A stretch of 64,000 nt of DNA. It comes from Bdellovibrionales bacterium. Lineage in GTDB: Bacteria; Bdellovibrionota; Bdellovibrionia; Bdellovibrionales; JAGQZY01. The notes under the pieces were generated by a model, which did no database searches, was not told the DNA's origin, and worked only from the letters and a program-made list of their open reading frames with translations. Every line of letters starts with the position of its first letter. Position 1 is the first letter of the stretch. Positions 1 to 64,000 of the stretch are shown piece after piece. The stretch spans positions 1,248,395 through 1,312,394 of the forward strand of contig CAXRHT010000002.1 in assembly GCA_964230645.1 (NCBI GenBank), written 5' to 3'. The translations under genes and the position numbers were made by a program.

Positions 1-60
1 AACTTCCATGACAAGCCACTCGGAGTCTGAAATTGATGGTAGTTTATTTTTTTTTTCCAT
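1..60 (-). CDS. Partial CDS (5' end only, continues past window start): BlaI/MecI/CopY-family repressor N-terminus
   Basis: Reverse-strand ATG at 60-58 opens MEKKNKLPSISDSEWLVMEV. This resembles the ISxxEWxVM opening of penicillinase-repressor family proteins. Only 20 codons are visible. An A10 run lies at 47-56. Confidence 0.4.
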   Translation of the reverse strand, partial: MEKKNKLPSISDSEWLVMEV

Positions 61-144
61 GGAATCAATACTAAGGAGAATTGATTACACTTGTAAACCC
101 AAAGATTACATCCGTAATTTTTCTAGACTAAAGATAGGGAAACT

Positions 145-750
145 TTAGAGAAGACCATCCTGACACATCTCGATGGTCTTTTGATGATTCATATAATAGA
201 CATCCGCCTGCCCTGCCCGTAAAGAGATAAAACCAGAGACTCCAACAACAAATGTCGAATCAGTTGTACTCATCCCCCCTAGGCCAGCACAAACAAAACA
301 GGCCACACAGTCCACACCAATCCTCGAGTGTCCGGCATTGGTTATCTCTGTCCAGGTTTTAAAATTAGGACAGTCGCCGCCACAATCACAGTCTTTATCA
401 TTGGCGGTGTTCCAGCAGTCATTGTCGTTGAAAGGCAAATTAACGTCCGTTCCGTCATTGGACCGGAAGCGATAAAACAAATCGCCAGTGGGTTGAAAAC
501 CCGTTTGAACAAGGTTTCCAGGATACACTCCGAACTCAGAACGTGTCGCTTGGGCGGCTGCGTAAAAAGAATTCATTAAAGCAAATCCTTCTTTTTGACG
601 AGCACGAGCCTGAAAGCCCTCGTATGAGGGAACGGCAATCATCATCACGATCCCGATAATAGCAACTGTGATCATCATTTCAACCAGAGTAAAACCTTGC
701 GAGTTCAGCGCTGGGAGTTTTGAATGTCGGCTAGAAATAGGTGTAAACAC
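145..750 (-). CDS. Type IV pilin-like protein (prepilin N-terminus, Cys-rich C-terminal domain)
   Basis: GTG start. Prepilin signature ...NSQG|FTLVEMMITVAIIGIVMMIAVPSY with Glu at +5. The C-terminal half has 8 Cys (DCDCGGDCPNFKTW, VDCVACFVC). It is a paralogue of the next gene. Confidence 0.85.
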   Translation of the reverse strand: MFTPISSRHSKLPALNSQGFTLVEMMITVAIIGIVMMIAVPSYEGFQARARQKEGFALMNSFYAAAQATRSEFGVYPGNLVQTGFQPTGDLFYRFRSNDGTDVNLPFNDNDCWNTANDKDCDCGGDCPNFKTWTEITNAGHSRIGVDCVACFVCAGLGGMSTTDSTFVVGVSGFISLRAGQADVYYMNHQKTIEMCQDGLL

Positions 751-758
751 TATTTATC

Positions 759-786
759 ACATCGGAAAAGCCAATAGGAAACTTTA
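759..786 (-). promoter_or_regulatory. Candidate sigma-28 (FliA)-type promoter upstream of pilin 145..750
   Basis: Minus strand reads TAAAGTTT-N12-TCCGATGT. The consensus I recall is TAAAGTTT-N11-GCCGATAA. The -10 element ends 8 nt before the GTG start. Confidence 0.4.
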
Positions 787-853
787 AATACATCTCAATC
801 TGAAACAGATCCGAAAGGTCGAAAAACGAAATACTTTTTAAGTAAGCATTGAA

Positions 854-1483
854 CTAGCGGAGTCCATCCTGACAGTTCTCTATCGTTTTTAGCTCGTTCA
901 TATAATAGACATCAGAGACTCCCGCTCTGAGAGAGATCACTCCAGACACCCCGACAACAAAACTACTATCATTTGTAACGAGGGTACCGAGGACAGCACA
1001 TGGAAAACAACCTACACAGGAGGTTCCAATCTGAGAGCCCCCACTAAACTTTTCCTCCCAGGTTTTATACCTTGGACAGGCCCCTCCACAATCGCAAATC
1101 TTGTCGGCCGCTGTATCAAAACAGGCATCATCATTGATCGGTAGTCCGATATTGGTCCCATCATTGGAGCGCAATCGATAATTCAATTCCCCTGCAGGCT
1201 GAAAGCCTGTCTGTATAAGATTGCCGGGAAAAACTCCAAATTCCGCACGTGTTGTGTGAGCCGCTACAAAAAAGGCATCCAAATGGGCAAAACCCTCTTT
1301 TTGACGAGCGCGCGCTTGAAACCCCTCAAAGGAGGGAACGGCGATCATCATAATAATTCCGATGATGGCCACAGTGATCATCATTTCAACGAGGGTAAAT
1401 CCTTTCGAATTGCGAAAAAGAAAACTCTTAGATTGGGCCTGCTTGCAATGGCCCCACTTTATTTTATTTTGATTCACGCTCAC
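854..1483 (-). CDS. Type IV pilin-like protein, tandem paralogue
   Basis: ...RNSKG|FTLVEMMITVAIIGIIMMIAVPSF. The Cys-rich C-terminus (ICDCGGACPRYKTW, SCVGCFPC) is collinear with 145..750. An in-frame GTG at 1477 sits 5 nt after GAGG and may be the true start. Confidence 0.85.
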   Translation of the reverse strand: MSVNQNKIKWGHCKQAQSKSFLFRNSKGFTLVEMMITVAIIGIIMMIAVPSFEGFQARARQKEGFAHLDAFFVAAHTTRAEFGVFPGNLIQTGFQPAGELNYRLRSNDGTNIGLPINDDACFDTAADKICDCGGACPRYKTWEEKFSGGSQIGTSCVGCFPCAVLGTLVTNDSSFVVGVSGVISLRAGVSDVYYMNELKTIENCQDGLR

Positions 1484-1586
1484 CTCAACTCAACATCCAA
1501 TCACGAATGCAAAGCAGCTAAAGCAAAGCCCATTTTATCCCTAAAGCCTGAAATAGTCTCCTCTATTGTATCAATATCGGTCAGTA

Positions 1587-4166
1587 TTAGGTCTCAAACT
1601 TCAATCCTAGGTCATGGCCTAGGACTTTTATTTGACTTCCTTTTTGAATATCTCCTGCAAGAAGTTTTTTCGAAAGAACATTAACAATCTCTTTTTGAAT
1701 GACTCGCTTAAGGGGGCGAGCTCCAAAAATAGGATCATAACCTTTATCGGCTAGATACTGAACGCCGGCTTCATCGATTTCAAGAGTGATGCCTTGGTCT
1801 TTTAGGCGAGCAAGGAATCGGTCCAATTGGATTTTAACAATGCCTTCGATGTTTTCCTGGCTCAACTTTTTAAACACCACTCGTTCATCAATACGATTGA
1901 GAAACTCGGGACGGAAAAAGTCCCCAAGGTTTTCATCAATCTTTTGCTCAATGTCTTTTTCGGTAAGCTTTTCATCCATTATAAACTCAGAACCTACATT
2001 GGATGTCATGATAATGATCGTGTTTTTGAAATCAACTGTTCTCCCCTGACCATCAGTCAGACGACCTTCGTCAAAAACCTGCAACAAAACGTTGAAAACA
2101 TCGCGATGAGCTTTTTCGACCTCATCAAGTAAAACTACACTATAAGGACGCCGCCTGACCGCTTCGGTGAGCTGCCCTCCCTCATCATAGCCAACATAGC
2201 CCGGAGGCGCTCCAATCAAACGGGAGACACTGTGTTTTTCCATATACTCACTCATGTCGATACGAACGATATTTTCTTCACTATCAAACATAAACTCAGC
2301 CAAAGCCTTCACCACTTCTGTCTTTCCAACGCCTGTTGGTCCGAGAAAAAGAAAAGCTCCAATGGGTTTATTGGGGTCAGAGAGTGCCGAGCGAGATCTG
2401 CGAATGGCATCAGAAACAACCTCTAGGGCATGATCCTGTCCAATGACCCGCTGTTTGAGAAGCTCTTCCATATTAAGAAGCTTTTCTGATTCACTTTTTA
2501 TCATCTTTTCAACAGGTATTCCCGTCCATGTGGAAACCACATGGGAGATGAGTTCAGGATCAACAATCTCTCGAAGTAAGCGGTTGTCATTGTCTTCTTT
2601 TTCAACGTTGGCTTCATCAAGACTTTGCTTTTCTTTTTCTAAATTTGGAAGCTCTCCGTATTTGAGCTGTGCGGCCCTCTCTAGATCTCCTTCCCTTTCG
2701 GCTCTTTCAATTTGAGCTTTCGTTTCTTCAATTCTCTGTTTGACCTCTTTGAGCCCATCAATACTTTGACGTTCTTTTTTCCATTGGGTTTCAAGCTCAT
2801 TCAACTGCTCTTTGAGAGAACTGATTTCTGATTCAATCTTTTCCAATCTTTCTGGCTGGTCCCCTTCATTTTTGAGGGCCTTTTCCTCAATTTGCAACTG
2901 CATGATCTTTCTTTGCACCTGATCAATTTCAGCAGGAACACTTTTAATTTCCATACTGAGTTTACTAGCGGCCTCATCGACCAAATCAATGGCTTTGTCC
3001 GGAAGAAAACGATTGGCTATATAGCGATCAGAAAGTTGAGCGGCAGCTATCAGTGCGCTATCGGTGATTCTTACGCCATGATGGACTTCGTATTTTTCTT
3101 TGAGTCCTCGTAGGATCGTCACCGTGTCTTCTACGGTGGGCTCGCCCACAAAAACTGTTTGAAAACGTCTCTCTAAGGCTTTGTCTTTTTCAATATACTC
3201 GCGGTACTCATCAAGCGTGGTCGCACCAATACAACGCAACTCCCCTCGGGCAAGAGCTGGTTTGAGCAACTGGCCAGCATCCATGGCACCGTCAGTTTTG
3301 CCCGCGCCAACAAGAGTGTGAAGCTCATCGATGAATAGAATAATCTGCCCATTGCTTTTTCCCACTTCAGCAATGACTCCTTTGAGGCGCTCTTCAAACT
3401 CCCCGCGATACTTTGCTCCCGCAACAAGTGCTCCCATATCAAGGCTGAGGATTTTTTTATCGTTTAAAACCTCAGGAACATCTTTACTGATAATCCGTAA
3501 GGCCAATCCTTCGGCGATGGCTGTCTTACCCACTCCAGGCTCTCCGATGAGAACCGGATTATTTTTCTTTCTACGAGCCAGCACTTGGATGGTGCGACGA
3601 ATTTCATTGTTGCGTCCAATTACAGGATCCAAACTTCCTTGCGCGGCAAGATCGGTAAGATCCCGCGTATACTTTTCTAATACTTTGTACTGGCTGTCCG
3701 GATCTTCTGAATCAATCGTCTCGCCACCACGGATTTCACGGTAGGCTTGATCTAATTTCTTTTCATCAAGACCGGCTGTCTTATATATATTGTTTAACTC
3801 TTTATCGCCAAGCTTCAGAGAACAGATCACAAAATGCTCTACGGAAATAAATTGATCTCCAAGATCCCCTGCAAAGTTTTCAGCTAACTTGAAAAGCCTT
3901 TGTAAACGTGGACTGGCCATTAAATTATTGTCACCGGAGGTCACCTTGGGAAGTGAGGAGAGTCGATCCTTCAGAGCCTTTGCCAGAATGGTTGTTTGAA
4001 CATTGACGGCTTTAAGCATATCCATCACGCGATGAGTGGGTGTGGCAAAAATCTCCGCCAATAAATGCTCGGGCTCAACAGAAGGGTGCTTCATGGATTC
4101 GGCCGTTTTGGCCGCTTTTTGCATGGCTTGCTTTGCTGGAACTGTCATTTTTTCTATATCGTTCAT
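1587..4166 (-). CDS. clpB: ATP-dependent chaperone/disaggregase ClpB
   Basis: Two AAA+ modules (GEPGVGKT and GPTGVGKT Walker A) flank a long coiled-coil middle domain, with a Clp_N-like N-terminus. I place the start at ATG 4166 (GAGGAG just upstream, sigma-32-like promoter at 4208-4234), not at 4295. Confidence 0.95.
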
Positions 4167-4207
4167 AATCTCCTCAAATGGGTTTACTCCACTACCCTCT
4201 TTCATTA

Positions 4208-4234
4208 AGATGGGGCCGAATCGGGAGTTGTCAA
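4208..4234 (-). promoter_or_regulatory. Sigma-32 (heat-shock)-type promoter for clpB
   Basis: Minus strand reads TTGACA-N13-CCCCATCT. The -10 matches the CCCCATNT heat-shock consensus. It lies inside the over-long 902-aa ORF and about 40 nt upstream of ATG 4166. Confidence 0.55.
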
Positions 4235-4335
4235 TGTCCAACAAAGCACTGAATCCACGCGCCTTTACCCCTAAACGGATCCGCAGAAGTATCAAATTGG
4301 ACCGGGTTCAGGCGAGTGATTTTCTCAATTATGAT

Positions 4336-4491
4336 ATGATTTTCTGCTGCGAACAATGTTCCTTTTATAATGAAGACGACAAGGAATGCATGATGGGATT
4401 TCGTCCCGAGAACCATTTACGGGAGCAGCAGTTAAAAACCTTTACCACCAATGGTCATATGGCCTTCTGCCGTTTTCTTGAAATCGAATAG
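4336..4491 (+). CDS. Possible small Cys-rich protein (51 aa), unknown function
   Basis: This is the 3' part of ORF 4036..4491 that does not overlap clpB: MIFCCEQCSFYNEDDKECMMGF...AFCRF, with 5 Cys. No clear RBS and no recognisable family. Confidence 0.25.
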   Translation: MIFCCEQCSFYNEDDKECMMGFRPENHLREQQLKTFTTNGHMAFCRFLEIE

Positions 4492-4507
4492 TTAGTACCT
4501 AATATAT

Positions 4508-5407
4508 ATGATGAACGAAACTCTTCTTGGTCTTTTATTTCTCGCACTCGTTATTATTCTTCTCGCCCTTATCTTTCACTTACGGGCGGAAAAGGAAGTT
4601 AGCGAAAAAGAGATCGAGGGAAAATATTTTGACTCTCCTTGTGGCCCCCTCTTTTACCAAACCCATGGTAAAAAGGGACCCTGGATTCTTATGGTTCACG
4701 GCATTGGCTCCTCGACTTACTGCTGGCGAAACATTGTTCCCGAGTTCAAAGATAACTATAGAATTTTGACAGTGGACCTTTGGGGCTTTGGTTATAGCAG
4801 TAAAGACCTCTCCACTCCTATGTCTTTGGATGAACAAGTAAACCTGTTAAAAGCTCTAATCACTTATCTTAATATTGCTAACTATTATTATGTGGGTCAC
4901 TCTTTGGGGGGTGAAATAGGGCTATGGCTTGCACTCAAGGATCAAAGAATGGAGAAATGTATCGCCATAACCCCATCGGCTCACCCGAAACTGGTCTCTA
5001 ATATAGTCAAAAAATTCACTTGGGTGGCGAAGTGGACCCCAGTATGGCTGAGCAAGAAAACAATCCATCGCCTTTTAATGAACCTGATCCGCGAGAAATC
5101 CTTAATCGATGAAGAAATGATCGAATCCTATTATAGGCCCTACCAGGAGGCTTCGGCCCATCTGAGTTTTGCTGCCGCCTTAAATATTATTAGTGATCCC
5201 AGGGTTTTTAATAGCCTTCATAAAGTTCCTAAAGGAACAGTGATGCTTTGGGGAAAGACAGATCAAGTGATTCCAAAGAGGATCGCTCAAAAAATCCAAT
5301 CCAAAACACCTCAAGTTGAGCATTTTACCCATCCAACAGCGGGTCACCTTCCCACCGAAGACGATTATCCATGGGTTGTCGCCCATCTAAAAGCCCAGCT
5401 CAAATAA
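4508..5407 (+). CDS. Alpha/beta-fold hydrolase with N-terminal membrane anchor
   Basis: HGIGSS oxyanion region, GHSLGG nucleophile elbow, C-terminal AGH. Hydrophobic N-terminus LLGLLFLALVIILLALIF. Confidence 0.8.
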   Translation: MMNETLLGLLFLALVIILLALIFHLRAEKEVSEKEIEGKYFDSPCGPLFYQTHGKKGPWILMVHGIGSSTYCWRNIVPEFKDNYRILTVDLWGFGYSSKDLSTPMSLDEQVNLLKALITYLNIANYYYVGHSLGGEIGLWLALKDQRMEKCIAITPSAHPKLVSNIVKKFTWVAKWTPVWLSKKTIHRLLMNLIREKSLIDEEMIESYYRPYQEASAHLSFAAALNIISDPRVFNSLHKVPKGTVMLWGKTDQVIPKRIAQKIQSKTPQVEHFTHPTAGHLPTEDDYPWVVAHLKAQLK

Positions 5408-5446
5408 CAAAACTTCCGCTCCAGGCGAAAGTTTTGTAATCTTTTT
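5407..5446 (+). terminator. Rho-independent terminator after hydrolase gene
   Basis: ACAAAACTT...AAAGTTTTGT stem enclosing a CGC/GCG stem, followed by AATCTTTTT. Confidence 0.5.
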
Positions 5447-5547
5447 GTCACTTTCTCTCTGGACTTTCTTATTGATTTTAGGACGACTGTCCTAAGACGT
5501 GAATCCAGTTTTACCCCTATAGGTCTGAAAACCAGACTGTCGTCTCG

Positions 5548-5574
5548 TCAAGAGACTGACAGAAACCCCGATGG
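5548..5574 (+). promoter_or_regulatory. Weak candidate sigma-28-type promoter for flagellin
   Basis: TCAA-N15-CCCGATGG, about 52 nt upstream of the fliC ATG. This is the only CCGAT core in the intergenic region. Confidence 0.3.
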
Positions 5575-5626
5575 GTGTTTTGTCCAGTTTGGAAACTTTT
5601 AAAACAAAAAAACGGGAGGAAACATT

Positions 5627-6460
5627 ATGTCCATGCGAGTAGCGACAAACCTATCAGCCATTAACGCACAGCGAACGATGGCAAATAATAACAGAAACAT
5701 TGCTAACAGCTATGAGAAACTTTCTAGCGGTAGCCGAATTAACAAAGCGGCCGACGATGCCGCAGGTCTTGCGATCTCTGAAGGATTGAACGCTCAAATT
5801 CGTTCAGCTCGTCAGGCGAAAAGAAACTCAGAAGATGGAATCTCTTTGATTCAAACCGCTGAGGGTGGATTGGCCGAAATCGGTAACATGATCACACGCC
5901 TTAGAGAGTTAGGAATCCAAGCGGCTTCTGACACTGTTGGTTCTGAAGAAAGAAAGTTCATCAACGCTGAAGTAGATCAGCTAAAAGATGAAATGCAGCG
6001 TATCGCTGAAACAACGAAATGGGGAACAACCAATCTTCTTGACGGTTCAACACCTGTTTTTGACTTCCAGGTCGGTATTTTTAACAGCGATTCTGCTGAC
6101 AGAATCAGTTTTGATTCCTCTGGAAACGTAGCCACCATTGATGCTCTTGGGCTTTCTGGCCTAGATTTCACTGACAAAGTGGGAGCTCAAGGAGGTCTTG
6201 AAGAGCTAGATGCGGCTCAAAACGAAGTAAACCGTATTCGAGCCAATATGGGTGCTCTACAGAACCGATTAACAAACACGGTTTCCAACCTAGGAACCAT
6301 GCATGAGAACCTTTCTGCGGCCAACAGTCGTATTCGTGACACAGACGTGGCGGAAGTCTCTGCAGAACTGACTAAAAATCAAATTTTAATGCAGGCAAGT
6401 ACGGCAACACTCGCGCAAGCGAACCAGAAGAACAGCTTAGCATTACAACTACTTGGTTAA
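5627..6460 (+). CDS. fliC: Flagellin (short form, conserved N- and C-terminal helical domains)
   Basis: MSMRVATNLSAINAQR...SSGSRINKAADDAAGLAISE N-terminus and ...LTKNQILMQASTATLAQANQ...LQLLG C-terminus. GGGAGGA RBS. Confidence 0.93.
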   Translation: MSMRVATNLSAINAQRTMANNNRNIANSYEKLSSGSRINKAADDAAGLAISEGLNAQIRSARQAKRNSEDGISLIQTAEGGLAEIGNMITRLRELGIQAASDTVGSEERKFINAEVDQLKDEMQRIAETTKWGTTNLLDGSTPVFDFQVGIFNSDSADRISFDSSGNVATIDALGLSGLDFTDKVGAQGGLEELDAAQNEVNRIRANMGALQNRLTNTVSNLGTMHENLSAANSRIRDTDVAEVSAELTKNQILMQASTATLAQANQKNSLALQLLG

Positions 6461-6480
6461 ACTTAAATGCCCGTTTTTCA

Positions 6481-6512
6481 GGGGGAGGACGTCCATCCTC
6501 CTCCTGTTTTTT
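6481..6512 (+). terminator. Rho-independent terminator after fliC
   Basis: GGAGGA-cgtcca-TCCTCC hairpin followed by TGTTTTTT. Confidence 0.7.
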
Positions 6513-6667
6513 AACAGGCATTTTTCCTTTTATCCCCTATCCAGGGCCTTTCAAATGACTGATTCTCTCTTCTGAGGTTGGTGCGTTAATTCCCTTTTTT
6601 TTTGACAATTCTCCGAGCCTATCGAAAATATCCATTGTCTATATAGAAAATCGAGGGAGTTCATCCT

Positions 6668-7519
6668 ATGGCAAAGAGAAAGAAGAAAGTGACTAAAAAG
6701 AAGGCATCCCGCAAGAAAGTCACCAAAAAGAAGTCCGCCCGTAAAAAGGCCACAAAAAAGAAAACTAAGAAGAAAAGCAAAAAGAAAGCTTCGGTGAGTA
6801 AAAAGAATAAGGCTTCAAAAAAGAAGACCACTCGTAAAAAAACGAAGAAAAAGGCCACTTCTAAAAAGAAGAAAAAAGCGACCAAGAAAAAGAAGAGCGC
6901 TAAAAAGGCCACCAAAAAGAAAACGAAGAAAAAGAAAAAAAAGGCCACAAAGAAAAAGGCGGCTAAAAAAGTAAAAAAGAAAGCCACCAAAAAGAAAAAG
7001 AAGAAGGCTTCCAAAAAGAAAGTCGCTAAGAAAAAAGCGATAAAAAAGAAGACCACTAAAAAAAAGGTCTCCAAGAAAAAAACCACTAAAAAGAAGGCTG
7101 TAAAAAAAGCGCCTAAAAAGGCTCAGCCAAAACCAGAAGAAAAGAAGGAAATTGCTCAGGCCAATGACGAAGCCTCCAAGGCTTTAACAAAACCTGAGGT
7201 TCCTTCGTTTGAAGACATTGTTTCATCCAAAGATGATGGTAAGCCTGTCGTTGCTGGCAACCCCTTCAAGGTGGAAGAATCAAAAGGCTCTCAAGGATCC
7301 TTCTTTGATGATGAAGATGATCTTGATAATGACATGGAAGAGCTTCGCGGAGATATGGATAGCCTGGGTGCTGTTGAAGACAGTGAAGACTATGAGGATA
7401 TCGATGAAGATGATAATGAAGACGATGATCTTTTCGATGATCCCGAATTAAACCCATTTGATGATCTGGACGATGAGCCCGATTATGACGATGATGACGA
7501 CGATGGAAGTTATTTCTAA
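6668..7519 (+). CDS. Lys-rich (histone H1-like low-complexity) protein with poly-acidic C-terminal tail
   Basis: GAGGGAG RBS. The first ~150 aa are almost entirely K/A/T/S repeats (KKKATKKK...). The last ~80 aa are D/E-rich (DDEDDLDNDMEE...DYDDDDDDGSYF). A strong terminator follows. Confidence 0.75.
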   Translation: MAKRKKKVTKKKASRKKVTKKKSARKKATKKKTKKKSKKKASVSKKNKASKKKTTRKKTKKKATSKKKKKATKKKKSAKKATKKKTKKKKKKATKKKAAKKVKKKATKKKKKKASKKKVAKKKAIKKKTTKKKVSKKKTTKKKAVKKAPKKAQPKPEEKKEIAQANDEASKALTKPEVPSFEDIVSSKDDGKPVVAGNPFKVEESKGSQGSFFDDEDDLDNDMEELRGDMDSLGAVEDSEDYEDIDEDDNEDDDLFDDPELNPFDDLDDEPDYDDDDDDGSYF

Positions 7520-7523
7520 GTCC

Positions 7524-7555
7524 AAAAAGCCTACCCTTCGGTAGGCTTTTTTTTT
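7524..7555 (+). terminator. Rho-independent terminator
   Basis: AAGCCTACC-cttc-GGTAGGCTT followed by a T run. Confidence 0.85.
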
Positions 7556-7568
7556 GAAAGATATCCCT

Positions 7569-8240
7569 ATGAAAGCACAAGGAAAAAACCTTTGGACCCT
7601 TCAATGCTCCCAGAAAGTCATGGGGGTGGATCTTGGAGCCCGAATGACTCTTGTTCGAGATGACAACGACGAGAGTTTACTGGCACACTCCCCCATCCCC
7701 CTTGAGCCTGAGCAAATTGAAAAAATAGCTAATCTGGGTGAGGTAAAATGGATTGTCGCTCCTAACAAGTTTCATCATCTCTATATCAAAGAATTTCAAA
7801 ATTATTTTAAAAACAGTCAATTGTATTTGGCCCCTGGCCTGAAAGAAAAAAGAGAGGACCTCAAAGAGGGAATCGATATTCTTGTTGATAAGACCTATCC
7901 CTGGTCCACTTTCTTAGACTTCCATATTGTTGAGGGCGCTCCCCTTATGAACGAGGTCGTTTTTTATCACAAAACTTCTCGCTCTTTGATCGTGACCGAT
8001 TTAGGACTCAATATTGGCCCTAATAGCCCCCTTAAAACCAAAATCTTCGCAAAAATATTTTTGACCTACAATCAGTTTGGGTGGTCGAAGCTTGAGAAAA
8101 AACTTTTGATTAAGGACAATAAACTCTTTAAAGAGTCGATGGAAAAGATCACGTCTTGGGACTTTGAACAAATCATTCTCCCTCATGGAAATGTGGTGAA
8201 TCACAAAGCTCACGAAAAATTTGTCCAAGCCTTTTTATAG
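7569..8240 (+). CDS. Conserved hypothetical protein (DUF4336-like by recollection)
   Basis: Start moved to ATG 7569 because 7554 lies inside the upstream terminator. The motif KWIVAPNKFHHLYIKEF resembles DUF4336 family proteins. Function unknown. Confidence 0.55.
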   Translation: MKAQGKNLWTLQCSQKVMGVDLGARMTLVRDDNDESLLAHSPIPLEPEQIEKIANLGEVKWIVAPNKFHHLYIKEFQNYFKNSQLYLAPGLKEKREDLKEGIDILVDKTYPWSTFLDFHIVEGAPLMNEVVFYHKTSRSLIVTDLGLNIGPNSPLKTKIFAKIFLTYNQFGWSKLEKKLLIKDNKLFKESMEKITSWDFEQIILPHGNVVNHKAHEKFVQAFL

Positions 8241-8271
8241 CAATCTCTTTTTATTATATTAACTGAATTGG

Positions 8272-9102
8272 CTATTCGGGCTCTGATAACCCAAGGCCTG
8301 GAGCATACTCCAATACGGCTCCAATACCATAGGCAGCATAAGTCTGGCGAAGTTCCGAATAGATCTCCGAGGTAGAAAGGTTGGCACTAGAATCTGCTTT
8401 TGAATGATTGATGAAATAGATCCATCGGCGACGAACTAAGTACAGCTCTCGGTCCATTCGTCGATCATATTCTATCTGTTCTGAGCTGCCTAAATACTGA
8501 TAAGGTGTTTCTCCTTGAAAGCCTGGAAAAAGGCGCACTTTTTCTTCAGTCCCCTCGAACAATCGATGTTTGTAGGCTCCCGAAGGATCAACCACCACTC
8601 CAAACACTCGTGTTTGTCCAAGCTCCTTCCTGTTTAAAATTTGCTGTAATACATAAGGGGCAGCAAGGTCGTCACGACTGGGGGGATTGGTTATCTTATT
8701 ATCGATATCAATAAAGTCTATAAGGGGTTGTCCCTTTTTAAACACCTCTTGGTCCTCGGCAATTTGTGCTAAGACCGTTTTACGGGGATGGGTATGAGCC
8801 ACGATTAGAAGCGCTTGGCCAGCGTTTCCACCCATATCTTTTAAATAATTCTCAAAAATGGAAACAAGGTGGTTGCCCGATAAACTAACCCTAGCCTCAC
8901 TTGTGGATTTGGGTGTTGGGAAAAACCACCGGCTATTCTCCTCGCCGACTTTTATGTAAAGAGCAAAAGTTTCTTTGGAATCTGTAAGTGAGGCCTGCTG
9001 CAACCGACTTAAACCCTGCCTCCAAGACAAGCTCGATTCGTTTGCTTGAACAAGATATCCTTGCAAGAGCACACAACAGATCAAAAATAGTTTTCTTGGC
9101 AT
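8272..9102 (-). CDS. Secreted hypothetical protein with JAB/MPN-like HTHP...PSxxD motif
   Basis: Signal peptide MPRKLFLICCVLLQGYLVQA. AHTHP (res 102-106) and PPSRDD (res 140-145) resemble a JAMM metal site carrying a ~35-aa insertion. Confidence 0.65.
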   Translation of the reverse strand: MPRKLFLICCVLLQGYLVQANESSLSWRQGLSRLQQASLTDSKETFALYIKVGEENSRWFFPTPKSTSEARVSLSGNHLVSIFENYLKDMGGNAGQALLIVAHTHPRKTVLAQIAEDQEVFKKGQPLIDFIDIDNKITNPPSRDDLAAPYVLQQILNRKELGQTRVFGVVVDPSGAYKHRLFEGTEEKVRLFPGFQGETPYQYLGSSEQIEYDRRMDRELYLVRRRWIYFINHSKADSSANLSTSEIYSELRQTYAAYGIGAVLEYAPGLGLSEPE

Positions 9103-9114
9103 ATGTTCCCGTGG

Positions 9115-9148
9115 GTTAAAATAAAACCCACATCAATGGATGTGGGTT
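9115..9148 (-). terminator. Rho-independent terminator after sigma-54 activator gene
   Basis: Perfect 10-bp stem AACCCACATC/GATGTGGGTT with a 4-nt loop. The minus strand then reads TTATTTTA. Confidence 0.75.
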
Positions 9149-9191
9149 TAGAAAGCTCAAAGGCTTTTTAAAAATGATAAACCTTAAAATA

Positions 9192-10226
9192 TTAGGCTTT
9201 TTTAGGTTTGCTATGAATAGCGAACTTTTCAAACTCTCCGTACTCATGCAACTTGTTATAAAGGGTCTTAATGGTAATTCCCAGTGCATTAGCTGCTTGA
9301 GTTTTGTTTCCTTCGAAATAGTTCAGCGCTTTAATGATGTGGCGCTTTTCTAGCTCATAAAGAGTCATTGAAGGATCGTACTCGTCCATGGAAATTCTGT
9401 TTTCAGGATTTACGATGGAGTTTGGTAGATCACTGGCAAGAATGACTTCGCCATCAGCAAGAATTTGTAACCTTTCACAAAGGTTTTGCAACTCACGAAT
9501 ATTACCTGGCCAATCATATTTCATTATGATGGACATAGCTTCTTCACTCATTTTGCGACCACGATTGAGAATACGGCTGGTGTTCTTAGATAAGAAGTGC
9601 TCCACAAGTAAGGGAATATCTTCTTTTCTTCTTCTTAGGGGCGGTGAGTGAACTGTGATGGTATTGATTCGATAATAAAGGTCTTCTCTGAATGTTCCCT
9701 TCATCACTTCAGCATCTAACTCCCGGTTAGTCGCCGAGATTAAGCGAATATCGACTTTAATGGGCTCTTTTCCACCCACTCGGTAAACTTCACCTTCTTG
9801 GATAAAACGAAGAAGCTTGGCCTGCATACCAGGACTTAGTTCTCCAATTTCATCAAGAAAAAGGGTTCCTCCGGAGGCCATTTCGGCCAGACCGATTTTT
9901 TTAGAGTAAGCACCTGTAAAGGCTCCTTTCTCATGTCCAAATAGTTCACTTTCTAGAAGAGTTTCTCTGAGGGCTCCACAGTTGATTGCCACAAAGGGCT
10001 TGTCTCGACGCTGACTTTTAGAGTGAATGGCATGGGCTAAAAGCTCTTTTCCGGTTCCGCTTTCACCTAAAACAAGGACGGAAGCATTACTCGGGGCCAC
10101 CCGGTCAACCATCCTCATGACCTGTTTCATCAGGTCCGATTTGTGAATAACTTTATTTCCCGCTAAAATGGGATTCGAGGCGCCACCAGTTATTTGCTGA
10201 CCGCCTGGAAAAGTTGAATTTGACAT
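9192..10226 (-). CDS. Sigma-54-dependent transcriptional activator (AAA+ plus Fis-type HTH, no receiver/sensor domain)
   Basis: GESGTGKE Walker A, GAFTGA loop (EKGAFTGA), C-terminal [26 protein letters not shown] 10226 follows GAGGTGG, so I prefer it to GTG 10235. Confidence 0.9.
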
Positions 10227-10363
10227 ACGTTCCACCTCATTTGTTTTATTATGATACGCTGTATCAATTTGACACGAAGTATAAGTGCGGCGCGTAAAAA
10301 ATGCAAGAAAAAATTATATTTTTTTTGCAGCTTTTTCATAAGGTCGAAATTAGAGGGGTTAGA

Positions 10364-11293
10364 GTGAAAATCCCACTCCCAGAATATATATGTAAATACT
10401 TGAAATACAATGACTTTCATAAAGGTTTGTCTCGTCATTCACTCAGAGCTTACGCCAGTGATTTGCTGCAAGTTTTTCAACTTTCGGACGATTGTACTTT
10501 TTACGGTCCCCTCTTAAATGGTGAGCCCGACTATGGGTTCAGCTCAAAAAATAAGCACTCAGAAGTCGAACAATTCTGGGCCGAACAGGTTCAAAATAGC
10601 CTGAGAAGCTGGGACAAGCTCTCTGCCCGCAGCCGAAAAAGAAAGATCTCAAGCCTGAAGGGCTTTCTCGATTGGCTAAAATCCTATGAGAAAATAGTGA
10701 TCCCTCTACCGGAGTTTCATACCGGTAAGATCGCAATGAAAGTTCCCAATTTTCTGTCTGTGGACGAGTGCTTGAGTTTAGTTCACTATTTAAAAAATCA
10801 AAAAACAGACTCAGAGGAAATTCGAAGACAACGCCTTCTCTTCTTTCTTCTTTATGGCTGTGGGTTGCGTGTATCAGAGGCCTGCTCGCTCAAGTGGAGT
10901 GATCTCTCCCGTTCAAGAGGAGCCCTGAGAATTTTAGGAAAAGGCAATCGCGAAAGATGGGCTATTGTCCCCAAACCGACATTAGGTGTGCTTGAAAAAT
11001 ATTACCGCGATGAAGACACCTATGTTTTTGGTAAGAAAGCCTTGTCCACAAGAACGGCTTACGAAGACATTCGAAATTTGGGAAAAAAAGCAGGGCTTTT
11101 TAAACCGATTCACCCTCACGCTCTCAGGCACAGTTACGCCACCCATTTACTCTCTAGTGGGTCCGACCTACGGGTTTTACAACAGCTTCTCGGTCATCAA
11201 AGCTTAGGTGCCACCGAGCTTTACACTCACCTAGATATTGACTCTTTAGCTCGCTCTATGGAACAACATCACCCACTATCAAAAAAATCTTAA
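10364..11293 (+). CDS. Tyrosine recombinase, XerC/XerD family
   Basis: Catalytic region ...HPHALRHSYATHLL...LLGHQSLGATELYTH. GTG 10364 has GAGGGG 5 nt upstream. ATG 10301 is an alternative start. Confidence 0.85.
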   Translation: MKIPLPEYICKYLKYNDFHKGLSRHSLRAYASDLLQVFQLSDDCTFYGPLLNGEPDYGFSSKNKHSEVEQFWAEQVQNSLRSWDKLSARSRKRKISSLKGFLDWLKSYEKIVIPLPEFHTGKIAMKVPNFLSVDECLSLVHYLKNQKTDSEEIRRQRLLFFLLYGCGLRVSEACSLKWSDLSRSRGALRILGKGNRERWAIVPKPTLGVLEKYYRDEDTYVFGKKALSTRTAYEDIRNLGKKAGLFKPIHPHALRHSYATHLLSSGSDLRVLQQLLGHQSLGATELYTHLDIDSLARSMEQHHPLSKKS

Positions 11294-11305
11294 TGGGAGT
11301 GCAGG

Positions 11306-11842
11306 ATGAAAAAGGTCGTCTTTTTTGATCGGGATGGAACTTTAATATATGACAAAATTTACCTCAATGACCCCGACCAAATTGAATACCTCCCGAATGT
11401 CTTTGAAGGCGTGAAGCGTTTACGTGACCACGGTTTTGAATTTGTTATTGTAACGAATCAGTCGGGAGTTCCCCGTGGACTTGTCGAGGTTGAAAATTTA
11501 AAAAAAATCCATCAAATCATTCGATCAGACTTTGCCAAACATGGTGTTGATATCCTTAACTTTTACTACGCTCCCTTTTTAGTCGAATCCAATCATCATT
11601 GGAGAAAACCAAACCCAGGTATGCTCGAAGCTGGTATTCGCGACTATAATATTAACCCAGAAAAGTCTTGGATGGTGGGTGATCGAATGACAGATGTCGA
11701 AGCTGGACGCAGGGCTGGAGTTCAAAATGTGTTTCTTTATGGGACAGAGGATCCCGCCGAGTCTCCATTTGAACGAACCACTTTTGAGGCTAAAAACTTT
11801 AGCGAAGTCTGTGATCTTATTATTGAGAACTCAAAAGACTAG
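11306..11842 (+). CDS. gmhB: D,D-heptose 1,7-bisphosphate phosphatase (HAD-IIIA)
   Basis: FFDRDGTL, VTNQSGVPRG, RKPNPGM and MVGDRMTDVEAG motifs. Confidence 0.75.
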   Translation: MKKVVFFDRDGTLIYDKIYLNDPDQIEYLPNVFEGVKRLRDHGFEFVIVTNQSGVPRGLVEVENLKKIHQIIRSDFAKHGVDILNFYYAPFLVESNHHWRKPNPGMLEAGIRDYNINPEKSWMVGDRMTDVEAGRRAGVQNVFLYGTEDPAESPFERTTFEAKNFSEVCDLIIENSKD

Positions 11843-11944
11843 AGGGGACTCGTTTAATCGCCTTCCCTTAGCCCCTTTCTCTATTTTTTAGAACGGATGC
11901 TCGTTTTCAAAGCGTCTTAATATAGAGCAAATCAATTAAATCCT

Positions 11945-11971
11945 TTAAGTTAAGTTCCAATACACCGATAA
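11945..11971 (+). promoter_or_regulatory. Candidate sigma-28-type promoter upstream of FecR-like gene
   Basis: TTAAGTTA-N11-ACCGATAA, 34 nt upstream of ATG 12006, which has a GAGGAG RBS. Confidence 0.4.
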
Positions 11972-12005
11972 AAAGTGGTAGGAAAACGCATATTTCGAGG
12001 AGCCT

Positions 12006-13034
12006 ATGATTCGCTTTTTATTTATTCCTTTAATCTTTTTTCTCTTAAGTTCTCAGTCCTATGGAGCCGACTGTGGTCAGTTCAAGGTGGTTAAGGGAAA
12101 GGTGACCTTTCAGAAAAAGGGGCGCAAGCGTTTTCGAAAAGCCCGTATCAATAAAAAAGTCTGCCAAGGTGACAAGGTCAAAACCGAAACCGATTCTCGT
12201 GCCAAAATTGTTATGGCCGACCAAAACGAGATTAATATTTCTCCGCAGACAGAGCTTCTCATTGAGGTTTATGAAAAAGATCAAAAAGCAGTCCTCAATG
12301 TCCTCAATGGTAAGGTTCGCTCTAATGTAAAAAGGAAATATAAAGATGATGAGGACAATCACTACCGTGTAAAAACCAAGAGTGCCGTCGCTGGAGTTCG
12401 GGGAACCGAGTTTTTGGCAAGCTTTTCACGAGCGACCAACGAATCAAAAATTGTGACCTTTGAAGGAATCGTTAAAGTTGGAAGATTGCAAGGCCGCCGC
12501 ATTGTCGGAAGTGTGTTGGTTAAACCAGGCCACTTTACCTCCAATCGCGTGGGAAAGAATCCGCATCCGGCTAGGGAGATTCCTATTCAAGAGCTCTCGC
12601 AAATGGATCAGGAGACCAACCTTTTAGACACCCCTCGCGACGTTTCTAGTGATAGCGCGGGTGAGACTATTGATAGTAACGAAGAGGCGACACCAGAAAA
12701 CGGTGACAACAGTGGCAGTAAAAAGCCTAAACAAAGACAACCTGACTCGACCCAGCCTGATAGTGATGGCAACCTGGAATCTGGAGACTCTCGAGCTAAC
12801 AGAGGTGGACAAGCAAATACTAGAAAGCCTGATAGCATGCCTAATAAATTACCTCCTCCTGATCTTTCAATGAACGGACCAGAGCAAGGGCCCATTGATA
12901 TACCGAAAGCCCCAAGTATGATGATGCCGCCTCCTCCACCGATGATGGACGATACCATCTGCCAAAACTGCAAAGATCCGTTGATGAACCAGAAGGTGAA
13001 TCTAACGATTGTCCCCAGACTTCCGGGGCAATAG
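12006..13034 (+). CDS. Secreted FecR-domain protein with Pro-rich C-terminal tail
   Basis: Signal peptide. FecR-like pattern (KGKVTF...VCQGDKVKTETDSRAKIVMADQNEINISPQTEL...AGVRGTEF). C-terminal low-complexity PPPPPMM region. Confidence 0.75.
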   Translation: MIRFLFIPLIFFLLSSQSYGADCGQFKVVKGKVTFQKKGRKRFRKARINKKVCQGDKVKTETDSRAKIVMADQNEINISPQTELLIEVYEKDQKAVLNVLNGKVRSNVKRKYKDDEDNHYRVKTKSAVAGVRGTEFLASFSRATNESKIVTFEGIVKVGRLQGRRIVGSVLVKPGHFTSNRVGKNPHPAREIPIQELSQMDQETNLLDTPRDVSSDSAGETIDSNEEATPENGDNSGSKKPKQRQPDSTQPDSDGNLESGDSRANRGGQANTRKPDSMPNKLPPPDLSMNGPEQGPIDIPKAPSMMMPPPPPMMDDTICQNCKDPLMNQKVNLTIVPRLPGQ

Positions 13035-13054
13035 ATAATAAAAATTTTTAAACT

Positions 13055-13092
13055 AAAAAGCCAAGGCCTAGGTCTTGGCTTTTTTATTTTTT
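13055..13092 (+). terminator. Rho-independent terminator
   Basis: AGCCAAG-gcctaggt-CTTGGCT followed by TTTTTATTTTTT. Confidence 0.8.
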
Positions 13093-13189
13093 ATCTCCCG
13101 AACGAGTGTCTTTTTCACTTATCTTTTGCCCAGTCCCTCTCAAGCTTTGATTGTCTCAAAGTATTGAAGCCTTTAGACTATTTATATTA

Positions 13190-13455
13190 TTCGTCACTGC
13201 TGTCTGGTGGACTTTGAGCTGCTGGTCAAAAGCTTGTCGTCTTTAGTTAAGCGAAAGACCTAAGATCCTTCGCTGCGCTCAGGATGACATTGGCTAGGAT
13301 GCTGGGTGGGACACTGGGTGAAGCGCAGGTAAAAAGATCCTTCGCTACGCTTCAGGATGACATTGGCTAGGAAATTGGCCAGGACACTGGGTGGGACACT
13401 GGGTGAAACGCGGGAAAAAAGATCCTTCGCTGCGCTCAGGATGACATTTGGTGAA
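13190..13455. repeat. Intergenic repeat element with three tandem cores, related to the element at 28030..28188
   Basis: Left end is TTCGTCACTGCTGTCT. The core AAGATCCTTCGCT(G/A)CGCT(T)CAGGATGACATTGG occurs at 13262, 13334 and 13419, with GGGTGGGACACTGGGTGAA spacers also repeated. It ends ~18 nt before ATG 13473. Confidence 0.7.
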
Positions 13456-13472
13456 GTGAAAGGGGCCTCTTC

Positions 13473-15602
13473 ATGAATCAACAATTTTTCTTACTGTTTT
13501 TGCTTCTCGTTTCTCTACCCGGCTGGACTCAAGGCGGACGCTTTCATGTCTACAAAGAAGACTCAAAGAAGAGAGCCCAAATCAGAAATTCTCGTAAACT
13601 TGAAGTTTTCTATGAAAAGCTCTCGTGGAATCAAAAAAGCACTGAAATCGAGTCCGGCTATCTTTATTTAAAAGACCGTAAAACAGGAAAAGTCATCGAG
13701 ATGAAACTGAGTGAAACTCAACCAGACTCAGGTGTCTTTAATATCGAATATCCAATTGGTGTGTTGAAATTGAAAACGATCGAAGCGGAGATTTACTCGC
13801 CTCCTCAAGGCATGCTTAAAGACGATGGACGACTGAGTATGGCTGAAAACCTGATTGAGGATGGTTCTGTTAAACGAAAACCTTTTCTTCTCAGGGTTTT
13901 ACGTCAGCGCGGTCAAATCGTCGATGTCTTTGACGATAAGGAAAAAGCACTGGCCGCCTTTGAAAGATACAAAGAAGAAATGGGAATTGATAAAGACAGT
14001 GTTGAGAGTGAAAGTATTATTGAAGTGGCCAATAAAGATAAGCCCGAGAGAACGAAAGTTGTCGATTCCTCCACACTACAATCTATGTTTCTCGCTAATG
14101 AAAATGACTTGGAAGCCACTAATGAAAAAAACAAAGAGCTTCGTGAGGTACTAAGAAATCTTGAGTTAAAGCGCAGGAAAACCATAGAAGAAAATGCAAA
14201 GCTGTGGAGCTCGGCTCAGGAAAAAGCCAATGCTAAAGAGGCCAATGATCTTATCGGAAAAGGAGTGGCCCAACTCAATAACACCAACTATGAAGAGTCC
14301 ATGGAGGCCTTTCTTAAAGCTTCCGACCTTGACCCCGATGATGAGGATATTTATGAGCAGTATGGTATTTCTCTTTATCGATTGAAAAAATACAATCAGG
14401 CGATTGTTGTTTTAGATATTTCCAAACCCACAGCCGAACGCGTTGATGAAAAGAATTATTACATAGGCATGTCCTACTTTCAGCTCAAAGACTATGGCAA
14501 TGCTGTCGCCTCTCTTGAAAAAGTGATTCAAAATAAAAACGAAGCTTTCGGACCAACTGCCGCCTTCTATAAGGGTTTAAGTCTTATAGAATTACAAAAA
14601 TACGATGAAGCGAAGCTTGCCTTCCAGTATGTTTTAGATCATTCAAAAAATCCTGAAATGGATAAAAGAGCGGAAAGCTATATTGAGTACACCCTGGACC
14701 GCAAATCCATTGCCGAGAAGCAGTCTCATTGGTTTTTTATGGATGGCGTGCTTGGCTTAATGTATGACTCCAATATTGTTTTAGCCAGAGACCAAGCCAG
14801 GGAATTGGGACTGGTTACCAATGAAGAGGGTTTTCGTGGTTTAGTGCAGCTCTCCCCTCGCTTGCGCCCTTATTATTCGAATTCGGATGAGATCAACATT
14901 CGCTTTGATTTCACAATGTTGCAGAGCCGTGATGAGGATTTTTCAACCAATGCCGTTGCTGAAACGGCTGATCCTATTATCATGAGCCTGTCAGTTCCTT
15001 GGACCCATAGGGGCAGCCTTGATGGTAAAGGCTACTTTTTTGACCTAGCTCCCGCCTATGAGCAGATCATCATGGATTTAGATGGCACAGGTAATGCCAC
15101 AATCACCAATTCAATCAAACTACGATTTGATAACACTTTAGTAATAAGTAAAAGTTGGATTGCTAAGGGTGATTGGTTTTTCGCACAAAATGATTCTAAC
15201 ATTCTGGGAGACGAGACCAGTGCGGACTCTTTCTCTGGAGGGCTGAGGCTTTCAAGCATTTTTGTACTTAATAAAGATGCTGAGAGATATATTATCCCCG
15301 AATTTTCCTATCAAATTAATGACGCCAAAGCGGCGATCTACCATTTTAACCGTGTGGATATCGCTACTACCTTCACAACCGGAGTCTTTGCAGGCTTTAT
15401 TTGGAATTCAAGAGCCGGTTACTACTTGGCCAACTACGAGAGCCGGCGAACGGATAATAACTACACTCTTTCGACCGGTCTTACTAAACGCTTGAACTCC
15501 CATTGGAACTGGGGAATCAACGGTTCTTATATAATCAATGATTCCAATACGAACTACTACAATAAGCACAATATTGTGACGACATTCTCTTTTTCTTACT
15601 AA
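13473..15602 (+). CDS. Secreted TPR-repeat protein with C-terminal beta-barrel-like domain
   Basis: Signal peptide MNQQFFLLFLLLVSLPGWTQG. TPR-like repeats around res 260-400. The beta-rich C-terminal half ends ...VTTFSFSY. Confidence 0.8.
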   Translation: MNQQFFLLFLLLVSLPGWTQGGRFHVYKEDSKKRAQIRNSRKLEVFYEKLSWNQKSTEIESGYLYLKDRKTGKVIEMKLSETQPDSGVFNIEYPIGVLKLKTIEAEIYSPPQGMLKDDGRLSMAENLIEDGSVKRKPFLLRVLRQRGQIVDVFDDKEKALAAFERYKEEMGIDKDSVESESIIEVANKDKPERTKVVDSSTLQSMFLANENDLEATNEKNKELREVLRNLELKRRKTIEENAKLWSSAQEKANAKEANDLIGKGVAQLNNTNYEESMEAFLKASDLDPDDEDIYEQYGISLYRLKKYNQAIVVLDISKPTAERVDEKNYYIGMSYFQLKDYGNAVASLEKVIQNKNEAFGPTAAFYKGLSLIELQKYDEAKLAFQYVLDHSKNPEMDKRAESYIEYTLDRKSIAEKQSHWFFMDGVLGLMYDSNIVLARDQARELGLVTNEEGFRGLVQLSPRLRPYYSNSDEINIRFDFTMLQSRDEDFSTNAVAETADPIIMSLSVPWTHRGSLDGKGYFFDLAPAYEQIIMDLDGTGNATITNSIKLRFDNTLVISKSWIAKGDWFFAQNDSNILGDETSADSFSGGLRLSSIFVLNKDAERYIIPEFSYQINDAKAAIYHFNRVDIATTFTTGVFAGFIWNSRAGYYLANYESRRTDNNYTLSTGLTKRLNSHWNWGINGSYIINDSNTNYYNKHNIVTTFSFSY

Positions 15603-15611
15603 AGGAGACTG

Positions 15612-16214
15612 TTAGAAACTTTCAAACTCTTCTCTGAGGGTTAGATCCATCTCTCTGAGGAGATTTTTAGTCTTTTGATCAATAAAATTAAACTCATCGT
15701 CTGTTAAATGGATCTTGTGGTTTTCACTCACTGGTCTTGCAATGAATTCATTGCTGTCTTCATTAAGGTCAAGAAAGCCGAGATAGTAAAGAAACTTGAT
15801 CTCAAAATGAAGTTTTAAATGCAGTGGGTTTTCAGTCGTCTCTAAGGTTTTTAGGCTATTTCCGAGGAGATCAAAAAGCCTACGGTTGTCACCTAGCCCT
15901 TCTCTTGTACCCTTAGAGATTAACTTCAAAAAATGAAAAGCCCATTGCAGTTTCTGGTAATTTTTTCGAAGCTCCGGAAAGCCTTCAATAACCTTAGCCT
16001 CTTGTATATAAAAGAAACCCGCTTTTGATTCTGTATAAAAAATCTCCACGAAATTGATAGGCTCTAGCACTCCCCCACTGAATCTTCTTTTGCTTTTCAA
16101 TGCATTTTTGGCTGTAAAAACCCACTTTTCTCCCTCTTTACTGATGGCGTCGATCAATAAATCGGAGTCATTAAAGGGCTTCGCACGAAGATTGATAAAT
16201 TTACCAGATGGCAT
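15612..16214 (-). CDS. recO: DNA repair protein RecO (short form)
   Basis: N-terminal OB-fold pattern ...LRAKPFNDSDLLIDAISKEGEKWVFTAKNALKSKRRFSGGVLEPINF is typical of RecO. Confidence 0.65.
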   Translation of the reverse strand: MPSGKFINLRAKPFNDSDLLIDAISKEGEKWVFTAKNALKSKRRFSGGVLEPINFVEIFYTESKAGFFYIQEAKVIEGFPELRKNYQKLQWAFHFLKLISKGTREGLGDNRRLFDLLGNSLKTLETTENPLHLKLHFEIKFLYYLGFLDLNEDSNEFIARPVSENHKIHLTDDEFNFIDQKTKNLLREMDLTLREEFESF

Positions 16215-17541
16215 AATAGAAAACGAGAATAAGGACAGAGAAAATGTTCGAGACGATCAAAGAAATCGATGGCCCCGAGACGATCGGATCAAAGCGCAAC
16301 CGACTGATAAGAAGTGGAATGGCCATTGAAACTAGAAGAGTGGCGAGCAATTGGATCGCTAATACAGCGCCTAAAATTGAGGGCACCTGCATCCACTCCC
16401 CTGTTGAAACACTCCCTAACACGAACAGAAGACTCATAAAGGCCAGAAGACTCAGTCCAATTAAAAATTCTTTTTTTAATAAGGCCAGGGACTTTTGAGT
16501 GGAGGTGGCATGAATTCGTAAAAGAGAGATAATCATCGTTACCGTTTGGCTAGAGGAGGTTGATACCAAAAAGAAAGCCAAAGGCAGTAAGCAAATCGCA
16601 TTGTTTAATACGGGTTCAAGCTCGAAGGGCTTAAGTGTTGTCCAAAGAAGGAAAAAACAGATGGCTCCACCAAAACCAGCCAATAAAAGCCAAGGTAAAC
16701 GCGCTTGAAGGTGTACCCAATAAGACTCCTCCAAGTCCGCCCCTCCCATTCCGAGAGCTTGGATATCCTCTGCCGCCTCTTCCCTAATAACATCGATCAC
16801 GTCATCAACAGTGATCACTCCGACAAGATCGTTGTTTTCATCAATTACCGGAAGAGAGAGGAAGTCATATTTTTCAACCACACGCGCCACCTCGTTCTGG
16901 CTCGTGGTCAGATCCACAGAGATAACATCAGTAGACATGATGTCCTTGAGTCGATCTTGAGGACGAGAGAGGAGAAGCTGCTTAAGGCTTAGCACTCCCA
17001 CAAGGCGAGAGGTCTCAGTGATCACGTAAATATAAAAAGAAATTAGATCCTCATCCATGGTTTGAATTTTTTGAATGGATTCGCTGACAGTGAGGGACTC
17101 TTCGATGGTGAGGTATTCTGAACTCATCAGTCCACCGGCGGAATCCTCAGGGTAGCTCATGAGTTCCTCAACATCTTGGAGCTCATCTTTTTTAAGGCCA
17201 CTTAAGACTTTTTGAGAAAGTTCATCGGGAAGGTGACCAAGAAGGTCGGCGGCATCATCGCTGTCCATAATTCCCAAAAGCTTTTGAAGTTTGGACACTT
17301 CATAAATTTCGGCAATTTCTAATTGGTATTTTTTGTTCAAATGGCTGAGAATTTCGGCCTGGCGTTCTGGATCAGAGATCAATTGAAAAACGGAGATTCG
17401 CCCTTCTGTATCAAGAACCTCAAGTACACTGGCCACGTCGGCATCGTGAGTCTTATTGATAATCCTTCGGATGTTTCTCTCGGCTCCCCGTCTCTGTAAC
17501 TTGATAATGCTGTTGGCGAGAAGTTTCGTTCGCTGATCCAT
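16201..17541 (-). CDS. mgtE: Magnesium transporter MgtE
   Basis: MgtE N-domain, tandem CBS pair (res ~150-270) and C-terminal multi-TM MgtE channel domain. Confidence 0.9.
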   Translation of the reverse strand: MDQRTKLLANSIIKLQRRGAERNIRRIINKTHDADVASVLEVLDTEGRISVFQLISDPERQAEILSHLNKKYQLEIAEIYEVSKLQKLLGIMDSDDAADLLGHLPDELSQKVLSGLKKDELQDVEELMSYPEDSAGGLMSSEYLTIEESLTVSESIQKIQTMDEDLISFYIYVITETSRLVGVLSLKQLLLSRPQDRLKDIMSTDVISVDLTTSQNEVARVVEKYDFLSLPVIDENNDLVGVITVDDVIDVIREEAAEDIQALGMGGADLEESYWVHLQARLPWLLLAGFGGAICFFLLWTTLKPFELEPVLNNAICLLPLAFFLVSTSSSQTVTMIISLLRIHATSTQKSLALLKKEFLIGLSLLAFMSLLFVLGSVSTGEWMQVPSILGAVLAIQLLATLLVSMAIPLLISRLRFDPIVSGPSISLIVSNIFSVLILVFYYAIW

Positions 17542-17544
17542 GGT

Positions 17545-18498
17545 TTAAACCTCTTCTTTTTTGTATAACACAAAAACAAGGCCACCGAATAGTCCCACCA
17601 CAAACTGCACGGCCTGATAAAAGGTAATTAAAAGCACACCAAATTCACCGTTACCAGCCACTTCTTTAAATAAGTAATAGAAGGCCGCCTGCCCCACACC
17701 AATCCCAGCAGGCGAAATAGGTAAAATGGTCGCAAGGAAACCAAAAGGGAAAATAATAAGGATTTCCCACCAGGGGATGTCGACTCCAAGAAAGAGGCCG
17801 AGAAAAATCCCAATTCCAATCACAACACCTTGGCCGATGAGGCTCAATAAAAAGGGAACGACCACTTTCTTTGGTCGTTGGAAGAAAAAGAAGAGAGGGA
17901 GTAGGACCTTCTCCACAAAAGGGTGAGACTTTAGAAGGCCTTCAATTTTCTTTTTAGGACTAAGAAGCAGAAACAGGATAAGGACCACAAACCCAACCAG
18001 AATGAGCGAACTCATGGTAAAGACGCCCATTTGCAGCTTCTCGGGCAAATCTTGGTAGAAGAACAAACCCGCAATACCTGAATACAGCATAAGAGCGAGG
18101 AGTCCAAAAATGCGATCCACCAAGGTGGACCAACCAATGAACCATTTTTTTGCTTTTACGTCTCCCATGAGAAAACCGGCCTTCACCACATCTCCTCCGA
18201 CTCCTCCAGGCATAAAGAAGTTAAAGAAAATCCCAATCAGGGAAAGTTTGTAAATTTTGGAGAAAGTCACAGGGATCGATTCAAAGGAAAGAAGGATTTG
18301 CCATCTTTTAGAGTTCACGGCCAGAACTCCAAAAAATAACAAAACCCCGACAATCCAAATCCATGGGGAGCTGATCTTCTTTAATTCATTGAGGTCGAAA
18401 CGCCCGGATTGGACCAACCAGTAGATGAGAGCTCCAGCCAGGGATATCTTAAATAAGGGTGTCAGCCATTGCCTCCACCGACTTTCCTTGCTAACCAT
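17545..18498 (-). CDS. Integral membrane protein, UPF0104 / lysyl-PG-synthase-TM (flippase-like) family
   Basis: About 8 TM helices with an FFMPGGVGGDVVKA motif. Start set to ATG 18498 because the 18618 start would overlap ugd. Confidence 0.7.
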   Translation of the reverse strand: MVSKESRWRQWLTPLFKISLAGALIYWLVQSGRFDLNELKKISSPWIWIVGVLLFFGVLAVNSKRWQILLSFESIPVTFSKIYKLSLIGIFFNFFMPGGVGGDVVKAGFLMGDVKAKKWFIGWSTLVDRIFGLLALMLYSGIAGLFFYQDLPEKLQMGVFTMSSLILVGFVVLILFLLLSPKKKIEGLLKSHPFVEKVLLPLFFFFQRPKKVVVPFLLSLIGQGVVIGIGIFLGLFLGVDIPWWEILIIFPFGFLATILPISPAGIGVGQAAFYYLFKEVAGNGEFGVLLITFYQAVQFVVGLFGGLVFVLYKKEEV

Positions 18499-18546
18499 AA
18501 ACCTTGTATCTAAGCTTTTTAAAGGACTCTTGCCAAGGTAAAGATT

Positions 18547-19851
18547 ATGGAAATTGCTGTAGTAGGAACAGGTTACGTGGGACTCGTTGCTGGCGTCTGT
18601 TTTGCTGACGTGGGTCATAAAGTGACATGTGTTGATAACAACTCGGAGAAAATTAATGCCTTAAAGGACGGCAAAATCCCTATTTTTGAGCCAGGCCTTG
18701 AAGACATTCTCAAATCAGCAAAAAGTCGAATACAGTTCACTACAAATTTGAGCGAGGGGATTGAAAAAGCGGAGGTCGTATTTATCGCCGTGGGAACGCC
18801 TGAGACAGAAGATGGAAGTGCGGACCTTGGCCCGACCTTCTCTGTGCTTGAGGGTATTTGTGAAGCCGCTCAAAGTGAAAAAATAGTGGTGTTAAAAAGC
18901 ACGGTTCCCGTGGGAACCAATAAAAAAGTTCGCGACTTTATCAAAGAAAAAAGCACTTACGCTCACGAGGTGGTCAATAATCCTGAGTTCTTGAAAGAAG
19001 GGGCGGCGATTGATGACTTTCTTCGTCCCGACCGTGTCGTTATTGGTTGTGGCTCTGAGAAAGCGAAAAAAGTGATGGGAAAACTCTACGCACCTTTCGT
19101 GCGAAACGGGCACCCTATTTTATACATGTCCAACACGGCCGCCGAACTCACCAAGTATGCCGCTAACTCTTTCCTTTCCGTAAAGATCAGTTTTGCCAAT
19201 GAGCTGGCGGCCCTGGCTGACCAAGTGGGTGCAGATATCGACGAAGTTCGTGCGGGTTTCACCTCAGACAACAGAATTAACCCGGCCTTTTTCTACCCGG
19301 GCTCTGGTTACGGCGGAAGTTGCTTTCCTAAAGACGTGCAAGCTCTGATTCATACGGCTGAGGAAAACAATACAACCATGAGTATTGTCAAAGCCGCTGA
19401 CAAAGTAAACGATCAACAAAAAACCGTCTTGGTTGAAAAGGTTATGAAGAAGTTTGGAGACGTCAAAGGAAAAACTTTTGCTCTTTGGGGCCTTTCTTTT
19501 AAACCAAGAACAGACGATGTGCGAGAAGCTCCTGCAGGGTACATCATTAAAAGTTTAACAGAAAAAGGGGCGAAGATTGTGGCCTACGATCCCATTGCCA
19601 TGGAGTCTGCCAAAAAGAATTTTGAGGGCGAGTTCGAACTCGCCGAATCGGCTAATGAGGCTTGTAAAGATGCTGATGCTCTCTTAATTGTGACTGAGTG
19701 GAATGAATTCCGGAATCCTGATTTTGAGGGACTTAAAAAAACGTTAAAAGACAAAGTCATTTTTGACGGACGCAATGCTCTCAATCCAAAAGATGTTAAA
19801 AAGCACGGCTTTGAATACTACTGTGTGGGCCGTCAATCTCTATTCACTTAA
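18547..19851 (+). CDS. ugd: UDP-glucose 6-dehydrogenase
   Basis: N-terminal GTGYVG Rossmann motif and catalytic GGSCFPKD. Confidence 0.92.
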   Translation: MEIAVVGTGYVGLVAGVCFADVGHKVTCVDNNSEKINALKDGKIPIFEPGLEDILKSAKSRIQFTTNLSEGIEKAEVVFIAVGTPETEDGSADLGPTFSVLEGICEAAQSEKIVVLKSTVPVGTNKKVRDFIKEKSTYAHEVVNNPEFLKEGAAIDDFLRPDRVVIGCGSEKAKKVMGKLYAPFVRNGHPILYMSNTAAELTKYAANSFLSVKISFANELAALADQVGADIDEVRAGFTSDNRINPAFFYPGSGYGGSCFPKDVQALIHTAEENNTTMSIVKAADKVNDQQKTVLVEKVMKKFGDVKGKTFALWGLSFKPRTDDVREAPAGYIIKSLTEKGAKIVAYDPIAMESAKKNFEGEFELAESANEACKDADALLIVTEWNEFRNPDFEGLKKTLKDKVIFDGRNALNPKDVKKHGFEYYCVGRQSLFT

Positions 19852-19862
19852 GGTTTTAAACG

Positions 19863-20783
19863 ATGAAAGTTCTTGTTGCCGGCGGCGCCGGTTTTATTGG
19901 TAGTCATCTGGTCGACGCTCTTCTTAAAGAGGGCCACCAAGTCGATATTCTCGACAACTTTGTAACTGGGCGAAGAGAAAACATTGCTCACCTCTCTGAT
20001 GTCGAAGTGATTGAAATGGATATCTCAGAAAGAGTGCCTGATAAAAAATACGACCGCATTTACAATCTAGCCTCGCCCGCCTCACCTGTGGACTTTGCAA
20101 AAATTCCCTTAGAAATTTTATTAGTGGGCTCCTATGGTCATAAAAACCTTTTGGACTTAGCGGAAAAAACAGGAGCTCGTATTTTATTTGCAAGCACCAG
20201 CGAAGTTTATGGTGACCCTCAAATCAACCCACAACATGAAGACTACTTTGGCAACGTCAACTGTCGAGGGGCAAGAGCCTGTTATGATGAGGCGAAAAGG
20301 TTTGGTGAGGCCCTTACAGTCAACTATCAGAACCACAAGAATGTGGACACTCGCACCATCCGAATCTTTAATACCTATGGTCCCCGCATGGCGCCCAAAG
20401 ATGGCCGCGTCATACCCAATTTTTTCACCCAGGCTTTAAAAAATAACCCCCTCACTGTTTACGGTGACGGTAGCCAAACCAGAAGCCTTTGCTACGTGAG
20501 CGATATGGTTGCGGGCTTTATAACTTTAATGGAAAGTGATGAGACACGTCCTGTAAACATTGGTAACTCGGTTGAGCGAACTATCTTAGAGATTGGTGAA
20601 ATGATTAACGATCTTACAGGCAATGAAGCCGGCTTTACCTACAAAGAGCTTCCCGAAAATGACCCAAAATTAAGACGTCCTGATACCACTCGGGCCAAAG
20701 AGGTACTAAGTTGGGAAGCCAAAGTCAGCGCGGATGAGGGCTTAGCAAAAACACTGGAATATTTTAAAGGGCTTGAAGCCTAA
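19863..20783 (+). CDS. UDP-glucuronate decarboxylase (UDP-xylose synthase-like SDR)
   Basis: GGAGFIGSHL, STSEVYG and YDEAKR catalytic motif. Lies directly downstream of ugd. Confidence 0.88.
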   Translation: MKVLVAGGAGFIGSHLVDALLKEGHQVDILDNFVTGRRENIAHLSDVEVIEMDISERVPDKKYDRIYNLASPASPVDFAKIPLEILLVGSYGHKNLLDLAEKTGARILFASTSEVYGDPQINPQHEDYFGNVNCRGARACYDEAKRFGEALTVNYQNHKNVDTRTIRIFNTYGPRMAPKDGRVIPNFFTQALKNNPLTVYGDGSQTRSLCYVSDMVAGFITLMESDETRPVNIGNSVERTILEIGEMINDLTGNEAGFTYKELPENDPKLRRPDTTRAKEVLSWEAKVSADEGLAKTLEYFKGLEA

Positions 20784-20789
20784 TCCACT

Positions 20790-21755
20790 TTATTCCGACA
20801 GAGAGCGAATTTGTTTCAAACACTGAGTGAAGCACTCTTGGAAGGCGGCGTGAAGAACGCGGCCATCGATCGCGACTAAGCCTCTTAACTCATCAGGACT
20901 TCTTTCAAAATCTGGAGCCTGTTTAAACCAACTATCGTTGTGCCAACGACAAAAACTGGTGGATTCGAAATCTTGATGCTCTCCGGGGTATTTCTTTTTG
21001 GTCTGTAGAGAGTTGTGAAGAAGATCCACGAAAGCTGAGCCATCGGCATCATTGATTACGACCACACTACGATCATAAATTCTCTTTTGCATATTCTTGG
21101 GAAACCAAGGAGTGGCTCCTGAGGGTAAAGTGTTTTCAAATTCAGTGATCTCCTTTTGATAAAGAGAGCTTTTCCGATCAATAGCTTGAATCACCTTCTT
21201 AAAGTCTCTTTGAAAATTCCACGGGATTTGTTCAACAGACAAAGTGGGAAGAGAAACCTTTTCACCAGTGAAGACCAGAGCATGACCGGGGTCCAATGAA
21301 GCGATAATAATGTCGTATTCTGAGAGATTTTTTACAAAGGCTCGTCGAGTATGGAAAAGATGATGGGCCACATGAATCCGATACATTTTTGAAGAGGCAA
21401 TTTTCTTAAGAGTTTCAATATGATCAAAGAGTTCGCCGGTGAGTGCATCATCGAGATCGTGAACGTAAGCTAAGCAGGCCTTCTCTTCCTTTTTCATGTC
21501 GTCTTCAAATTGGTCTTTGAATCGGACACCAAGCTTTGCCATTTCTAATTCTATCTTACGCAAATGATTGCCTAAGCCCATTTCTTTTACGATTTTTCTT
21601 TTGTGACTGTATTTTAAATGAAGCCCAAGACAAATCTCATAGAGGGCGAAGTTCAATCCAGGATAAAGGTAAACCTTGGACTGACACTCCAATTTTTCTT
21701 TGATTCCTTGATTAATCTTATTCCAGTCATGGGAGACCTGAGCATCGATTCGCAT
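20790..21755 (-). CDS. Hypothetical cytoplasmic protein
   Basis: Long ORF without a signal peptide. No motif that I can assign. Confidence 0.6.
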   Translation of the reverse strand: MRIDAQVSHDWNKINQGIKEKLECQSKVYLYPGLNFALYEICLGLHLKYSHKRKIVKEMGLGNHLRKIELEMAKLGVRFKDQFEDDMKKEEKACLAYVHDLDDALTGELFDHIETLKKIASSKMYRIHVAHHLFHTRRAFVKNLSEYDIIIASLDPGHALVFTGEKVSLPTLSVEQIPWNFQRDFKKVIQAIDRKSSLYQKEITEFENTLPSGATPWFPKNMQKRIYDRSVVVINDADGSAFVDLLHNSLQTKKKYPGEHQDFESTSFCRWHNDSWFKQAPDFERSPDELRGLVAIDGRVLHAAFQECFTQCLKQIRSLSE

Positions 21756-21818
21756 TCTCTCATGTTAACGTAAGAAACTTGCAGAGATCAAACCCTTTCA
21801 GATCTCTGACAAACTTCC

Positions 21819-22898
21819 TTAAAACGGGTGAGCCGCCTCATCAAGGCTCTTCCAGGTCATCTCAATTTTATCATCTAGAGAGTAGAGGAAACATTCCCTG
21901 TTGACGGTTGTGGGAAGCTTCTCTGTGCAGTCATTGATCGTGTTATTTATCTGAGCTTGAGTTAAAGGACTGTCAGAGGTTTTTATCGAATAGTAGCCGT
22001 ATTTATCAAAAGCTATGGCCACATGTTTTCCCTCTTGGATATCCTGATAGGCTTTTACAAAAGGGGCCATTTTACTTTTATCAACAAAAGGCACTGTATC
22101 TGGATGAAAAACAGAAGGGCTGTATAGCACTTGATTGGGTTGATACTGAGGATTGCCGGGATCAAAAATTAAAGCGCCCGCTTCTGCGTATACGGCACAG
22201 CCTTCATTTCTTAGTGTTTCACAAAAAACAAGGGCTCTTCTTGTGGCATCCGCCTGAGAGTGCTCACTATAACCAATGGCCGTATTACCATAAGGGCCAA
22301 TAGCATAGGCTTTAAAGCGACCCGCTTCTATCGGGAAATAGGTGTCGTTGGCATAATTACGCCAGTGAAAAATAAGACCTGGAATTTTCAATGGATCAAA
22401 ACCATTGGGACTTTCAATTACATTATTAAAATTAACTAGAAAATCATCCTTACTTTGAGCAAAAACATCGCCCGATACAAGAAGCGAGCAAGGCTTATTG
22501 CCATTAGAAAGTTGGCACCTTTCTAATATCACCTGATTGAACTCTTCTTGACCCGAAATAAGGTCATTGCTCGACCACTCGACCATACCGCCACCCTCTC
22601 TGGTAAGAGCTATGGCCTTAAAGCCTGTGGCACTGCTATAGGCTTTAATTTTATTGAGAACAGTTGCATCGGTAAGGGCAAAGGGTATTTTGTTAGCGTC
22701 AAATGTCTCCCCTTTTTGAAAATTCACCGGAAGCTCACTTGGTCCCTCGCCATCAGTAGTATCACTGAGATCGGTAGAGTCACCACTGGAGCCTCCTGAG
22801 GCTTCTTGTGCCTTCTGAAGAGAGTTGCCACAGTTCTGAAAACCGATAGACAAAAACAAAAGTGCCAACACTATGACAAAGGCTTTACTAAATTTCAT
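21819..22898 (-). CDS. Lipoprotein with three two-cysteine (DUF4189-like) domains
   Basis: Lipobox LSIGFQNC. Three segments share the pattern strand-G...S...A...AL..C(x6-11)C (ERCQLSNGNKPC, VFCETLRNEGC, NDCTEKLPTTVNREC). GGGGGA RBS. Confidence 0.75.
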   Translation of the reverse strand: MKFSKAFVIVLALLFLSIGFQNCGNSLQKAQEASGGSSGDSTDLSDTTDGEGPSELPVNFQKGETFDANKIPFALTDATVLNKIKAYSSATGFKAIALTREGGGMVEWSSNDLISGQEEFNQVILERCQLSNGNKPCSLLVSGDVFAQSKDDFLVNFNNVIESPNGFDPLKIPGLIFHWRNYANDTYFPIEAGRFKAYAIGPYGNTAIGYSEHSQADATRRALVFCETLRNEGCAVYAEAGALIFDPGNPQYQPNQVLYSPSVFHPDTVPFVDKSKMAPFVKAYQDIQEGKHVAIAFDKYGYYSIKTSDSPLTQAQINNTINDCTEKLPTTVNRECFLYSLDDKIEMTWKSLDEAAHPF

Positions 22899-23042
22899 GA
22901 TTTCCCCCGAAACTTGATAGCCTCTAGTTTAGGAGATCTTTAATGAAAAAGAAAAATATTAAGAGACGATTCTCGCGATGAGAATTAAAATACACTCGTC
23001 CTTTCAGTAGGATATGTATTTAAAAGCAACTGAATGAATGTG

Positions 23043-23075
23043 AAAATAAAAAACCAGCTCGCAAGTGGAGCTGGT
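23043..23075 (-). terminator. Rho-independent terminator after 23107..23619
   Basis: ACCAGCTC-7 nt-GAGCTGGT. The minus strand then reads TTTTTTATTTT. Confidence 0.75.
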
Positions 23076-23106
23076 CTTAAAATGTTTTTGATTGGTACTC
23101 TCGAAA

Positions 23107-23619
23107 CTACTCTTTTTTGCCCGTGACTTGAAAATGAATTCCAATGTTTTCACTTCCGCAAGCCATTTGTGAGTTTGAAAAAGGAACGTAAACGGCCACT
23201 CTTCCATGCAGGTATTTATAGTCGTTCATCTCAAAAGTTTGATCCATTAGCTCTTTTCCAGAGGCACAGCTATCGGCTGGATAAACGCGAGACTCTACCA
23301 ATTCAACAGTCCAAGCGTCGTTGTCAGCAAAAAGAATGGAGGAGTAGTTACAAGTCACCCCATTTTCTTGGTACTGGGCTCTAATGGTCACGTTATCAAG
23401 GCTGTAGTCAGCTCCGATATGAGTGAACTCCACTCCATAGTCCATGAGTTCCGCCGGAGCTTCAGCGGCTTCTGTGTTACCGTCATCACAAACATATCCT
23501 GTCCACTTTCCAACCCAACGCTCGCCCTCTAATACAAGGTCGGTTTGAGCCTGAGCATTTGCATTATTAAAGGCCAGTGCAATCAAAGCTATAAGACTTA
23601 ATCGTTTAAAATTCTGCAT
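23107..23619 (-). CDS. Secreted hypothetical protein
   Basis: Signal peptide MQNFKRLSLIALIALAFNNANA, GGGAGA RBS, 6 Cys. Confidence 0.75.
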   Translation of the reverse strand: MQNFKRLSLIALIALAFNNANAQAQTDLVLEGERWVGKWTGYVCDDGNTEAAEAPAELMDYGVEFTHIGADYSLDNVTIRAQYQENGVTCNYSSILFADNDAWTVELVESRVYPADSCASGKELMDQTFEMNDYKYLHGRVAVYVPFSNSQMACGSENIGIHFQVTGKKE

Positions 23620-23890
23620 TATTATCTCCCATCTTTTCTGTTAGTGCTCTATCCCTATTCACAGGACTCGGAAGGGTCAAGAAATCAGGCTATAAGGGCC
23701 TTTCTTTTTGCTTAGTAAAAACAAATTGAACATTAGCTGAGAAGGCAGCCTCCCTAGATGACTATGAAACCAGGAGAATCCAGCCCAAATCACGACCTCT
23801 CTGGGGCCTGGTACCACCAATGGCCAAAATATTATGTTTCATTGCGGGGTTTCGCTTGGATCAAGGCTCTGTTCCATTTAAAATCAGGGA

Positions 23891-24406
23891 ATGGACAGAC
23901 GAACCCTACGAGTTCTCATATTCACAATACTATTTCCTCTGCTGGCCTCCGGGATCGCATCCTGTGCTGCAAGTGATGAGGAGGTGGATGGCAGTCTCTT
24001 TTGCAATATTAATCAGACAGAAACCTACCAGATCGGAACAAGCCCGGCTGTTGACTTTAATGTGACCAATTTGCAAATGGCCACAAGCTTTAATCAAGCC
24101 AACTGCCCGGATATAAATACTGATAGCTTTTCCACCTTTGTAAGTCGAGTAAAGCGAACCGGTGACATTCTAACGGTTTTTGACAATCAATACCAAGGCA
24201 ACCAGATGGAGCTTACTTTTAACATTTCTGGTACGGAACTCGACTCCATTCGCAATGTCTTCACTATCAATAACTGTTCTATCGTAAGAACTTGGACCGG
24301 TGAAATATCTCCAGGAACCAACGAAGTCATATTGAACGAGAACATTGATTACAAAGGCCTATGCAATCATGTTTTTATTCTTCCTATCGAACGTCCCGAC
24401 AACTGA
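23891..24406 (+). CDS. Putative lipoprotein, unknown function
   Basis: N-terminus ...LFPLLASGIASC is lipobox-like. Confidence 0.6.
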   Translation: MDRRTLRVLIFTILFPLLASGIASCAASDEEVDGSLFCNINQTETYQIGTSPAVDFNVTNLQMATSFNQANCPDINTDSFSTFVSRVKRTGDILTVFDNQYQGNQMELTFNISGTELDSIRNVFTINNCSIVRTWTGEISPGTNEVILNENIDYKGLCNHVFILPIERPDN

Positions 24407-24549
24407 TCCTCGTCCTCAATGGAGAATTTAATTTCTCAAAACGAGACGTCTAAAAAGTGGACAAGGTTTTGATCAGTTTTCAGTCTCGTGTCTCTTTTCA
24501 ACCAGTTAGCCTTTAGAAATGCTGGTACGGCAGTTGCATTTTTTGTCAT

Positions 24550-26355
24550 GTGGGTGGTGAAAGCGGGGATCGCCAAGTGAAGAGCCATATCTTTTTCACC
24601 AAAGTTTGTAGGATTTTATTCATTCTATTTTTTCAAACCATTCTTTTTCAAGGCTGTAGTGAGCCGGAGTCATTTAGTGAACTCGCCTCCGGCCCCTCTC
24701 TGAGTGAATTTAGCAAAACTATAAGTGCTGTTGAAGGTGATAACGTCGACCTTAGTATTCCTGATGACACTATGGAAACTCTTGGCTTCAAAGAGGGAGA
24801 CGAATTAGCTGTGAAATGGATTTACATCGGGGATGACGAGGTAGAAACAGAAATTCCTCATAAGGATTTAACCCTGACATTGCCTACGGTAAAACTCACT
24901 GACTCTGGAAGTTATGCTGTCACGGTGGAGGCTGAAGACAAAACTCTTATCTTTCTTTTTAGTCTTTTCGTTCAAGAAAAAAATGTCACTCCCGAGCCTC
25001 CTCAGCCCAACCCTAGTCTTGAAACCTACGAGGGCTTTTTCATAGAAGACGGAAAAAAGAGACTTTTTATTCGCACGGAAAATATTACTAAAGAAGAGGC
25101 CTTGGCTAATTGTAAGAAAAATGCCCAGAGCAATCCTACTCGTAGTATTGTTTGCGAATGGAACGGCGATGAAATTTTTGAACGAATTGTTACTCCAAAG
25201 CCAAAAACGCCTCGCGGTGTTTATAGAGGTTACTTTCTTATCGGTGCTAAAAAGCATATGTTCATTCAAACCAAGAACATCACTAAAAACCAAGCTCTTA
25301 GCAATTGTAAAATCAATGCTAAAAACAACCCCTCAAGAAGCATTCTTTGTACTTGGAGAAACCAAGAGATCCTGAAACGAATCGTAAAGCCTAAGCCTCA
25401 ACCAGTGCGTGGTCTTTACCGAGGATTCTTTTTAAACGGCTCGAAGAGGCATATGTTCATCCAAACTAAGAACATCACTAAAAACCAGGCTCTTAGCAAT
25501 TGTAAAACTAATGCAAAGAACAATCCTGCTAAAAGCATTCTTTGTACTTGGAGAAATCAAGAGATCTTAAAACGAATCGTAAAGCCTAAGCCACAGCCTG
25601 TCCGTGGACTCTACCAGGGATTCTTTTTAAATGGCTCTAAGAGACATATGTTCATTCAAACCAAGAACATCACCAAAAACCAAGCTCTTAGCAATTGTAA
25701 AATCAATGCTAAAAACAACCCATCAAGAAGCATTCTTTGTACTTGGAGAAACCAAGAGATCCTGAAACGAATCGTAAAGCCTAAGCCTCAACCAGTGCGT
25801 GGTCTTTACCGAGGATTCTTTTTAAACGGTTCCAAGAGACATATGTTCATTCAAACCAAGAACATCACTAAAAACCAAGCTCTTAGCAATTGTAAAACTA
25901 ATGCAAAGAACAATCCTACTAAAAGCATTCTTTGTACTTGGAGAAACCAAGAGATCCTGAAACGAATCGTAAAGCCTAAACCACAACCTGTTCTTGGTCT
26001 TTACCGAGGATTCTTTTTAAACGGTTCCAAGAGACATATGTTCATTCAAACCAAGAACATCACTAAAAACCAAGCTCTTAGTAATTGTAAAACCAATGCG
26101 AAGAACAATCCTACTAAAAGCATTCTTTGCACCTGGAAGAGCCAACTAATTTTTAAGAGAGTGGTAAAAACTCCGAAGCTTGGAACTTATCGCGGTTATT
26201 TTTTAAATGGATCTTCCAAGCGTGTCTTTATTGTGACTAAAAATATTAGTCGTGAAAACGCTTTGGCAAACTGCAAGATCAATGCACGCAACAACCCGAG
26301 CAAAGGTATCATGTGCACCTTTAATGGATCCTATATTTATCGTCGCAATCCATAA
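24550..26355 (+). CDS. Lipoprotein with Ig-like N-terminal domain and seven tandem 65-aa two-Cys repeats
   Basis: Lipobox ILFQGC (a GTG at 24577 is an alternative start). LTLPTVKLTDSGSYAVTVEA is an Ig I-set-like strand motif. It is followed by repeats of YRGFFLNGSKRHMFIQTKNITKNQALSNCKTNAKNNPTKSILCTWRNQEILKRIVKPKPQPVRGL. Confidence 0.85.
   Translation: MGGESGDRQVKSHIFFTKVCRILFILFFQTILFQGCSEPESFSELASGPSLSEFSKTISAVEGDNVDLSIPDDTMETLGFKEGDELAVKWIYIGDDEVETEIPHKDLTLTLPTVKLTDSGSYAVTVEAEDKTLIFLFSLFVQEKNVTPEPPQPNPSLETYEGFFIEDGKKRLFIRTENITKEEALANCKKNAQSNPTRSIVCEWNGDEIFERIVTPKPKTPRGVYRGYFLIGAKKHMFIQTKNITKNQALSNCKINAKNNPSRSILCTWRNQEILKRIVKPKPQPVRGLYRGFFLNGSKRHMFIQTKNITKNQALSNCKTNAKNNPAKSILCTWRNQEILKRIVKPKPQPVRGLYQGFFLNGSKRHMFIQTKNITKNQALSNCKINAKNNPSRSILCTWRNQEILKRIVKPKPQPVRGLYRGFFLNGSKRHMFIQTKNITKNQALSNCKTNAKNNPTKSILCTWRNQEILKRIVKPKPQPVLGLYRGFFLNGSKRHMFIQTKNITKNQALSNCKTNAKNNPTKSILCTWKSQLIFKRVVKTPKLGTYRGYFLNGSSKRVFIVTKNISRENALANCKINARNNPSKGIMCTFNGSYIYRRNP
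25027..26352 (+). repeat. Tandem 195-bp coding repeat, 7 units (5 near-identical, 2 diverged terminal units)
   Basis: Units start at residues 160, 225, 290, 355, 420, 485 and 547. Alternate units are most alike (KINAKNNPSRS versus KTNAKNNP(A/T)KS), giving a 390-bp higher-order period. Confidence 0.9.
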
Positions 26356-26542
26356 ACCGACCCTGATGAGGAGCCTAGCCAGGCTCCTTTAACGCCCATA
26401 AAGCACTAAAACAACTGTACTAATTCTATCAAACCTCTATATTTTCGAGTTCTCCTGCTGAATCCTGACGCAGCTTTTATTTTCTTGATAACCAGCGTCA
26501 AGAGGAATAGCTATAAGCAAATTTTACCAATGGAGAACTGAT

Positions 26543-27400
26543 ATGAAAAAAATACTTTTCATTTTAACAACTGTATTAACAAGCTCCTTGGCCTTTGCCG
26601 GTCCAAGTATCAAACAAATTAATAAATCCAGTGACCAGATTGCGGTTCAAAAAACAAATGAAACCACTATTGGTTCTCAATGGGTGGTCTCAGAGAAATC
26701 CGGAAGTCAGTGTTTATTTGAGGTCGTGCAAGCCAATTCTCAATCGGCCGTTCTAGAAACATCCGACTGCGATCTTGCGCAAATTCGAGTCGGCCAAAAA
26801 ATTGAAAAAAGTCTTTTCTCAAGTGCCGACAATCAAAACACAACATCTGGAAAAGCTCCTATTTGGATGAAAAAACTGGATGGATTTTCACTCATTGGAT
26901 TCTATAGCTTTTCTGATGAATTAAAATACAAAGCCAACAGCCAAGATTACACAGGTGCTGCTGAAACCTCTTTTGGTTTTGGTGCTGAGTACAAATACAG
27001 CCTCGTCCGTCCCACAGGTGGGCTTCCCCTGTCTTTAATTGGTGGTCTTACTTATGAGCTCTCAAGAGAGCAAAAATCGGAAACCGTTAATAACCAAACC
27101 CAAAACTTTCAAGGTACAAAGCCGAACTTTTCTCTTTGGCTAGCCTACCTTAACGGTCAATACGATGTGAATGAGTGGTTTGGAGCTTTCTTTGGTTTTA
27201 ACTACTCTTTTCCTGTTGAGTCTGACTACGGCAACATTAACCTTAAGTCCGATCTTGGCTATCAGCTAGGAGCCAGCTTTAGCCTCAGTAACAATTTCGC
27301 TGTCGATGGCCTTTACCGTTGGGTCAACATTAAAGCAAATAACGGCATCACGGATGTAAGCCTTGATGGGCTCACCATCCGCGGACGATACATTTTCTAA
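26543..27400 (+). CDS. Outer-membrane beta-barrel protein
   Basis: Signal peptide ...SSLAFA. Alternating beta-strand pattern. C-terminus is ...LTIRGRYIF with a terminal Phe. Confidence 0.8.
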   Translation: MKKILFILTTVLTSSLAFAGPSIKQINKSSDQIAVQKTNETTIGSQWVVSEKSGSQCLFEVVQANSQSAVLETSDCDLAQIRVGQKIEKSLFSSADNQNTTSGKAPIWMKKLDGFSLIGFYSFSDELKYKANSQDYTGAAETSFGFGAEYKYSLVRPTGGLPLSLIGGLTYELSREQKSETVNNQTQNFQGTKPNFSLWLAYLNGQYDVNEWFGAFFGFNYSFPVESDYGNINLKSDLGYQLGASFSLSNNFAVDGLYRWVNIKANNGITDVSLDGLTIRGRYIF

Positions 27401-27417
27401 AATAAAAGTAATTATTA

Positions 27418-27446
27418 GAAGCCACTCTCTTGAGTGGCTTTTTTTT
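27418..27446 (+). terminator. Rho-independent terminator
   Basis: GCCACTC-tctt-GAGTGGC followed by T8. Confidence 0.85.
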
Positions 27447-27459
27447 GGAGGAATTTCTT

Positions 27460-27966
27460 ATGAAAAAATCTATTTTTATCTTACTTCCCTTAGTTTTTGT
27501 CCTCTGCCAATGCTCCTCTGATAGCGACGGTGGTGGCGGTGGAAATGGTGGTATTGGCGGAGCTGGTGGCAACCCAAAAGGGGGTGGTAACGGGCAAGTG
27601 AATTTGCAGGGCTCTTGGAGTGGAACTGGTCAAATCATTGTTAATAACAACCAAACTTTTCAATGCAACAATGTGGTTTTTGAATTCAATCAAAACAGCA
27701 ATCAAATTGAAGTGGTCCGCGGTGATTACACTTGTGAACAAAATATTAATTACAACTGGAATCCTATGACGGTTGAACTCAGCGGCAACAAAGTTCTTTT
27801 TCAATCTCAAGAAATTGGAACAATCAACGGCAGCACGATCAGTATCACTGAGGGCAACGAGCAACTGACTATTGAAAAAGTCGGTGTGGACGCATTGAAT
27901 ATCCAAGAAGTGAAAATTGAAAACGGCAACACCTTCAATGTGAGTGCCCAACTTATGAAGCAATAA
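27460..27966 (+). CDS. Lipoprotein with Gly-rich linker, unknown function
   Basis: GGAGGA RBS then ATG 27460: MKKSIFILLPLVFVLCQCSSDSDGGGGGNGG... The 27430 start would lie inside the upstream terminator. Confidence 0.75.
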   Translation: MKKSIFILLPLVFVLCQCSSDSDGGGGGNGGIGGAGGNPKGGGNGQVNLQGSWSGTGQIIVNNNQTFQCNNVVFEFNQNSNQIEVVRGDYTCEQNINYNWNPMTVELSGNKVLFQSQEIGTINGSTISITEGNEQLTIEKVGVDALNIQEVKIENGNTFNVSAQLMKQ

Positions 27967-27980
27967 CGAGCTATCAAATA

Positions 27981-28017
27981 AAAAAAAAGGCTTAACTCCA
28001 TAGTTAAGCCTTTTTTA
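27981..28017. terminator. Bidirectional rho-independent terminator
   Basis: An A9 run, then GGCTTAACT-ccat-AGTTAAGCC, then a T6 run. Confidence 0.85.
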
Positions 28018-28029
28018 TTTCAACTTTCG

Positions 28030-28188
28030 TTACTGCTGTCTCCTGGGTTTTCCGCTACAAGGCTGAAGTATGGGGCTGTTCGAAAGAGCTAAGATCCTTC
28101 GCTACGCTCAGGATGACTGTAGACATTGCTCGGGAGGACTGTAGACATTGCTCGGGAGGACTCTGCGCAATTCAGCGGATAGCAGTGA
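28030..28188. mobile_element. MITE-like non-autonomous element (159 bp) with imperfect terminal inverted repeats and 7-8 bp flanking direct repeat
   Basis: Left end is TTACTGCTGTC and right end is GATAGCAGTGA (inverted, about 9/11 match). It is flanked on both sides by (A)ACTTTCG (28022-28029 and 28088/9-28195). It contains one AAGATCCTTCGCTACGCTCAGGATGAC core (28091-28117) and a perfect 22-bp tandem duplication (28118-28139 and 28140-28161). Confidence 0.6.
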
Positions 28189-28203
28189 ACTTTCGCGCCA
28201 AAT

Positions 28204-28740
28204 CTAAATTCCAAAATTGTGTCTTTCGGTGTCTTCAACCACTGACTTCACACCTTTGCCCTCATTGAGATTATTTCGGTAGGCGAGATGTTTGATGTCA
28301 TAGATAAAGTTATCACCATTGTCTCCAGGAGTTTGCCACTCAGGCCCCATACGGATCGCGTCAACAGGACATGCCTCTTCGCAATAGCCACAAAAAACAC
28401 AGCGAAGCATGTCGATTTCGTAGTTAATCGGATATTTTTCAACACTCGGGTCCTCATCTTCAGAGGCAATGATGGTGATACAGTCCGCGGGACAAGCTGT
28501 TGCACAAAGCATACAGGCCGTACAGCGGATATCCCCATCCTCTTTAACCGTAAGAACATGGTTTCCTTTAAAGCGCGGTGAATAATCGTACTTTTGCTCA
28601 GGATAATTGAGGGTTGGCATCTTTTTTTGGGTGAAAAGGTTTTTCACCATTGTTTTAAAAGTAAACCCCATTCCAGATAATATTCCTGGCAAATACCAAG
28701 AGCTACTTAATTTTGGTCTTTCAACTTTAATTACACTCAC
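28204..28740 (-). CDS. nuoI: NADH-quinone oxidoreductase subunit I
   Basis: Two 4Fe-4S ferredoxin motifs: CTACMLCATACP and CVFCGYCEEACP. Confidence 0.92.
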   Translation of the reverse strand: MSVIKVERPKLSSSWYLPGILSGMGFTFKTMVKNLFTQKKMPTLNYPEQKYDYSPRFKGNHVLTVKEDGDIRCTACMLCATACPADCITIIASEDEDPSVEKYPINYEIDMLRCVFCGYCEEACPVDAIRMGPEWQTPGDNGDNFIYDIKHLAYRNNLNEGKGVKSVVEDTERHNFGI

Positions 28741-30305
28741 GCTCTTCCCCTTTCATGCACAAATTCGTTATGGACGCGCTCTACTTGCTCATAGGCCTTC
28801 CACTGGACATCTTTGCCACTCAATATTTGACTGACCTCGGATAAATTCAGAGCTTGATCCACAAAGACATCGACTTTTTCAAAACTCTGCTCTGTCCCCG
28901 CGTAATTCGTAAAAGTTCCTGATTTCTCGGCAAAGGTTTTTAGTGGTACGAAAAGAAAGTCGCCTTGGATGTCATCAAGCTCAGGAACAAGACAAGCGCT
29001 CATCCAAACCACTTTTTTGTTTTTGGCTAGGATTTGACCTTTTTCCTTTATGTCATCATAGACCCACTGGTTTTCAGGGCCGGCAACTACGACAAGGTCT
29101 TGATCAGAGATTTTTGTAAGATCTTTTTCCGCCTTAATGCCCTGTTTTTCAAGAGCGGCTTCAAGGCCTTTTGTATTAGGATTCTTATCTCCTCTTTTTA
29201 AAAGGCCATCAAACTCATCCCACTTTTCTTCGTGGTTGGTCCAGTGGTAGACGCTATCGATACCAAACTTATCTTTCCAAAATTTCAACAAGCTTTCATA
29301 CTCTTCATTGGTGTACTGCCCCGTCAGAACAAGGCTTGCTTTTTTATTATCTGCCAACTGATCTCTTAGTTTTTTCAGAGCATCAAGGGTGAGACTGTAT
29401 TCCTTATTATTATCGGCTCGATGAATAACTTGAGTGAGACGATTTTGTTTTTTAATCGCCTTTTTCTCCCCTCTAGGTCCTTCAAATTCAGTATTCATCA
29501 AATTGGTGGACTTATAAATCTTCCGACCTTCATCACACATCCAGTATTCGTTGATCTCCGAGTACCTGGGTTTTACTCTCCATAGCCCTTCTTTATTGTA
29601 GTAGACATCAACATTACATCCTGTGGAACAGCCCGTACAAACAGAGGGCTTATCTTTTAAAAACCAAACCCTTTGGCGAAAGCGAAAATCTTTTGAGGTT
29701 AAAGCTCCCACAGGGCAAATATCCACAGTATTGACAGCGTAGTCATTTTCAAGTGGTTTACCAGCGTAGGTTCCAATTTCAGAGTGATCGCCACGGTTAA
29801 AAATTCCTAGTTCATGGGTTTTTGAAACTTCATCGGTAAAACGCACACAACGGGAACAAAGAATACAGCGTTCGGAATCCAGAACAATTTTACTGCCCAA
29901 GTCCACAACCTTTTTCTTTTTCACTTTTTGCTGGCCCATTTCGGAATCGTATTGTCCATACTGCATATACTGATCCTGCAGACCACACTCCCCGGCTTGA
30001 TCACAAATAGGACAGTCCAGAGGGTGATTAATAAGGTGAAAGTCTAAGCCCCATTTGACCGCATCTTTAACTTTCTCACTTTGGTTGGTGATAACCATTC
30101 CATCCTGAATGGGCGTATTACAAGCGATTTGCAAGCGAGGATTTCCCTCGATCTCCACCATACAAAGACGACAAACACCAGCAACACTCAATCCTGGGTG
30201 CCAGCAGTAATGGGCAATGTCCTGTTCGAGCTTTTTAAAAGCTTCGATAATGGACGTTCCCTTTTCCACCTCGATTTCTTGACCATTGATCGTACACTTA
30301 AGCAT
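28737..30305 (-). CDS. nuoG: NADH-quinone oxidoreductase subunit G (short form, 522 aa)
   Basis: 2Fe-2S and 4Fe-4S motifs: CWHPGLSVAGVCRLCMVE, HPLDCPICDQAGEC, CILCSRCVRF, CPVGALT. Start is MLKCTINGQEIEV at 30305, overlapping the nuoF stop. Confidence 0.9.
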   Translation of the reverse strand: MLKCTINGQEIEVEKGTSIIEAFKKLEQDIAHYCWHPGLSVAGVCRLCMVEIEGNPRLQIACNTPIQDGMVITNQSEKVKDAVKWGLDFHLINHPLDCPICDQAGECGLQDQYMQYGQYDSEMGQQKVKKKKVVDLGSKIVLDSERCILCSRCVRFTDEVSKTHELGIFNRGDHSEIGTYAGKPLENDYAVNTVDICPVGALTSKDFRFRQRVWFLKDKPSVCTGCSTGCNVDVYYNKEGLWRVKPRYSEINEYWMCDEGRKIYKSTNLMNTEFEGPRGEKKAIKKQNRLTQVIHRADNNKEYSLTLDALKKLRDQLADNKKASLVLTGQYTNEEYESLLKFWKDKFGIDSVYHWTNHEEKWDEFDGLLKRGDKNPNTKGLEAALEKQGIKAEKDLTKISDQDLVVVAGPENQWVYDDIKEKGQILAKNKKVVWMSACLVPELDDIQGDFLFVPLKTFAEKSGTFTNYAGTEQSFEKVDVFVDQALNLSEVSQILSGKDVQWKAYEQVERVHNEFVHERGRA

Positions 30306-31575
30306 GGGCTTTTCCTTTAACCTTCGAATATCCTTCTTTAATAAAAAACTCGAACTCATCACGAAATTTCGGAACAATTCCTAAAACAGGAAGTGCCGCT
30401 GCATCGGAAAGAGCACAAATCGTACGCCCTTTCATTTGATTAGCGACCTGACAGAGAAGATCGATATCACTGACACTGGCGGACCCGTCTATAACACTGC
30501 CAACAAGCTTATGAAGCCAACCTGTGCCCTCGCGACAGGGGGTGCATTGGCCGCAGGATTCATGATGATAAAAATGGGAGATGACTTTCAGCATATCCAC
30601 CATGCAGCGAGTGTCATCCATTATAACGATGGAGCCTGATCCCAGCATCGTTCCCATCTCTGAAAGACATTCGTAATCAAGTGTCGCTTTTTTAATTTCC
30701 TCGGCTGTAATAATAGGAGCTGAAGTTCCACCGGGGATAGCGGCTTTTAAAGAGCGACCATCCTTCATTCCACCACATTCTTTTTCTATAAGGTCCATCA
30801 GGGGATACCCTAAGGGAACTTCGTAATTTCCAGGTTTGTTAACATCTCCCGCTACGGAAAATAGCTTAGTCCCTGCTGACTTTTCAGTGCCATGTTTTTT
30901 GTAAGCCGCAGAACCATCTCGAATGATATATTTAACCGCTGCTAACGTTTCTACATTGTTTACAATGGTTGGTTTGCCTAAGTAGCCCTGTACCGCTGGA
31001 AAGGGAGGCTTGAGTTTAGGCTGCCCCTTTTTACCTTCAAGAGAGGAGATCATACCTGTCTCTTCCCCACAAATATAGGCTCCAGCGCCTCGATAAATAT
31101 CCATATCGTGATCAAAACCGGAACCGAGAATATTTTTTCCTAAAAAACCAGCGTCGTAGGCTTCCTGAATAGCTTTTTCCACCACGTTTGCGGCATAGAC
31201 ATACTCGCCTCGAATATAAATATAGGACTTAGGAGAATTGATGGCGAAGGCCGAGATGATCATTCCTTCAATGAGTTGGTGCGGAGCTCTTTCCATCATC
31301 ATGCGATCTTTAAATGTACAAGGCTCGCCTTCATCCGCATTACAGAGAAGATAACGAGTTTCTCCATTGTCAGGTAAAAATCCCCACTTCACTCCTGTGG
31401 GAAAACCAGCTCCACCACGCCCACGGAGACCAGCGGCTTTTACTTCGGCCACAATATCAGCCGGCTTCATCTTTAGTGCATTCGGGAGGACATCGTAACC
31501 TCCTTTTGCTTTGTAACCTTCAAGACTTCTAAAATTATCATCGTCGTAGTGTTCAGAGAGTAATTTAACTTCCAT
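30298..31575 (-). CDS. nuoF: NADH-quinone oxidoreductase subunit F
   Basis: GRGGAGFPTG (FMN/NADH site) and SCGQCTPCREG (N3 cluster). Confidence 0.95.
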   Translation of the reverse strand: MEVKLLSEHYDDDNFRSLEGYKAKGGYDVLPNALKMKPADIVAEVKAAGLRGRGGAGFPTGVKWGFLPDNGETRYLLCNADEGEPCTFKDRMMMERAPHQLIEGMIISAFAINSPKSYIYIRGEYVYAANVVEKAIQEAYDAGFLGKNILGSGFDHDMDIYRGAGAYICGEETGMISSLEGKKGQPKLKPPFPAVQGYLGKPTIVNNVETLAAVKYIIRDGSAAYKKHGTEKSAGTKLFSVAGDVNKPGNYEVPLGYPLMDLIEKECGGMKDGRSLKAAIPGGTSAPIITAEEIKKATLDYECLSEMGTMLGSGSIVIMDDTRCMVDMLKVISHFYHHESCGQCTPCREGTGWLHKLVGSVIDGSASVSDIDLLCQVANQMKGRTICALSDAAALPVLGIVPKFRDEFEFFIKEGYSKVKGKAHA

Positions 31576-32048
31576 TATTTTAAGTCCTTTAAAAGTTTTC
31601 TTGCGGATTCCGGCGTGAGATCTTCATGATAGTCGTCATTGATTTGCATCATTGGGGCCTTATCACAGGCTCCTAAACACTCCACGCGAGTGAATGTGAA
31701 ACGCCCGTCACTGGTGACCTCGCCCTCTTTGACCGAATATTCATCGAGGAAAGTGTCAGTGATCTCTCGAGTGCCCGCCATTGCACAAGCCACATTACAA
31801 CAAACTTGTACATGGTATTTACCCACAGGCTTTTTATTGAACATGGTGTAGAAATGAAAAACTTCGTTTATTTTTGACTCGGGAATTCCCATAAGATCAC
31901 TCAAGTAGCCAATGGCCTCTTCACTGACCCAACCGTCATTTTCTTTTTGAACCTGATAAAGAGACGGTATGATCGCCGACTCAATGGTTTCATAACGTTT
32001 TAATTCTTTTTTAACGAGCTCTTGGCCTTCAGTTGATAACTCAAACAT
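31575..32048 (-). CDS. nuoE: NADH-quinone oxidoreductase subunit E
   Basis: Thioredoxin-like 2Fe-2S ligands: VQVCCNVAC ... ECLGACDKAPMMQIN. Confidence 0.93.
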   Translation of the reverse strand: MFELSTEGQELVKKELKRYETIESAIIPSLYQVQKENDGWVSEEAIGYLSDLMGIPESKINEVFHFYTMFNKKPVGKYHVQVCCNVACAMAGTREITDTFLDEYSVKEGEVTSDGRFTFTRVECLGACDKAPMMQINDDYHEDLTPESARKLLKDLK

Positions 32049-32056
32049 AACTTCCT

Positions 32057-33751
32057 CTACCGATCCAATTCACCAGCAATAAGATTCATACTTCCAAGCA
32101 CAGCAATAACATCCGCCACCAATCCCCCTGTGATCGAGTCAGGAAAAGATTGGTAAATTGCAAAACAAGGGGGACGCACTTTCAGACGGTAGGGTGCCCC
32201 ACTACCATCACTGACACAGTAAAAACCAAGTTCTCCATTAGCCGCTTCGGTCGCGTCGTACACCTCTCCAGCCGGTGGCCTTAAACCATTAATGACGAGC
32301 ATAAAGTGATTCATTAGTCCTTCGATGTTTCCATAAACATCTTTTTTCTCAGGAAGCACGATATCTTTATCACGAATGGTGTAGTCACCTTCAGGTACAT
32401 TCTTACAGATTTGTTCAACAATTTTTAAAGACTGTTTCATTTCTTCAATACGAACCAAATAACGATCGTAAACGTCACCGGTTGAACCAATGGGAATATC
32501 AAAATCCAATTGCTCATAACCATAGTAAGGAGCCGCTTTTCTTAAATCTAAAGGAACGCCTGCCGCTCTTAAGCAAGGCCCAGTGTATCCCCACTCTATG
32601 GCGTCTTCAGCTGAGATCGCTCCTACACCAATTGTTCTCTGCATCCAAATTTTGTTGCGACTTAAAAGGCCCTCAATATTCGCAACCCCTTTTTTTAGCT
32701 CTTTACAAGTTTCCATGACATCATCAAACCAACCGTCCGGCGCGTCTTGAGCCATTCCTCCGATTCTCGTCATTGAAACTGTAAGCCTTGCGCCACAAAG
32801 TTTTTCAAAAAGAGTGTAGACTTTTTCGCGCATAGTAAAGAGTTGGAAAAATCCCGTTAAGGCTCCTAAGTCCACAGCGTTTGCACCAATACAAACCACA
32901 TGATCGATAAATCGCGACAACTCACAAAGTAAAACGCGCATGGCTTGTGCTTTAGGAGGAATCTCGACATCTAATAGCTTTTCCACGGCCTTACAGTAAC
33001 CCACATTGTTCATTGGGGCTGAGCAATAATTGAGTCTATCCGTGTAGGGAATGACCTGATTGTAGGCGTGAGTTTCGGCCATCTTTTCAAAACAACGATG
33101 TAAATATCCAAGCTCTACATTGGCACGATTCACATACTCGCCCTTTAGTTCGGCCATCACCCTCAATGTACCGTGAGTGGCTGGATGAGAAGGTCCGATG
33201 TTTAATGTGACAAGACCTTCTTCATTGGGCTTTTCTTTGTTGCCCTCCGGTTTATTATCAAAATGAATAGGCAAAGCTTCTGTGCATGGTTGTTGGCGAT
33301 CGGCCGGATAGTCTTTCCTTAGGGCATGACCTTCAAACTGATGATGAGTCAGGATTCTTCTCATATTGAGGTGGCCGGTGAACTTGATGCCAAACATATC
33401 GTAGACTTCTCTTTCAAACCAATCCGCCCCTCTCCAAAGTTTCGTTAGAGTCGGAACTTCTTCTTCGAGTGCTAGAAGAACTTTAACTCGAAGTCGTTTG
33501 TAGGTGGTCGTGCTAAAAAATTCGTAGACCACTTCAAAGCGTTTTTCTTTTCCTGGATAATCAACAGCAGTAACATCCATTAGAAGGTCAAAAAAGTTTT
33601 CTTGAAGATGAGTGGCCAAAGGCACTAAGTGGTCTTTGGGGACAACGAGAATGTCTGCTCCAAAGCTATACATCCACTGCCACTGAGAGCTTTCGCTTTT
33701 GAATTCTTTTTCTAGGGCTAATTGAAGATTGCTATTATTGAGTTTGCTCAT
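32057..33751 (-). CDS. nuoCD: Fused NADH-quinone oxidoreductase subunit C/D
   Basis: The N-terminal ~170 aa are NuoC-like (ERE(V)YDMFGIKF). The rest is NuoD-like ([14 protein letters not shown] ... ends ELDR). Confidence 0.93.
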
Positions 33752-34280
33752 AAGGATTCACCCAGTTGTCTCGCCATGGTCTTGGTTTATGGTCTGCTAT
33801 CATTTTTTGAAGAGAAATCACGCCGTCTAAAACCGCTTCCGGTGTCGGAGGACAACCAGGAACGTAGACATCCACAGGAATGACTCGGTCGATCCCTTGC
33901 ATAACGTGGTAGGCTCGGTAAAAACCACCCGAACTGGCACAGGCACCCATGGAGATCACGTATTTCGGCTCCAGCATTTGCTCGTAAATATTTACAAGTA
34001 TAGGACCCATTTTTTCAGTGATCGTTCCTGCAACGATCAAAAGATCGGCCTGTCTTGGTGAGAATCGAACAACCTCAGCACCAAAACGGGCCAGGTCATA
34101 TTTGGGGCCCATCACGGACATAAGTTCAATCCCACAACAGGCGGTCCCATAGGGCATCGGCCACAGGGAGTTTCGTCTTCCCCAAGCAATGAGATCATCA
34201 ATTTTTGTGGTGAACGCAAAGGACTTTGAAATTTCATCGATGTTCTGTTGCCGCTCTGGCAACGATTGAGTCTGAGCCAT
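33735..34280 (-). CDS. nuoB: NADH-quinone oxidoreductase subunit B
   Basis: [13 protein letters not shown] and VPGCPP cluster N2 motifs. ATG 34280 lies 8 nt after GAGGAG, so I prefer it to 34307. Confidence 0.93.
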
Positions 34281-34450
34281 TGGGACATCTCCTCTTTGAA
34301 CGAGCATTATCGTTTTCTTTTCATCTCCTTAAATGCTTAAAAATTCAAGCGATTTCGGGGTATTTATGATGATTGTCATAGGGAAATGGCGAGAGCTGAA
34401 AGCCCTTTTCAACAAGATCTAAATGAGTACCAAGAGACTCTTTAAAGGGC

Positions 34451-35026
34451 CTATTTTTTAGTGAGCTTTAAGAGGCGTTCAAAAAAACTTGGCTTATCCT
34501 TAACCATGACTCCCTGCCCCCGGTGACGGGCAAAAAAGAGATAATCAGCCTTTTGATAAAATTTCTGCTGTTTCAATTTATTTGAGATCTCCGCCTCCCC
34601 TTTGAAGATTTTATGATCCCCATCAAAAATGAGTGAGTCCCCTACAAAGCAGAGTCGCCTTCCTCTTTGCCGAACTGACAAGAACCAACACTCTTGCCAC
34701 TGCTCGAAAACCAAATGGTGGTCGAAATGATCTCGCCCAAACTGATCCATAGGAAGAGGGTTAGCATCGTGTTTGCCTTCATCAGTTAGAGTTATCGCTC
34801 TGGCCCCAAAGCGTTCAAAAAGTTCAATATGAACCGAATTCAGAGATTTCTGATTTTGAATAAAAAATCGACGGACACCCCCGCGACTTTTTAAGAAATC
34901 AAAGTCAAAAGGTTGCAAAAAGTCAGCACAGTATATGTCGTTGCCAAAAGGCCTTTCTACGAAAAAACTTGAAGATGATTCGTAATTGCGGAATTGATGA
35001 ACTCCCAATCTCGAAGGCTCTTTCAT
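34451..35026 (-). CDS. Hypothetical protein
   Basis: ORF whose start overlaps the upstream gene's stop by 4 nt. It contains RDHFDHH, a degenerate HxHxDH-like string. No confident family. Confidence 0.55.
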   Translation of the reverse strand: MKEPSRLGVHQFRNYESSSSFFVERPFGNDIYCADFLQPFDFDFLKSRGGVRRFFIQNQKSLNSVHIELFERFGARAITLTDEGKHDANPLPMDQFGRDHFDHHLVFEQWQECWFLSVRQRGRRLCFVGDSLIFDGDHKIFKGEAEISNKLKQQKFYQKADYLFFARHRGQGVMVKDKPSFFERLLKLTKK

Positions 35027-35571
35027 TTTGCTTTTTCTAAGAGCTCGTTAAAAGATTCATGAGCTTGCCCTTTTCTTTTTAACTGACCTTGTTCTTGAAC
35101 TTGCCCCAGCTTTATTGCAAAGGAAGGCAATTCCAACCGATCTTGCTTTGCCCACTGAAAAAGTTTTTCAAGGTTTGCCCCCTGATAAAACACAATCCTC
35201 AAAACAGCAGAGATGTTCCAATGTCCCAACGCCAATAGGGTGAGCAGGGCTTGAGTGGGTGTGACAAAAAGATAATCAAATTCTTTAATGGACTCGATCA
35301 CCTTATCGGCAGGATTGCATCCTAGGGTATGGGAGGGTTTAGCGAAACCACAAACAAGGGAGTCTTTATAAAAATAACGGGAACCTTTGGCCTGCCAGCC
35401 CTTGGCTATAAGCACTCTTCGAATAAGACTTCTTTCTGGGCCCGGCAAGATATCGTAATCATAGTTACTAAACTCACGATCATCATAGAGCGAGATCAAT
35501 CCAAGCTCGCCCACATCGAGCGCCTGTAAACCACCCGATCTCAATACACTAGCCAGTGTTTCCGCATCCAT
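35023..35571 (-). CDS. Hypothetical protein (possible minimal nucleotidyltransferase-like fold)
   Basis: The N-terminal SGGLQALDVGELG...REFSNYDYDIL loosely resembles the GG...DxD nucleotidyltransferase pattern. Weak. Confidence 0.55.
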   Translation of the reverse strand: MDAETLASVLRSGGLQALDVGELGLISLYDDREFSNYDYDILPGPERSLIRRVLIAKGWQAKGSRYFYKDSLVCGFAKPSHTLGCNPADKVIESIKEFDYLFVTPTQALLTLLALGHWNISAVLRIVFYQGANLEKLFQWAKQDRLELPSFAIKLGQVQEQGQLKRKGQAHESFNELLEKAK

Positions 35572-35611
35572 ACCTCAAACTAACTCGTTTCAGTCCTAAT
35601 GGTAAGAGAAA

Positions 35612-35643
35612 ATAAAAAAAGCCCATGAGGATCACTCATGGGC
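35612..35643 (-). terminator. Rho-independent terminator after protease gene
   Basis: GCCCATGAG-gatca-CTCATGGGC. The minus strand is then followed by T7. Confidence 0.8.
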
Positions 35644-35668
35644 TTTTAGATTTGATTGTAGTTTGGTT

Positions 35669-37135
35669 TTACTGTTGCATTACCGCTTGCACGTTAAGTT
35701 TTCCGTTGGAAACGGCTTTTCCATTCAATGCGTTAATGGGAGTGGCTGAGTTTAACACAGCGTCTTTTAGCTCTCTCCAGTCCGCATTTGGATACTTAGA
35801 AAGATAAAGAGCAGCAGCTCCGGAAACGTGAGGAGCGGCCATAGAGGTTCCGTCCCAAGTGGCAGTGATCAGTCCAGGAATATCAATGACTGTGTCTTGA
35901 TAAACATTGTCTGGAACAGTTGAGAAAACAGCCACACCAGGAGCTCCGATATCAACGGTTTGTCTACCCCAGTTGGAGAAAGATCCCAATTGGTCACTGG
36001 AATCAAGAGCCGCCACACTGATGATGTTCTCTTGCGGATAAGAAGCGGGGTAAGCCGGCTTAGCATCCGTATCGTTATCATAACCAACACCTTGATGTCC
36101 GTTACCAGCAGCCGCTACGAAAAGAACGCCGGCGTCTCTGGCATATTCAATGGCATCTTGAAGAGCTTGACTGGCTTGTTGGTCTCCACCATCACCTTCG
36201 CTTCCCCAAGAGTTCGAAAGAATTTGAGCCCCGTTATCAACAGCGTAACGAATGGAACCGATCGCACCATCAATGGAACCTTGACCATCTTCTGTTAAAA
36301 AGCGCATCGCCATAACTTTTACGTTTGGAGCCACACCTGAAATTCCTTTTCCGTTGTCCCCTGTGGCGGCTACGTTTCCAGCACAGTGAGTTCCGTGTCC
36401 AGGGTTTCCACCAAGAAGAAGTTGGATTCCTGTTTTATGAAGGTCATAAGGTTTGTTGTCGTCTGTGGCAAAGTCCCAACCAACAACGTCATCAACGTAA
36501 CCGTTTCCATCATCGTCAATTCCGTTTGTGGCTAGAGAGTTTCCATTGGCATCAACACCCATTTCCCCTGGGTTTCTCCACATATTGTCGACAAGGTCTT
36601 CGTGAGTGTAATCAACACCAGTATCGATCACAGCAACAACCACTTGATCATTTCCTTTTGTTCCAGAGTTATCCCAAGCTCCTTGAACATTGTTGTCAGC
36701 CATTCCCCACTGTTTGTTAAAAAGTGGATCACTTCCTGAACCACCCACTGGCTCGAGTGGAATCGCAGGATTATCTTCCCCACGCTCGGTCTGAACTTTT
36801 CCTTCAGCGATTTGTTTATCAAGCTCAGCTTTTACCATTTCACGAAGAATGGGATCTTGGACTTCAATGTTTGTTTGAAGTTTTACAATCCAGTTTCTTT
36901 CAATGGCCACAACATCCGAGTGAGCTTTAAGCTGCTCGGCCTCTTGATCTGAGATATCTAATTTGACCCAGTTTTTGAGATGAAGATCTTTCATCGCCAC
37001 ACCGGAACGACCCATTTCAGCCGTAAATTCGTTCATACTTCTTTGGTCTTTTAATTTTACAAGCCAGCCATTGGAGTCAGCACCGTAGGCGCTCATTGAG
37101 GCTAGTAGCACTACAATTATAGACAAGAATTTCAT
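35669..37135 (-). CDS. Secreted subtilisin-like serine protease (S8) with I9-type propeptide
   Basis: Signal peptide. Catalytic triad contexts VAVIDTGVDYTHEDL (Asp), HGTHCAGNVAA (His) and GTSMAAPHVSGAAAL (Ser). Confidence 0.92.
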   Translation of the reverse strand: MKFLSIIVVLLASMSAYGADSNGWLVKLKDQRSMNEFTAEMGRSGVAMKDLHLKNWVKLDISDQEAEQLKAHSDVVAIERNWIVKLQTNIEVQDPILREMVKAELDKQIAEGKVQTERGEDNPAIPLEPVGGSGSDPLFNKQWGMADNNVQGAWDNSGTKGNDQVVVAVIDTGVDYTHEDLVDNMWRNPGEMGVDANGNSLATNGIDDDGNGYVDDVVGWDFATDDNKPYDLHKTGIQLLLGGNPGHGTHCAGNVAATGDNGKGISGVAPNVKVMAMRFLTEDGQGSIDGAIGSIRYAVDNGAQILSNSWGSEGDGGDQQASQALQDAIEYARDAGVLFVAAAGNGHQGVGYDNDTDAKPAYPASYPQENIISVAALDSSDQLGSFSNWGRQTVDIGAPGVAVFSTVPDNVYQDTVIDIPGLITATWDGTSMAAPHVSGAAALYLSKYPNADWRELKDAVLNSATPINALNGKAVSNGKLNVQAVMQQ

Positions 37136-37354
37136 AGTTCCCCCTAAAAGAATTTTGTTTGTCGTCGAGTATTTGAACCCAGAAAAAAGAACTTTTCTGC
37201 GCCCTTACCGACTGAAGTCCCAACGAGAATTAAGTCTAAGGAGGCTGCGGAGAGTCTATCAATCAAATGAGACGGAACTAGCCCCAGGTCGGAGGCTATT
37301 CTAGACTATCGTCTTAGCTAATGAGTGATTATTATTATTTTAGATAGGTGAAGC

Positions 37355-38104
37355 TTAAAGTTTAGGCACTCTTTTTTGGATAAAATCGTTGAGAAAATCG
37401 TTCTGATCATCAAACTCAACGGCCACTCTTTCGTAATTGGTCTCTTTGCGAATGTTGACCACCCGGCCTTTAACCTGAACAGCTCCGTGTTCATTATTAC
37501 TATTCACAATAATGTTCACCTTGTGATCAAGACCAATATCGGTCGTACCATCGGTCACAAGCCCTAAACCCTGACAAGATAAACTCCAGGTCACTCCACG
37601 ATAAAGCTCCGCTCGCGAGCTTAAAAAGACCTCGTTGGTGTAGGGAATTCTTGGATGTCTTCTGCGGGAGATGACATTTTTAATAGGCTCATTATTAATA
37701 AGTGCTTCAAGTGCCCCTTCATTAAAAGGGTGGGCTTTGGCAAGCTCAAGCCAGGCTTCAAAACTTGAGTGCCTGATGAGATTATCCAAATGCAACCTTT
37801 TCTGCTGATAAAACTCCAGCATCTGTATCAATGAAAAAGGGCCGAAACTTCTTGAGCCATCTTTGACATACCAGTGATTAAATAGTGAATCATAGGAATA
37901 ACCATTGGAGGCTAACATAAGCTTGCCAACTAAAAATTGCGAAAAGTCTTGAAAGTCTAAAAGAGGGACCCAGATTTTTTCACCGGGTAGACTGGCTTTA
38001 GCAACGAAAGGAATCGCTCCTGACGATAGCTGAGATAAAACGTCTAAATAAGATTGATCACTATGAAGCGACCGACCCACCTGAATATCGCATTTCTTTT
38101 CCAA
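37355..38104 (-). CDS. GYF_2-domain / PilZ-domain protein (putative c-di-GMP effector)
   Basis: WYVKDGSRSFGPFSLIQMLEFYQQ (GYF_2-like) sits mid-protein. The C-terminal part has RRRHPR plus SLSCQG, a PilZ RxxxR / (D/N)xSxxG-like pair. TTG start, so the 5' end is uncertain. Confidence 0.65.
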   Translation of the reverse strand: MEKKCDIQVGRSLHSDQSYLDVLSQLSSGAIPFVAKASLPGEKIWVPLLDFQDFSQFLVGKLMLASNGYSYDSLFNHWYVKDGSRSFGPFSLIQMLEFYQQKRLHLDNLIRHSSFEAWLELAKAHPFNEGALEALINNEPIKNVISRRRHPRIPYTNEVFLSSRAELYRGVTWSLSCQGLGLVTDGTTDIGLDHKVNIIVNSNNEHGAVQVKGRVVNIRKETNYERVAVEFDDQNDFLNDFIQKRVPKL

Positions 38105-38258
38105 AATATAATCCCACTTTTAATGCAGCAATAACCCCAGAATTTATTATACGGGTGACTTATAGAAATTGGGAAGACCATTCCCTCTTTGAGACAGTCT
38201 AAAGAAGAGGAATTTATAACCCCTTGAAATGGTTTGGAGATTCCTGTAAGAATCTTGT

Positions 38259-38963
38259 ATGAATTCTAGCCAATTATCCGAGCGCTTAAAAAATCCAAAT
38301 AACGATGATTTCTTTGTCTTAGATATCGACTCAACTTTGGTCACTACATTTCAGCGCAACCAAGCCATTCTTGATCAATTCATTGAGGATTACTGTGAAA
38401 CACACCCCAGTGAGTGCGAGAAACTTAGGAAAGCATCTTGTCAGCTTGGTGATTATGGCATCAATACGGCTCTTAAAAGAATAGGGTTTAAAAGCGACAA
38501 TGCAGACTTTGACGATTTTCTCCATAACTATTGGAGAGAACGCTTTTTTACCAATGACTATTTACACTCTGATCAACCCACTGAGGGAGCGATCGACTGG
38601 ACCAATAGTCTTTTAGAAAAAGAGATCAATTTTGTGTTTCTAACAGCAAGACACTTTAAAAATATGTGGCCAGGCACTCTGTCTTCCCTCAAGGCACTCA
38701 ACTTTCCCATCCACGAACAGAATCTGATATTAAAAGAGAACCTTAGTGTCGACGATGAAATTTATAAAACCCAAACTCTTCAACGCCTAAAAGAAGAGAA
38801 TAAAGACAAAACCATTTGGTTCATCGATAACGAGCCTGTGGTGCTGCACCAAATTAAGAAAGATCACCCTGAGGTTCAATTGGTCTGGTTTGACTCCTGC
38901 CATTCTGGTAGAATGCAAGCGCCCCCGAACACGCCTTCAATAAAGAGTTTTAACTTTTTATAG
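38259..38963 (+). CDS. HAD-superfamily hydrolase-like protein
   Basis: FFVLDIDSTLV (DxDxT nucleophile motif) near the N-terminus. Confidence 0.6.
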   Translation: MNSSQLSERLKNPNNDDFFVLDIDSTLVTTFQRNQAILDQFIEDYCETHPSECEKLRKASCQLGDYGINTALKRIGFKSDNADFDDFLHNYWRERFFTNDYLHSDQPTEGAIDWTNSLLEKEINFVFLTARHFKNMWPGTLSSLKALNFPIHEQNLILKENLSVDDEIYKTQTLQRLKEENKDKTIWFIDNEPVVLHQIKKDHPEVQLVWFDSCHSGRMQAPPNTPSIKSFNFL

Positions 38964-39111
38964 GTTTGAACCTACCTTAGTCCTGCATTGAAACACTTGA
39001 AAAATGAGCCCGCCCTAAAGCTCTTTTCTATTTGATTTTCTTGAAGTTTTTCCGAAAAAAACTAAAATAGTATATAGGTGCTAAAAAGAATTTTACCCTT
39101 GTAGGTTTAAG

Positions 39112-39969
39112 ATGAACTCAACCATTCGAAAATGGATTCTCCTTGCTGATGGCGACGATAAATTTCGTAAGTCCATTAGTGATCTTTTGGTCTCTCATTT
39201 TGGCGATCAAATTAAAATCATTCAGACAGACAATGGTGGCACGGCTATTTCCAAAATTAAAAATCAGGTGTTTCACCTCATTATTTCTTCGCTCGATCTA
39301 CCCAAAAAAAGTGGTAAAGAATTAGTTCAGGCTGTGAGACAAAATCAGTTCAATCAGACCTCTCCCATTGTCCTTCTCTCAGAAGGGACCGAGGAGGAGA
39401 ATGCAAAGATTGAAAAATCATTTGAATTTGTAAACTGTGTCACTAAGCCTGTTGACCCTTATGAGTTTGCCAAAGTAATTCGAAACATTTTTAGTATTGG
39501 CTCAACAGAGAAAATGATTTCCGCGAGTATTTTCTCAAGCCTCCTTGATTCGTCACTCGGGTTTTTGAAAGAGGCACTGAAAAGAGATGATTTCAAAGTC
39601 GGAGAGATGAAATTTAAGAAAAAAGGCGAAGAGCTTACAGCGGACCAAGCGGCAATCATTACCGTTCATATTGGAAAGGTCTCCAACACCTTCTCGGTTT
39701 TGTGTAGTGCTGAAACCTTGGAAGCTCTCATGCAAGGCTCAGAAAAAATTTCTGGAAAATCTTTGAATGTAATTTGCAAGTCGCTTGGTTACGTCATTTT
39801 AAAGCACGTCTTAACCGAATGTGGGATTATCAATCATAATGAAGTCAAAACCAAAGACATCACTCAAGACCCCATGCTTTTAACGGAAAAACAGGGAATT
39901 ATTGTTCCCATCTCTGCTAACAATATCAATTACAAAATATTTGCCACCACAAAAGGTGATGAGATTTAA
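39112..39969 (+). CDS. Response regulator: receiver domain plus uncharacterised C-terminal domain (possibly CheX/CheC-like)
   Basis: REC signatures: LLADGDD, phospho-acceptor context IISSLDLP, IVLLS, VTKP. The ~150-aa C-terminal domain is unassigned. Confidence 0.75.
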   Translation: MNSTIRKWILLADGDDKFRKSISDLLVSHFGDQIKIIQTDNGGTAISKIKNQVFHLIISSLDLPKKSGKELVQAVRQNQFNQTSPIVLLSEGTEEENAKIEKSFEFVNCVTKPVDPYEFAKVIRNIFSIGSTEKMISASIFSSLLDSSLGFLKEALKRDDFKVGEMKFKKKGEELTADQAAIITVHIGKVSNTFSVLCSAETLEALMQGSEKISGKSLNVICKSLGYVILKHVLTECGIINHNEVKTKDITQDPMLLTEKQGIIVPISANNINYKIFATTKGDEI

Positions 39970-40520
39970 ATCTTTTTTTGAGTCTCAAGATAGTGTAGCG
40001 CCTTTGAAATCGAGGCAATCATAATACTGTGATCGACATCCCCGTTTAGTAAATGCTCTTTGAGTTTATCAAGAGAGCAGAAATAGAGACTTAAATCTTC
40101 AAACTCATCGAGATTCTGTTCTTGTACTTTCTCGGAGTCAAAAGCAATAAAGGTGTGCATGCGGTTACTCTGTAGAGCAGGATTAGGGAAATGACTGCCG
40201 ATTGAGACAATATTTTTAGAATTAAACCCTGTCTCTTCGAGCATCTCTCTTCTGGCTCCCTCTAAAAAACTTTCTTGAAGGGAGGGATCCATTGAGCCTC
40301 CTGGTACTTCGAGGTGCTCCTTTTTAGAGGCATGACGGTACTGCTTCACCAAAATAGCTTCTCCGTCTTTTGTAATCGGCAGTATGTTGACCCAATCAGG
40401 GAAATCCATCACATAATAGCGTGGCATCACTCGACCGTCGGGAAGCTCGCACTTTTCAGATTTGAGTGTAAAAAGGCCTGATGAGAACAGTTTTTTTGTG
40501 GAGAGCACTTTCCAGGTCAT
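39966..40520 (-). CDS. NUDIX hydrolase (ADP-ribose pyrophosphatase-like)
   Basis: Nudix box GGSMDPSLQESFLEGARREMLEETGF. ATG 40520 has AAAGGA 5 nt upstream. 40526 is an alternative start. Confidence 0.85.
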   Translation of the reverse strand: MTWKVLSTKKLFSSGLFTLKSEKCELPDGRVMPRYYVMDFPDWVNILPITKDGEAILVKQYRHASKKEHLEVPGGSMDPSLQESFLEGARREMLEETGFNSKNIVSIGSHFPNPALQSNRMHTFIAFDSEKVQEQNLDEFEDLSLYFCSLDKLKEHLLNGDVDHSIMIASISKALHYLETQKKI

Positions 40521-40629
40521 AATCATCCTTTTTCAATTGATTAAGAAACCTCAATTTTTTACAGGAAGACTCTAATGTCAATGGATGTTTTCTAAGAATA
40601 GAGGCAATGGATTTTAATTCAATGAGTGA

Positions 40630-43600
40630 TTAGTCAAACGCAGTAACCCAAGCAAAATAAGCGTGAGTGCCCATGACCATAATTGTGTAGACCGTATGCT
40701 CACCGGCTGTGGTCGCACCGTGTCCGCTTGGTAAGTGAACTGTTAAAGATGTGGAGCCCGCATCACTATAGGCATTAAATGCACAGGTGCCGGATGTGGT
40801 TCCTTGCACTGCGAACGAATACGTTCCACCATCTTTTAAATTATGAAGATCAAAGGTTTGGCAGTTTTCACTTGTGTACTGTAAATTTCCATCATCAAAA
40901 TCGATGGTGGTCACAGCTGCACCATTAGAAATAGAGGCTGAGTTGCGAATGGCACCATTGACTTCAAGGGCGGATTGAGGACTCGCTGTACCTATTCCAA
41001 CGTTTCCAGCAAAATAGTTCGTATCGGAGGCTCCGACTTGGTAAACTCCATACTGATTGGTCCCTGACAAATCATCAATATAAAGTCCATAAGCATTTGT
41101 TAAAGTGCCGGAGTTTGAGTTTTTTGCACGAAAGCCGTAGGCATCAGTAACTGTTCCGCCGTTGACCTTGATTTCACTCAAAACACCAGTGTAGTCACCC
41201 ACTGTTCCAGCTAAATTTTCCATCTCGTTATAGCTACCTATACCCTGATTGAGACTTGTAGCCCAGTTCGAATTAATGTTGTAACTGCTAATTTGTTGGT
41301 CCTGGGCATTTGGAGAGTCACCACGGATAAGATTTCTAATTCCGATAATTTTACCTGAATGAGGATCACCATTTTTATACATCTCGTTGTTGATGTGCGC
41401 GTAGTCACCAGAGGCATCGAAGGGATTACTCTCGACACGGACCAAAGCTCCACCAAGATTTATCATATTTGCACTACCTACTAAGAAACTACCATCACTT
41501 CTTGCTGTTGCCACGGTCGAACCGTTTGCTTCTAAATTGAAATTGTAGTTATCATTTGTACCGATTGTTATTGCTGCACCATTTGAATTTCCACCATCAG
41601 CAATATCGCCAGAACCGCCACTGATTCCACTGGAGAGATCAAGACAGTTGGAGTTATTTTCATCACAAATTTCAGACGCATTGATCGACCCGGTTCCAAC
41701 ATCTAGAGCGACGGCCGGAGCTGTTGTACCAATCCCTACCCTTCCGTTTGGTGCCAAGGTGACGTAGTCCTGATAGGTACTGCCATCGAAATAATTAAAC
41801 ATTAACTTATCGGCATCAGCGCCGACGGTCGATCCGTTGCGGTAGTTAATGCTCCACTGATTTGCGTTGACCGTATTAGCCAGATTAAAATACGAATAGT
41901 TGTAGGCATCTAAAGAGCCTCCTGTTGAAGTGACCACGCCCGCGCCTGTGTCGCCATAAGCTTCCACCGCTGCCGCTGAAAAATCACCTGACACCTCTAG
42001 CATTTTACTAGGACTTCCCGTGCCAATTCCAACATTTCCAGAGGCTGTCACTCTTAATCTCTCACTACCCGCTGTGGTTAAGGCAATACTGTTGGCCACG
42101 GGGTCATGGATACCGGTATCGTTATCACCAGTAAAACTATAATCAAGATCCGCTCCGGCACCATAGCCGGCGTCAATTCTATTGAAAAAACTAAAGGAAC
42201 CCGTATTCCAACGGAGAACCTGTCCTCCGTTTAACGCAAATCCCAGATCGTCTTCCGCAAATCGAAAAAAACCCATATCCTGATCACTATTAAATGTAAG
42301 GGCAGGACTTGCTCCTGTACCATCTGCGAGTAAGAGACTATCAGTCATTGGCACCGATCCGTCAGCGAGGAAGTCTCCCCCTGAACCGCCGCCAGATGTA
42401 TCCACCCAAGTGGAGCCATCATAAAACTTCAGTTTATTAGAATCAGCACTATCAACAGCTATATCCCCTGCAGCAGGAGATCCTGGAAGAGTCGTTGGTG
42501 TAATTCGTGCGGGACCATCTACATGTAGCAGGCGTGCTGGAGCTGTTGTTCCGATTCCTACATTACCCGAGCTATCGATACGAACCCTTTCATCGTAAGC
42601 TGTGGCCCCTGTCTGCTGCCCAATAACAATGTCAGGTGTTCTTCCAGAAGAGTTTGCAATCGCTCCTATGTAAGCCTCTTGTTGGTCAGACGCCAAGTTT
42701 CTAGCTTGTAAACTTAATCCTGCCATTGCAGAGTCTAAATTGTCGGTATTTTGCACATGAGGTCCTACCATCACCGGACGATAATTACTTGATGAAGAAG
42801 GGGCATAGACTCCCCAGGTTCCTGGATAGGAAACCAACAAAGGATTTAAAACGCTTATTCCACCACTATGGGCGTACATCTGCATCGTACCAGCCGCACT
42901 TAATCCCAATGAATCTCCGAAAGGTCTAAAAATACCTGTGTCTTCATCACCTTCAAAGGCGACACCTGGAAAAGAGGCCGAACCGAAGTCAGCCTCAAGG
43001 GCACCCGTCATTGGCACACTACCATCAGCTAGGAAGTCACCAGAACCCGAACTCCACCCTGCTGAAATATCTTGGCAATTGGCTCCTGTTTCATCACAGA
43101 TTTGTTCGGCTCTTATACTACCAGCCACATCCAACAGAGAGCCTGGAGCTGTGGTTCCGATTCCAACATTACCACTATCATCGATTCTGAATCTTTCCTG
43201 ATAAGACGTGGCTCCGGTTTTTTGCCCGAGAACTATTGCCGGTGAGCTTCCAGTAGACTCTGCAACAACTCCTAAGTAGGCACTCTGATTTGTTGAACCA
43301 CTGTTGGTAACCTGAAGTGAAACCCCTCCATAGGAATTATCTAGTGAGTTTGTATTATAGAAAGTCGCTGTACCTCCATCAGGGCCATATAAACTACCAC
43401 TTGAAGGAGAGTAGGTACTTGAACTCCAAATTCCTGAAAAGAGGGGACGGAATAGCGTAATAGCGGATCCGTTAAGAGCCATCACTCCATTGCCTCCCAC
43501 GCTCAGAGCCATTTCATCAGAACCCGATCGAGTGATGCCAGTATCCTCGTCACCATCGAATGTGATACCTGGTGAAGCTGAAGTTCCGTACACAGCCTCA

Positions 43601-46600
43601 AGGGCTCCGGTCATGGGCACACTACCGTCAGCTAGGAAGTCACCAGAACCCGAACTCCACCCTGCTGAAATATCTTGGCAATTGGCTCCGGTTTCATCAC
43701 AGATTTGTTCGGCTCTTATAATCCCTGCCACATCTAACAGAGAGCCTGGAGCTGTGGTACCAATTCCGACATTTCCTGTCTGAGTAATTTCCATAATATG
43801 GTTGTTATTAGCGGCAATAGCTATGTCGGAATTCACCGACTCTAAATACAAATGGTCTCGGGCCCAAGGCACTCCGACCGCGTCGTTTCCGTAACCAACC
43901 CATCCAGCTACAGCTCCCAGTTCGTCTTGAAACTCTATTGTGTTGTAATTACTGTTTGATGTGGACTGAAGAACAACTGTGGTATCGGCGCTGACGATCT
44001 CAAGAGGCCAAGAAGGATTGTTCGTACCAATTCCCACAAAACCTGAGGAATTAATTCTCATGGCCTCAGATCCTCCAACGGAGAAACCAAGTGTATCAGC
44101 TCCGGCTCTATAAATTCCTGTGTCTTCATCACTATTAAATGTGTAACTGGGAAAACCTTCACTTGATCCAGAGTTCAATCTAAACGAGCCAGCATTGTTA
44201 TACTCGATACCTGTCTGATTAAAAGTCATACGCTGAACGCCGTTGACGCTAACACCCATATTATCAGGCGCTGCAGAAAAGAAACCAGTATTGCTGTCGT
44301 TCGCAAAAGAAATACTTGGGGCAGCCCCTGTGCCGTCACCAGCTAGTAAAGTGTCACCATCAGTGTATCCTGTACTTATACCAGCGGACAAATCGATACA
44401 GTTAGTATTGTTCTCATCACATATGGAGGCGGCATTTATTGTTCCTGTGTCGACATCTAACTCAACTCCAGGATTGAGAGTATTGATACCCACATGGCCG
44501 GTATCTTCTACAACCAATCTATGAGCATTGTTATCAATATCATAAACAGCAAACCAGTTATCGACACCATCATCCAAAACATCGATCTTAAAACCTTTTC
44601 CACTCGTTGCATTTGGAGTCAAAGCTAAGCTAGCTGTATTGTCTCCGCTTGGGCGATCTCCAATGACCACGGACTCGTTGACGGTGGGAGCCCTTTTCTC
44701 TCCACCGGCAAGAAGTTGGCCGGCAACATCTAATTTACCAGCAGGAGTTTGAGAGCCTATTCCGACTTGTCCTGTGGCATCGATTCGAACAGCTTCATTA
44801 CCACCGGTAGTAAAGGCCAATTGGTCGGCAGCACCAAGGAACATTCCTGTGTTGGCATCACTTGCAAATGAAACGGCAGGGTTTCCCTGGTTTCCATCGA
44901 TGGCATCAAATTGACCCGTCATTGCCACTGAGCCATCAGCCATAAAATCGCCAGAACCAGAACTCCAGCCCGTTGAAATATCTTGGCAATTGGCTCCAGA
45001 TTCATCACAAATTTGCTCTGCACGAATAATTCCTGCAACATCCAATTCAGAAGCTGGGCTCGTTGTACCAATTCCAACATTTCCAGTAGAACCAATCAAA
45101 GTCATCAATTCCGTGAGAGCACTGGATTGCCTAACATAAAAATGAATATCTCCTGAGGCACTATTGGCACCCCTCGTAGAAGCTAAACGGCCAGAGTCCA
45201 CACCACCACTTTCAAATAATATTCCGGAACCTCTGGAATCACCAGCGCTTGTGTTTGTAAGCTTAAGACTGTCACTGATCCCCGTAAAATTTCTGAATAT
45301 CTCAACTTTTTCATCGGGGGTTGTGGTACCTATACCAAGATTTCCGACACTATTGATACGCATTCGTTCACTACCACCATCAGTGCTGAAACTTATGGAT
45401 TCGCCGGTATCGGCATCAATATTAATTAAACTTCCATTCCAGCCGATTGCACCATAATAACCACCACCAAAATGACGGAAATTAATTCTATTAGCATTGC
45501 CTGAAGAGCCATTTCTTAGATTTAACTCAACTCCGTTGGTATCACTGGCTCCACCGTAGCCGAACATTTGAAAAACTTCGGAACCATTCATATCAAAACG
45601 AATATCATCATCATCGGGCCCTGCCTCTAACCGAATTCGTGTGTCACCATCAGTGTCTTGGAGGACTGATCCTGGAGAATTGCTACCTACTAAATCAATC
45701 CAGGCCCCACTTTCATACCCCTCAAGCTTGGAAGTAGTAGTATTATAACGAAGCATCCCGTTTTCACCGGTGCCAGGTCGCTCACCGGTTGTCCCCTGAG
45801 GAACGACAATCGCATCAGTACCTGATACATCGAGGATAGCGGCGGGATTTGTTGTCCCAATCCCCACATTGCCTGAGGTATCCACTGTAATCGCTGTTGA
45901 ACCATTGGTAAGTAGGCTCAAGTTTTGAGCGTTTGTGGTTCCAATTTCGAGATCTCCTGCAGGAGCATTTCCACCGTCAATCACGTAACCATCATCAGCT
46001 ATAATCGCTTCGACTTCTGCGTTGGAAAGAACGAAGTTTGAGCGAGTCATCTTCCTTAAAGCACCAACGGAGGCATCATAGATAAGAATTTCATCACCTG
46101 CGGCGACTGAGGCCTCGGCGGTTTCGTTAGTAATATCTACGTTGACCCCTGTTCCATCCACTGTGATCGCATCTCCACCTTGCACGGCTAGAGTGCGATC
46201 GACGGAAAGATCACCACCACCGGTTAATCCATTACCCGCTGTGATTGATCTTGAATCAGAAACTTTGTCAGCCTCTAGCTCCACAAGGGCTGCTTGTAAA
46301 GTTGTTGCAGTTAATGGTGTGGTTCCTACAGGAATCACTGTCGGATCAAAAGCACTTTCATCAAGTGTTAAGATGACATTGTCGGCATCAGAAGAAACGG
46401 CAATTTTGCCATTGGCAGAACCGACAGATTTGAATTCAAGATTTAATCCGTTCTTAGCTTTAAAAACACCTTCACCCGTTCCAACATTAGCCCCATCGTT
46501 GACTTCACCACCTGCAGCGGTTCCAAAGGCTGTCCAAGTGGAGCCATCACAAAATGAAACGGCTCCGCCTACGTATTTTAATGTTCCCTCTTTTGTACCA

Positions 46601-49600
46601 TTACAGAGAGCCGCATCGTTACCAATTTGCACCCCACCAGCAACTTGTAATTGCGAGGTGGGAGTTGTGGTTCCGATACCAACAAGACCGCTGTTTTGAA
46701 TAGTCATTCGGTTAGAGGCATTGGTACCAAAATGTAGATCTGTGTTTGCGAGATTCCAAACATAGGCGTCTCCTCCCCCAGCTACACTCGCAATACCTAA
46801 AGCTAAAGTGCCGGCATCTGACGCCGTACCTATTGTCGCTTCAGCATTAACCCCTGGATCTAAATTGATAACACCAACACCCGTGGACGCATTGTCTGAA
46901 TCAACAATCTCCAGTTTACCACTAGGATTAGAAGTTCCAATTCCCACATTTCCTGAGGAGTCGACGGTCATTACTGTCGAATTATTTGTTAAGAAAGTTA
47001 AGTCTTCGGCGTTTGTTGTACCAATATCTAACGAGCCAGTTGGTGCATTTCCACCATCGATAACATAACCGTCATCAGCAATAATCGCTTCCACTTCTGC
47101 ATTTGAAAGTACAAAGTTCGAACGAGTCATTTTTCTTAAGGCACCAGCGGAGGCATCGTAAATTAAAACTTCATCACCTGCCGCAACTGACGCTTCTGCG
47201 GTTTCGTTGGTTATATCGACATTAACGCCTGATCCGTCCACTGTGATAGCATTGCCACCAACTACTTCGATATCATCCGCATTTACATTAATACCGTTTC
47301 CAGCACCGACGGCTAAAGTTCGGTCCGTACTTAAATCGCCGCCACCAACAAGACCTCCACCAGAGACGACGGCTCTTGAGTCAGAAACTTTATCGGCTTC
47401 AAGTTCTACAAGTGCTGCCTGTAAAGTCGTTGCGGTTAACGGTGTTGTCCCTACAGGAATCACTGTTGGATCAAAAGCATTTTCATCAATTGTTAAGGTG
47501 ACATTATCAGTATCAGAGGAAACAGCTATCTTTGTATTAGCTGAGCCAATCGATTTGAATTCAAGATTCAGACCGTTTTTCGATTTAAAAACTCCCTCAC
47601 CGGTTCCAACATTGGCTCCATCATTGACCTCTCCACCAGCAGCGGTTCCAAAAGCTTCCCAGGTTGTACCATCACAAAAAGAAACAGATCCTGCGTCGTA
47701 CTTTAAAGTTCCGGCTTTTGTTCCATCGCATAGGGCTACATCATCACCAATTTGTACACCACCAGTTACCTGTAACTGAGCTGTTGGAGTTGATGTGCCG
47801 ATACCAACGTTTCCATCCTCTCGAATTATCATTCTTTGAGTGTTGGAGCCGCCACTTGCAGTTGAAAATGAAATTCGGCCATCATTATCCGGGTCAGCCC
47901 CTGTCGAAATATCTATACCGGCTATTCGAGTTCCATCATTGTTTGCTCTTAAAGAAAAAACACCCGCACCAGAAAATGTCCTGTCTGCATCTACCAGCAA
48001 TTTTACATCATTATTACCAGTGTTTGTTAAAGCTATATTCGAGCTAGTTGCACTGTATATTTGGAGTTTAGAAGTCGGTGCCGTCGTTCCAATACCGACA
48101 TTCCCATTGTCATCAACAATAAAACTGGTTGCTCCGTTATCTTGTACTTGAAAGTTATTAGTGCCAGTCAGGTTCCACACAACATCCGTGGAGTCCACTG
48201 TTATCGCAGAACCATTGTTGTAGGCATCGTCTAAACTTTGAGTTTCCGCAGTTAAGTATCCTGCGGCCGCATGATCTCCCCAAGCAAAGGCCTGATCCCA
48301 ATCTGCCGAGTTATCGGTGATACTGCTATAAGTTCCAGGTGCTGTGCGAACTAAAATACCATTTCCAGACCACACAGTATCAAGCTCAGTTCCAGTGATG
48401 TTTTGTAAAAATCCTTCATTGGAAGCGAAGGTTCCAACCTCACTTTGACTCAGTACAAAATTTGACCTTGTGATTTCTTTTAAATTCCCAGCGTCTTCAC
48501 TGTCTCTAATTAAAAGACTATCGGCAGCAACGGCAGAAGTTAATTTGTCAGCCGTTCCAGCGACATCAACATTAACACCTGTACCATCCACACTTATTCC
48601 GTTTCCAGCTCTGACTTCAATGTCGTCAGCATTCACTGTAATACCGTTGCCAGCTCCTATATCAAAAGTGCGATCAGAGCTTAGGTCACCACCACCAGTT
48701 AAACCTTGACCTGCTGTTACACTTCTTGATTCTGCAGCCACACTTGTCCAAGAGAGAACTCCGGCACCACTTGTTTGTAGCACTTGCCCTGCTCCACCGT
48801 CGTCATCCGGGAGAGTCCACACAAAGGAAGACACTGCATTTACAGTGTTCGGCGCCTGGAAACCAACGTACTTTGTTCCCGTATCCTGAAATCTTAATTC
48901 TGTAGTCACACCACCATTAAGATCCATCACCAGATTTCCGGTCATAGAGTCGCCACTTTTAGCGACCTTTTCAGCACTTAATTCTTCAATCGCTCCCTGA
49001 ACTTCTGTGGCTGTATCCACATCACCACCATAGGTGTTATCAAAAGTGATCAGGTCAGCATCGTAGTCGCCGGCTGTAGCTATAACATTGCCTGTGCGAC
49101 CGAAAACTTGAGTGACTCCCGCGTTGACATCCTGCCAGGAGAGCACTCCACTTCCATCGGTTTGTAAGTATTGTCCAGGGTCACCATCGTTATCCGGTAG
49201 AATTAAATTAACCGGTGCCGCAAGGGCTGCTGGTGATTTTAAAGAGACATAATCAGAACCGTTTCCGGTAGCCTCAGCAAGTTGTAACTCACTTTCGTTT
49301 TCTAAGTTAATATTACCAGCAGAATTAATCCCGTTGGTAACACCAATCCCACCCGAGACGGTAAGGTTGTTGCCTATACTAGCATCTTGGCCCGCACTTA
49401 AATTATTGGTGGCAGAAATATTGTTGTTAGCTGAAATATCATTCGCATTGGTGATGTCTTGATTTCCCATGTTGATGGAACCAGTCATGGTTCCACCCCC
49501 CAATGGGAGTTTATTCACATCGTTTATCACTTGCGAGTTCCACTGCGTGCCATCCCAGGTCAGGACTTCGCCATTCTGACCGGCACCAAGAGCACCGAGG

Positions 49601-50373
49601 TCCGCGGTATCGACCTGTTGTCCACCGATGTAGCTGCGAGCATAGCCGACGTTCACAGCGTCGGAATCTGTGGCTGGATTAGGATCCGCGAGATTAACTA
49701 TTTTTTGGTTGTTGTTGTCGACGTCTGCTGTTGGAGCGCCCGCTGTAAAACTCGTGCTTGTTCCATCAAGAAGAGCTTGTAGCTCGTTCCAGTTGCTATC
49801 GCTAAAGACAAACTCAAGATTTGTTTGGTCTAGATTAAATCCAGTCCCACTATTGATTCTTAGAATTTCAGGAGCACTAAGACCACCAATGGTCGAAGCA
49901 CTGGTGGCGTAGGGAACGCTGACAACATTGTGATCTTGAGCCACTGTCACAGGACCTGAACCATCATCAAAGGTCACTCGCAGTTTTCTGCCATCAGTGG
50001 AATCCGCCGTGTAGCTGGGACCCATCACACAATCCGTGGGAGTGACCGTACCGATAGCATTATCGAGAGCGTCGGAAAGGCTGGTCAGGTCTTCGTAAGA
50101 TCCATCACCAGGCTTGGAGCCCTCACCGACTATCAGACTGAAAATTCCATTAGAATTAGTCATGTTAAGAGTGTGAGATTCTTTATAAAGCACACAAAGC
50201 TCTGGCTCTGGGGAAAGAACTTCAATGGTAAATTGTACGGTGCTCGCCTCAAGGGCTTGACCGTTGGGTTTGATGATTTGACCTTGATAGGTAAATTTTG
50301 CAGGCCCTGCGAGAGCTTGAGCGGCTGCGAAAAAGGTCAAAAATAGAATCAATAAATATCTTTTAACGTGCAC
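40630..50373 (-). CDS. Giant secreted fibre protein (3247 aa) built from tail-fibre-like modules
   Basis: GTG start. Sec signal MHVKRYLLILFLTFFAAAQALA|G. 16 copies of G(N)VGIGTxxPxxxLxV, 7 copies of FxxDxDTG(I/M/F)(F/Y), 5 disulfide-loop motifs ICDExxxNCxDxS, and (G)GTMTG / GDSMTG, LTGGGDLSxDRT and ERPxxxxxGMLRYN...W motifs. G/T/S/N/D-rich. All opposite-strand ORFs are shadows. Confidence 0.9.
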   Translation of the reverse strand: MHVKRYLLILFLTFFAAAQALAGPAKFTYQGQIIKPNGQALEASTVQFTIEVLSPEPELCVLYKESHTLNMTNSNGIFSLIVGEGSKPGDGSYEDLTSLSDALDNAIGTVTPTDCVMGPSYTADSTDGRKLRVTFDDGSGPVTVAQDHNVVSVPYATSASTIGGLSAPEILRINSGTGFNLDQTNLEFVFSDSNWNELQALLDGTSTSFTAGAPTADVDNNNQKIVNLADPNPATDSDAVNVGYARSYIGGQQVDTADLGALGAGQNGEVLTWDGTQWNSQVINDVNKLPLGGGTMTGSINMGNQDITNANDISANNNISATNNLSAGQDASIGNNLTVSGGIGVTNGINSAGNINLENESELQLAEATGNGSDYVSLKSPAALAAPVNLILPDNDGDPGQYLQTDGSGVLSWQDVNAGVTQVFGRTGNVIATAGDYDADLITFDNTYGGDVDTATEVQGAIEELSAEKVAKSGDSMTGNLVMDLNGGVTTELRFQDTGTKYVGFQAPNTVNAVSSFVWTLPDDDGGAGQVLQTSGAGVLSWTSVAAESRSVTAGQGLTGGGDLSSDRTFDIGAGNGITVNADDIEVRAGNGISVDGTGVNVDVAGTADKLTSAVAADSLLIRDSEDAGNLKEITRSNFVLSQSEVGTFASNEGFLQNITGTELDTVWSGNGILVRTAPGTYSSITDNSADWDQAFAWGDHAAAGYLTAETQSLDDAYNNGSAITVDSTDVVWNLTGTNNFQVQDNGATSFIVDDNGNVGIGTTAPTSKLQIYSATSSNIALTNTGNNDVKLLVDADRTFSGAGVFSLRANNDGTRIAGIDISTGADPDNDGRISFSTASGGSNTQRMIIREDGNVGIGTSTPTAQLQVTGGVQIGDDVALCDGTKAGTLKYDAGSVSFCDGTTWEAFGTAAGGEVNDGANVGTGEGVFKSKNGLNLEFKSIGSANTKIAVSSDTDNVTLTIDENAFDPTVIPVGTTPLTATTLQAALVELEADKVSDSRAVVSGGGLVGGGDLSTDRTLAVGAGNGINVNADDIEVVGGNAITVDGSGVNVDITNETAEASVAAGDEVLIYDASAGALRKMTRSNFVLSNAEVEAIIADDGYVIDGGNAPTGSLDIGTTNAEDLTFLTNNSTVMTVDSSGNVGIGTSNPSGKLEIVDSDNASTGVGVINLDPGVNAEATIGTASDAGTLALGIASVAGGGDAYVWNLANTDLHFGTNASNRMTIQNSGLVGIGTTTPTSQLQVAGGVQIGNDAALCNGTKEGTLKYVGGAVSFCDGSTWTAFGTAAGGEVNDGANVGTGEGVFKAKNGLNLEFKSVGSANGKIAVSSDADNVILTLDESAFDPTVIPVGTTPLTATTLQAALVELEADKVSDSRSITAGNGLTGGGDLSVDRTLAVQGGDAITVDGTGVNVDITNETAEASVAAGDEILIYDASVGALRKMTRSNFVLSNAEVEAIIADDGYVIDGGNAPAGDLEIGTTNAQNLSLLTNGSTAITVDTSGNVGIGTTNPAAILDVSGTDAIVVPQGTTGERPGTGENGMLRYNTTTSKLEGYESGAWIDLVGSNSPGSVLQDTDGDTRIRLEAGPDDDDIRFDMNGSEVFQMFGYGGASDTNGVELNLRNGSSGNANRINFRHFGGGYYGAIGWNGSLINIDADTGESISFSTDGGSERMRINSVGNLGIGTTTPDEKVEIFRNFTGISDSLKLTNTSAGDSRGSGILFESGGVDSGRLASTRGANSASGDIHFYVRQSSALTELMTLIGSTGNVGIGTTSPASELDVAGIIRAEQICDESGANCQDISTGWSSGSGDFMADGSVAMTGQFDAIDGNQGNPAVSFASDANTGMFLGAADQLAFTTGGNEAVRIDATGQVGIGSQTPAGKLDVAGQLLAGGEKRAPTVNESVVIGDRPSGDNTASLALTPNATSGKGFKIDVLDDGVDNWFAVYDIDNNAHRLVVEDTGHVGINTLNPGVELDVDTGTINAASICDENNTNCIDLSAGISTGYTDGDTLLAGDGTGAAPSISFANDSNTGFFSAAPDNMGVSVNGVQRMTFNQTGIEYNNAGSFRLNSGSSEGFPSYTFNSDEDTGIYRAGADTLGFSVGGSEAMRINSSGFVGIGTNNPSWPLEIVSADTTVVLQSTSNSNYNTIEFQDELGAVAGWVGYGNDAVGVPWARDHLYLESVNSDIAIAANNNHIMEITQTGNVGIGTTAPGSLLDVAGIIRAEQICDETGANCQDISAGWSSGSGDFLADGSVPMTGALEAVYGTSASPGITFDGDEDTGITRSGSDEMALSVGGNGVMALNGSAITLFRPLFSGIWSSSTYSPSSGSLYGPDGGTATFYNTNSLDNSYGGVSLQVTNSGSTNQSAYLGVVAESTGSSPAIVLGQKTGATSYQERFRIDDSGNVGIGTTAPGSLLDVAGSIRAEQICDETGANCQDISAGWSSGSGDFLADGSVPMTGALEADFGSASFPGVAFEGDEDTGIFRPFGDSLGLSAAGTMQMYAHSGGISVLNPLLVSYPGTWGVYAPSSSSNYRPVMVGPHVQNTDNLDSAMAGLSLQARNLASDQQEAYIGAIANSSGRTPDIVIGQQTGATAYDERVRIDSSGNVGIGTTAPARLLHVDGPARITPTTLPGSPAAGDIAVDSADSNKLKFYDGSTWVDTSGGGSGGDFLADGSVPMTDSLLLADGTGASPALTFNSDQDMGFFRFAEDDLGFALNGGQVLRWNTGSFSFFNRIDAGYGAGADLDYSFTGDNDTGIHDPVANSIALTTAGSERLRVTASGNVGIGTGSPSKMLEVSGDFSAAAVEAYGDTGAGVVTSTGGSLDAYNYSYFNLANTVNANQWSINYRNGSTVGADADKLMFNYFDGSTYQDYVTLAPNGRVGIGTTAPAVALDVGTGSINASEICDENNSNCLDLSSGISGGSGDIADGGNSNGAAITIGTNDNYNFNLEANGSTVATARSDGSFLVGSANMINLGGALVRVESNPFDASGDYAHINNEMYKNGDPHSGKIIGIRNLIRGDSPNAQDQQISSYNINSNWATSLNQGIGSYNEMENLAGTVGDYTGVLSEIKVNGGTVTDAYGFRAKNSNSGTLTNAYGLYIDDLSGTNQYGVYQVGASDTNYFAGNVGIGTASPQSALEVNGAIRNSASISNGAAVTTIDFDDGNLQYTSENCQTFDLHNLKDGGTYSFAVQGTTSGTCAFNAYSDAGSTSLTVHLPSGHGATTAGEHTVYTIMVMGTHAYFAWVTAFD
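42991..43776 (-). repeat. Two adjacent 603-bp (201-aa) units whose first 183 bp are near-identical
   Basis: 42991-43173 versus 43594-43776: 13 mismatches by hand count and 60/61 aa identical (GNVGIGTTAPGSLLDVAG(I/S)IRAEQICDETGANCQDISAGWSSGSGDFLADGSVPMTGALEA). The remaining ~140 aa of each unit are far more diverged. Confidence 0.85.
44908..45084 (-). repeat. Third, more diverged copy of the 183-bp cassette
   Basis: Residues 1764-1824: GNVGIGTTSPASELDVAGIIRAEQICDESGANCQDISTGWSSGSGDFMADGSVAMTGQFDA. Confidence 0.8.
45844..47814 (-). repeat. Large internal duplication (period 1125 bp / 375 aa)
   Basis: Residues 854-1150 versus 1229-1510 are collinear. Protein is mostly identical apart from a 15-aa indel, while the DNA carries many synonymous differences. 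A partial third copy lies at 48436-48723 (res 551-646). Confidence 0.85.
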
Positions 50374-50379
50374 AAATAG

Positions 50380-50406
50380 TTATCGGACTAAGTGCTTAAG
50401 AGTTTA
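50380..50406 (-). promoter_or_regulatory. Sigma-28 (FliA)-type promoter of the giant fibre gene
   Basis: Minus strand reads TAAA-N15-TCCGATAA (equivalently TAAACTCT-N11-TCCGATAA). It is followed by CTATTT and then the GTG start codon. Confidence 0.5.
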
Positions 50407-50670
50407 GGATTTTTGTGCATTTACTCGATAATTTATAGGAATTTTTGTGCTTTTTTGTCTCTCCATGAGCCGGAGTCTCAATACTTTCCGCTAGCTGTCT
50501 TTTTATGATACAGACTTTTCAAGGCTGTCAGAAAATAGACAAGCTTAGTAAAATTCTGAAGAGCTGAGGTCGAGGTATATATAGACTAAAGTTAGCTCCC
50601 CCTACATTTGATTCCAGTAGTGAGACAATTCTTGTTTGCTAATCACTGTAATAAATAATAGAAAAAGTCC

Positions 50671-51330
50671 ATGGCATTGACTCTTATTTCAGTTCCTATT
50701 GGAAATCTAGGGGATATCACCCTACGAGCTTTAGAAAGCCTCAAATCGGCTGACCTTTATATTGGTGAGGAACGTAAACCTATGTTTCGCCTATTAAAAG
50801 AATTAGGCGTGGCCACTCCTAAAAACTTTGAACTTCTCAATGAGCATTCCGAAAAAGAAGACATCAAAAGACTGGCGCAACTCTGCAAGAATCAAAATGT
50901 GGTTCTACTCACCGACTGTGGCACGCCTGGCTTTAGTGATCCGGGGGCTGAACTCGTCAGTGAATGTTATAAACAAGAAATTTTAGTGACCGCCAACCCT
51001 GGTGCTTCAGCACTCACAACATTCTTAAGTCTTAGTGGCGTTCGATTAGAAAAATTTAATTACTATGGGTTTTTACCAAGAGAAAAAAACGAAAGGCAAA
51101 AAGCCATCCAGAGCCTTTGCAAAGTCAAAACGCCCACAATTATCATGGACACAGCCTACCGCCTAAAAAAAACTCTCACCCAATTTGATCAGGTGAATTC
51201 AAACTCAGAATTCGTGCTTGGTATGGATTTAACCAAGCCCAGTGAAAAAGTATTGAGTGGGAAAATGAGCCAGATTTTAAGGGATTATGATGGTGAAAAA
51301 AGAGAGTTTTTGTTGTTGATTCTTCCCTAG
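50671..51330 (+). CDS. rsmI: 16S rRNA 2'-O-methyltransferase RsmI-like (tetrapyrrole-methylase fold, short form)
   Basis: LISVPIGNLGDITLRALESLKSADLYIGEERK N-terminus and ...LLTDCGTPGFSDPG. Confidence 0.7.
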   Translation: MALTLISVPIGNLGDITLRALESLKSADLYIGEERKPMFRLLKELGVATPKNFELLNEHSEKEDIKRLAQLCKNQNVVLLTDCGTPGFSDPGAELVSECYKQEILVTANPGASALTTFLSLSGVRLEKFNYYGFLPREKNERQKAIQSLCKVKTPTIIMDTAYRLKKTLTQFDQVNSNSEFVLGMDLTKPSEKVLSGKMSQILRDYDGEKREFLLLILP

Positions 51331-51340
51331 GGAAGCAAAT

Positions 51341-51886
51341 TTAGCTTAAGGAGGCTCTCTGGGTCTCTTGCTTTTCTTGTGTAGGACCTTTTGAAATTAT
51401 TTTACCAGGGATTCCTGCAACTGTGACTCCCTCAGGAGCATTCATCATTACCACAGAATTCGCTCCCACTTTCACATTGTTTTCAAGCGTAATGGGTCCA
51501 AGTATTTTTGCCCCAGCCCCCACCATAACATTGTTTTTTAGGGTTGGATGACGTTTGACTCTATTGTTGCTCACTCCACCGAGAGTCACTCCGTGATAAA
51601 GCACACAGTCGTCTCCAACTTCCGCTGTTTCTCCGACAACAATTCCCGCTCCGTGGTCAATGACGAGGCGACGACCGATTTTTGCACCTGGATGAATTTC
51701 GATCAGGGTAAGGACTCTAGAAATTTCGGATATCAAGCGCGCAATGAAGTAGAGTTTTAATTTATAAAAAAAGTGAGCCATCCGGTGCATAAACATGGCT
51801 TTGGGTCCTGGATAAAGGAGAGCCACTTCGAAAATTGATCGAGCGGCAGGATCATAATTTTTATAGGCTTTTAAAAAATCGATCAT
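51341..51886 (-). CDS. cysE: Serine O-acetyltransferase
   Basis: Hexapeptide-repeat core IHPGAKIGRRLVIDHGAGIVVGETAEVGDDCVLYHGVTLGG. Confidence 0.88.
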   Translation of the reverse strand: MIDFLKAYKNYDPAARSIFEVALLYPGPKAMFMHRMAHFFYKLKLYFIARLISEISRVLTLIEIHPGAKIGRRLVIDHGAGIVVGETAEVGDDCVLYHGVTLGGVSNNRVKRHPTLKNNVMVGAGAKILGPITLENNVKVGANSVVMMNAPEGVTVAGIPGKIISKGPTQEKQETQRASLS

Positions 51887-52851
51887 GAATCAGAGTCTTT
51901 GAAATTGTTTTTATAAAAGTGACGAGTGTATAAGTTATTAAAAGATGTCCAATCACCCTCACCGGAATGATCCTGGCCCATAAACTGAGTGATTGAATCA
52001 ACTTTTGAATCAAAATCGTCGATCATCCAAACCACATAAGCCTCAAGCATCATGGGTACTTTAGGAGATCCGTATTCGAGTTTTCCATGGTGACTTAAAA
52101 TGATGTGTTTTAAAACCATGATCAGATCCTCTGGAAACCCCATTATTTGACTGGCTTTTTTATCTACAAGCTCAGCTGACATCACCAAATGCCCAACAAG
52201 TCTTCCCTGGTCGGTGTAGCGGATGCCTTTTTTGGTCCACTCCAACTCCCAAATCTTTCCAATGTCGTGGAAGATGGCTCCAAAAATTAACAAATCAAAG
52301 TTCAACTGTGGGTACTGCTTCGCCACAAACACCATAATTTTACTGATGGAAAGAATGTGATCAATCAAACCACCCACTTTTACATGATGAATCGATTTCG
52401 CGGCTGGTGATTTCAAAAGCCTTTCTTTAACTTGAGGGTCGTCTAATGTACTTTTGATGAGTTGCTTAATGGGCTCGGATTGAACTTGATTGACGATTTG
52501 AAGGAGTTCTTGCAACACCTCCTCGGGAGACTGACTGATCTCACCGACATAGTCTTCAAAATTTAAGTCCTCATCTTTAATAGGGTCAATACGATGAATG
52601 ATCACCTGCTTTTTGTTCTGAAAAAGTTGAACCTGACCTTTGACAATAACTATATCGCCCGACTCAAAAGTATTTTTCATTCGTTCGATATTGTCCCAAA
52701 TCTTGGCATCAACACTACCACTTTTATCACTAAGATAAAGAGATATATAGGGATTGCCCTTTTTGTCGGTAAGAACTGTCTTATTTTTTGCTAGAAATGT
52801 GGTGTGCAGACTTTGCTTATCTTCCAAGTCTGCAACGAATAACTTCTCCAT
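51883..52851 (-). CDS. OB-fold plus HD-domain 3'-5' exoribonuclease (YhaM-like)
   Basis: N-terminal OB fold (GDIVIVKGQVQLFQNKKQ). HD motifs HH...GGLIDH, FHDIGK and LSHHG. Confidence 0.75.
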   Translation of the reverse strand: MEKLFVADLEDKQSLHTTFLAKNKTVLTDKKGNPYISLYLSDKSGSVDAKIWDNIERMKNTFESGDIVIVKGQVQLFQNKKQVIIHRIDPIKDEDLNFEDYVGEISQSPEEVLQELLQIVNQVQSEPIKQLIKSTLDDPQVKERLLKSPAAKSIHHVKVGGLIDHILSISKIMVFVAKQYPQLNFDLLIFGAIFHDIGKIWELEWTKKGIRYTDQGRLVGHLVMSAELVDKKASQIMGFPEDLIMVLKHIILSHHGKLEYGSPKVPMMLEAYVVWMIDDFDSKVDSITQFMGQDHSGEGDWTSFNNLYTRHFYKNNFKDSDS

Positions 52852-52857
52852 AAACCC

Positions 52858-53520
52858 CTAATTGCCTTTGCATTGAAAACTCGGATAGCGACTATCCGTG
52901 AGGCGAATATAGCCCAAGTAGAGTCGTTCTTCAATAAGCTGAAAGAAGATGTATGTCCCTGCCATTAGATGCAGATAATGGCGACGAGAGGCCGTTAAAT
53001 TGACTCCTGAGCCATAGGTAAACACATCAGCCTTCTCACTGAGGTCAAAAATCTTGCCACAGCCATTGCCCCAGGCATTGCCCTCTTTGACCTCTCCCGG
53101 CGACTCACTCACATAAAGCAAATGAAAATTCTTTTCTTCTTGAAAATCTGGCACCATGCGAAGCTGAAATGGGCCCTTGCCAGAAAGATAATCGAAAAAA
53201 TCAATCTCTCCGCCCCCTTCCACAAAATTGAGGCGATAATTGAGGCCACCTCTCAATACAACGTTGTTTTCGCTATAAAGCTCAACACCCACAGATATGG
53301 GAAGAACAGAAAAATTCTCAAGGATTTTTTTATCAGCCCCATCGGCTTTCATGCCTTCTTTAATCAAGGCCCACACTTTCCGAGGCACCTGGATGTTTTG
53401 GTAATTAAAGGGCATATCGATCACTTTCCAAGAGGACCCCTCCTCTATTTCCTGGGAAAGTGTAGGTGAGGCAACCAAAATGACAATGAAAATAGTGATG
53501 AAAAATCTTATTTTTTTCAC
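52858..53520 (-). CDS. Secreted hypothetical protein
   Basis: Signal peptide MKKIRFFITIFIVILVASPTLSQ. Confidence 0.65.
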   Translation of the reverse strand: MKKIRFFITIFIVILVASPTLSQEIEEGSSWKVIDMPFNYQNIQVPRKVWALIKEGMKADGADKKILENFSVLPISVGVELYSENNVVLRGGLNYRLNFVEGGGEIDFFDYLSGKGPFQLRMVPDFQEEKNFHLLYVSESPGEVKEGNAWGNGCGKIFDLSEKADVFTYGSGVNLTASRRHYLHLMAGTYIFFQLIEERLYLGYIRLTDSRYPSFQCKGN

Positions 53521-53536
53521 TGGTCCTCCTCTAAAA

Positions 53537-55264
53537 CTAAAGCTTTTTTTGCATTTTCAATAAAGGCGCAAAATTGGGGGATTGACCCAGTCCCTCTCTA
53601 ATCGAAGCTCGTGATTCACTTCGGTTGTCTTTGAGCAGCAAACTCGCGTTCCCCCAATGGGAATAAAGAAGGGAGAGATGCTTTGAGTGCTGCCCTTTGA
53701 AAATAGCACGTCCACAGTTCATGTCACCAGCAACCAGACAGCCTCTTAAGATCGTTTCGATCAGAGGCTTCTGTTGATCCATTTGGGAGAGAAAGCCTAA
53801 ACTATTTTTGGCTTGAGACAGCTCTTCGAGTTTCAATAAAGACGAAGCATAAAGAGCTTGCAGAATCCCGTCCTCGTTTTGCTGAGACAAAAGGTCTTCA
53901 AAAATATTCTTTGCTTCAATTGTGCGACGAACTTTTAAAAGGCAAAAACCATTGAGTAGCTTACTATGAAAATCACCAAGTCCGGATGCCAACTTATTGC
54001 ACATGGGAATAAAATCTAGCCAATTGAAGCCCTGAAAGTCTATGAGAGGATCATGTACGTGAAGATTGGTCAGCTCAAAATCAATTTTAAGAAAATTCTT
54101 AACATGTTTGAGTAAATTCTCTGGCTCTGAATCTAATTTTGAATTCGCGATAGCAACAAGAAAGGCCACCTCTTGTTTAAAATCATAGTGCCTCTGCGCG
54201 AATTGATCGGCGACCGATAAAACCTCAGAAAGGATGGCATCATCTTCGTTTTTTAGTCCTAGCTCAAGCAGAGCTCTGATATAAAAAAAGTGTGCGACAG
54301 ATTTTTCTTTGTTTTCGGCAACGACCTGTCTCATTAGGGAAACGGCTTGCTCAGCTTTCTGTACTTTCATAAGAGCATAAGCTTTATTTAATTGAGCTGG
54401 CATGAATTGATTGTCAAAATTCAATGCCTCATCGTAATTTGCCAAAGCTTCGGCAAATTTACCTCGGTAAGAATAAGAGAGTCCAACTATATTGTTGCCA
54501 ATTTTATTAATTGTCTTTTGGCGACTTTTTGCCAACATACTTTCGATATTTGTTTGGACCTGATTGAATTGCCCACCAAACTGGATGGCTAGTGGTGACA
54601 TCTCAATAAGTAGATTCGAGTCATTGGGTGAAATATTGTAGGCCTTGGAAAAGTTTTTAAGAGCTTTCTCATACTCTCCCACCTTAAGGTTTTCCATGCC
54701 TGCATCTGTAAACTGATCGAAGGCTGAAATTTTTTGCTCAATAAGTTTACTCTGCTTGAACTCATAGACTAGATAACCGGCTCCCCCGATCACTAGCAAA
54801 AGAAAGCTAAAGACAAAAACAAGAGGAAAACGCTTTTTCTGACTCTGAGCTGATCTGTGTACCGCCGAATTTGGCGGAATGGGAGCTTCCATGGCCTGCG
54901 GTGGTTGATAAACCCTTGTGGGCTCCATATTATCTTCTTCGCCATGAATATGGGGCGTTTCTGTTGCCGTTTCCTGATCAATGACGGAAACCGTCTGAGT
55001 CGGTGTGTCGGTTTTGGTATGAATATCAAGAGTTGCCGTCATGGTATGCTCACCACGGGCCTGATAAGTACTCGCCTTTAACTTTTCTATGGCTGCGGCA
55101 AATAGAGAATGATCTTTAATTGGGCGCCATCTTTCAAAAGGACCTTTGATTTCATCAAGAAGGTGGATATCACCATTAAATATGTTCTCAACCACACGAT
55201 CAAATTCATAAGGACCAAGAACGCTATCATTTGATTTTACTAACCATTGTTTGTCTGCGTTCAT
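53537..55264 (-). CDS. GYF_2-domain, single-TM, TPR-repeat protein
   Basis: N-terminal WLVKSNDSVLGPYEFDRVVENI (GYF_2-like), a TM segment FPLVFVFSFLLLVIGGAGYLVY, then TPR-like repeats. Confidence 0.7.
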   Translation of the reverse strand: MNADKQWLVKSNDSVLGPYEFDRVVENIFNGDIHLLDEIKGPFERWRPIKDHSLFAAAIEKLKASTYQARGEHTMTATLDIHTKTDTPTQTVSVIDQETATETPHIHGEEDNMEPTRVYQPPQAMEAPIPPNSAVHRSAQSQKKRFPLVFVFSFLLLVIGGAGYLVYEFKQSKLIEQKISAFDQFTDAGMENLKVGEYEKALKNFSKAYNISPNDSNLLIEMSPLAIQFGGQFNQVQTNIESMLAKSRQKTINKIGNNIVGLSYSYRGKFAEALANYDEALNFDNQFMPAQLNKAYALMKVQKAEQAVSLMRQVVAENKEKSVAHFFYIRALLELGLKNEDDAILSEVLSVADQFAQRHYDFKQEVAFLVAIANSKLDSEPENLLKHVKNFLKIDFELTNLHVHDPLIDFQGFNWLDFIPMCNKLASGLGDFHSKLLNGFCLLKVRRTIEAKNIFEDLLSQQNEDGILQALYASSLLKLEELSQAKNSLGFLSQMDQQKPLIETILRGCLVAGDMNCGRAIFKGQHSKHLSLLYSHWGNASLLLKDNRSESRASIREGLGQSPNFAPLLKMQKKL

Positions 55265-55280
55265 ATCCCCACCCTAACCA

Positions 55281-56768
55281 TCAGTGCCTGAAGTGCCTTC
55301 GGCCTGTAAAGACCATAGGAATGTTCAATTCTTTGGCTTTGGCTATGACAGCCTCATCTTTGATCGATCCTCCTGGTTGAATGATCGCTTTCACGCCATG
55401 CTTGGCCGCCAATTCGATCGAGTCTGGAAAAGGGAAAAAGGCATCACTGGCCAGATAAAGATTTTTTTCTTCGGGATGAAACTGCTTTGAACGGGCAAAG
55501 GCCTGCTCAACAGCATCCACTCGATTGACCTGCCCCATACCAAGTCCTAAAGATTGATTCTCGTTGGTTACAGAGATCGCGTTACTTTTTAAACAAGAAC
55601 AAATCTTCCAGGAAAACTCTAGGGCTTTCCAATCTTTCTCACTGAGTTCTCCGCTAACAAGCTTCCAGCTATCACTGCGCTCGGCCACTTGGTCCGGCGT
55701 TTGTATCACTTCGCCGCCAAGAATAGTGCGAGTTAAGTTTTCTAAATCTTGCTTTTTGTGATCGGGCATCTCTGGCCACTCTAAAATGCGCAGGTTCTTT
55801 TTAGTTTTAAAATGTTCTTTTGCCTCTTTAGAAAACTGCGGCGCCACCACACATTCCAAAAAAAGCTGTGTTAACATTTTTGCGCATTCAAGGTCGACCT
55901 CTTCATTAAGAGCGATGATTCCGCCAAAAACGCTGACCGGATCGGCTTTTAATGACTTTTCTAGAGCTGTTTGAATATCTTCGGCTGTGGCCGCTCCGCA
56001 AGGATTATTGTGTTTGACTGAAATCACACAGGGCTTATCGAACAAGAAAAGAGCTCTTAATGCTGCATCTAAATCGAGAAGATTATTATAGGAGAGTTCT
56101 TTACCTTGAAGAATTTCCGCTTGGTGAAGTCCCCAGTGGGTCCGGCTTTGCCACCATCCCTGTTGCTGAGGGTTTTCGCCATAGCGAAGTTCTTTAATCT
56201 CTCCATCACCGCTCAAATAGCTTTGTATAAGATGATCATATTCGCTCACATGACGAAAAACTTTTGCGGCTAGTTTCTGACGATCGGCTTTGTTGAGTTC
56301 TTTTTTTTCGCTTACCCATTTGTAGTCACTGGGGTCGCAAAGAACGGTAACACTTTCAAAGTTTTTTGCCGCAGCCCTTAACAACGTGGGTCCACCAATA
56401 TCAATCTTTTCAATCATCTCTTCCGCACTGGCTTTTTGCTCCAATGCCTCCCGAAAGGGATAAAGATTGACGAGGACAAGGTCAAAGGCCTCTAAGTTAT
56501 ACTCACTCAAGGTTTTTTGATCTTCAGGAACGGATTGTCTTTGTAGTAGTGGCATATGGATATGGGGATGAAGGGTTTTCACTCGCCCGCCCATGACCTC
56601 TGGAAACTGGGTCTGATCGCTGACCTTGACCACTTCAAAGCCTTTTTCTTCCAAATACCGAGCTGTACCACCTGAGGAAACAATTCTTAATCCCTTTTCA
56701 CTCAAGGGTTTTAAAAATTCTTCAAGACCTTCTTTATTTGAAACACTGACTAGGGCATTTTTATACAT
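55281..56768 (-). CDS. purH: Bifunctional AICAR transformylase / IMP cyclohydrolase
   Basis: MGS-like N-terminus ALVSVSNKEGL...GGRVKTLHP and AICARFT C-terminus ending RHFRH. Confidence 0.95.
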   Translation of the reverse strand: MYKNALVSVSNKEGLEEFLKPLSEKGLRIVSSGGTARYLEEKGFEVVKVSDQTQFPEVMGGRVKTLHPHIHMPLLQRQSVPEDQKTLSEYNLEAFDLVLVNLYPFREALEQKASAEEMIEKIDIGGPTLLRAAAKNFESVTVLCDPSDYKWVSEKKELNKADRQKLAAKVFRHVSEYDHLIQSYLSGDGEIKELRYGENPQQQGWWQSRTHWGLHQAEILQGKELSYNNLLDLDAALRALFLFDKPCVISVKHNNPCGAATAEDIQTALEKSLKADPVSVFGGIIALNEEVDLECAKMLTQLFLECVVAPQFSKEAKEHFKTKKNLRILEWPEMPDHKKQDLENLTRTILGGEVIQTPDQVAERSDSWKLVSGELSEKDWKALEFSWKICSCLKSNAISVTNENQSLGLGMGQVNRVDAVEQAFARSKQFHPEEKNLYLASDAFFPFPDSIELAAKHGVKAIIQPGGSIKDEAVIAKAKELNIPMVFTGRRHFRH

Positions 56769-56777
56769 CGCTCTTCC

Positions 56778-58154
56778 TTAGAAACTCATGGTTGATAGAA
56801 GAACTTTTATATCGTCGTTTGTCAGATAGAGTCCAGCTCCAATGAAGCTCGACGCATTGTCATTTCCGTTGGCAAAAATGTACTGCTGCCCACCAACGAC
56901 ATACATTCCTTTAAAGAAACTGTAGCGAAGGTAGGCGCGAACATTAGGTGTTTGAAAATCAAAGGCATCAAAAGAGGCGCGAAAACGGTTATTGTAGAAG
57001 TTGTATTCCACTCCCAAACCACCACGAGACTCCATCATTCCTCCCTTAATGGTCCAATTGTAGAATTTTTTACCGAATAGAGCCGTTAGACGTAATTTGT
57101 AATCATGTCGGGTTTCTTGAACCGTCGTCACAGGAGCTGCACCATCCACTGTGTTTGTTTGAGAAAATCTTGTGATGACTCCGTCAGGAGAGGTAATTCC
57201 AGCCAACTCATAAAAACGGTCTAAGCCTGGCTGAATACGCACGCCAATGTAAGATCTTACACCATCACCATTCATCAAAACGTGAGAGTAGTAATCGAAG
57301 TTTGTTTGAAGTTTATTACCAGCATCAATAAAATTGTTAATTCCTTCGATCGCTGTATTGACCTGCTCAACCGTTTCCTCGTCGTTAATTAATCGTCCAA
57401 TGGTTCCTTCCCCACGATTAATTTTCCCAGATATTTCATCGATATTTCCAAGGGCACTCTCTAGGCGTTCCATGGAGGAATTAAAGCGTGCTCGGAAGCC
57501 GTCATCACTACGGTCATTGATCATTTCATCCAAAGAGGCTGTCACATTATTGAGGTGATCAATAAGATCTCCCACCTCATCCTTTTTGTCTGCCATAAGG
57601 TCGGAAAGATCAGTGGTGATCCTTTCTATATTCTTGACGATCTTACCAATGGGCTTAGTATCATCGCCTTCTGTGGCGTCTCGAATATTATCGATCACCT
57701 CACCTAAGCTTTGAGTGATTTTACTGACCTCTGTAACGATTCGATCAAGGGATGCGTTGTCTTCAACAACAACGATTTGCTCTTTGTTTTCTAATACGGG
57801 GTCATTCATGGAACCAGGAATGATTTCAATATGTTTGTCACCAAGAATCCCGTTGGCACGCACTTCAATTTTTGAAGACTGGGTCAAAACGACATCCGGT
57901 CGAATGGCCATAAGAACAACGGCCTTCCCCTCTTTAAGCTGAATGTCTTCAATGATACCGACCCGGATTCCAGCCACGTTCACTGGAGAGTTTTTGATCA
58001 GCCCCCCGGCATTTTCGATTTCAAACCAAATTCTTTTGGTTCCGCCGATAAAGTTGGGGCTTTCACTCACACGCATGGACATCACACCCACAAGGCAGGC
58101 TACCACAATGACCAGCATTCCAACTTTGAATTCGGGGGTGCGAAGAAGATTCAT
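56778..58154 (-). CDS. mlaD: MCE/MlaD-family protein with long C-terminal extension (458 aa)
   Basis: N-terminal TM plus MCE domain (res ~40-125), a long helical region, and a beta-rich C-terminus ending ...LLSTMSF. Its stop overlaps the end of mlaF. Confidence 0.8.
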   Translation of the reverse strand: MNLLRTPEFKVGMLVIVVACLVGVMSMRVSESPNFIGGTKRIWFEIENAGGLIKNSPVNVAGIRVGIIEDIQLKEGKAVVLMAIRPDVVLTQSSKIEVRANGILGDKHIEIIPGSMNDPVLENKEQIVVVEDNASLDRIVTEVSKITQSLGEVIDNIRDATEGDDTKPIGKIVKNIERITTDLSDLMADKKDEVGDLIDHLNNVTASLDEMINDRSDDGFRARFNSSMERLESALGNIDEISGKINRGEGTIGRLINDEETVEQVNTAIEGINNFIDAGNKLQTNFDYYSHVLMNGDGVRSYIGVRIQPGLDRFYELAGITSPDGVITRFSQTNTVDGAAPVTTVQETRHDYKLRLTALFGKKFYNWTIKGGMMESRGGLGVEYNFYNNRFRASFDAFDFQTPNVRAYLRYSFFKGMYVVGGQQYIFANGNDNASSFIGAGLYLTNDDIKVLLSTMSF

Positions 58155-58915
58155 TTCTTGCGAACTCCTTTAGAAACAAAACGTGAGACTAAAGGGTTAT
58201 CGGATTCCATAAAATCTTTTGGAGTCCCGTAAAGTAATACCTTGCCGCTGTCTAACATTGCTACATAATCTCCGATGCGAAAAGCTGCATGTAAGTCATG
58301 GGACACCACCAATGACGCAGTGTCCTCTTTATGATTATGCGTGCTTAGAATCAAATTATCCACCATTTCCGTTAAAATTGGATCAAGACCCGTCGTTGGT
58401 TCGTCATAAACCAGGATATCTGGATCTAGGGCCAAGGCACGAGCTAGACCACAACGCTTTCTCATTCCTCCCGAAACTTCGCCCGGCAATTTGTTGTAGT
58501 GCTTTTCGTCCAGTCCTGATTGCTTGAGCTTTTCGTAAGCAATCTCTTTTACTTGGTTTTTTGATAATTCTTTACGATGTTCGTTGAGTGGAAATTTCAC
58601 GTTCTCAAGAATTGTTCGGTCGTCAAAAAGTGCGGCGTACTGAAACAAAACACCAAAATGTTTTCTCATTTTGACTGTCTCAGCATCACTCATTTTAGAA
58701 ATATCTCGTCCTAAAATTTTAATGCTTCCCGCTGTCGGTTTAAGCAAACCAAGGATGTGTTTGAGAAGAACACTTTTTCCCGTTCCGCTAAAACCAATAA
58801 TAACGGTGATCTTTCCTTTTGGAATTTCTAAGTTGATACCATTAAGAACATAATCCCCTTCGGTGAAGGATTTTTTTAGATTATTAATCTCAATGGCATT
58901 TTCTTTCTCGCCCAT
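58151..58915 (-). CDS. mlaF: ABC transporter ATP-binding protein (MlaF-like)
   Basis: Walker A GFSGTGKS, signature VSGGMRKR, Walker B ILVYDEPT. Confidence 0.9.
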   Translation of the reverse strand: MGEKENAIEINNLKKSFTEGDYVLNGINLEIPKGKITVIIGFSGTGKSVLLKHILGLLKPTAGSIKILGRDISKMSDAETVKMRKHFGVLFQYAALFDDRTILENVKFPLNEHRKELSKNQVKEIAYEKLKQSGLDEKHYNKLPGEVSGGMRKRCGLARALALDPDILVYDEPTTGLDPILTEMVDNLILSTHNHKEDTASLVVSHDLHAAFRIGDYVAMLDSGKVLLYGTPKDFMESDNPLVSRFVSKGVRKK

Positions 58916-58934
58916 AGGCCCTGCTGCTTCTCCA

Positions 58935-59762
58935 TCATGCTGTCAATTTGTAGTAAATCTCGATAAGGTTCATTAAAAAGAAATCTAGAATAATAATCAT
59001 AACCATACTAAGGACAACACCTCGGTTGGTGGCATCCCCAACACCGCGAGCCCCCCCACTGGTGTTGTAGCCTCTATAGCAGCAGATCAAAGAGAAAACC
59101 GCTCCGAAGACCGCACCCTTTATTAAGCCCTCATTGATGTGGGCTGGGTTGAGCCAAAGAGCTGTTTTATCCCAGAAGATCGCCTCATCCATTTCCAAAA
59201 CTCGAATACATAAAAAGTAGGAGCCGATCATGGCCACAAAATCAAAAACTCCTGTTAGTAGTGGAAGAGAAATGATTGAGGCCCATAACCTTGGAGCCAC
59301 CAAATATTCTTGAGGGTCAACTCCCATTACTTCGAGGGCATCGATCTGCTCGGACACACGCATGGACCCAAGGTTGGCGGCCATAGCTCCACCGGCACGG
59401 GCGGCTACAATTAATCCGGTTAGTACAGGACCTAACTCTCTTGCGATACCCATAGCGACAATGGGACCTGTTAAACTGGTTGCATTGACAAGGCGAAAAC
59501 CGAGATAGACTTGAAAAGATAAGGCCATTCCAGTGAATGTCCCCGTGAGAACAACAATAAAAATGGATTTGTTCCCAATGAACTCCATCTGCTGAATGAA
59601 CTCTTTAAAACGATAGGGCTTTGAAAAAAAGGTTTTAAGAGAGTAGGCTCCAAACGAAAAAACCGCCCCAACTTCATAAATAAAACCTTCAATGGTTTCC
59701 CAGATGGTCCCAAAAACAAGGTCAAAAAAATCATTAACCTTTTGCCTAACCGTTTCGCTCAA
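58935..59762 (-). CDS. mlaE: ABC transporter permease (MlaE-like)
   Basis: MlaE-type multi-TM protein. TTG start 2 nt after the alr stop. Confidence 0.85.
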   Translation of the reverse strand: MSETVRQKVNDFFDLVFGTIWETIEGFIYEVGAVFSFGAYSLKTFFSKPYRFKEFIQQMEFIGNKSIFIVVLTGTFTGMALSFQVYLGFRLVNATSLTGPIVAMGIARELGPVLTGLIVAARAGGAMAANLGSMRVSEQIDALEVMGVDPQEYLVAPRLWASIISLPLLTGVFDFVAMIGSYFLCIRVLEMDEAIFWDKTALWLNPAHINEGLIKGAVFGAVFSLICCYRGYNTSGGARGVGDATNRGVVLSMVMIIILDFFLMNLIEIYYKLTA

Positions 59763-59764
59763 AC

Positions 59765-60892
59765 TTATTCTCCGTAGTGCCTTGGCACTCTCTCACTAAT
59801 TCCCGTTACCACTTCATAAGTGATGCGTCCGGCTTTCCTGGAGAACTCTTCCACCAGGATTTCTTCTTGCCCCTGTTTACCAATAAGGACCACCTCTTCA
59901 CCGATGAGATCTTTTTTCGGAGTTAACCCAGAAAGATCCACCATAGTGTAGTCCATGCAAACACGTCCTCGAATGGGAACTCTTTTTTCTCGCACAAGAA
60001 ACTCCCCTTCATTGGATAGGCTGCGGCAAACACCATCGGCGTACCCAGCCGGAACAATTCCAATCAAAGAGTCTTTGGAAGCTTTCCAAGTTCCACCGTA
60101 AGACACCACTTCTCCTGATTTTACTTCCTGAGTCGCAACAATTTTAGACTTATACTCCATAACAGGACTAACGAGAGGCTTCATCGGCAGATCCTCTTCC
60201 GGATCAATACCATAGGATAGGAGACCCGGACGCAGTCCGTACTCAAGATTGAGACCTTCTAAATGAAGCCTGGCTGTGGCTGCCGAATTATAAGCGTGGA
60301 GAAAAACTGAGGAGTTTTGAAACTGCTGGTAAGCTTTTTTGAAGTTTATAAGTTGCTGATCTGTGGATGAGCCAGTGAGATGAATATTGTCTCCTGAGGC
60401 CAAGTGAGTGCAAAGCCCCTGGACCTTTAGGTGGGAGTTTTTCGCAAGGCTCTTTTTAAGTGCCTCTAATTCACTCAATTGAAAGCCTAAGCGATTCATA
60501 CCGGTATTGAATTTTAAATGGATTTTTGTGTCGGTCTTGGCTTGCTTAACAAGTTCTCCAAGTTGATCAAAGTTTGAAACAATAGCAACAAAATTATTTT
60601 TTAGGATCTCTTCGACGGCTTCTTTTCCAGTAAAGTTAAACACTAATAAATGAGCTTTCACTCCGCTGATATAAAGACCTATGGCCTCTTCTACCGAAGA
60701 CACTCCCAAAAATTGACAGTTTAATTTTTCAACTAGAGTTTGGCTGACAGCCACATCACCATGTCCGTAGGCATTGGCCTTCACCATAGGGCAAAGAAAG
60801 CCAGATGGTTTTGAAAGTTTTTTTAATTCTTTATAGTTTTCCACCAGGCGATCGAGATGAATAACAAGATGGGTGGGGCGCAGCTGATCCAT
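59765..60892 (-). CDS. alr: Alanine racemase
   Basis: PLP-lysine motif MVKANAYGHG. The C-terminal beta-domain contains VSYGG. Confidence 0.92.
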   Translation of the reverse strand: MDQLRPTHLVIHLDRLVENYKELKKLSKPSGFLCPMVKANAYGHGDVAVSQTLVEKLNCQFLGVSSVEEAIGLYISGVKAHLLVFNFTGKEAVEEILKNNFVAIVSNFDQLGELVKQAKTDTKIHLKFNTGMNRLGFQLSELEALKKSLAKNSHLKVQGLCTHLASGDNIHLTGSSTDQQLINFKKAYQQFQNSSVFLHAYNSAATARLHLEGLNLEYGLRPGLLSYGIDPEEDLPMKPLVSPVMEYKSKIVATQEVKSGEVVSYGGTWKASKDSLIGIVPAGYADGVCRSLSNEGEFLVREKRVPIRGRVCMDYTMVDLSGLTPKKDLIGEEVVLIGKQGQEEILVEEFSRKAGRITYEVVTGISERVPRHYGE

Positions 60893-61149
60893 GGTTGTAT
60901 TTTATCGAGCCTCAATGCTTTTGGGCTGTCACAGTGCAGAAGGTTTTTTTGTAAAAAATCATAGTTGAAACCCACTAACTTCTCTCATTTCCTCAAGAAA
61001 TTTTATTTTTCTATTCTCACTTTGAGAATTTTAATTCACTTTTTCTAGCAAGGGATCTTCCTTGGAAGACAGATTAAACGGACTTGAGAAACCCTATTCT
61101 CATTTGGCGACACACTCTAAAAAACTGGCACAAAATAGCCCCGTATTTT

Positions 61150-61176
61150 TTCACTTTTCTCTTATATTGCCGATAA
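61150..61176 (+). promoter_or_regulatory. Sigma-28-type promoter of the second fibre gene
   Basis: TTCACTTT-N11-GCCGATAA, where the -10 is a perfect match to the consensus I recall. It is followed by GTATAT and then GTG 61183. Confidence 0.45.
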
Positions 61177-61182
61177 GTATAT

Positions 61183-64000
61183 GTGCACGTTAGTAGAGGA
61201 TTTTTTTTATTTTTAGGGCTTTTATTATCAGCCTCATTTTCTTTCGCCGCCCCGGCGAAGTTTACCTATCAAGGTCAAATCATCAAACCCAATGGTCAAC
61301 CTCTTGAAGACAGTAATGTGGCCTTCAGAATAGAAATTGTTTCTCCAGGGCCTGAAGCTTGTATTCTCTATGAAGAAACTCATACCTTGAATATGTCAGC
61401 TTCAAACGGAATTTTTAGTGTCACAGTGGGTGAGGGCGCTCGCCCCGGTGACGGAAGTTTTGAAGACCTCACAACTCTTCGCGACGCTCTTGATAATTCC
61501 ACAGGACTTGTTTCTCCCACCGATTGCACAGGGGGGCCTAATTACACCCCTGCGATCGATGATGGCAGAAAATTGAGAGTCACTTTTAACGATGGATCCG
61601 GACCTGTGACTCTGACTCAAGATCACAACGTGGTCAGTGTACCTTTTGCTAGCAGTGCTCACAGTGTGAGTGGGCTCACGGCAACGGACTTATTAACTAT
61701 TCGTGATGATGCCAGTTTTCAATTAAACCAAGCCAATCTGGAAACTGTTTTTTCAAATGCCAACTGGGCGGAACTCCAAGCCCTTCTTGATGGTTCGAGC
61801 AGCAGTTTTGTGCAACCAGCCCCCACGGGGGATGTGGACAATAATAACCAAAAAATCGTCAACCTGGCAGACCCTGATCCAAATGAAGGAAAGGATGCTG
61901 TTAATGTCGATTACGCCAATAGCTACATCGGTGGACAGGCAGTGGACACAGCTGACCTCAGCACTTTGGCCGTTGGGAATGCTGACGAAGTTTTAACCTG
62001 GAACGGAACCCAGTGGACTTCAACCAGTATTCCCGAGGACACGACAAAACTCAACAAAGCCGGTGACACCATGAGTGGCACGCTTAATATGGGCAATAAT
62101 GACATCACCAATATTAACAATCTCTCTGTTAACTCCACCATCTCTGTGACTGGAGGAATTGGAGTGGGCACAGGGATTAATTCCGGTGGGACCATTAATT
62201 TACAAAATGAAAACGCACTTCAGTTTTCTGAAAACTCTGGTAACGGCACTAACTTCGTTTCTTTAAAAGCTCCCAATGCACTCGCTAGCGATTTGAGCTG
62301 GACACTTCCGAGCACTCAAGGCACTCCAGGGCAGATGCTACAAGCCGGAACAGGCGGAACTCTATCCTGGGCAGATCCTAGTGCCATCGGCTATCTTCAA
62401 GATGGTGGTAATAGCACTGGAGCTTCCATTCGTGTGGGAACGAACGATTCACAGTCTCTTGAACTTGAAACTAACAACACTGCGCGAATGACTTTAGACA
62501 GCACAGGTGATGTGGGAATCGGTACGACAAATCCATGGGAACGACTGACCGTTGTAGGTGGAGGAATATCCGTTCAAGATACTATAAATGGAGGGACTGC
62601 GACGGCTTTGTCTCTCAATAACCCCCACGCAGGATTTGGTGGTCCAAGAGTTGGTATGGATTTTAGCTTGGGCACAGGAAGCGTGACCTATTCAAGAATT
62701 TCATCGGGAGCCGAAGCCTCTAACCGTGGGTCTCTTCGCTTTTTTACTCGAGGTACTACACCTTCTATTGGTATTTATGAAAGAATGACTATTAACGAGG
62801 ATGGAAATGTTGGAATCGGTACGTCCGATCCTTCAGAGCGTCTTGAGGTGAACGGTACTATACGTAGCCAGGACTTGGTAGTTCAGGGGACAACTGGTTC
62901 TGCCCATAGTGTTTATATTTCTAATGCTTCCAACGGAATATACTTGGGAGTTGACGGCTATGAAAATGGGACGATAAATGTAGAAAGATCCAACTCCGAC
63001 CTTCGATTCCAAATTGCCGGTTCAGATCAAATGAGAATTCTTGATTCAGGAAATGTAGGTATTGGGACATCAAACCCCTCCACTAAATTAGAGGTAAACG
63101 GGACCCTCACGGCTTCGGCTTATGTCGGAAATGGGTCGGGACTCACAAACGTCACTTCAACAAGCTCTACCTCCTCTACTAATACTAGTAACTATATTAT
63201 TAATTCGGACTCCGACAACACTGGTGCTGATGGAGGAGTGAGTTTTCAAACCAACGGCTCAACCGTCGCTTCCGTAAGTGCCTCAGGTCAGCTTAATGGA
63301 AACTCTGGTTCTGTGGGCTCTGTTGGCATCGGATTTCAAGGAGACTCTGATACCGGGCTCTACTCCCCTATTGTGGATACGGTTTCACTATCCGCTGGTG
63401 GCATTGAGGGGTTGAGAATCAACAATACTCCCAGTGGTGTGAACTATGTTGAACTTTATCCTGGGGCCACTGGAGCTGGACCAACTATCGCTTCGGCTGG
63501 AAGTGATACTAATATTGATATCAATTTTACTCCCAAAGGGTCTGGACATAGTATTTTTACATCAGGACGGGTTGGCCTCGGCGTCTCTAACCCCTCTGAA
63601 CGCCTTGATGTGCAAGGAAACATTAATTTATCAGGTCGTATTTTTGGTGGAGAAACGGATTCGTACCTCGATATCCACGGTGGCGGAGGGCGAATCATAG
63701 GTAACAATAGAACAGTGATTAGTGGCTCAAAAGGCTCACAGCTTAACATTAGTGTAGGCGATGAACTAGAAGCGGGGTCGGGTCGCATTCGAATGAAACT
63801 CGACACTGGCTTTCGTGATGACACGCCCGACGCCACTGTTGAAATTAGTGCGGATGGTTCGACGACCGGAAGTGCTTTTATGGTGAGTTCCGATGATAAT
63901 AATGATGGAGATCTTGTTAATATCTTAAAGAATGGCGATGTCGGCATTGGAACCTCGAGTCCTTCTTCAAAATTTGAGGTGGTTGGAACTGTTACCGCTT
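61183..64000 (+). CDS. Second giant fibre protein, 5' partial (open to window end, at least 939 codons)
   Basis: Not in the ORF track because no stop is reached. My hand translation of the 5' ~440 codons (61183 to about 62500) and of the last ~23 codons, both in frame 1, found no stop; the ORF track lists no competing frame-1 ORF in between. Starts GTGCACGTT: MHVSRGFFLFLGLLLSASFSFA|APAKFTYQGQIIKPNGQPLE..., collinear with the first ~410 aa of 40630..50373. It then reads DGGNSTGASIRVGTND...GDVGIGTTNP, and the last visible motif is GDVGIGTSSPSSKFEVVG. Confidence 0.85.
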   Translation, partial: MHVSRGFFLFLGLLLSASFSFAAPAKFTYQGQIIKPNGQPLEDSNVAFRIEIVSPGPEACILYEETHTLNMSASNGIFSVTVGEGARPGDGSFEDLTTLRDALDNSTGLVSPTDCTGGPNYTPAIDDGRKLRVTFNDGSGPVTLTQDHNVVSVPFASSAHSVSGLTATDLLTIRDDASFQLNQANLETVFSNANWAELQALLDGSSSSFVQPAPTGDVDNNNQKIVNLADPDPNEGKDAVNVDYANSYIGGQAVDTADLSTLAVGNADEVLTWNGTQWTSTSIPEDTTKLNKAGDTMSGTLNMGNNDITNINNLSVNSTISVTGGIGVGTGINSGGTINLQNENALQFSENSGNGTNFVSLKAPNALASDLSWTLPSTQGTPGQMLQAGTGGTLSWADPSAIGYLQDGGNSTGASIRVGTNDSQSLELETNNTARMTLDSTGDVGIGTTNPWERLTVVGGGISVQDTINGGTATALSLNNPHAGFGGPRVGMDFSLGTGSVTYSRISSGAEASNRGSLRFFTRGTTPSIGIYERMTINEDGNVGIGTSDPSERLEVNGTIRSQDLVVQGTTGSAHSVYISNASNGIYLGVDGYENGTINVERSNSDLRFQIAGSDQMRILDSGNVGIGTSNPSTKLEVNGTLTASAYVGNGSGLTNVTSTSSTSSTNTSNYIINSDSDNTGADGGVSFQTNGSTVASVSASGQLNGNSGSVGSVGIGFQGDSDTGLYSPIVDTVSLSAGGIEGLRINNTPSGVNYVELYPGATGAGPTIASAGSDTNIDINFTPKGSGHSIFTSGRVGLGVSNPSERLDVQGNINLSGRIFGGETDSYLDIHGGGGRIIGNNRTVISGSKGSQLNISVGDELEAGSGRIRMKLDTGFRDDTPDATVEISADGSTTGSAFMVSSDDNNDGDLVNILKNGDVGIGTSSPSSKFEVVGTVTA

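What the first reader, a model, noticed from the sequence alone, without database searches (positions are those of the whole stretch)
61150..64000. Second fibre paralogue with conserved N-terminal region of about 410 aa, then reshuffled modules, divergently flanking a housekeeping block
Hand translation of the plus strand from GTG 61183 gives a protein collinear with fibre 1 through about residue 410. The shared stretch runs from PAKFTYQGQIIKPNG, through NNNQKIVNLADP and LTW(D/N)GTQW, to SLK(S/A)P and ends at LSW. By eye, roughly two-thirds of these residues are identical. After that point the order differs. Fibre 2 goes straight into DGGNSxGAxIxxGTND...GxVGIGT modules, which in fibre 1 occur only near residue 2925. 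So the two genes share an anchor or base region but have mosaic shafts. Their start codons are 10.8 kb apart and point outward, bracketing rsmI and the alr-to-cysE gene array. The paralogue is missing from the supplied ORF track because it has no stop in the window.
Basis: seen in the sequence. Interest (0 to 1): 0.8.

Follow-up and report, generated by a model that had tools for sequence, protein, structure and literature searches.

The report
Second predator surface-fibre (MAT) gene
The end of the window holds the first 939 codons of a second long surface-fibre gene of the "mosaic adhesive trimer" family that predatory Bdellovibrio-like bacteria use to grip prey; it is a real paralogue of the 3247-residue fibre 10.8 kb away, but the family was described in 2024, so this is a new member and not a new kind of thing.

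Summary
From GTG 61183 the plus strand is open for 939 codons to the window end. Residues 1-401 align collinearly with residues 1-418 of the 3247-aa protein at 40630-50373(-), at 59% identity (E 6e-149). Both proteins pass the curated NCBIfam model Bdello_MAT_N (144 and 130 bits, cut-off 60). Their shafts carry the VGIGTxxPxxxL capping-loop motif. Their only sequence matches in the PDB are the solved B. bacteriovorus MAT fibres. All 78 related loci lie in Bdellovibrionales-type MAGs, several per genome.

The finding is therefore two MAT-family fibre adhesins: a known kind, with new members.
- The DGGN module occurs three times in fibre 1 (residues 1106, 1466, 2926), not once.
- Beyond residue ~400 the two shafts are only 25-33% identical, so they are different shafts, not shuffled copies.
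- Flanking of the housekeeping block is not conserved beyond one close relative.

Extra finding: both genes have a sigma-28/FliA -10 box starting 13 nt before the GTG and no Shine-Dalgarno. This is the geometry of experimentally mapped leaderless attack-phase MAT transcripts in strain HD100.

The 3' end and tip of fibre 2 could not be recovered. A shaft orthologue of 2317 aa ends in a Peptidase_G2 chaperone domain.

The parts
61149..61176 (+). Predicted sigma-28/FliA-type promoter of fibre 2. It has a weak -35-like TTTCA (61149-61153), a 16-nt spacer and a -10 box GCCGATAA (61169-61176).
   Evidence: Read from the sequence. The B. bacteriovorus attack-phase consensus is TTAAG-N16-CCGATA (PMC3627812). 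The same CCGATAAG-N5-GTGCACGT block is present at fibre 1 and at L004, L005, L009, L010, L020 and L098. The box sits at -13/-14 in 12/50 family ORFs against 12/832 other ORFs (p 4.7e-10).
61183..61248 (+). GTG start codon and Sec-type signal peptide (MHVSRGFFLFLGLLLSASFSFA|AP). There is no Shine-Dalgarno upstream, and the predicted transcription start is at or next to the GTG (leaderless).
   Evidence: An in-frame TAA lies 9 nt upstream and no other start is available. The signal peptide is judged by eye: basic n-region, hydrophobic core and an SFA|A site. No predictor was run. The leaderless geometry matches mapped HD100 MAT transcription starts.
61249..61698 (+). MAT N-terminal domain (Bdello_MAT_N), a beta-rich domain that directly follows the signal peptide.
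   Evidence: NCBIfam NF053851.1: 144 bits, cut-off 60, E 3.4e-42, residues 13-172. AlphaFold2 gives residues ~25-150 as beta-rich, with most 10-residue blocks at pLDDT 77-96 and one dip to 61 at residues 91-100. The domain is 39% and 36% identical to the same region of Bdellovibrio sp. NC01 and B. bacteriovorus proteins. There are 2319 representative clusters at E<=1e-3, and in the 150 best listed the match begins within about the first 70 residues of the protein.
61699..62385 (+). Rest of the region shared with fibre 1 (residues ~173-401). It comprises a short helical neck, tail-fibre-like motifs (NNNQKIVNLADP..DAVN, KAGDTMSGTLNMG) and a (Y/F)VSLKAP...TLP...GQxLQ...LSW unit.
   Evidence: Collinear 59% alignment with fibre 1. 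It is conserved to about residue 400 only in the closest subfamily, and more distant members stop at about residue 160, 211 or 316. pLDDT is low as a monomer.
62386..64000 (+). Shaft of fibre 2 (residues ~402-939, open at the window end). It begins with a DGGNS...GDVGIGT module and carries five VGIGTxxPxxxL capping-loop motifs.
   Evidence: Motif counts are 5 against ~0 in shuffles. PDB sequence hits are to MAT fibres 8OND (Bd2133, E 3.6e-10), 8OJN (5e-9), 8OML, 8OL4 and 8ON4. PHROG tail-fibre families 9942 and 18345 match. The region is collinear with the L005 ORF.
40630..50373 (-). Fibre 1, the complete 3247-aa MAT paralogue. It has the N-terminal shared region (49120-50373), a shaft with 15 capping-loop motifs and two internal tandem duplications, and a C-terminal beta-sandwich tip (~40633-40932).
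   Evidence: Bdello_MAT_N scores 130 bits. The tip is 52% identical to the tip of a B. bacteriovorus 'cell wall surface anchor' protein. The tip model has pLDDT ~86 over its folded part and no PDB fold match at E<1e-3.
50380..50407 (-). Predicted sigma-28/FliA-type promoter of fibre 1: CTAAA-N16-CCGATAA, with the -10 box starting 13 nt before GTG 50373.
   Evidence: The geometry is the same as at fibre 2 and at the HD100 MAT promoters.
50671..60892 (.). Intervening housekeeping block: rsmI (+), then on the minus strand cysE, a yhaM-like gene, a 220-aa ORF with no family match, a TPR protein gene, purH, mlaD/F/E-like genes and alr. It is not part of the fibre system.
   Evidence: NCBIfam assignments. 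No synteny with fibre genes in 78 related loci.

Best explanation
Window 61183 to beyond 64000 encodes the N-terminal 939 residues of a second mosaic adhesive trimer (MAT) fibre of an uncultured Bdellovibrionales bacterium. It is a paralogue of the complete 3247-residue MAT at 40630-50373(-).

Anatomy that is shown:
- A signal-peptide-like N-terminus.
- The curated MAT N-terminal beta-rich domain.
- About 230 further residues shared only with the closest subfamily (a helical neck plus tail-fibre-like units).
- A shaft of repeated modules, each ending in the VGIGTxxPxxxL capping loop known from solved MAT beta-helices. This shaft differs from that of fibre 1.

How it most likely works, inferred from the B. 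bacteriovorus HD100 family:
- The gene is transcribed in the free-swimming attack phase by sigma-28 (FliA). The promoter's -10 box starts 13 nt before the GTG, so the mRNA is leaderless or nearly so.
- The protein is exported by Sec and reaches the cell surface by an unknown route.
- Three chains intertwine into a long beta-helical fibre.
- The conserved N-terminal end stays at the predator surface and the variable distal tip binds surface epitopes of prey.
- Several paralogues with one base and different shafts and tips widen the range of recognised prey.

The tip of fibre 2 lies outside the window. By orthology with a 2317-residue protein of a related MAG, fibre 2 is probably over 2000 residues long and may end in a Peptidase_G2-type autoproteolytic intramolecular chaperone.
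For: - N-terminal homology to fibre 1: 59% over 419 columns, E 6e-149.
- NCBIfam Bdello_MAT_N: 144 bits (fibre 2) and 130 bits (fibre 1), against a cut-off of 60.
- The N-domain is 36-39% identical to those of a B. bacteriovorus 'cell wall surface anchor' protein and a Bdellovibrio sp. NC01 S74 tail-fibre protein.
- AlphaFold2 gives a confident beta-rich domain at residues ~25-150.
- For fibre 2, the only PDB sequence matches are the MAT fibres of Caulton et al. 2024. For fibre 1 they are the three best of five, the other two being weak matches to an adenoviral fibre and a phage tail fibre (E 0.004 and 0.015).
- Capping-loop motif: 5 copies in fibre 2 and 15 in fibre 1, against ~0 in shuffles. 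The motif itself is described in PMC10769870.
- 201 relatives in genomes, and all 78 loci kept are from Bdellovibrionales-type MAGs, several per genome.
- 2319 representative clusters carry the domain, near the N-terminus in the 150 best listed.
- Promoter: CCGATAAG-N5-GTG at both genes and at the closest homologues, enriched at -13/-14 in the family (p 4.7e-10).
- In HD100 the mapped transcription start equals the first base of the start codon for MAT genes Bd0705, Bd0884, Bd1130, Bd1334, Bd1712, Bd2133, Bd2582 and Bd3266, each with a FliA box 13-14 nt upstream.
- Orthologue architecture comes from L005.
Against: - The 3' part of fibre 2 is not in the window and could not be retrieved. Intactness, length and tip are unknown.
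- In a close relative the orthologue carries an in-frame TGA at codon 271. Loss of this gene is therefore possible, although it may be a MAG error.
- Trimerisation, surface display, prey binding, sigma-28 dependence and leaderless translation from GUG are all inferred and not shown for this organism, which is uncultured and not demonstrated to be predatory.
- The -35 element of fibre 2 is weak (TTTCA).
- The signal peptide was judged by eye only.
Confidence: 0.85

Rival explanations
1. Fibre 2 is a decaying remnant. The N-terminal 939 codons are still open, but the gene is truncated or frameshifted beyond the window and makes no functional fibre.
For: The 3' end is unseen. The orthologue in a close relative (L098, 85% nt identity) has an in-frame TGA where the window has TTA, codon 271. 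The closest relative of fibre 1 in another MAG (L004 ORF, P0001) ends in an aberrant tail, and an overlapping downstream ORF suggests a frameshift.
Against: There are 939 uninterrupted codons. The promoter and start block are conserved. The Bdello_MAT_N score is full strength, 144 bits. The gene is collinear at 48% with an intact 2317-aa orthologue. The L098 reading frame continues undisturbed after the single TGA at 73% protein identity, which fits a sequencing error or a very recent event in that strain only.
Confidence: 0.07
2. It is a genuine MAT-type fibre whose role is not prey recognition. It could serve general adhesion to surfaces or particles, cell-cell contact, or as a decoy or receptor for phage.
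For: No experiment exists for this organism. The tip is unknown. Single MAT deletions in HD100 give little or no predation defect (PMC10769870). Giant members of 2000-4100 aa are much longer than the characterised HD100 fibres of 760-1567 aa.
Against: The family is restricted to Bdellovibrionales-type genomes in the scan. The promoter is the attack-phase type. One HD100 member binds prey glycans, and several localise to the predator surface or prey contact site.
Confidence: 0.08
3. It is a prophage or phage-derived tail fibre gene, not a cellular adhesin.
For: Shaft modules match PHROG 'tail fiber protein' families 9942 and 18345 (E 1.8e-16 and 1.3e-11 for fibre 2). Relatives carry phage-type S74 or G2 chaperone domains.
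Against: The protein has a signal peptide and the Bdello_MAT_N domain, which phage fibres lack. Its neighbours are alr, mla, purH, cysE and rsmI, with no phage structural genes. It has a sigma-28 cellular promoter. The MAT family is already known to be phage-like yet cellular.
Confidence: 0.02
4. The two inverted N-terminal regions act as recombination arms of an invertible 10.8-kb segment. Inversion would swap promoters and N-termini between the two fibres, as in a shufflon.
For: The two genes are divergent and share about 1.2 kb of homologous coding sequence in inverted orientation.
Against: The longest inverted DNA match between them is 63 nt at 75%, far too diverged for homologous recombination. 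No recombinase lies between them. The arrangement is absent from other species.
Confidence: 0.02

Closest known systems
MAT (mosaic adhesive trimer) fibre proteins of Bdellovibrio bacteriovorus HD100 (Caulton et al. 2024, PMC10769870), for example Bd2133 and Bd1334 (non-S74) and Bd3182 (S74)
   Same: Signal peptide followed by the conserved beta-rich N-domain, which passes NCBIfam Bdello_MAT_N. Shaft modules with the VGIGTxxPxxxL capping loop, with direct sequence matches to the solved shafts 8OND, 8OJN and 8OML. Several paralogues per genome with one base and different distal parts. A sigma-28 box 13-14 nt before the start codon, as at the mapped leaderless HD100 MAT promoters. The tip of fibre 1 is 52% identical to the tip of a B. 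bacteriovorus 'cell wall surface anchor' protein.
   Different: These proteins are much longer: fibre 1 is 3247 aa and the fibre 2 orthologue 2317 aa, against 760-1567 aa in HD100. The region conserved between these paralogues is ~400 aa, not ~130 aa. The start codon is GTG, whereas the mapped HD100 starts are A(TG). The fibre 2 orthologue ends in a Peptidase_G2-type chaperone, not S74. The fibre 1 tip has no match among the six solved tip folds (Foldseek E>0.03). The host is an uncultured Bdellovibrionales with about 43% GC, not genus-level Bdellovibrio.
Phage tail fibres and tailspikes with C-terminal intramolecular chaperones (Peptidase_S74 endosialidase chaperone; Peptidase_G2 IMC)
   Same: Trimeric beta-helical fibre logic, PHROG tail-fibre family matches in the shaft, and S74 or G2 domains at the C-terminus of relatives.
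   Different: The gene is cellular, with a signal peptide, a Bdellovibrio-specific N-terminal domain in place of a virion-attachment domain, housekeeping neighbours and a sigma-28 promoter.
Trimeric autotransporter adhesins (YadA/Hia type)
   Same: Long, repetitive, trimeric surface fibres with a modular head and stalk, and one end fixed on the producer cell.
   Different: In those adhesins the anchor is a C-terminal beta-barrel and the head is N-terminal. Here the conserved putative anchor is N-terminal. Fibre 1 has no YadA-anchor or other autotransporter Pfam match.

Membership tests
MAT (mosaic adhesive trimer) fibre family | [quoted passage not shown] | tested here: met
   NCBIfam NF053851.1 Bdello_MAT_N: fibre 2 scores 144 bits and fibre 1 130 bits, against a cut-off of 60. 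The AF2 model is beta-rich at residues ~25-150 with most blocks at pLDDT 77-96. The domain is 36-39% identical to Bdellovibrio proteins.
MAT (mosaic adhesive trimer) fibre family | N-terminal signal peptide | tested here: met
   MHVSRGFFLFLGLLLSASFSFA|AP has a basic n-region, a hydrophobic core and a small-x-small cleavage site. The AF2 model has a helix at residues 4-21. This was judged by inspection; no signal-peptide predictor was available.
MAT (mosaic adhesive trimer) fibre family | Beta-helical fibre region with capping-loop motif (V-G-I-G/N-small-x-x-P-x-x-x-L) | tested here: met
   Five motifs in fibre 2 and 15 in fibre 1, against ~0 in 500 shuffles. phmmer hits to solved MAT shafts 8OND, 8OJN, 8OML, 8OL4 and 8ON4.
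MAT (mosaic adhesive trimer) fibre family | Trimerisation along the whole fibre | not testable with these tools
   Only monomer AlphaFold2 was available. The shaft and neck have low pLDDT as a monomer, as expected for an intertwined trimer, but this proves nothing.
MAT (mosaic adhesive trimer) fibre family | Diversified C-terminal tip (S74 chaperone or a non-S74 adhesive domain) | tested here: inconclusive
   The C-terminus of fibre 2 lies beyond the window and could not be retrieved. Its shaft orthologue L005 ends in Peptidase_G2 IMC (28.7 bits, cut-off 25). Fibre 1 has a non-S74 beta-sandwich tip shared with a B. bacteriovorus protein.
MAT (mosaic adhesive trimer) fibre family | Multi-copy family in predatory Bdellovibrio-like bacteria | tested here: met
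   Two copies in the window. All 78 related loci are in Bdellovibrionales/Pseudobdellovibrionaceae-type MAGs, with up to 7 or more loci per genome.
MAT (mosaic adhesive trimer) fibre family | Surface display on the predator and binding of prey epitopes | not testable with these tools
   This needs experiments. It is known only for HD100 members (PMC10769870).
Sigma-28 (FliA) attack-phase regulon of Bdellovibrio, leaderless class | TTAAG-N16-CCGATA promoter with the transcription start at the first base of the start codon | tested here: inconclusive
   The -10 box and its spacing are met at both genes: CCGATA at -13 and no SD. The -35 is fair for fibre 1 (CTAAA) and weak for fibre 2 (TTTCA). 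The transcription start itself is not measurable here. The geometry equals that of 8 HD100 MAT genes with mapped starts.
Prophage tail fibre | Located within a phage structural gene module, with no signal peptide | tested here: not met
   The upstream neighbours are alr, mlaE/F/D, purH, cysE and rsmI, and a signal peptide is present. The downstream neighbours are unseen.
Trimeric autotransporter adhesin | C-terminal YadA-like beta-barrel membrane anchor | tested here: not met
   Fibre 1, the complete paralogue, has no such Pfam match, and its C-terminus is a soluble beta-sandwich. Fibre 2 cannot be tested.

The most novel reading that the evidence does not exclude
The two genes may represent a distinct 'long-base, giant-shaft' branch of the MAT family in uncultured Pseudobdellovibrionaceae-like predators. 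Its features would be:
- A ~400-residue conserved base: the N-domain plus a neck plus tail-fibre-like units.
- Shafts of 2000-4100 residues that grow by internal tandem duplication.
- At least some members ending in a Peptidase_G2 chaperone in place of S74.
- Expression as leaderless, GUG-initiated sigma-28 transcripts.

In addition, the base region appears to be homogenised among paralogues within some genomes (71-88% identity) while the shafts follow orthology. This would point to co-evolution of the base with a still unknown, genome-specific surface anchor.
Probability: 0.45. Interest if true: 0.45.

Novelty: new member of a known kind. Interest (0 to 1): 0.3.

Why it matters
MAT fibres are the first identified prey-recognition proteins of predatory bacteria, and so far only the 21 members of one laboratory strain have been studied. 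These two genes show that the family extends into uncultured relatives with fibres two to three times longer. They also show that the conserved 'base' can be about 400 residues instead of 130. The sigma-28, leaderless start geometry is conserved across the order, which is useful for predicting start codons and attack-phase expression in MAGs. For genome annotation, such genes break short-read assemblies and run off contigs, so they are easily missed. None of this changes the current picture of how the family works.

Tried and rejected
1. Extending fibre 2 failed by every route.
- Exact-protein look-ups of alr and mlaE returned only 2-4 kb contigs that end inside or before fibre 2. The contigs of 0.2 Mb or more that carry them were not returned.
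- The look-up of fibre 1 failed, probably because the reference translates GTG as V. The protein is in the representative library as P0104.
- An exact 28-mer scan and a protein-guided scan of metagenome contigs found nothing closer than 39%.
- The source species is not among the genome representatives; the best match is 60%.

2. Pfam gives nothing for either fibre. The family is visible only through NCBIfam.

3. A single-sequence word-index search with the N-domain alone returned one hit and was uninformative. The afdb50 fold library was unavailable.

4. Foldseek against the PDB gave no hit at E<1e-3 for the N-terminal model or for the fibre 1 tip. This agrees with the published remark that the N-domain has no PDB homologue.

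5. The inversion-switch or gene-conversion idea was rejected, because there is no long inverted DNA repeat.

6. Functional linkage to the housekeeping block was rejected, because there is no synteny in 78 loci.

7. The simple sigma-70 and terminator scan of both upstream regions gave only background.

8. BLAST of fibre 1 against itself returned only the identity hit, so chunked BLAST was used instead.
Full report
**Observation**

Translating the plus strand from GTG 61183 gives 939 codons without a stop up to the window end. An in-frame TAA lies 9 nt upstream. No other start codon is available before the hydrophobic N-terminus, so this GTG is the only possible start.

The largest ORF of the window, 40630-50373 on the minus strand (3247 aa, also a GTG start), aligns with the new protein collinearly from residue 1 to residue 401 (418 in fibre 1). 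Identity is 59%, positives 72%, and E is 6e-149, with a single 18-residue gap. tblastn finds no third copy in the window.

After residue ~401 the similarity collapses to 25-33% over scattered repeat modules. The start codons are 10,810 nt apart and divergent. The genes between them are rsmI, cysE, a YhaM-like exoribonuclease, an unassigned ORF, a TPR protein, purH, MlaD/F/E-like genes and alr.

One detail is wrong. The DGGN...G(N/D)VGIGT module with which fibre 2 continues occurs in fibre 1 at residues 1106, 1466 and 2926, not only at ~2925.

**What it is**

Pfam finds nothing. The curated NCBIfam model NF053851.1 'Bdello_MAT_N, mosaic adhesive trimer family chimeric fiber protein' matches residues 13-172 of fibre 2 at 144 bits and residues 11-168 of fibre 1 at 130 bits. 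The cut-off is 60.

The family was defined by Caulton et al. 2024 (PMC10769870). It has 21 trimeric fibres in B. bacteriovorus HD100. [quoted passage not shown]

Each testable feature is met:
- **N-terminus.** It looks like a Sec signal peptide.
- **N-domain fold.** AlphaFold2 gives a confident beta-rich domain for residues ~25-150 (most blocks at pLDDT 77-96). The rest is poorly predicted as a monomer.
- **N-domain sequence.** It is 39% identical to that of an S74-terminated 'tail fiber domain-containing protein' of Bdellovibrio sp. NC01. [quoted passage not shown]
- **PDB matches.** For fibre 2 the only sequence matches are the MAT structures 8OND (Bd2133), 8OJN, 8OML, 8OL4 and 8ON4. For fibre 1 the three best of five are MAT structures; the other two are weak matches to an adenoviral fibre and a phage tail fibre.
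- **Capping loop.** The motif VGIGTxxPxxxL occurs 5 times in fibre 2 and 15 times in fibre 1, against essentially none in shuffles (motif).
- **Phage likeness.** PHROG tail-fibre families match the shafts, in line with the phage-like nature of MATs.
- **Fold search.** Foldseek finds no PDB fold for the N-domain at E<1e-3, as the authors reported.

**Distribution**

A scan of one genome per species found 201 relatives. The 78 loci kept are all from MAGs labelled Bdellovibrionales, Bdellovibrionia, Pseudobdellovibrionaceae or the like, and there are several loci per genome. The source species itself is not among them; the best match is 60%.

An exhaustive phmmer search with the N-domain finds 2319 representative clusters at E<=1e-3. 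In the 150 best listed the match begins within about the first 70 residues of the protein. Fourteen of the 135 newly retrieved representatives exceed 2000 aa. One locus encodes a complete 4144-aa member. Giant MATs are therefore common outside HD100, where the range is 760-1567 aa.

**Relationship of the two paralogues**

Beyond the base, fibre 2 is collinear with a 2317-aa ORF of MAG YZ09aB_3.4 (L005; 48% over residues 1-939). Fibre 1 is collinear with a different ORF of the same MAG (L004; 51% over residues 1-921). The two shafts are thus old, separate lineages, not rearrangements of one another.

In the first 400 residues, however, the four proteins are about equally distant (62-68%). Paralogues within other genomes are closer to each other in this region: 71% for L004/L005 and 87-88% for L008/L009/L010. 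This hints that the base is sometimes homogenised within a genome while the shafts are not.

Fibre 1 grew by internal tandem duplication. Residues 845-1174 match 1220-1534 at 58-83%, and residues 2194-2400 match 2395-2602 at 60-74%.

The last ~100 residues of fibre 1 form a confident beta-sandwich. This tip is 52% identical to the tip of a B. bacteriovorus protein and recurs in many family loci. It has no solved structural relative.

The L005 orthologue of fibre 2 ends in a Peptidase_G2 autoproteolytic chaperone domain (28.7 bits, cut-off 25) followed by a coiled coil. This is the best available guess for the unseen end of fibre 2.

**Regulation (found in passing, then followed up)**

The only strongly conserved DNA upstream of the two genes is GCCGATAAGtatatGTGCACGTTA at fibre 2 and tCCGATAACtatttGTGCACGTTA at fibre 1. 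The same CCGATAAG-N5-GTGCACGT block precedes the closest homologues in other MAGs and in a close relative.

CCGA[TA]A starting 13-14 nt before the start codon occurs in 12 of 50 family ORFs, against 12 of 832 other ORFs in the same loci (Fisher p 4.7e-10). There is no Shine-Dalgarno sequence.

GCCGATAA is the sigma-28 -10 element. In B. bacteriovorus the attack-phase consensus is TTAAG-N16-CCGATA, and it controls, among others, 'cell-surface anchors' (PMC3627812).

Table S2 of that paper gives mapped transcription starts. For Bd0705, Bd0884, Bd1130, Bd1334, Bd1712, Bd2133, Bd2582 and Bd3266, all listed as MATs by Caulton et al., the transcription start is the first base of the annotated start codon. 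The FliA box begins 13-14 nt upstream. Bd2740 has a 2-nt leader.

The window genes have exactly this geometry. They are therefore most likely attack-phase, sigma-28-dependent, leaderless transcripts, here starting with GUG. Neither paper uses the word 'leaderless' for them, and a search for Bdellovibrio plus 'leaderless' found no paper whose title or abstract concerns this. This part is inference from homology; no transcription start was measured for this organism.

**Genomic arrangement**

None of the related loci from other species has alr, mla, purH or the other block genes beside the fibre gene. Only one close relative (L098, 85% nt identity) keeps alr next to fibre 2. The longest inverted DNA match between the two fibre genes is 63 nt at 75%. 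Divergent flanking of the housekeeping block is therefore best seen as incidental, and an inversion switch is rejected.

**What remains open**

The 3' part of fibre 2 could not be recovered. Short-read assemblies of this organism break within or just before the gene. In L098 the orthologue has an in-frame TGA where the window has TTA at codon 271, and the frame continues normally afterwards. That could be a MAG error or a nonsense allele, and it keeps the remnant rival alive at a low level.

**Verdict**

The object is a pair of MAT-family fibre adhesins, a family described in 2024 and already captured by a curated NCBI model. It is a new member of a known kind.

Three points are of modest interest: the extended 400-residue base, the giant size, and the conserved sigma-28 leaderless start geometry.

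Noticed in passing
window 61149-61194 and 50362-50407 (minus strand); L004, L005, L009, L010, L020 around 9985-10010; L098 around 790-825: A conserved CCGATAAG-N5-GTGCACGT block sits at the start of both fibre genes and their closest homologues. It is a sigma-28/FliA -10 box starting 13 nt before the start codon, with no Shine-Dalgarno. This matches mapped transcription starts of 8 HD100 MAT genes that coincide with the start codon (Karunker 2013, Table S2). The transcripts are therefore predicted to be leaderless, here GUG-initiated. Neither paper checked uses the word 'leaderless' for them.
   Followed up: yes
window 61183-61191 and 50365-50373; many loci: The short motif (G/T)(C/A/T)ACGT stays next to the start in very different contexts. 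It is coding in GTGCACGT, ATGGCACGT and ATGGTACGT. It is non-coding, just before the start or followed by a Shine-Dalgarno, in other members (gaggaACGTaaATG, cctgcACGTttaggaga-N6-ATG). No explanation was found.
   Followed up: partly
L098:1621-1623 (GCA_054229165.1), equivalent to window 61993-61995: The fibre 2 orthologue of a close relative (85% nt identity) has an in-frame TGA where the window has TTA (Leu271). The frame continues intact for a further 463 codons to the contig end. It could be a MAG error, a nonsense allele or read-through.
   Followed up: partly
L008, L009, L010 (MAG 2_bin.16); L004, L005 (MAG YZ09aB_3.4): The first 400 residues of paralogues within one genome are more alike (87-88% and 71%) than the same region between shaft orthologues of different genomes (63%). 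This suggests within-genome homogenisation of the base, or co-evolution with a genome-specific anchor. The window pair (62%) does not show it.
   Followed up: partly
window 45772-47841 and 42568-43794 (fibre 1, minus strand): Fibre 1 has large internal tandem duplications. Residues 845-1174 match 1220-1534 (58-83% identical), and residues 2194-2400 match 2395-2602 (60-74%). These account for part of its 3247-aa length.
   Followed up: yes
window 40633-40932 (fibre 1 C-terminus): The ~100-residue beta-sandwich tip (pLDDT ~86) is 52% identical to the tip of a B. bacteriovorus 'cell wall surface anchor' protein (P0101) and recurs in many family loci. It has no PDB fold match at E<1e-3, including the six solved MAT tips.
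   Followed up: partly
L018, L019, L021, L024, L027 at about 9290-9990: In one subgroup the fibre gene has its own Shine-Dalgarno and sits directly behind a ~230-aa lipoprotein-like gene. That gene carries the sigma-28 box at -13/-14. The pair looks like a two-gene operon, reminiscent of Bd3181-Bd3182 and Bd2735-Bd2734 in HD100.
   Followed up: no
window ~1574-1580 (minus strand) and 11965-11971: Further intergenic CCGATA(T/A) boxes lie upstream of a type IV pilin-like gene (854-1483, minus strand, N_methyl motif) and of a FecR-domain gene (12006-13034). These are possible additional members of the attack-phase sigma-28 regulon.
   Followed up: partly
L001, L002, L003, L082 (contigs of the same organism): Short-read assemblies carrying identical alr and mlaE genes end 426 nt into fibre 2 or before it. 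The repeated fibre genes break assemblies, so such genes are under-represented in MAGs.
   Followed up: no
window 63456-63947 (minus strand); also 46142-46699 and 47207-47779 (plus strand): ORFs of 163-190 aa lie antisense inside the fibre genes. They are most likely by-products of the repetitive, stop-poor composition and not genes.
   Followed up: no
L005:16450-16954: The 2317-aa shaft orthologue of fibre 2 ends in a Peptidase_G2 IMC autoproteolytic domain followed by a lysine- and glutamate-rich coiled coil. This terminus is neither of the two HD100 classes as described (S74 and non-S74 adhesive tips).
   Followed up: partly
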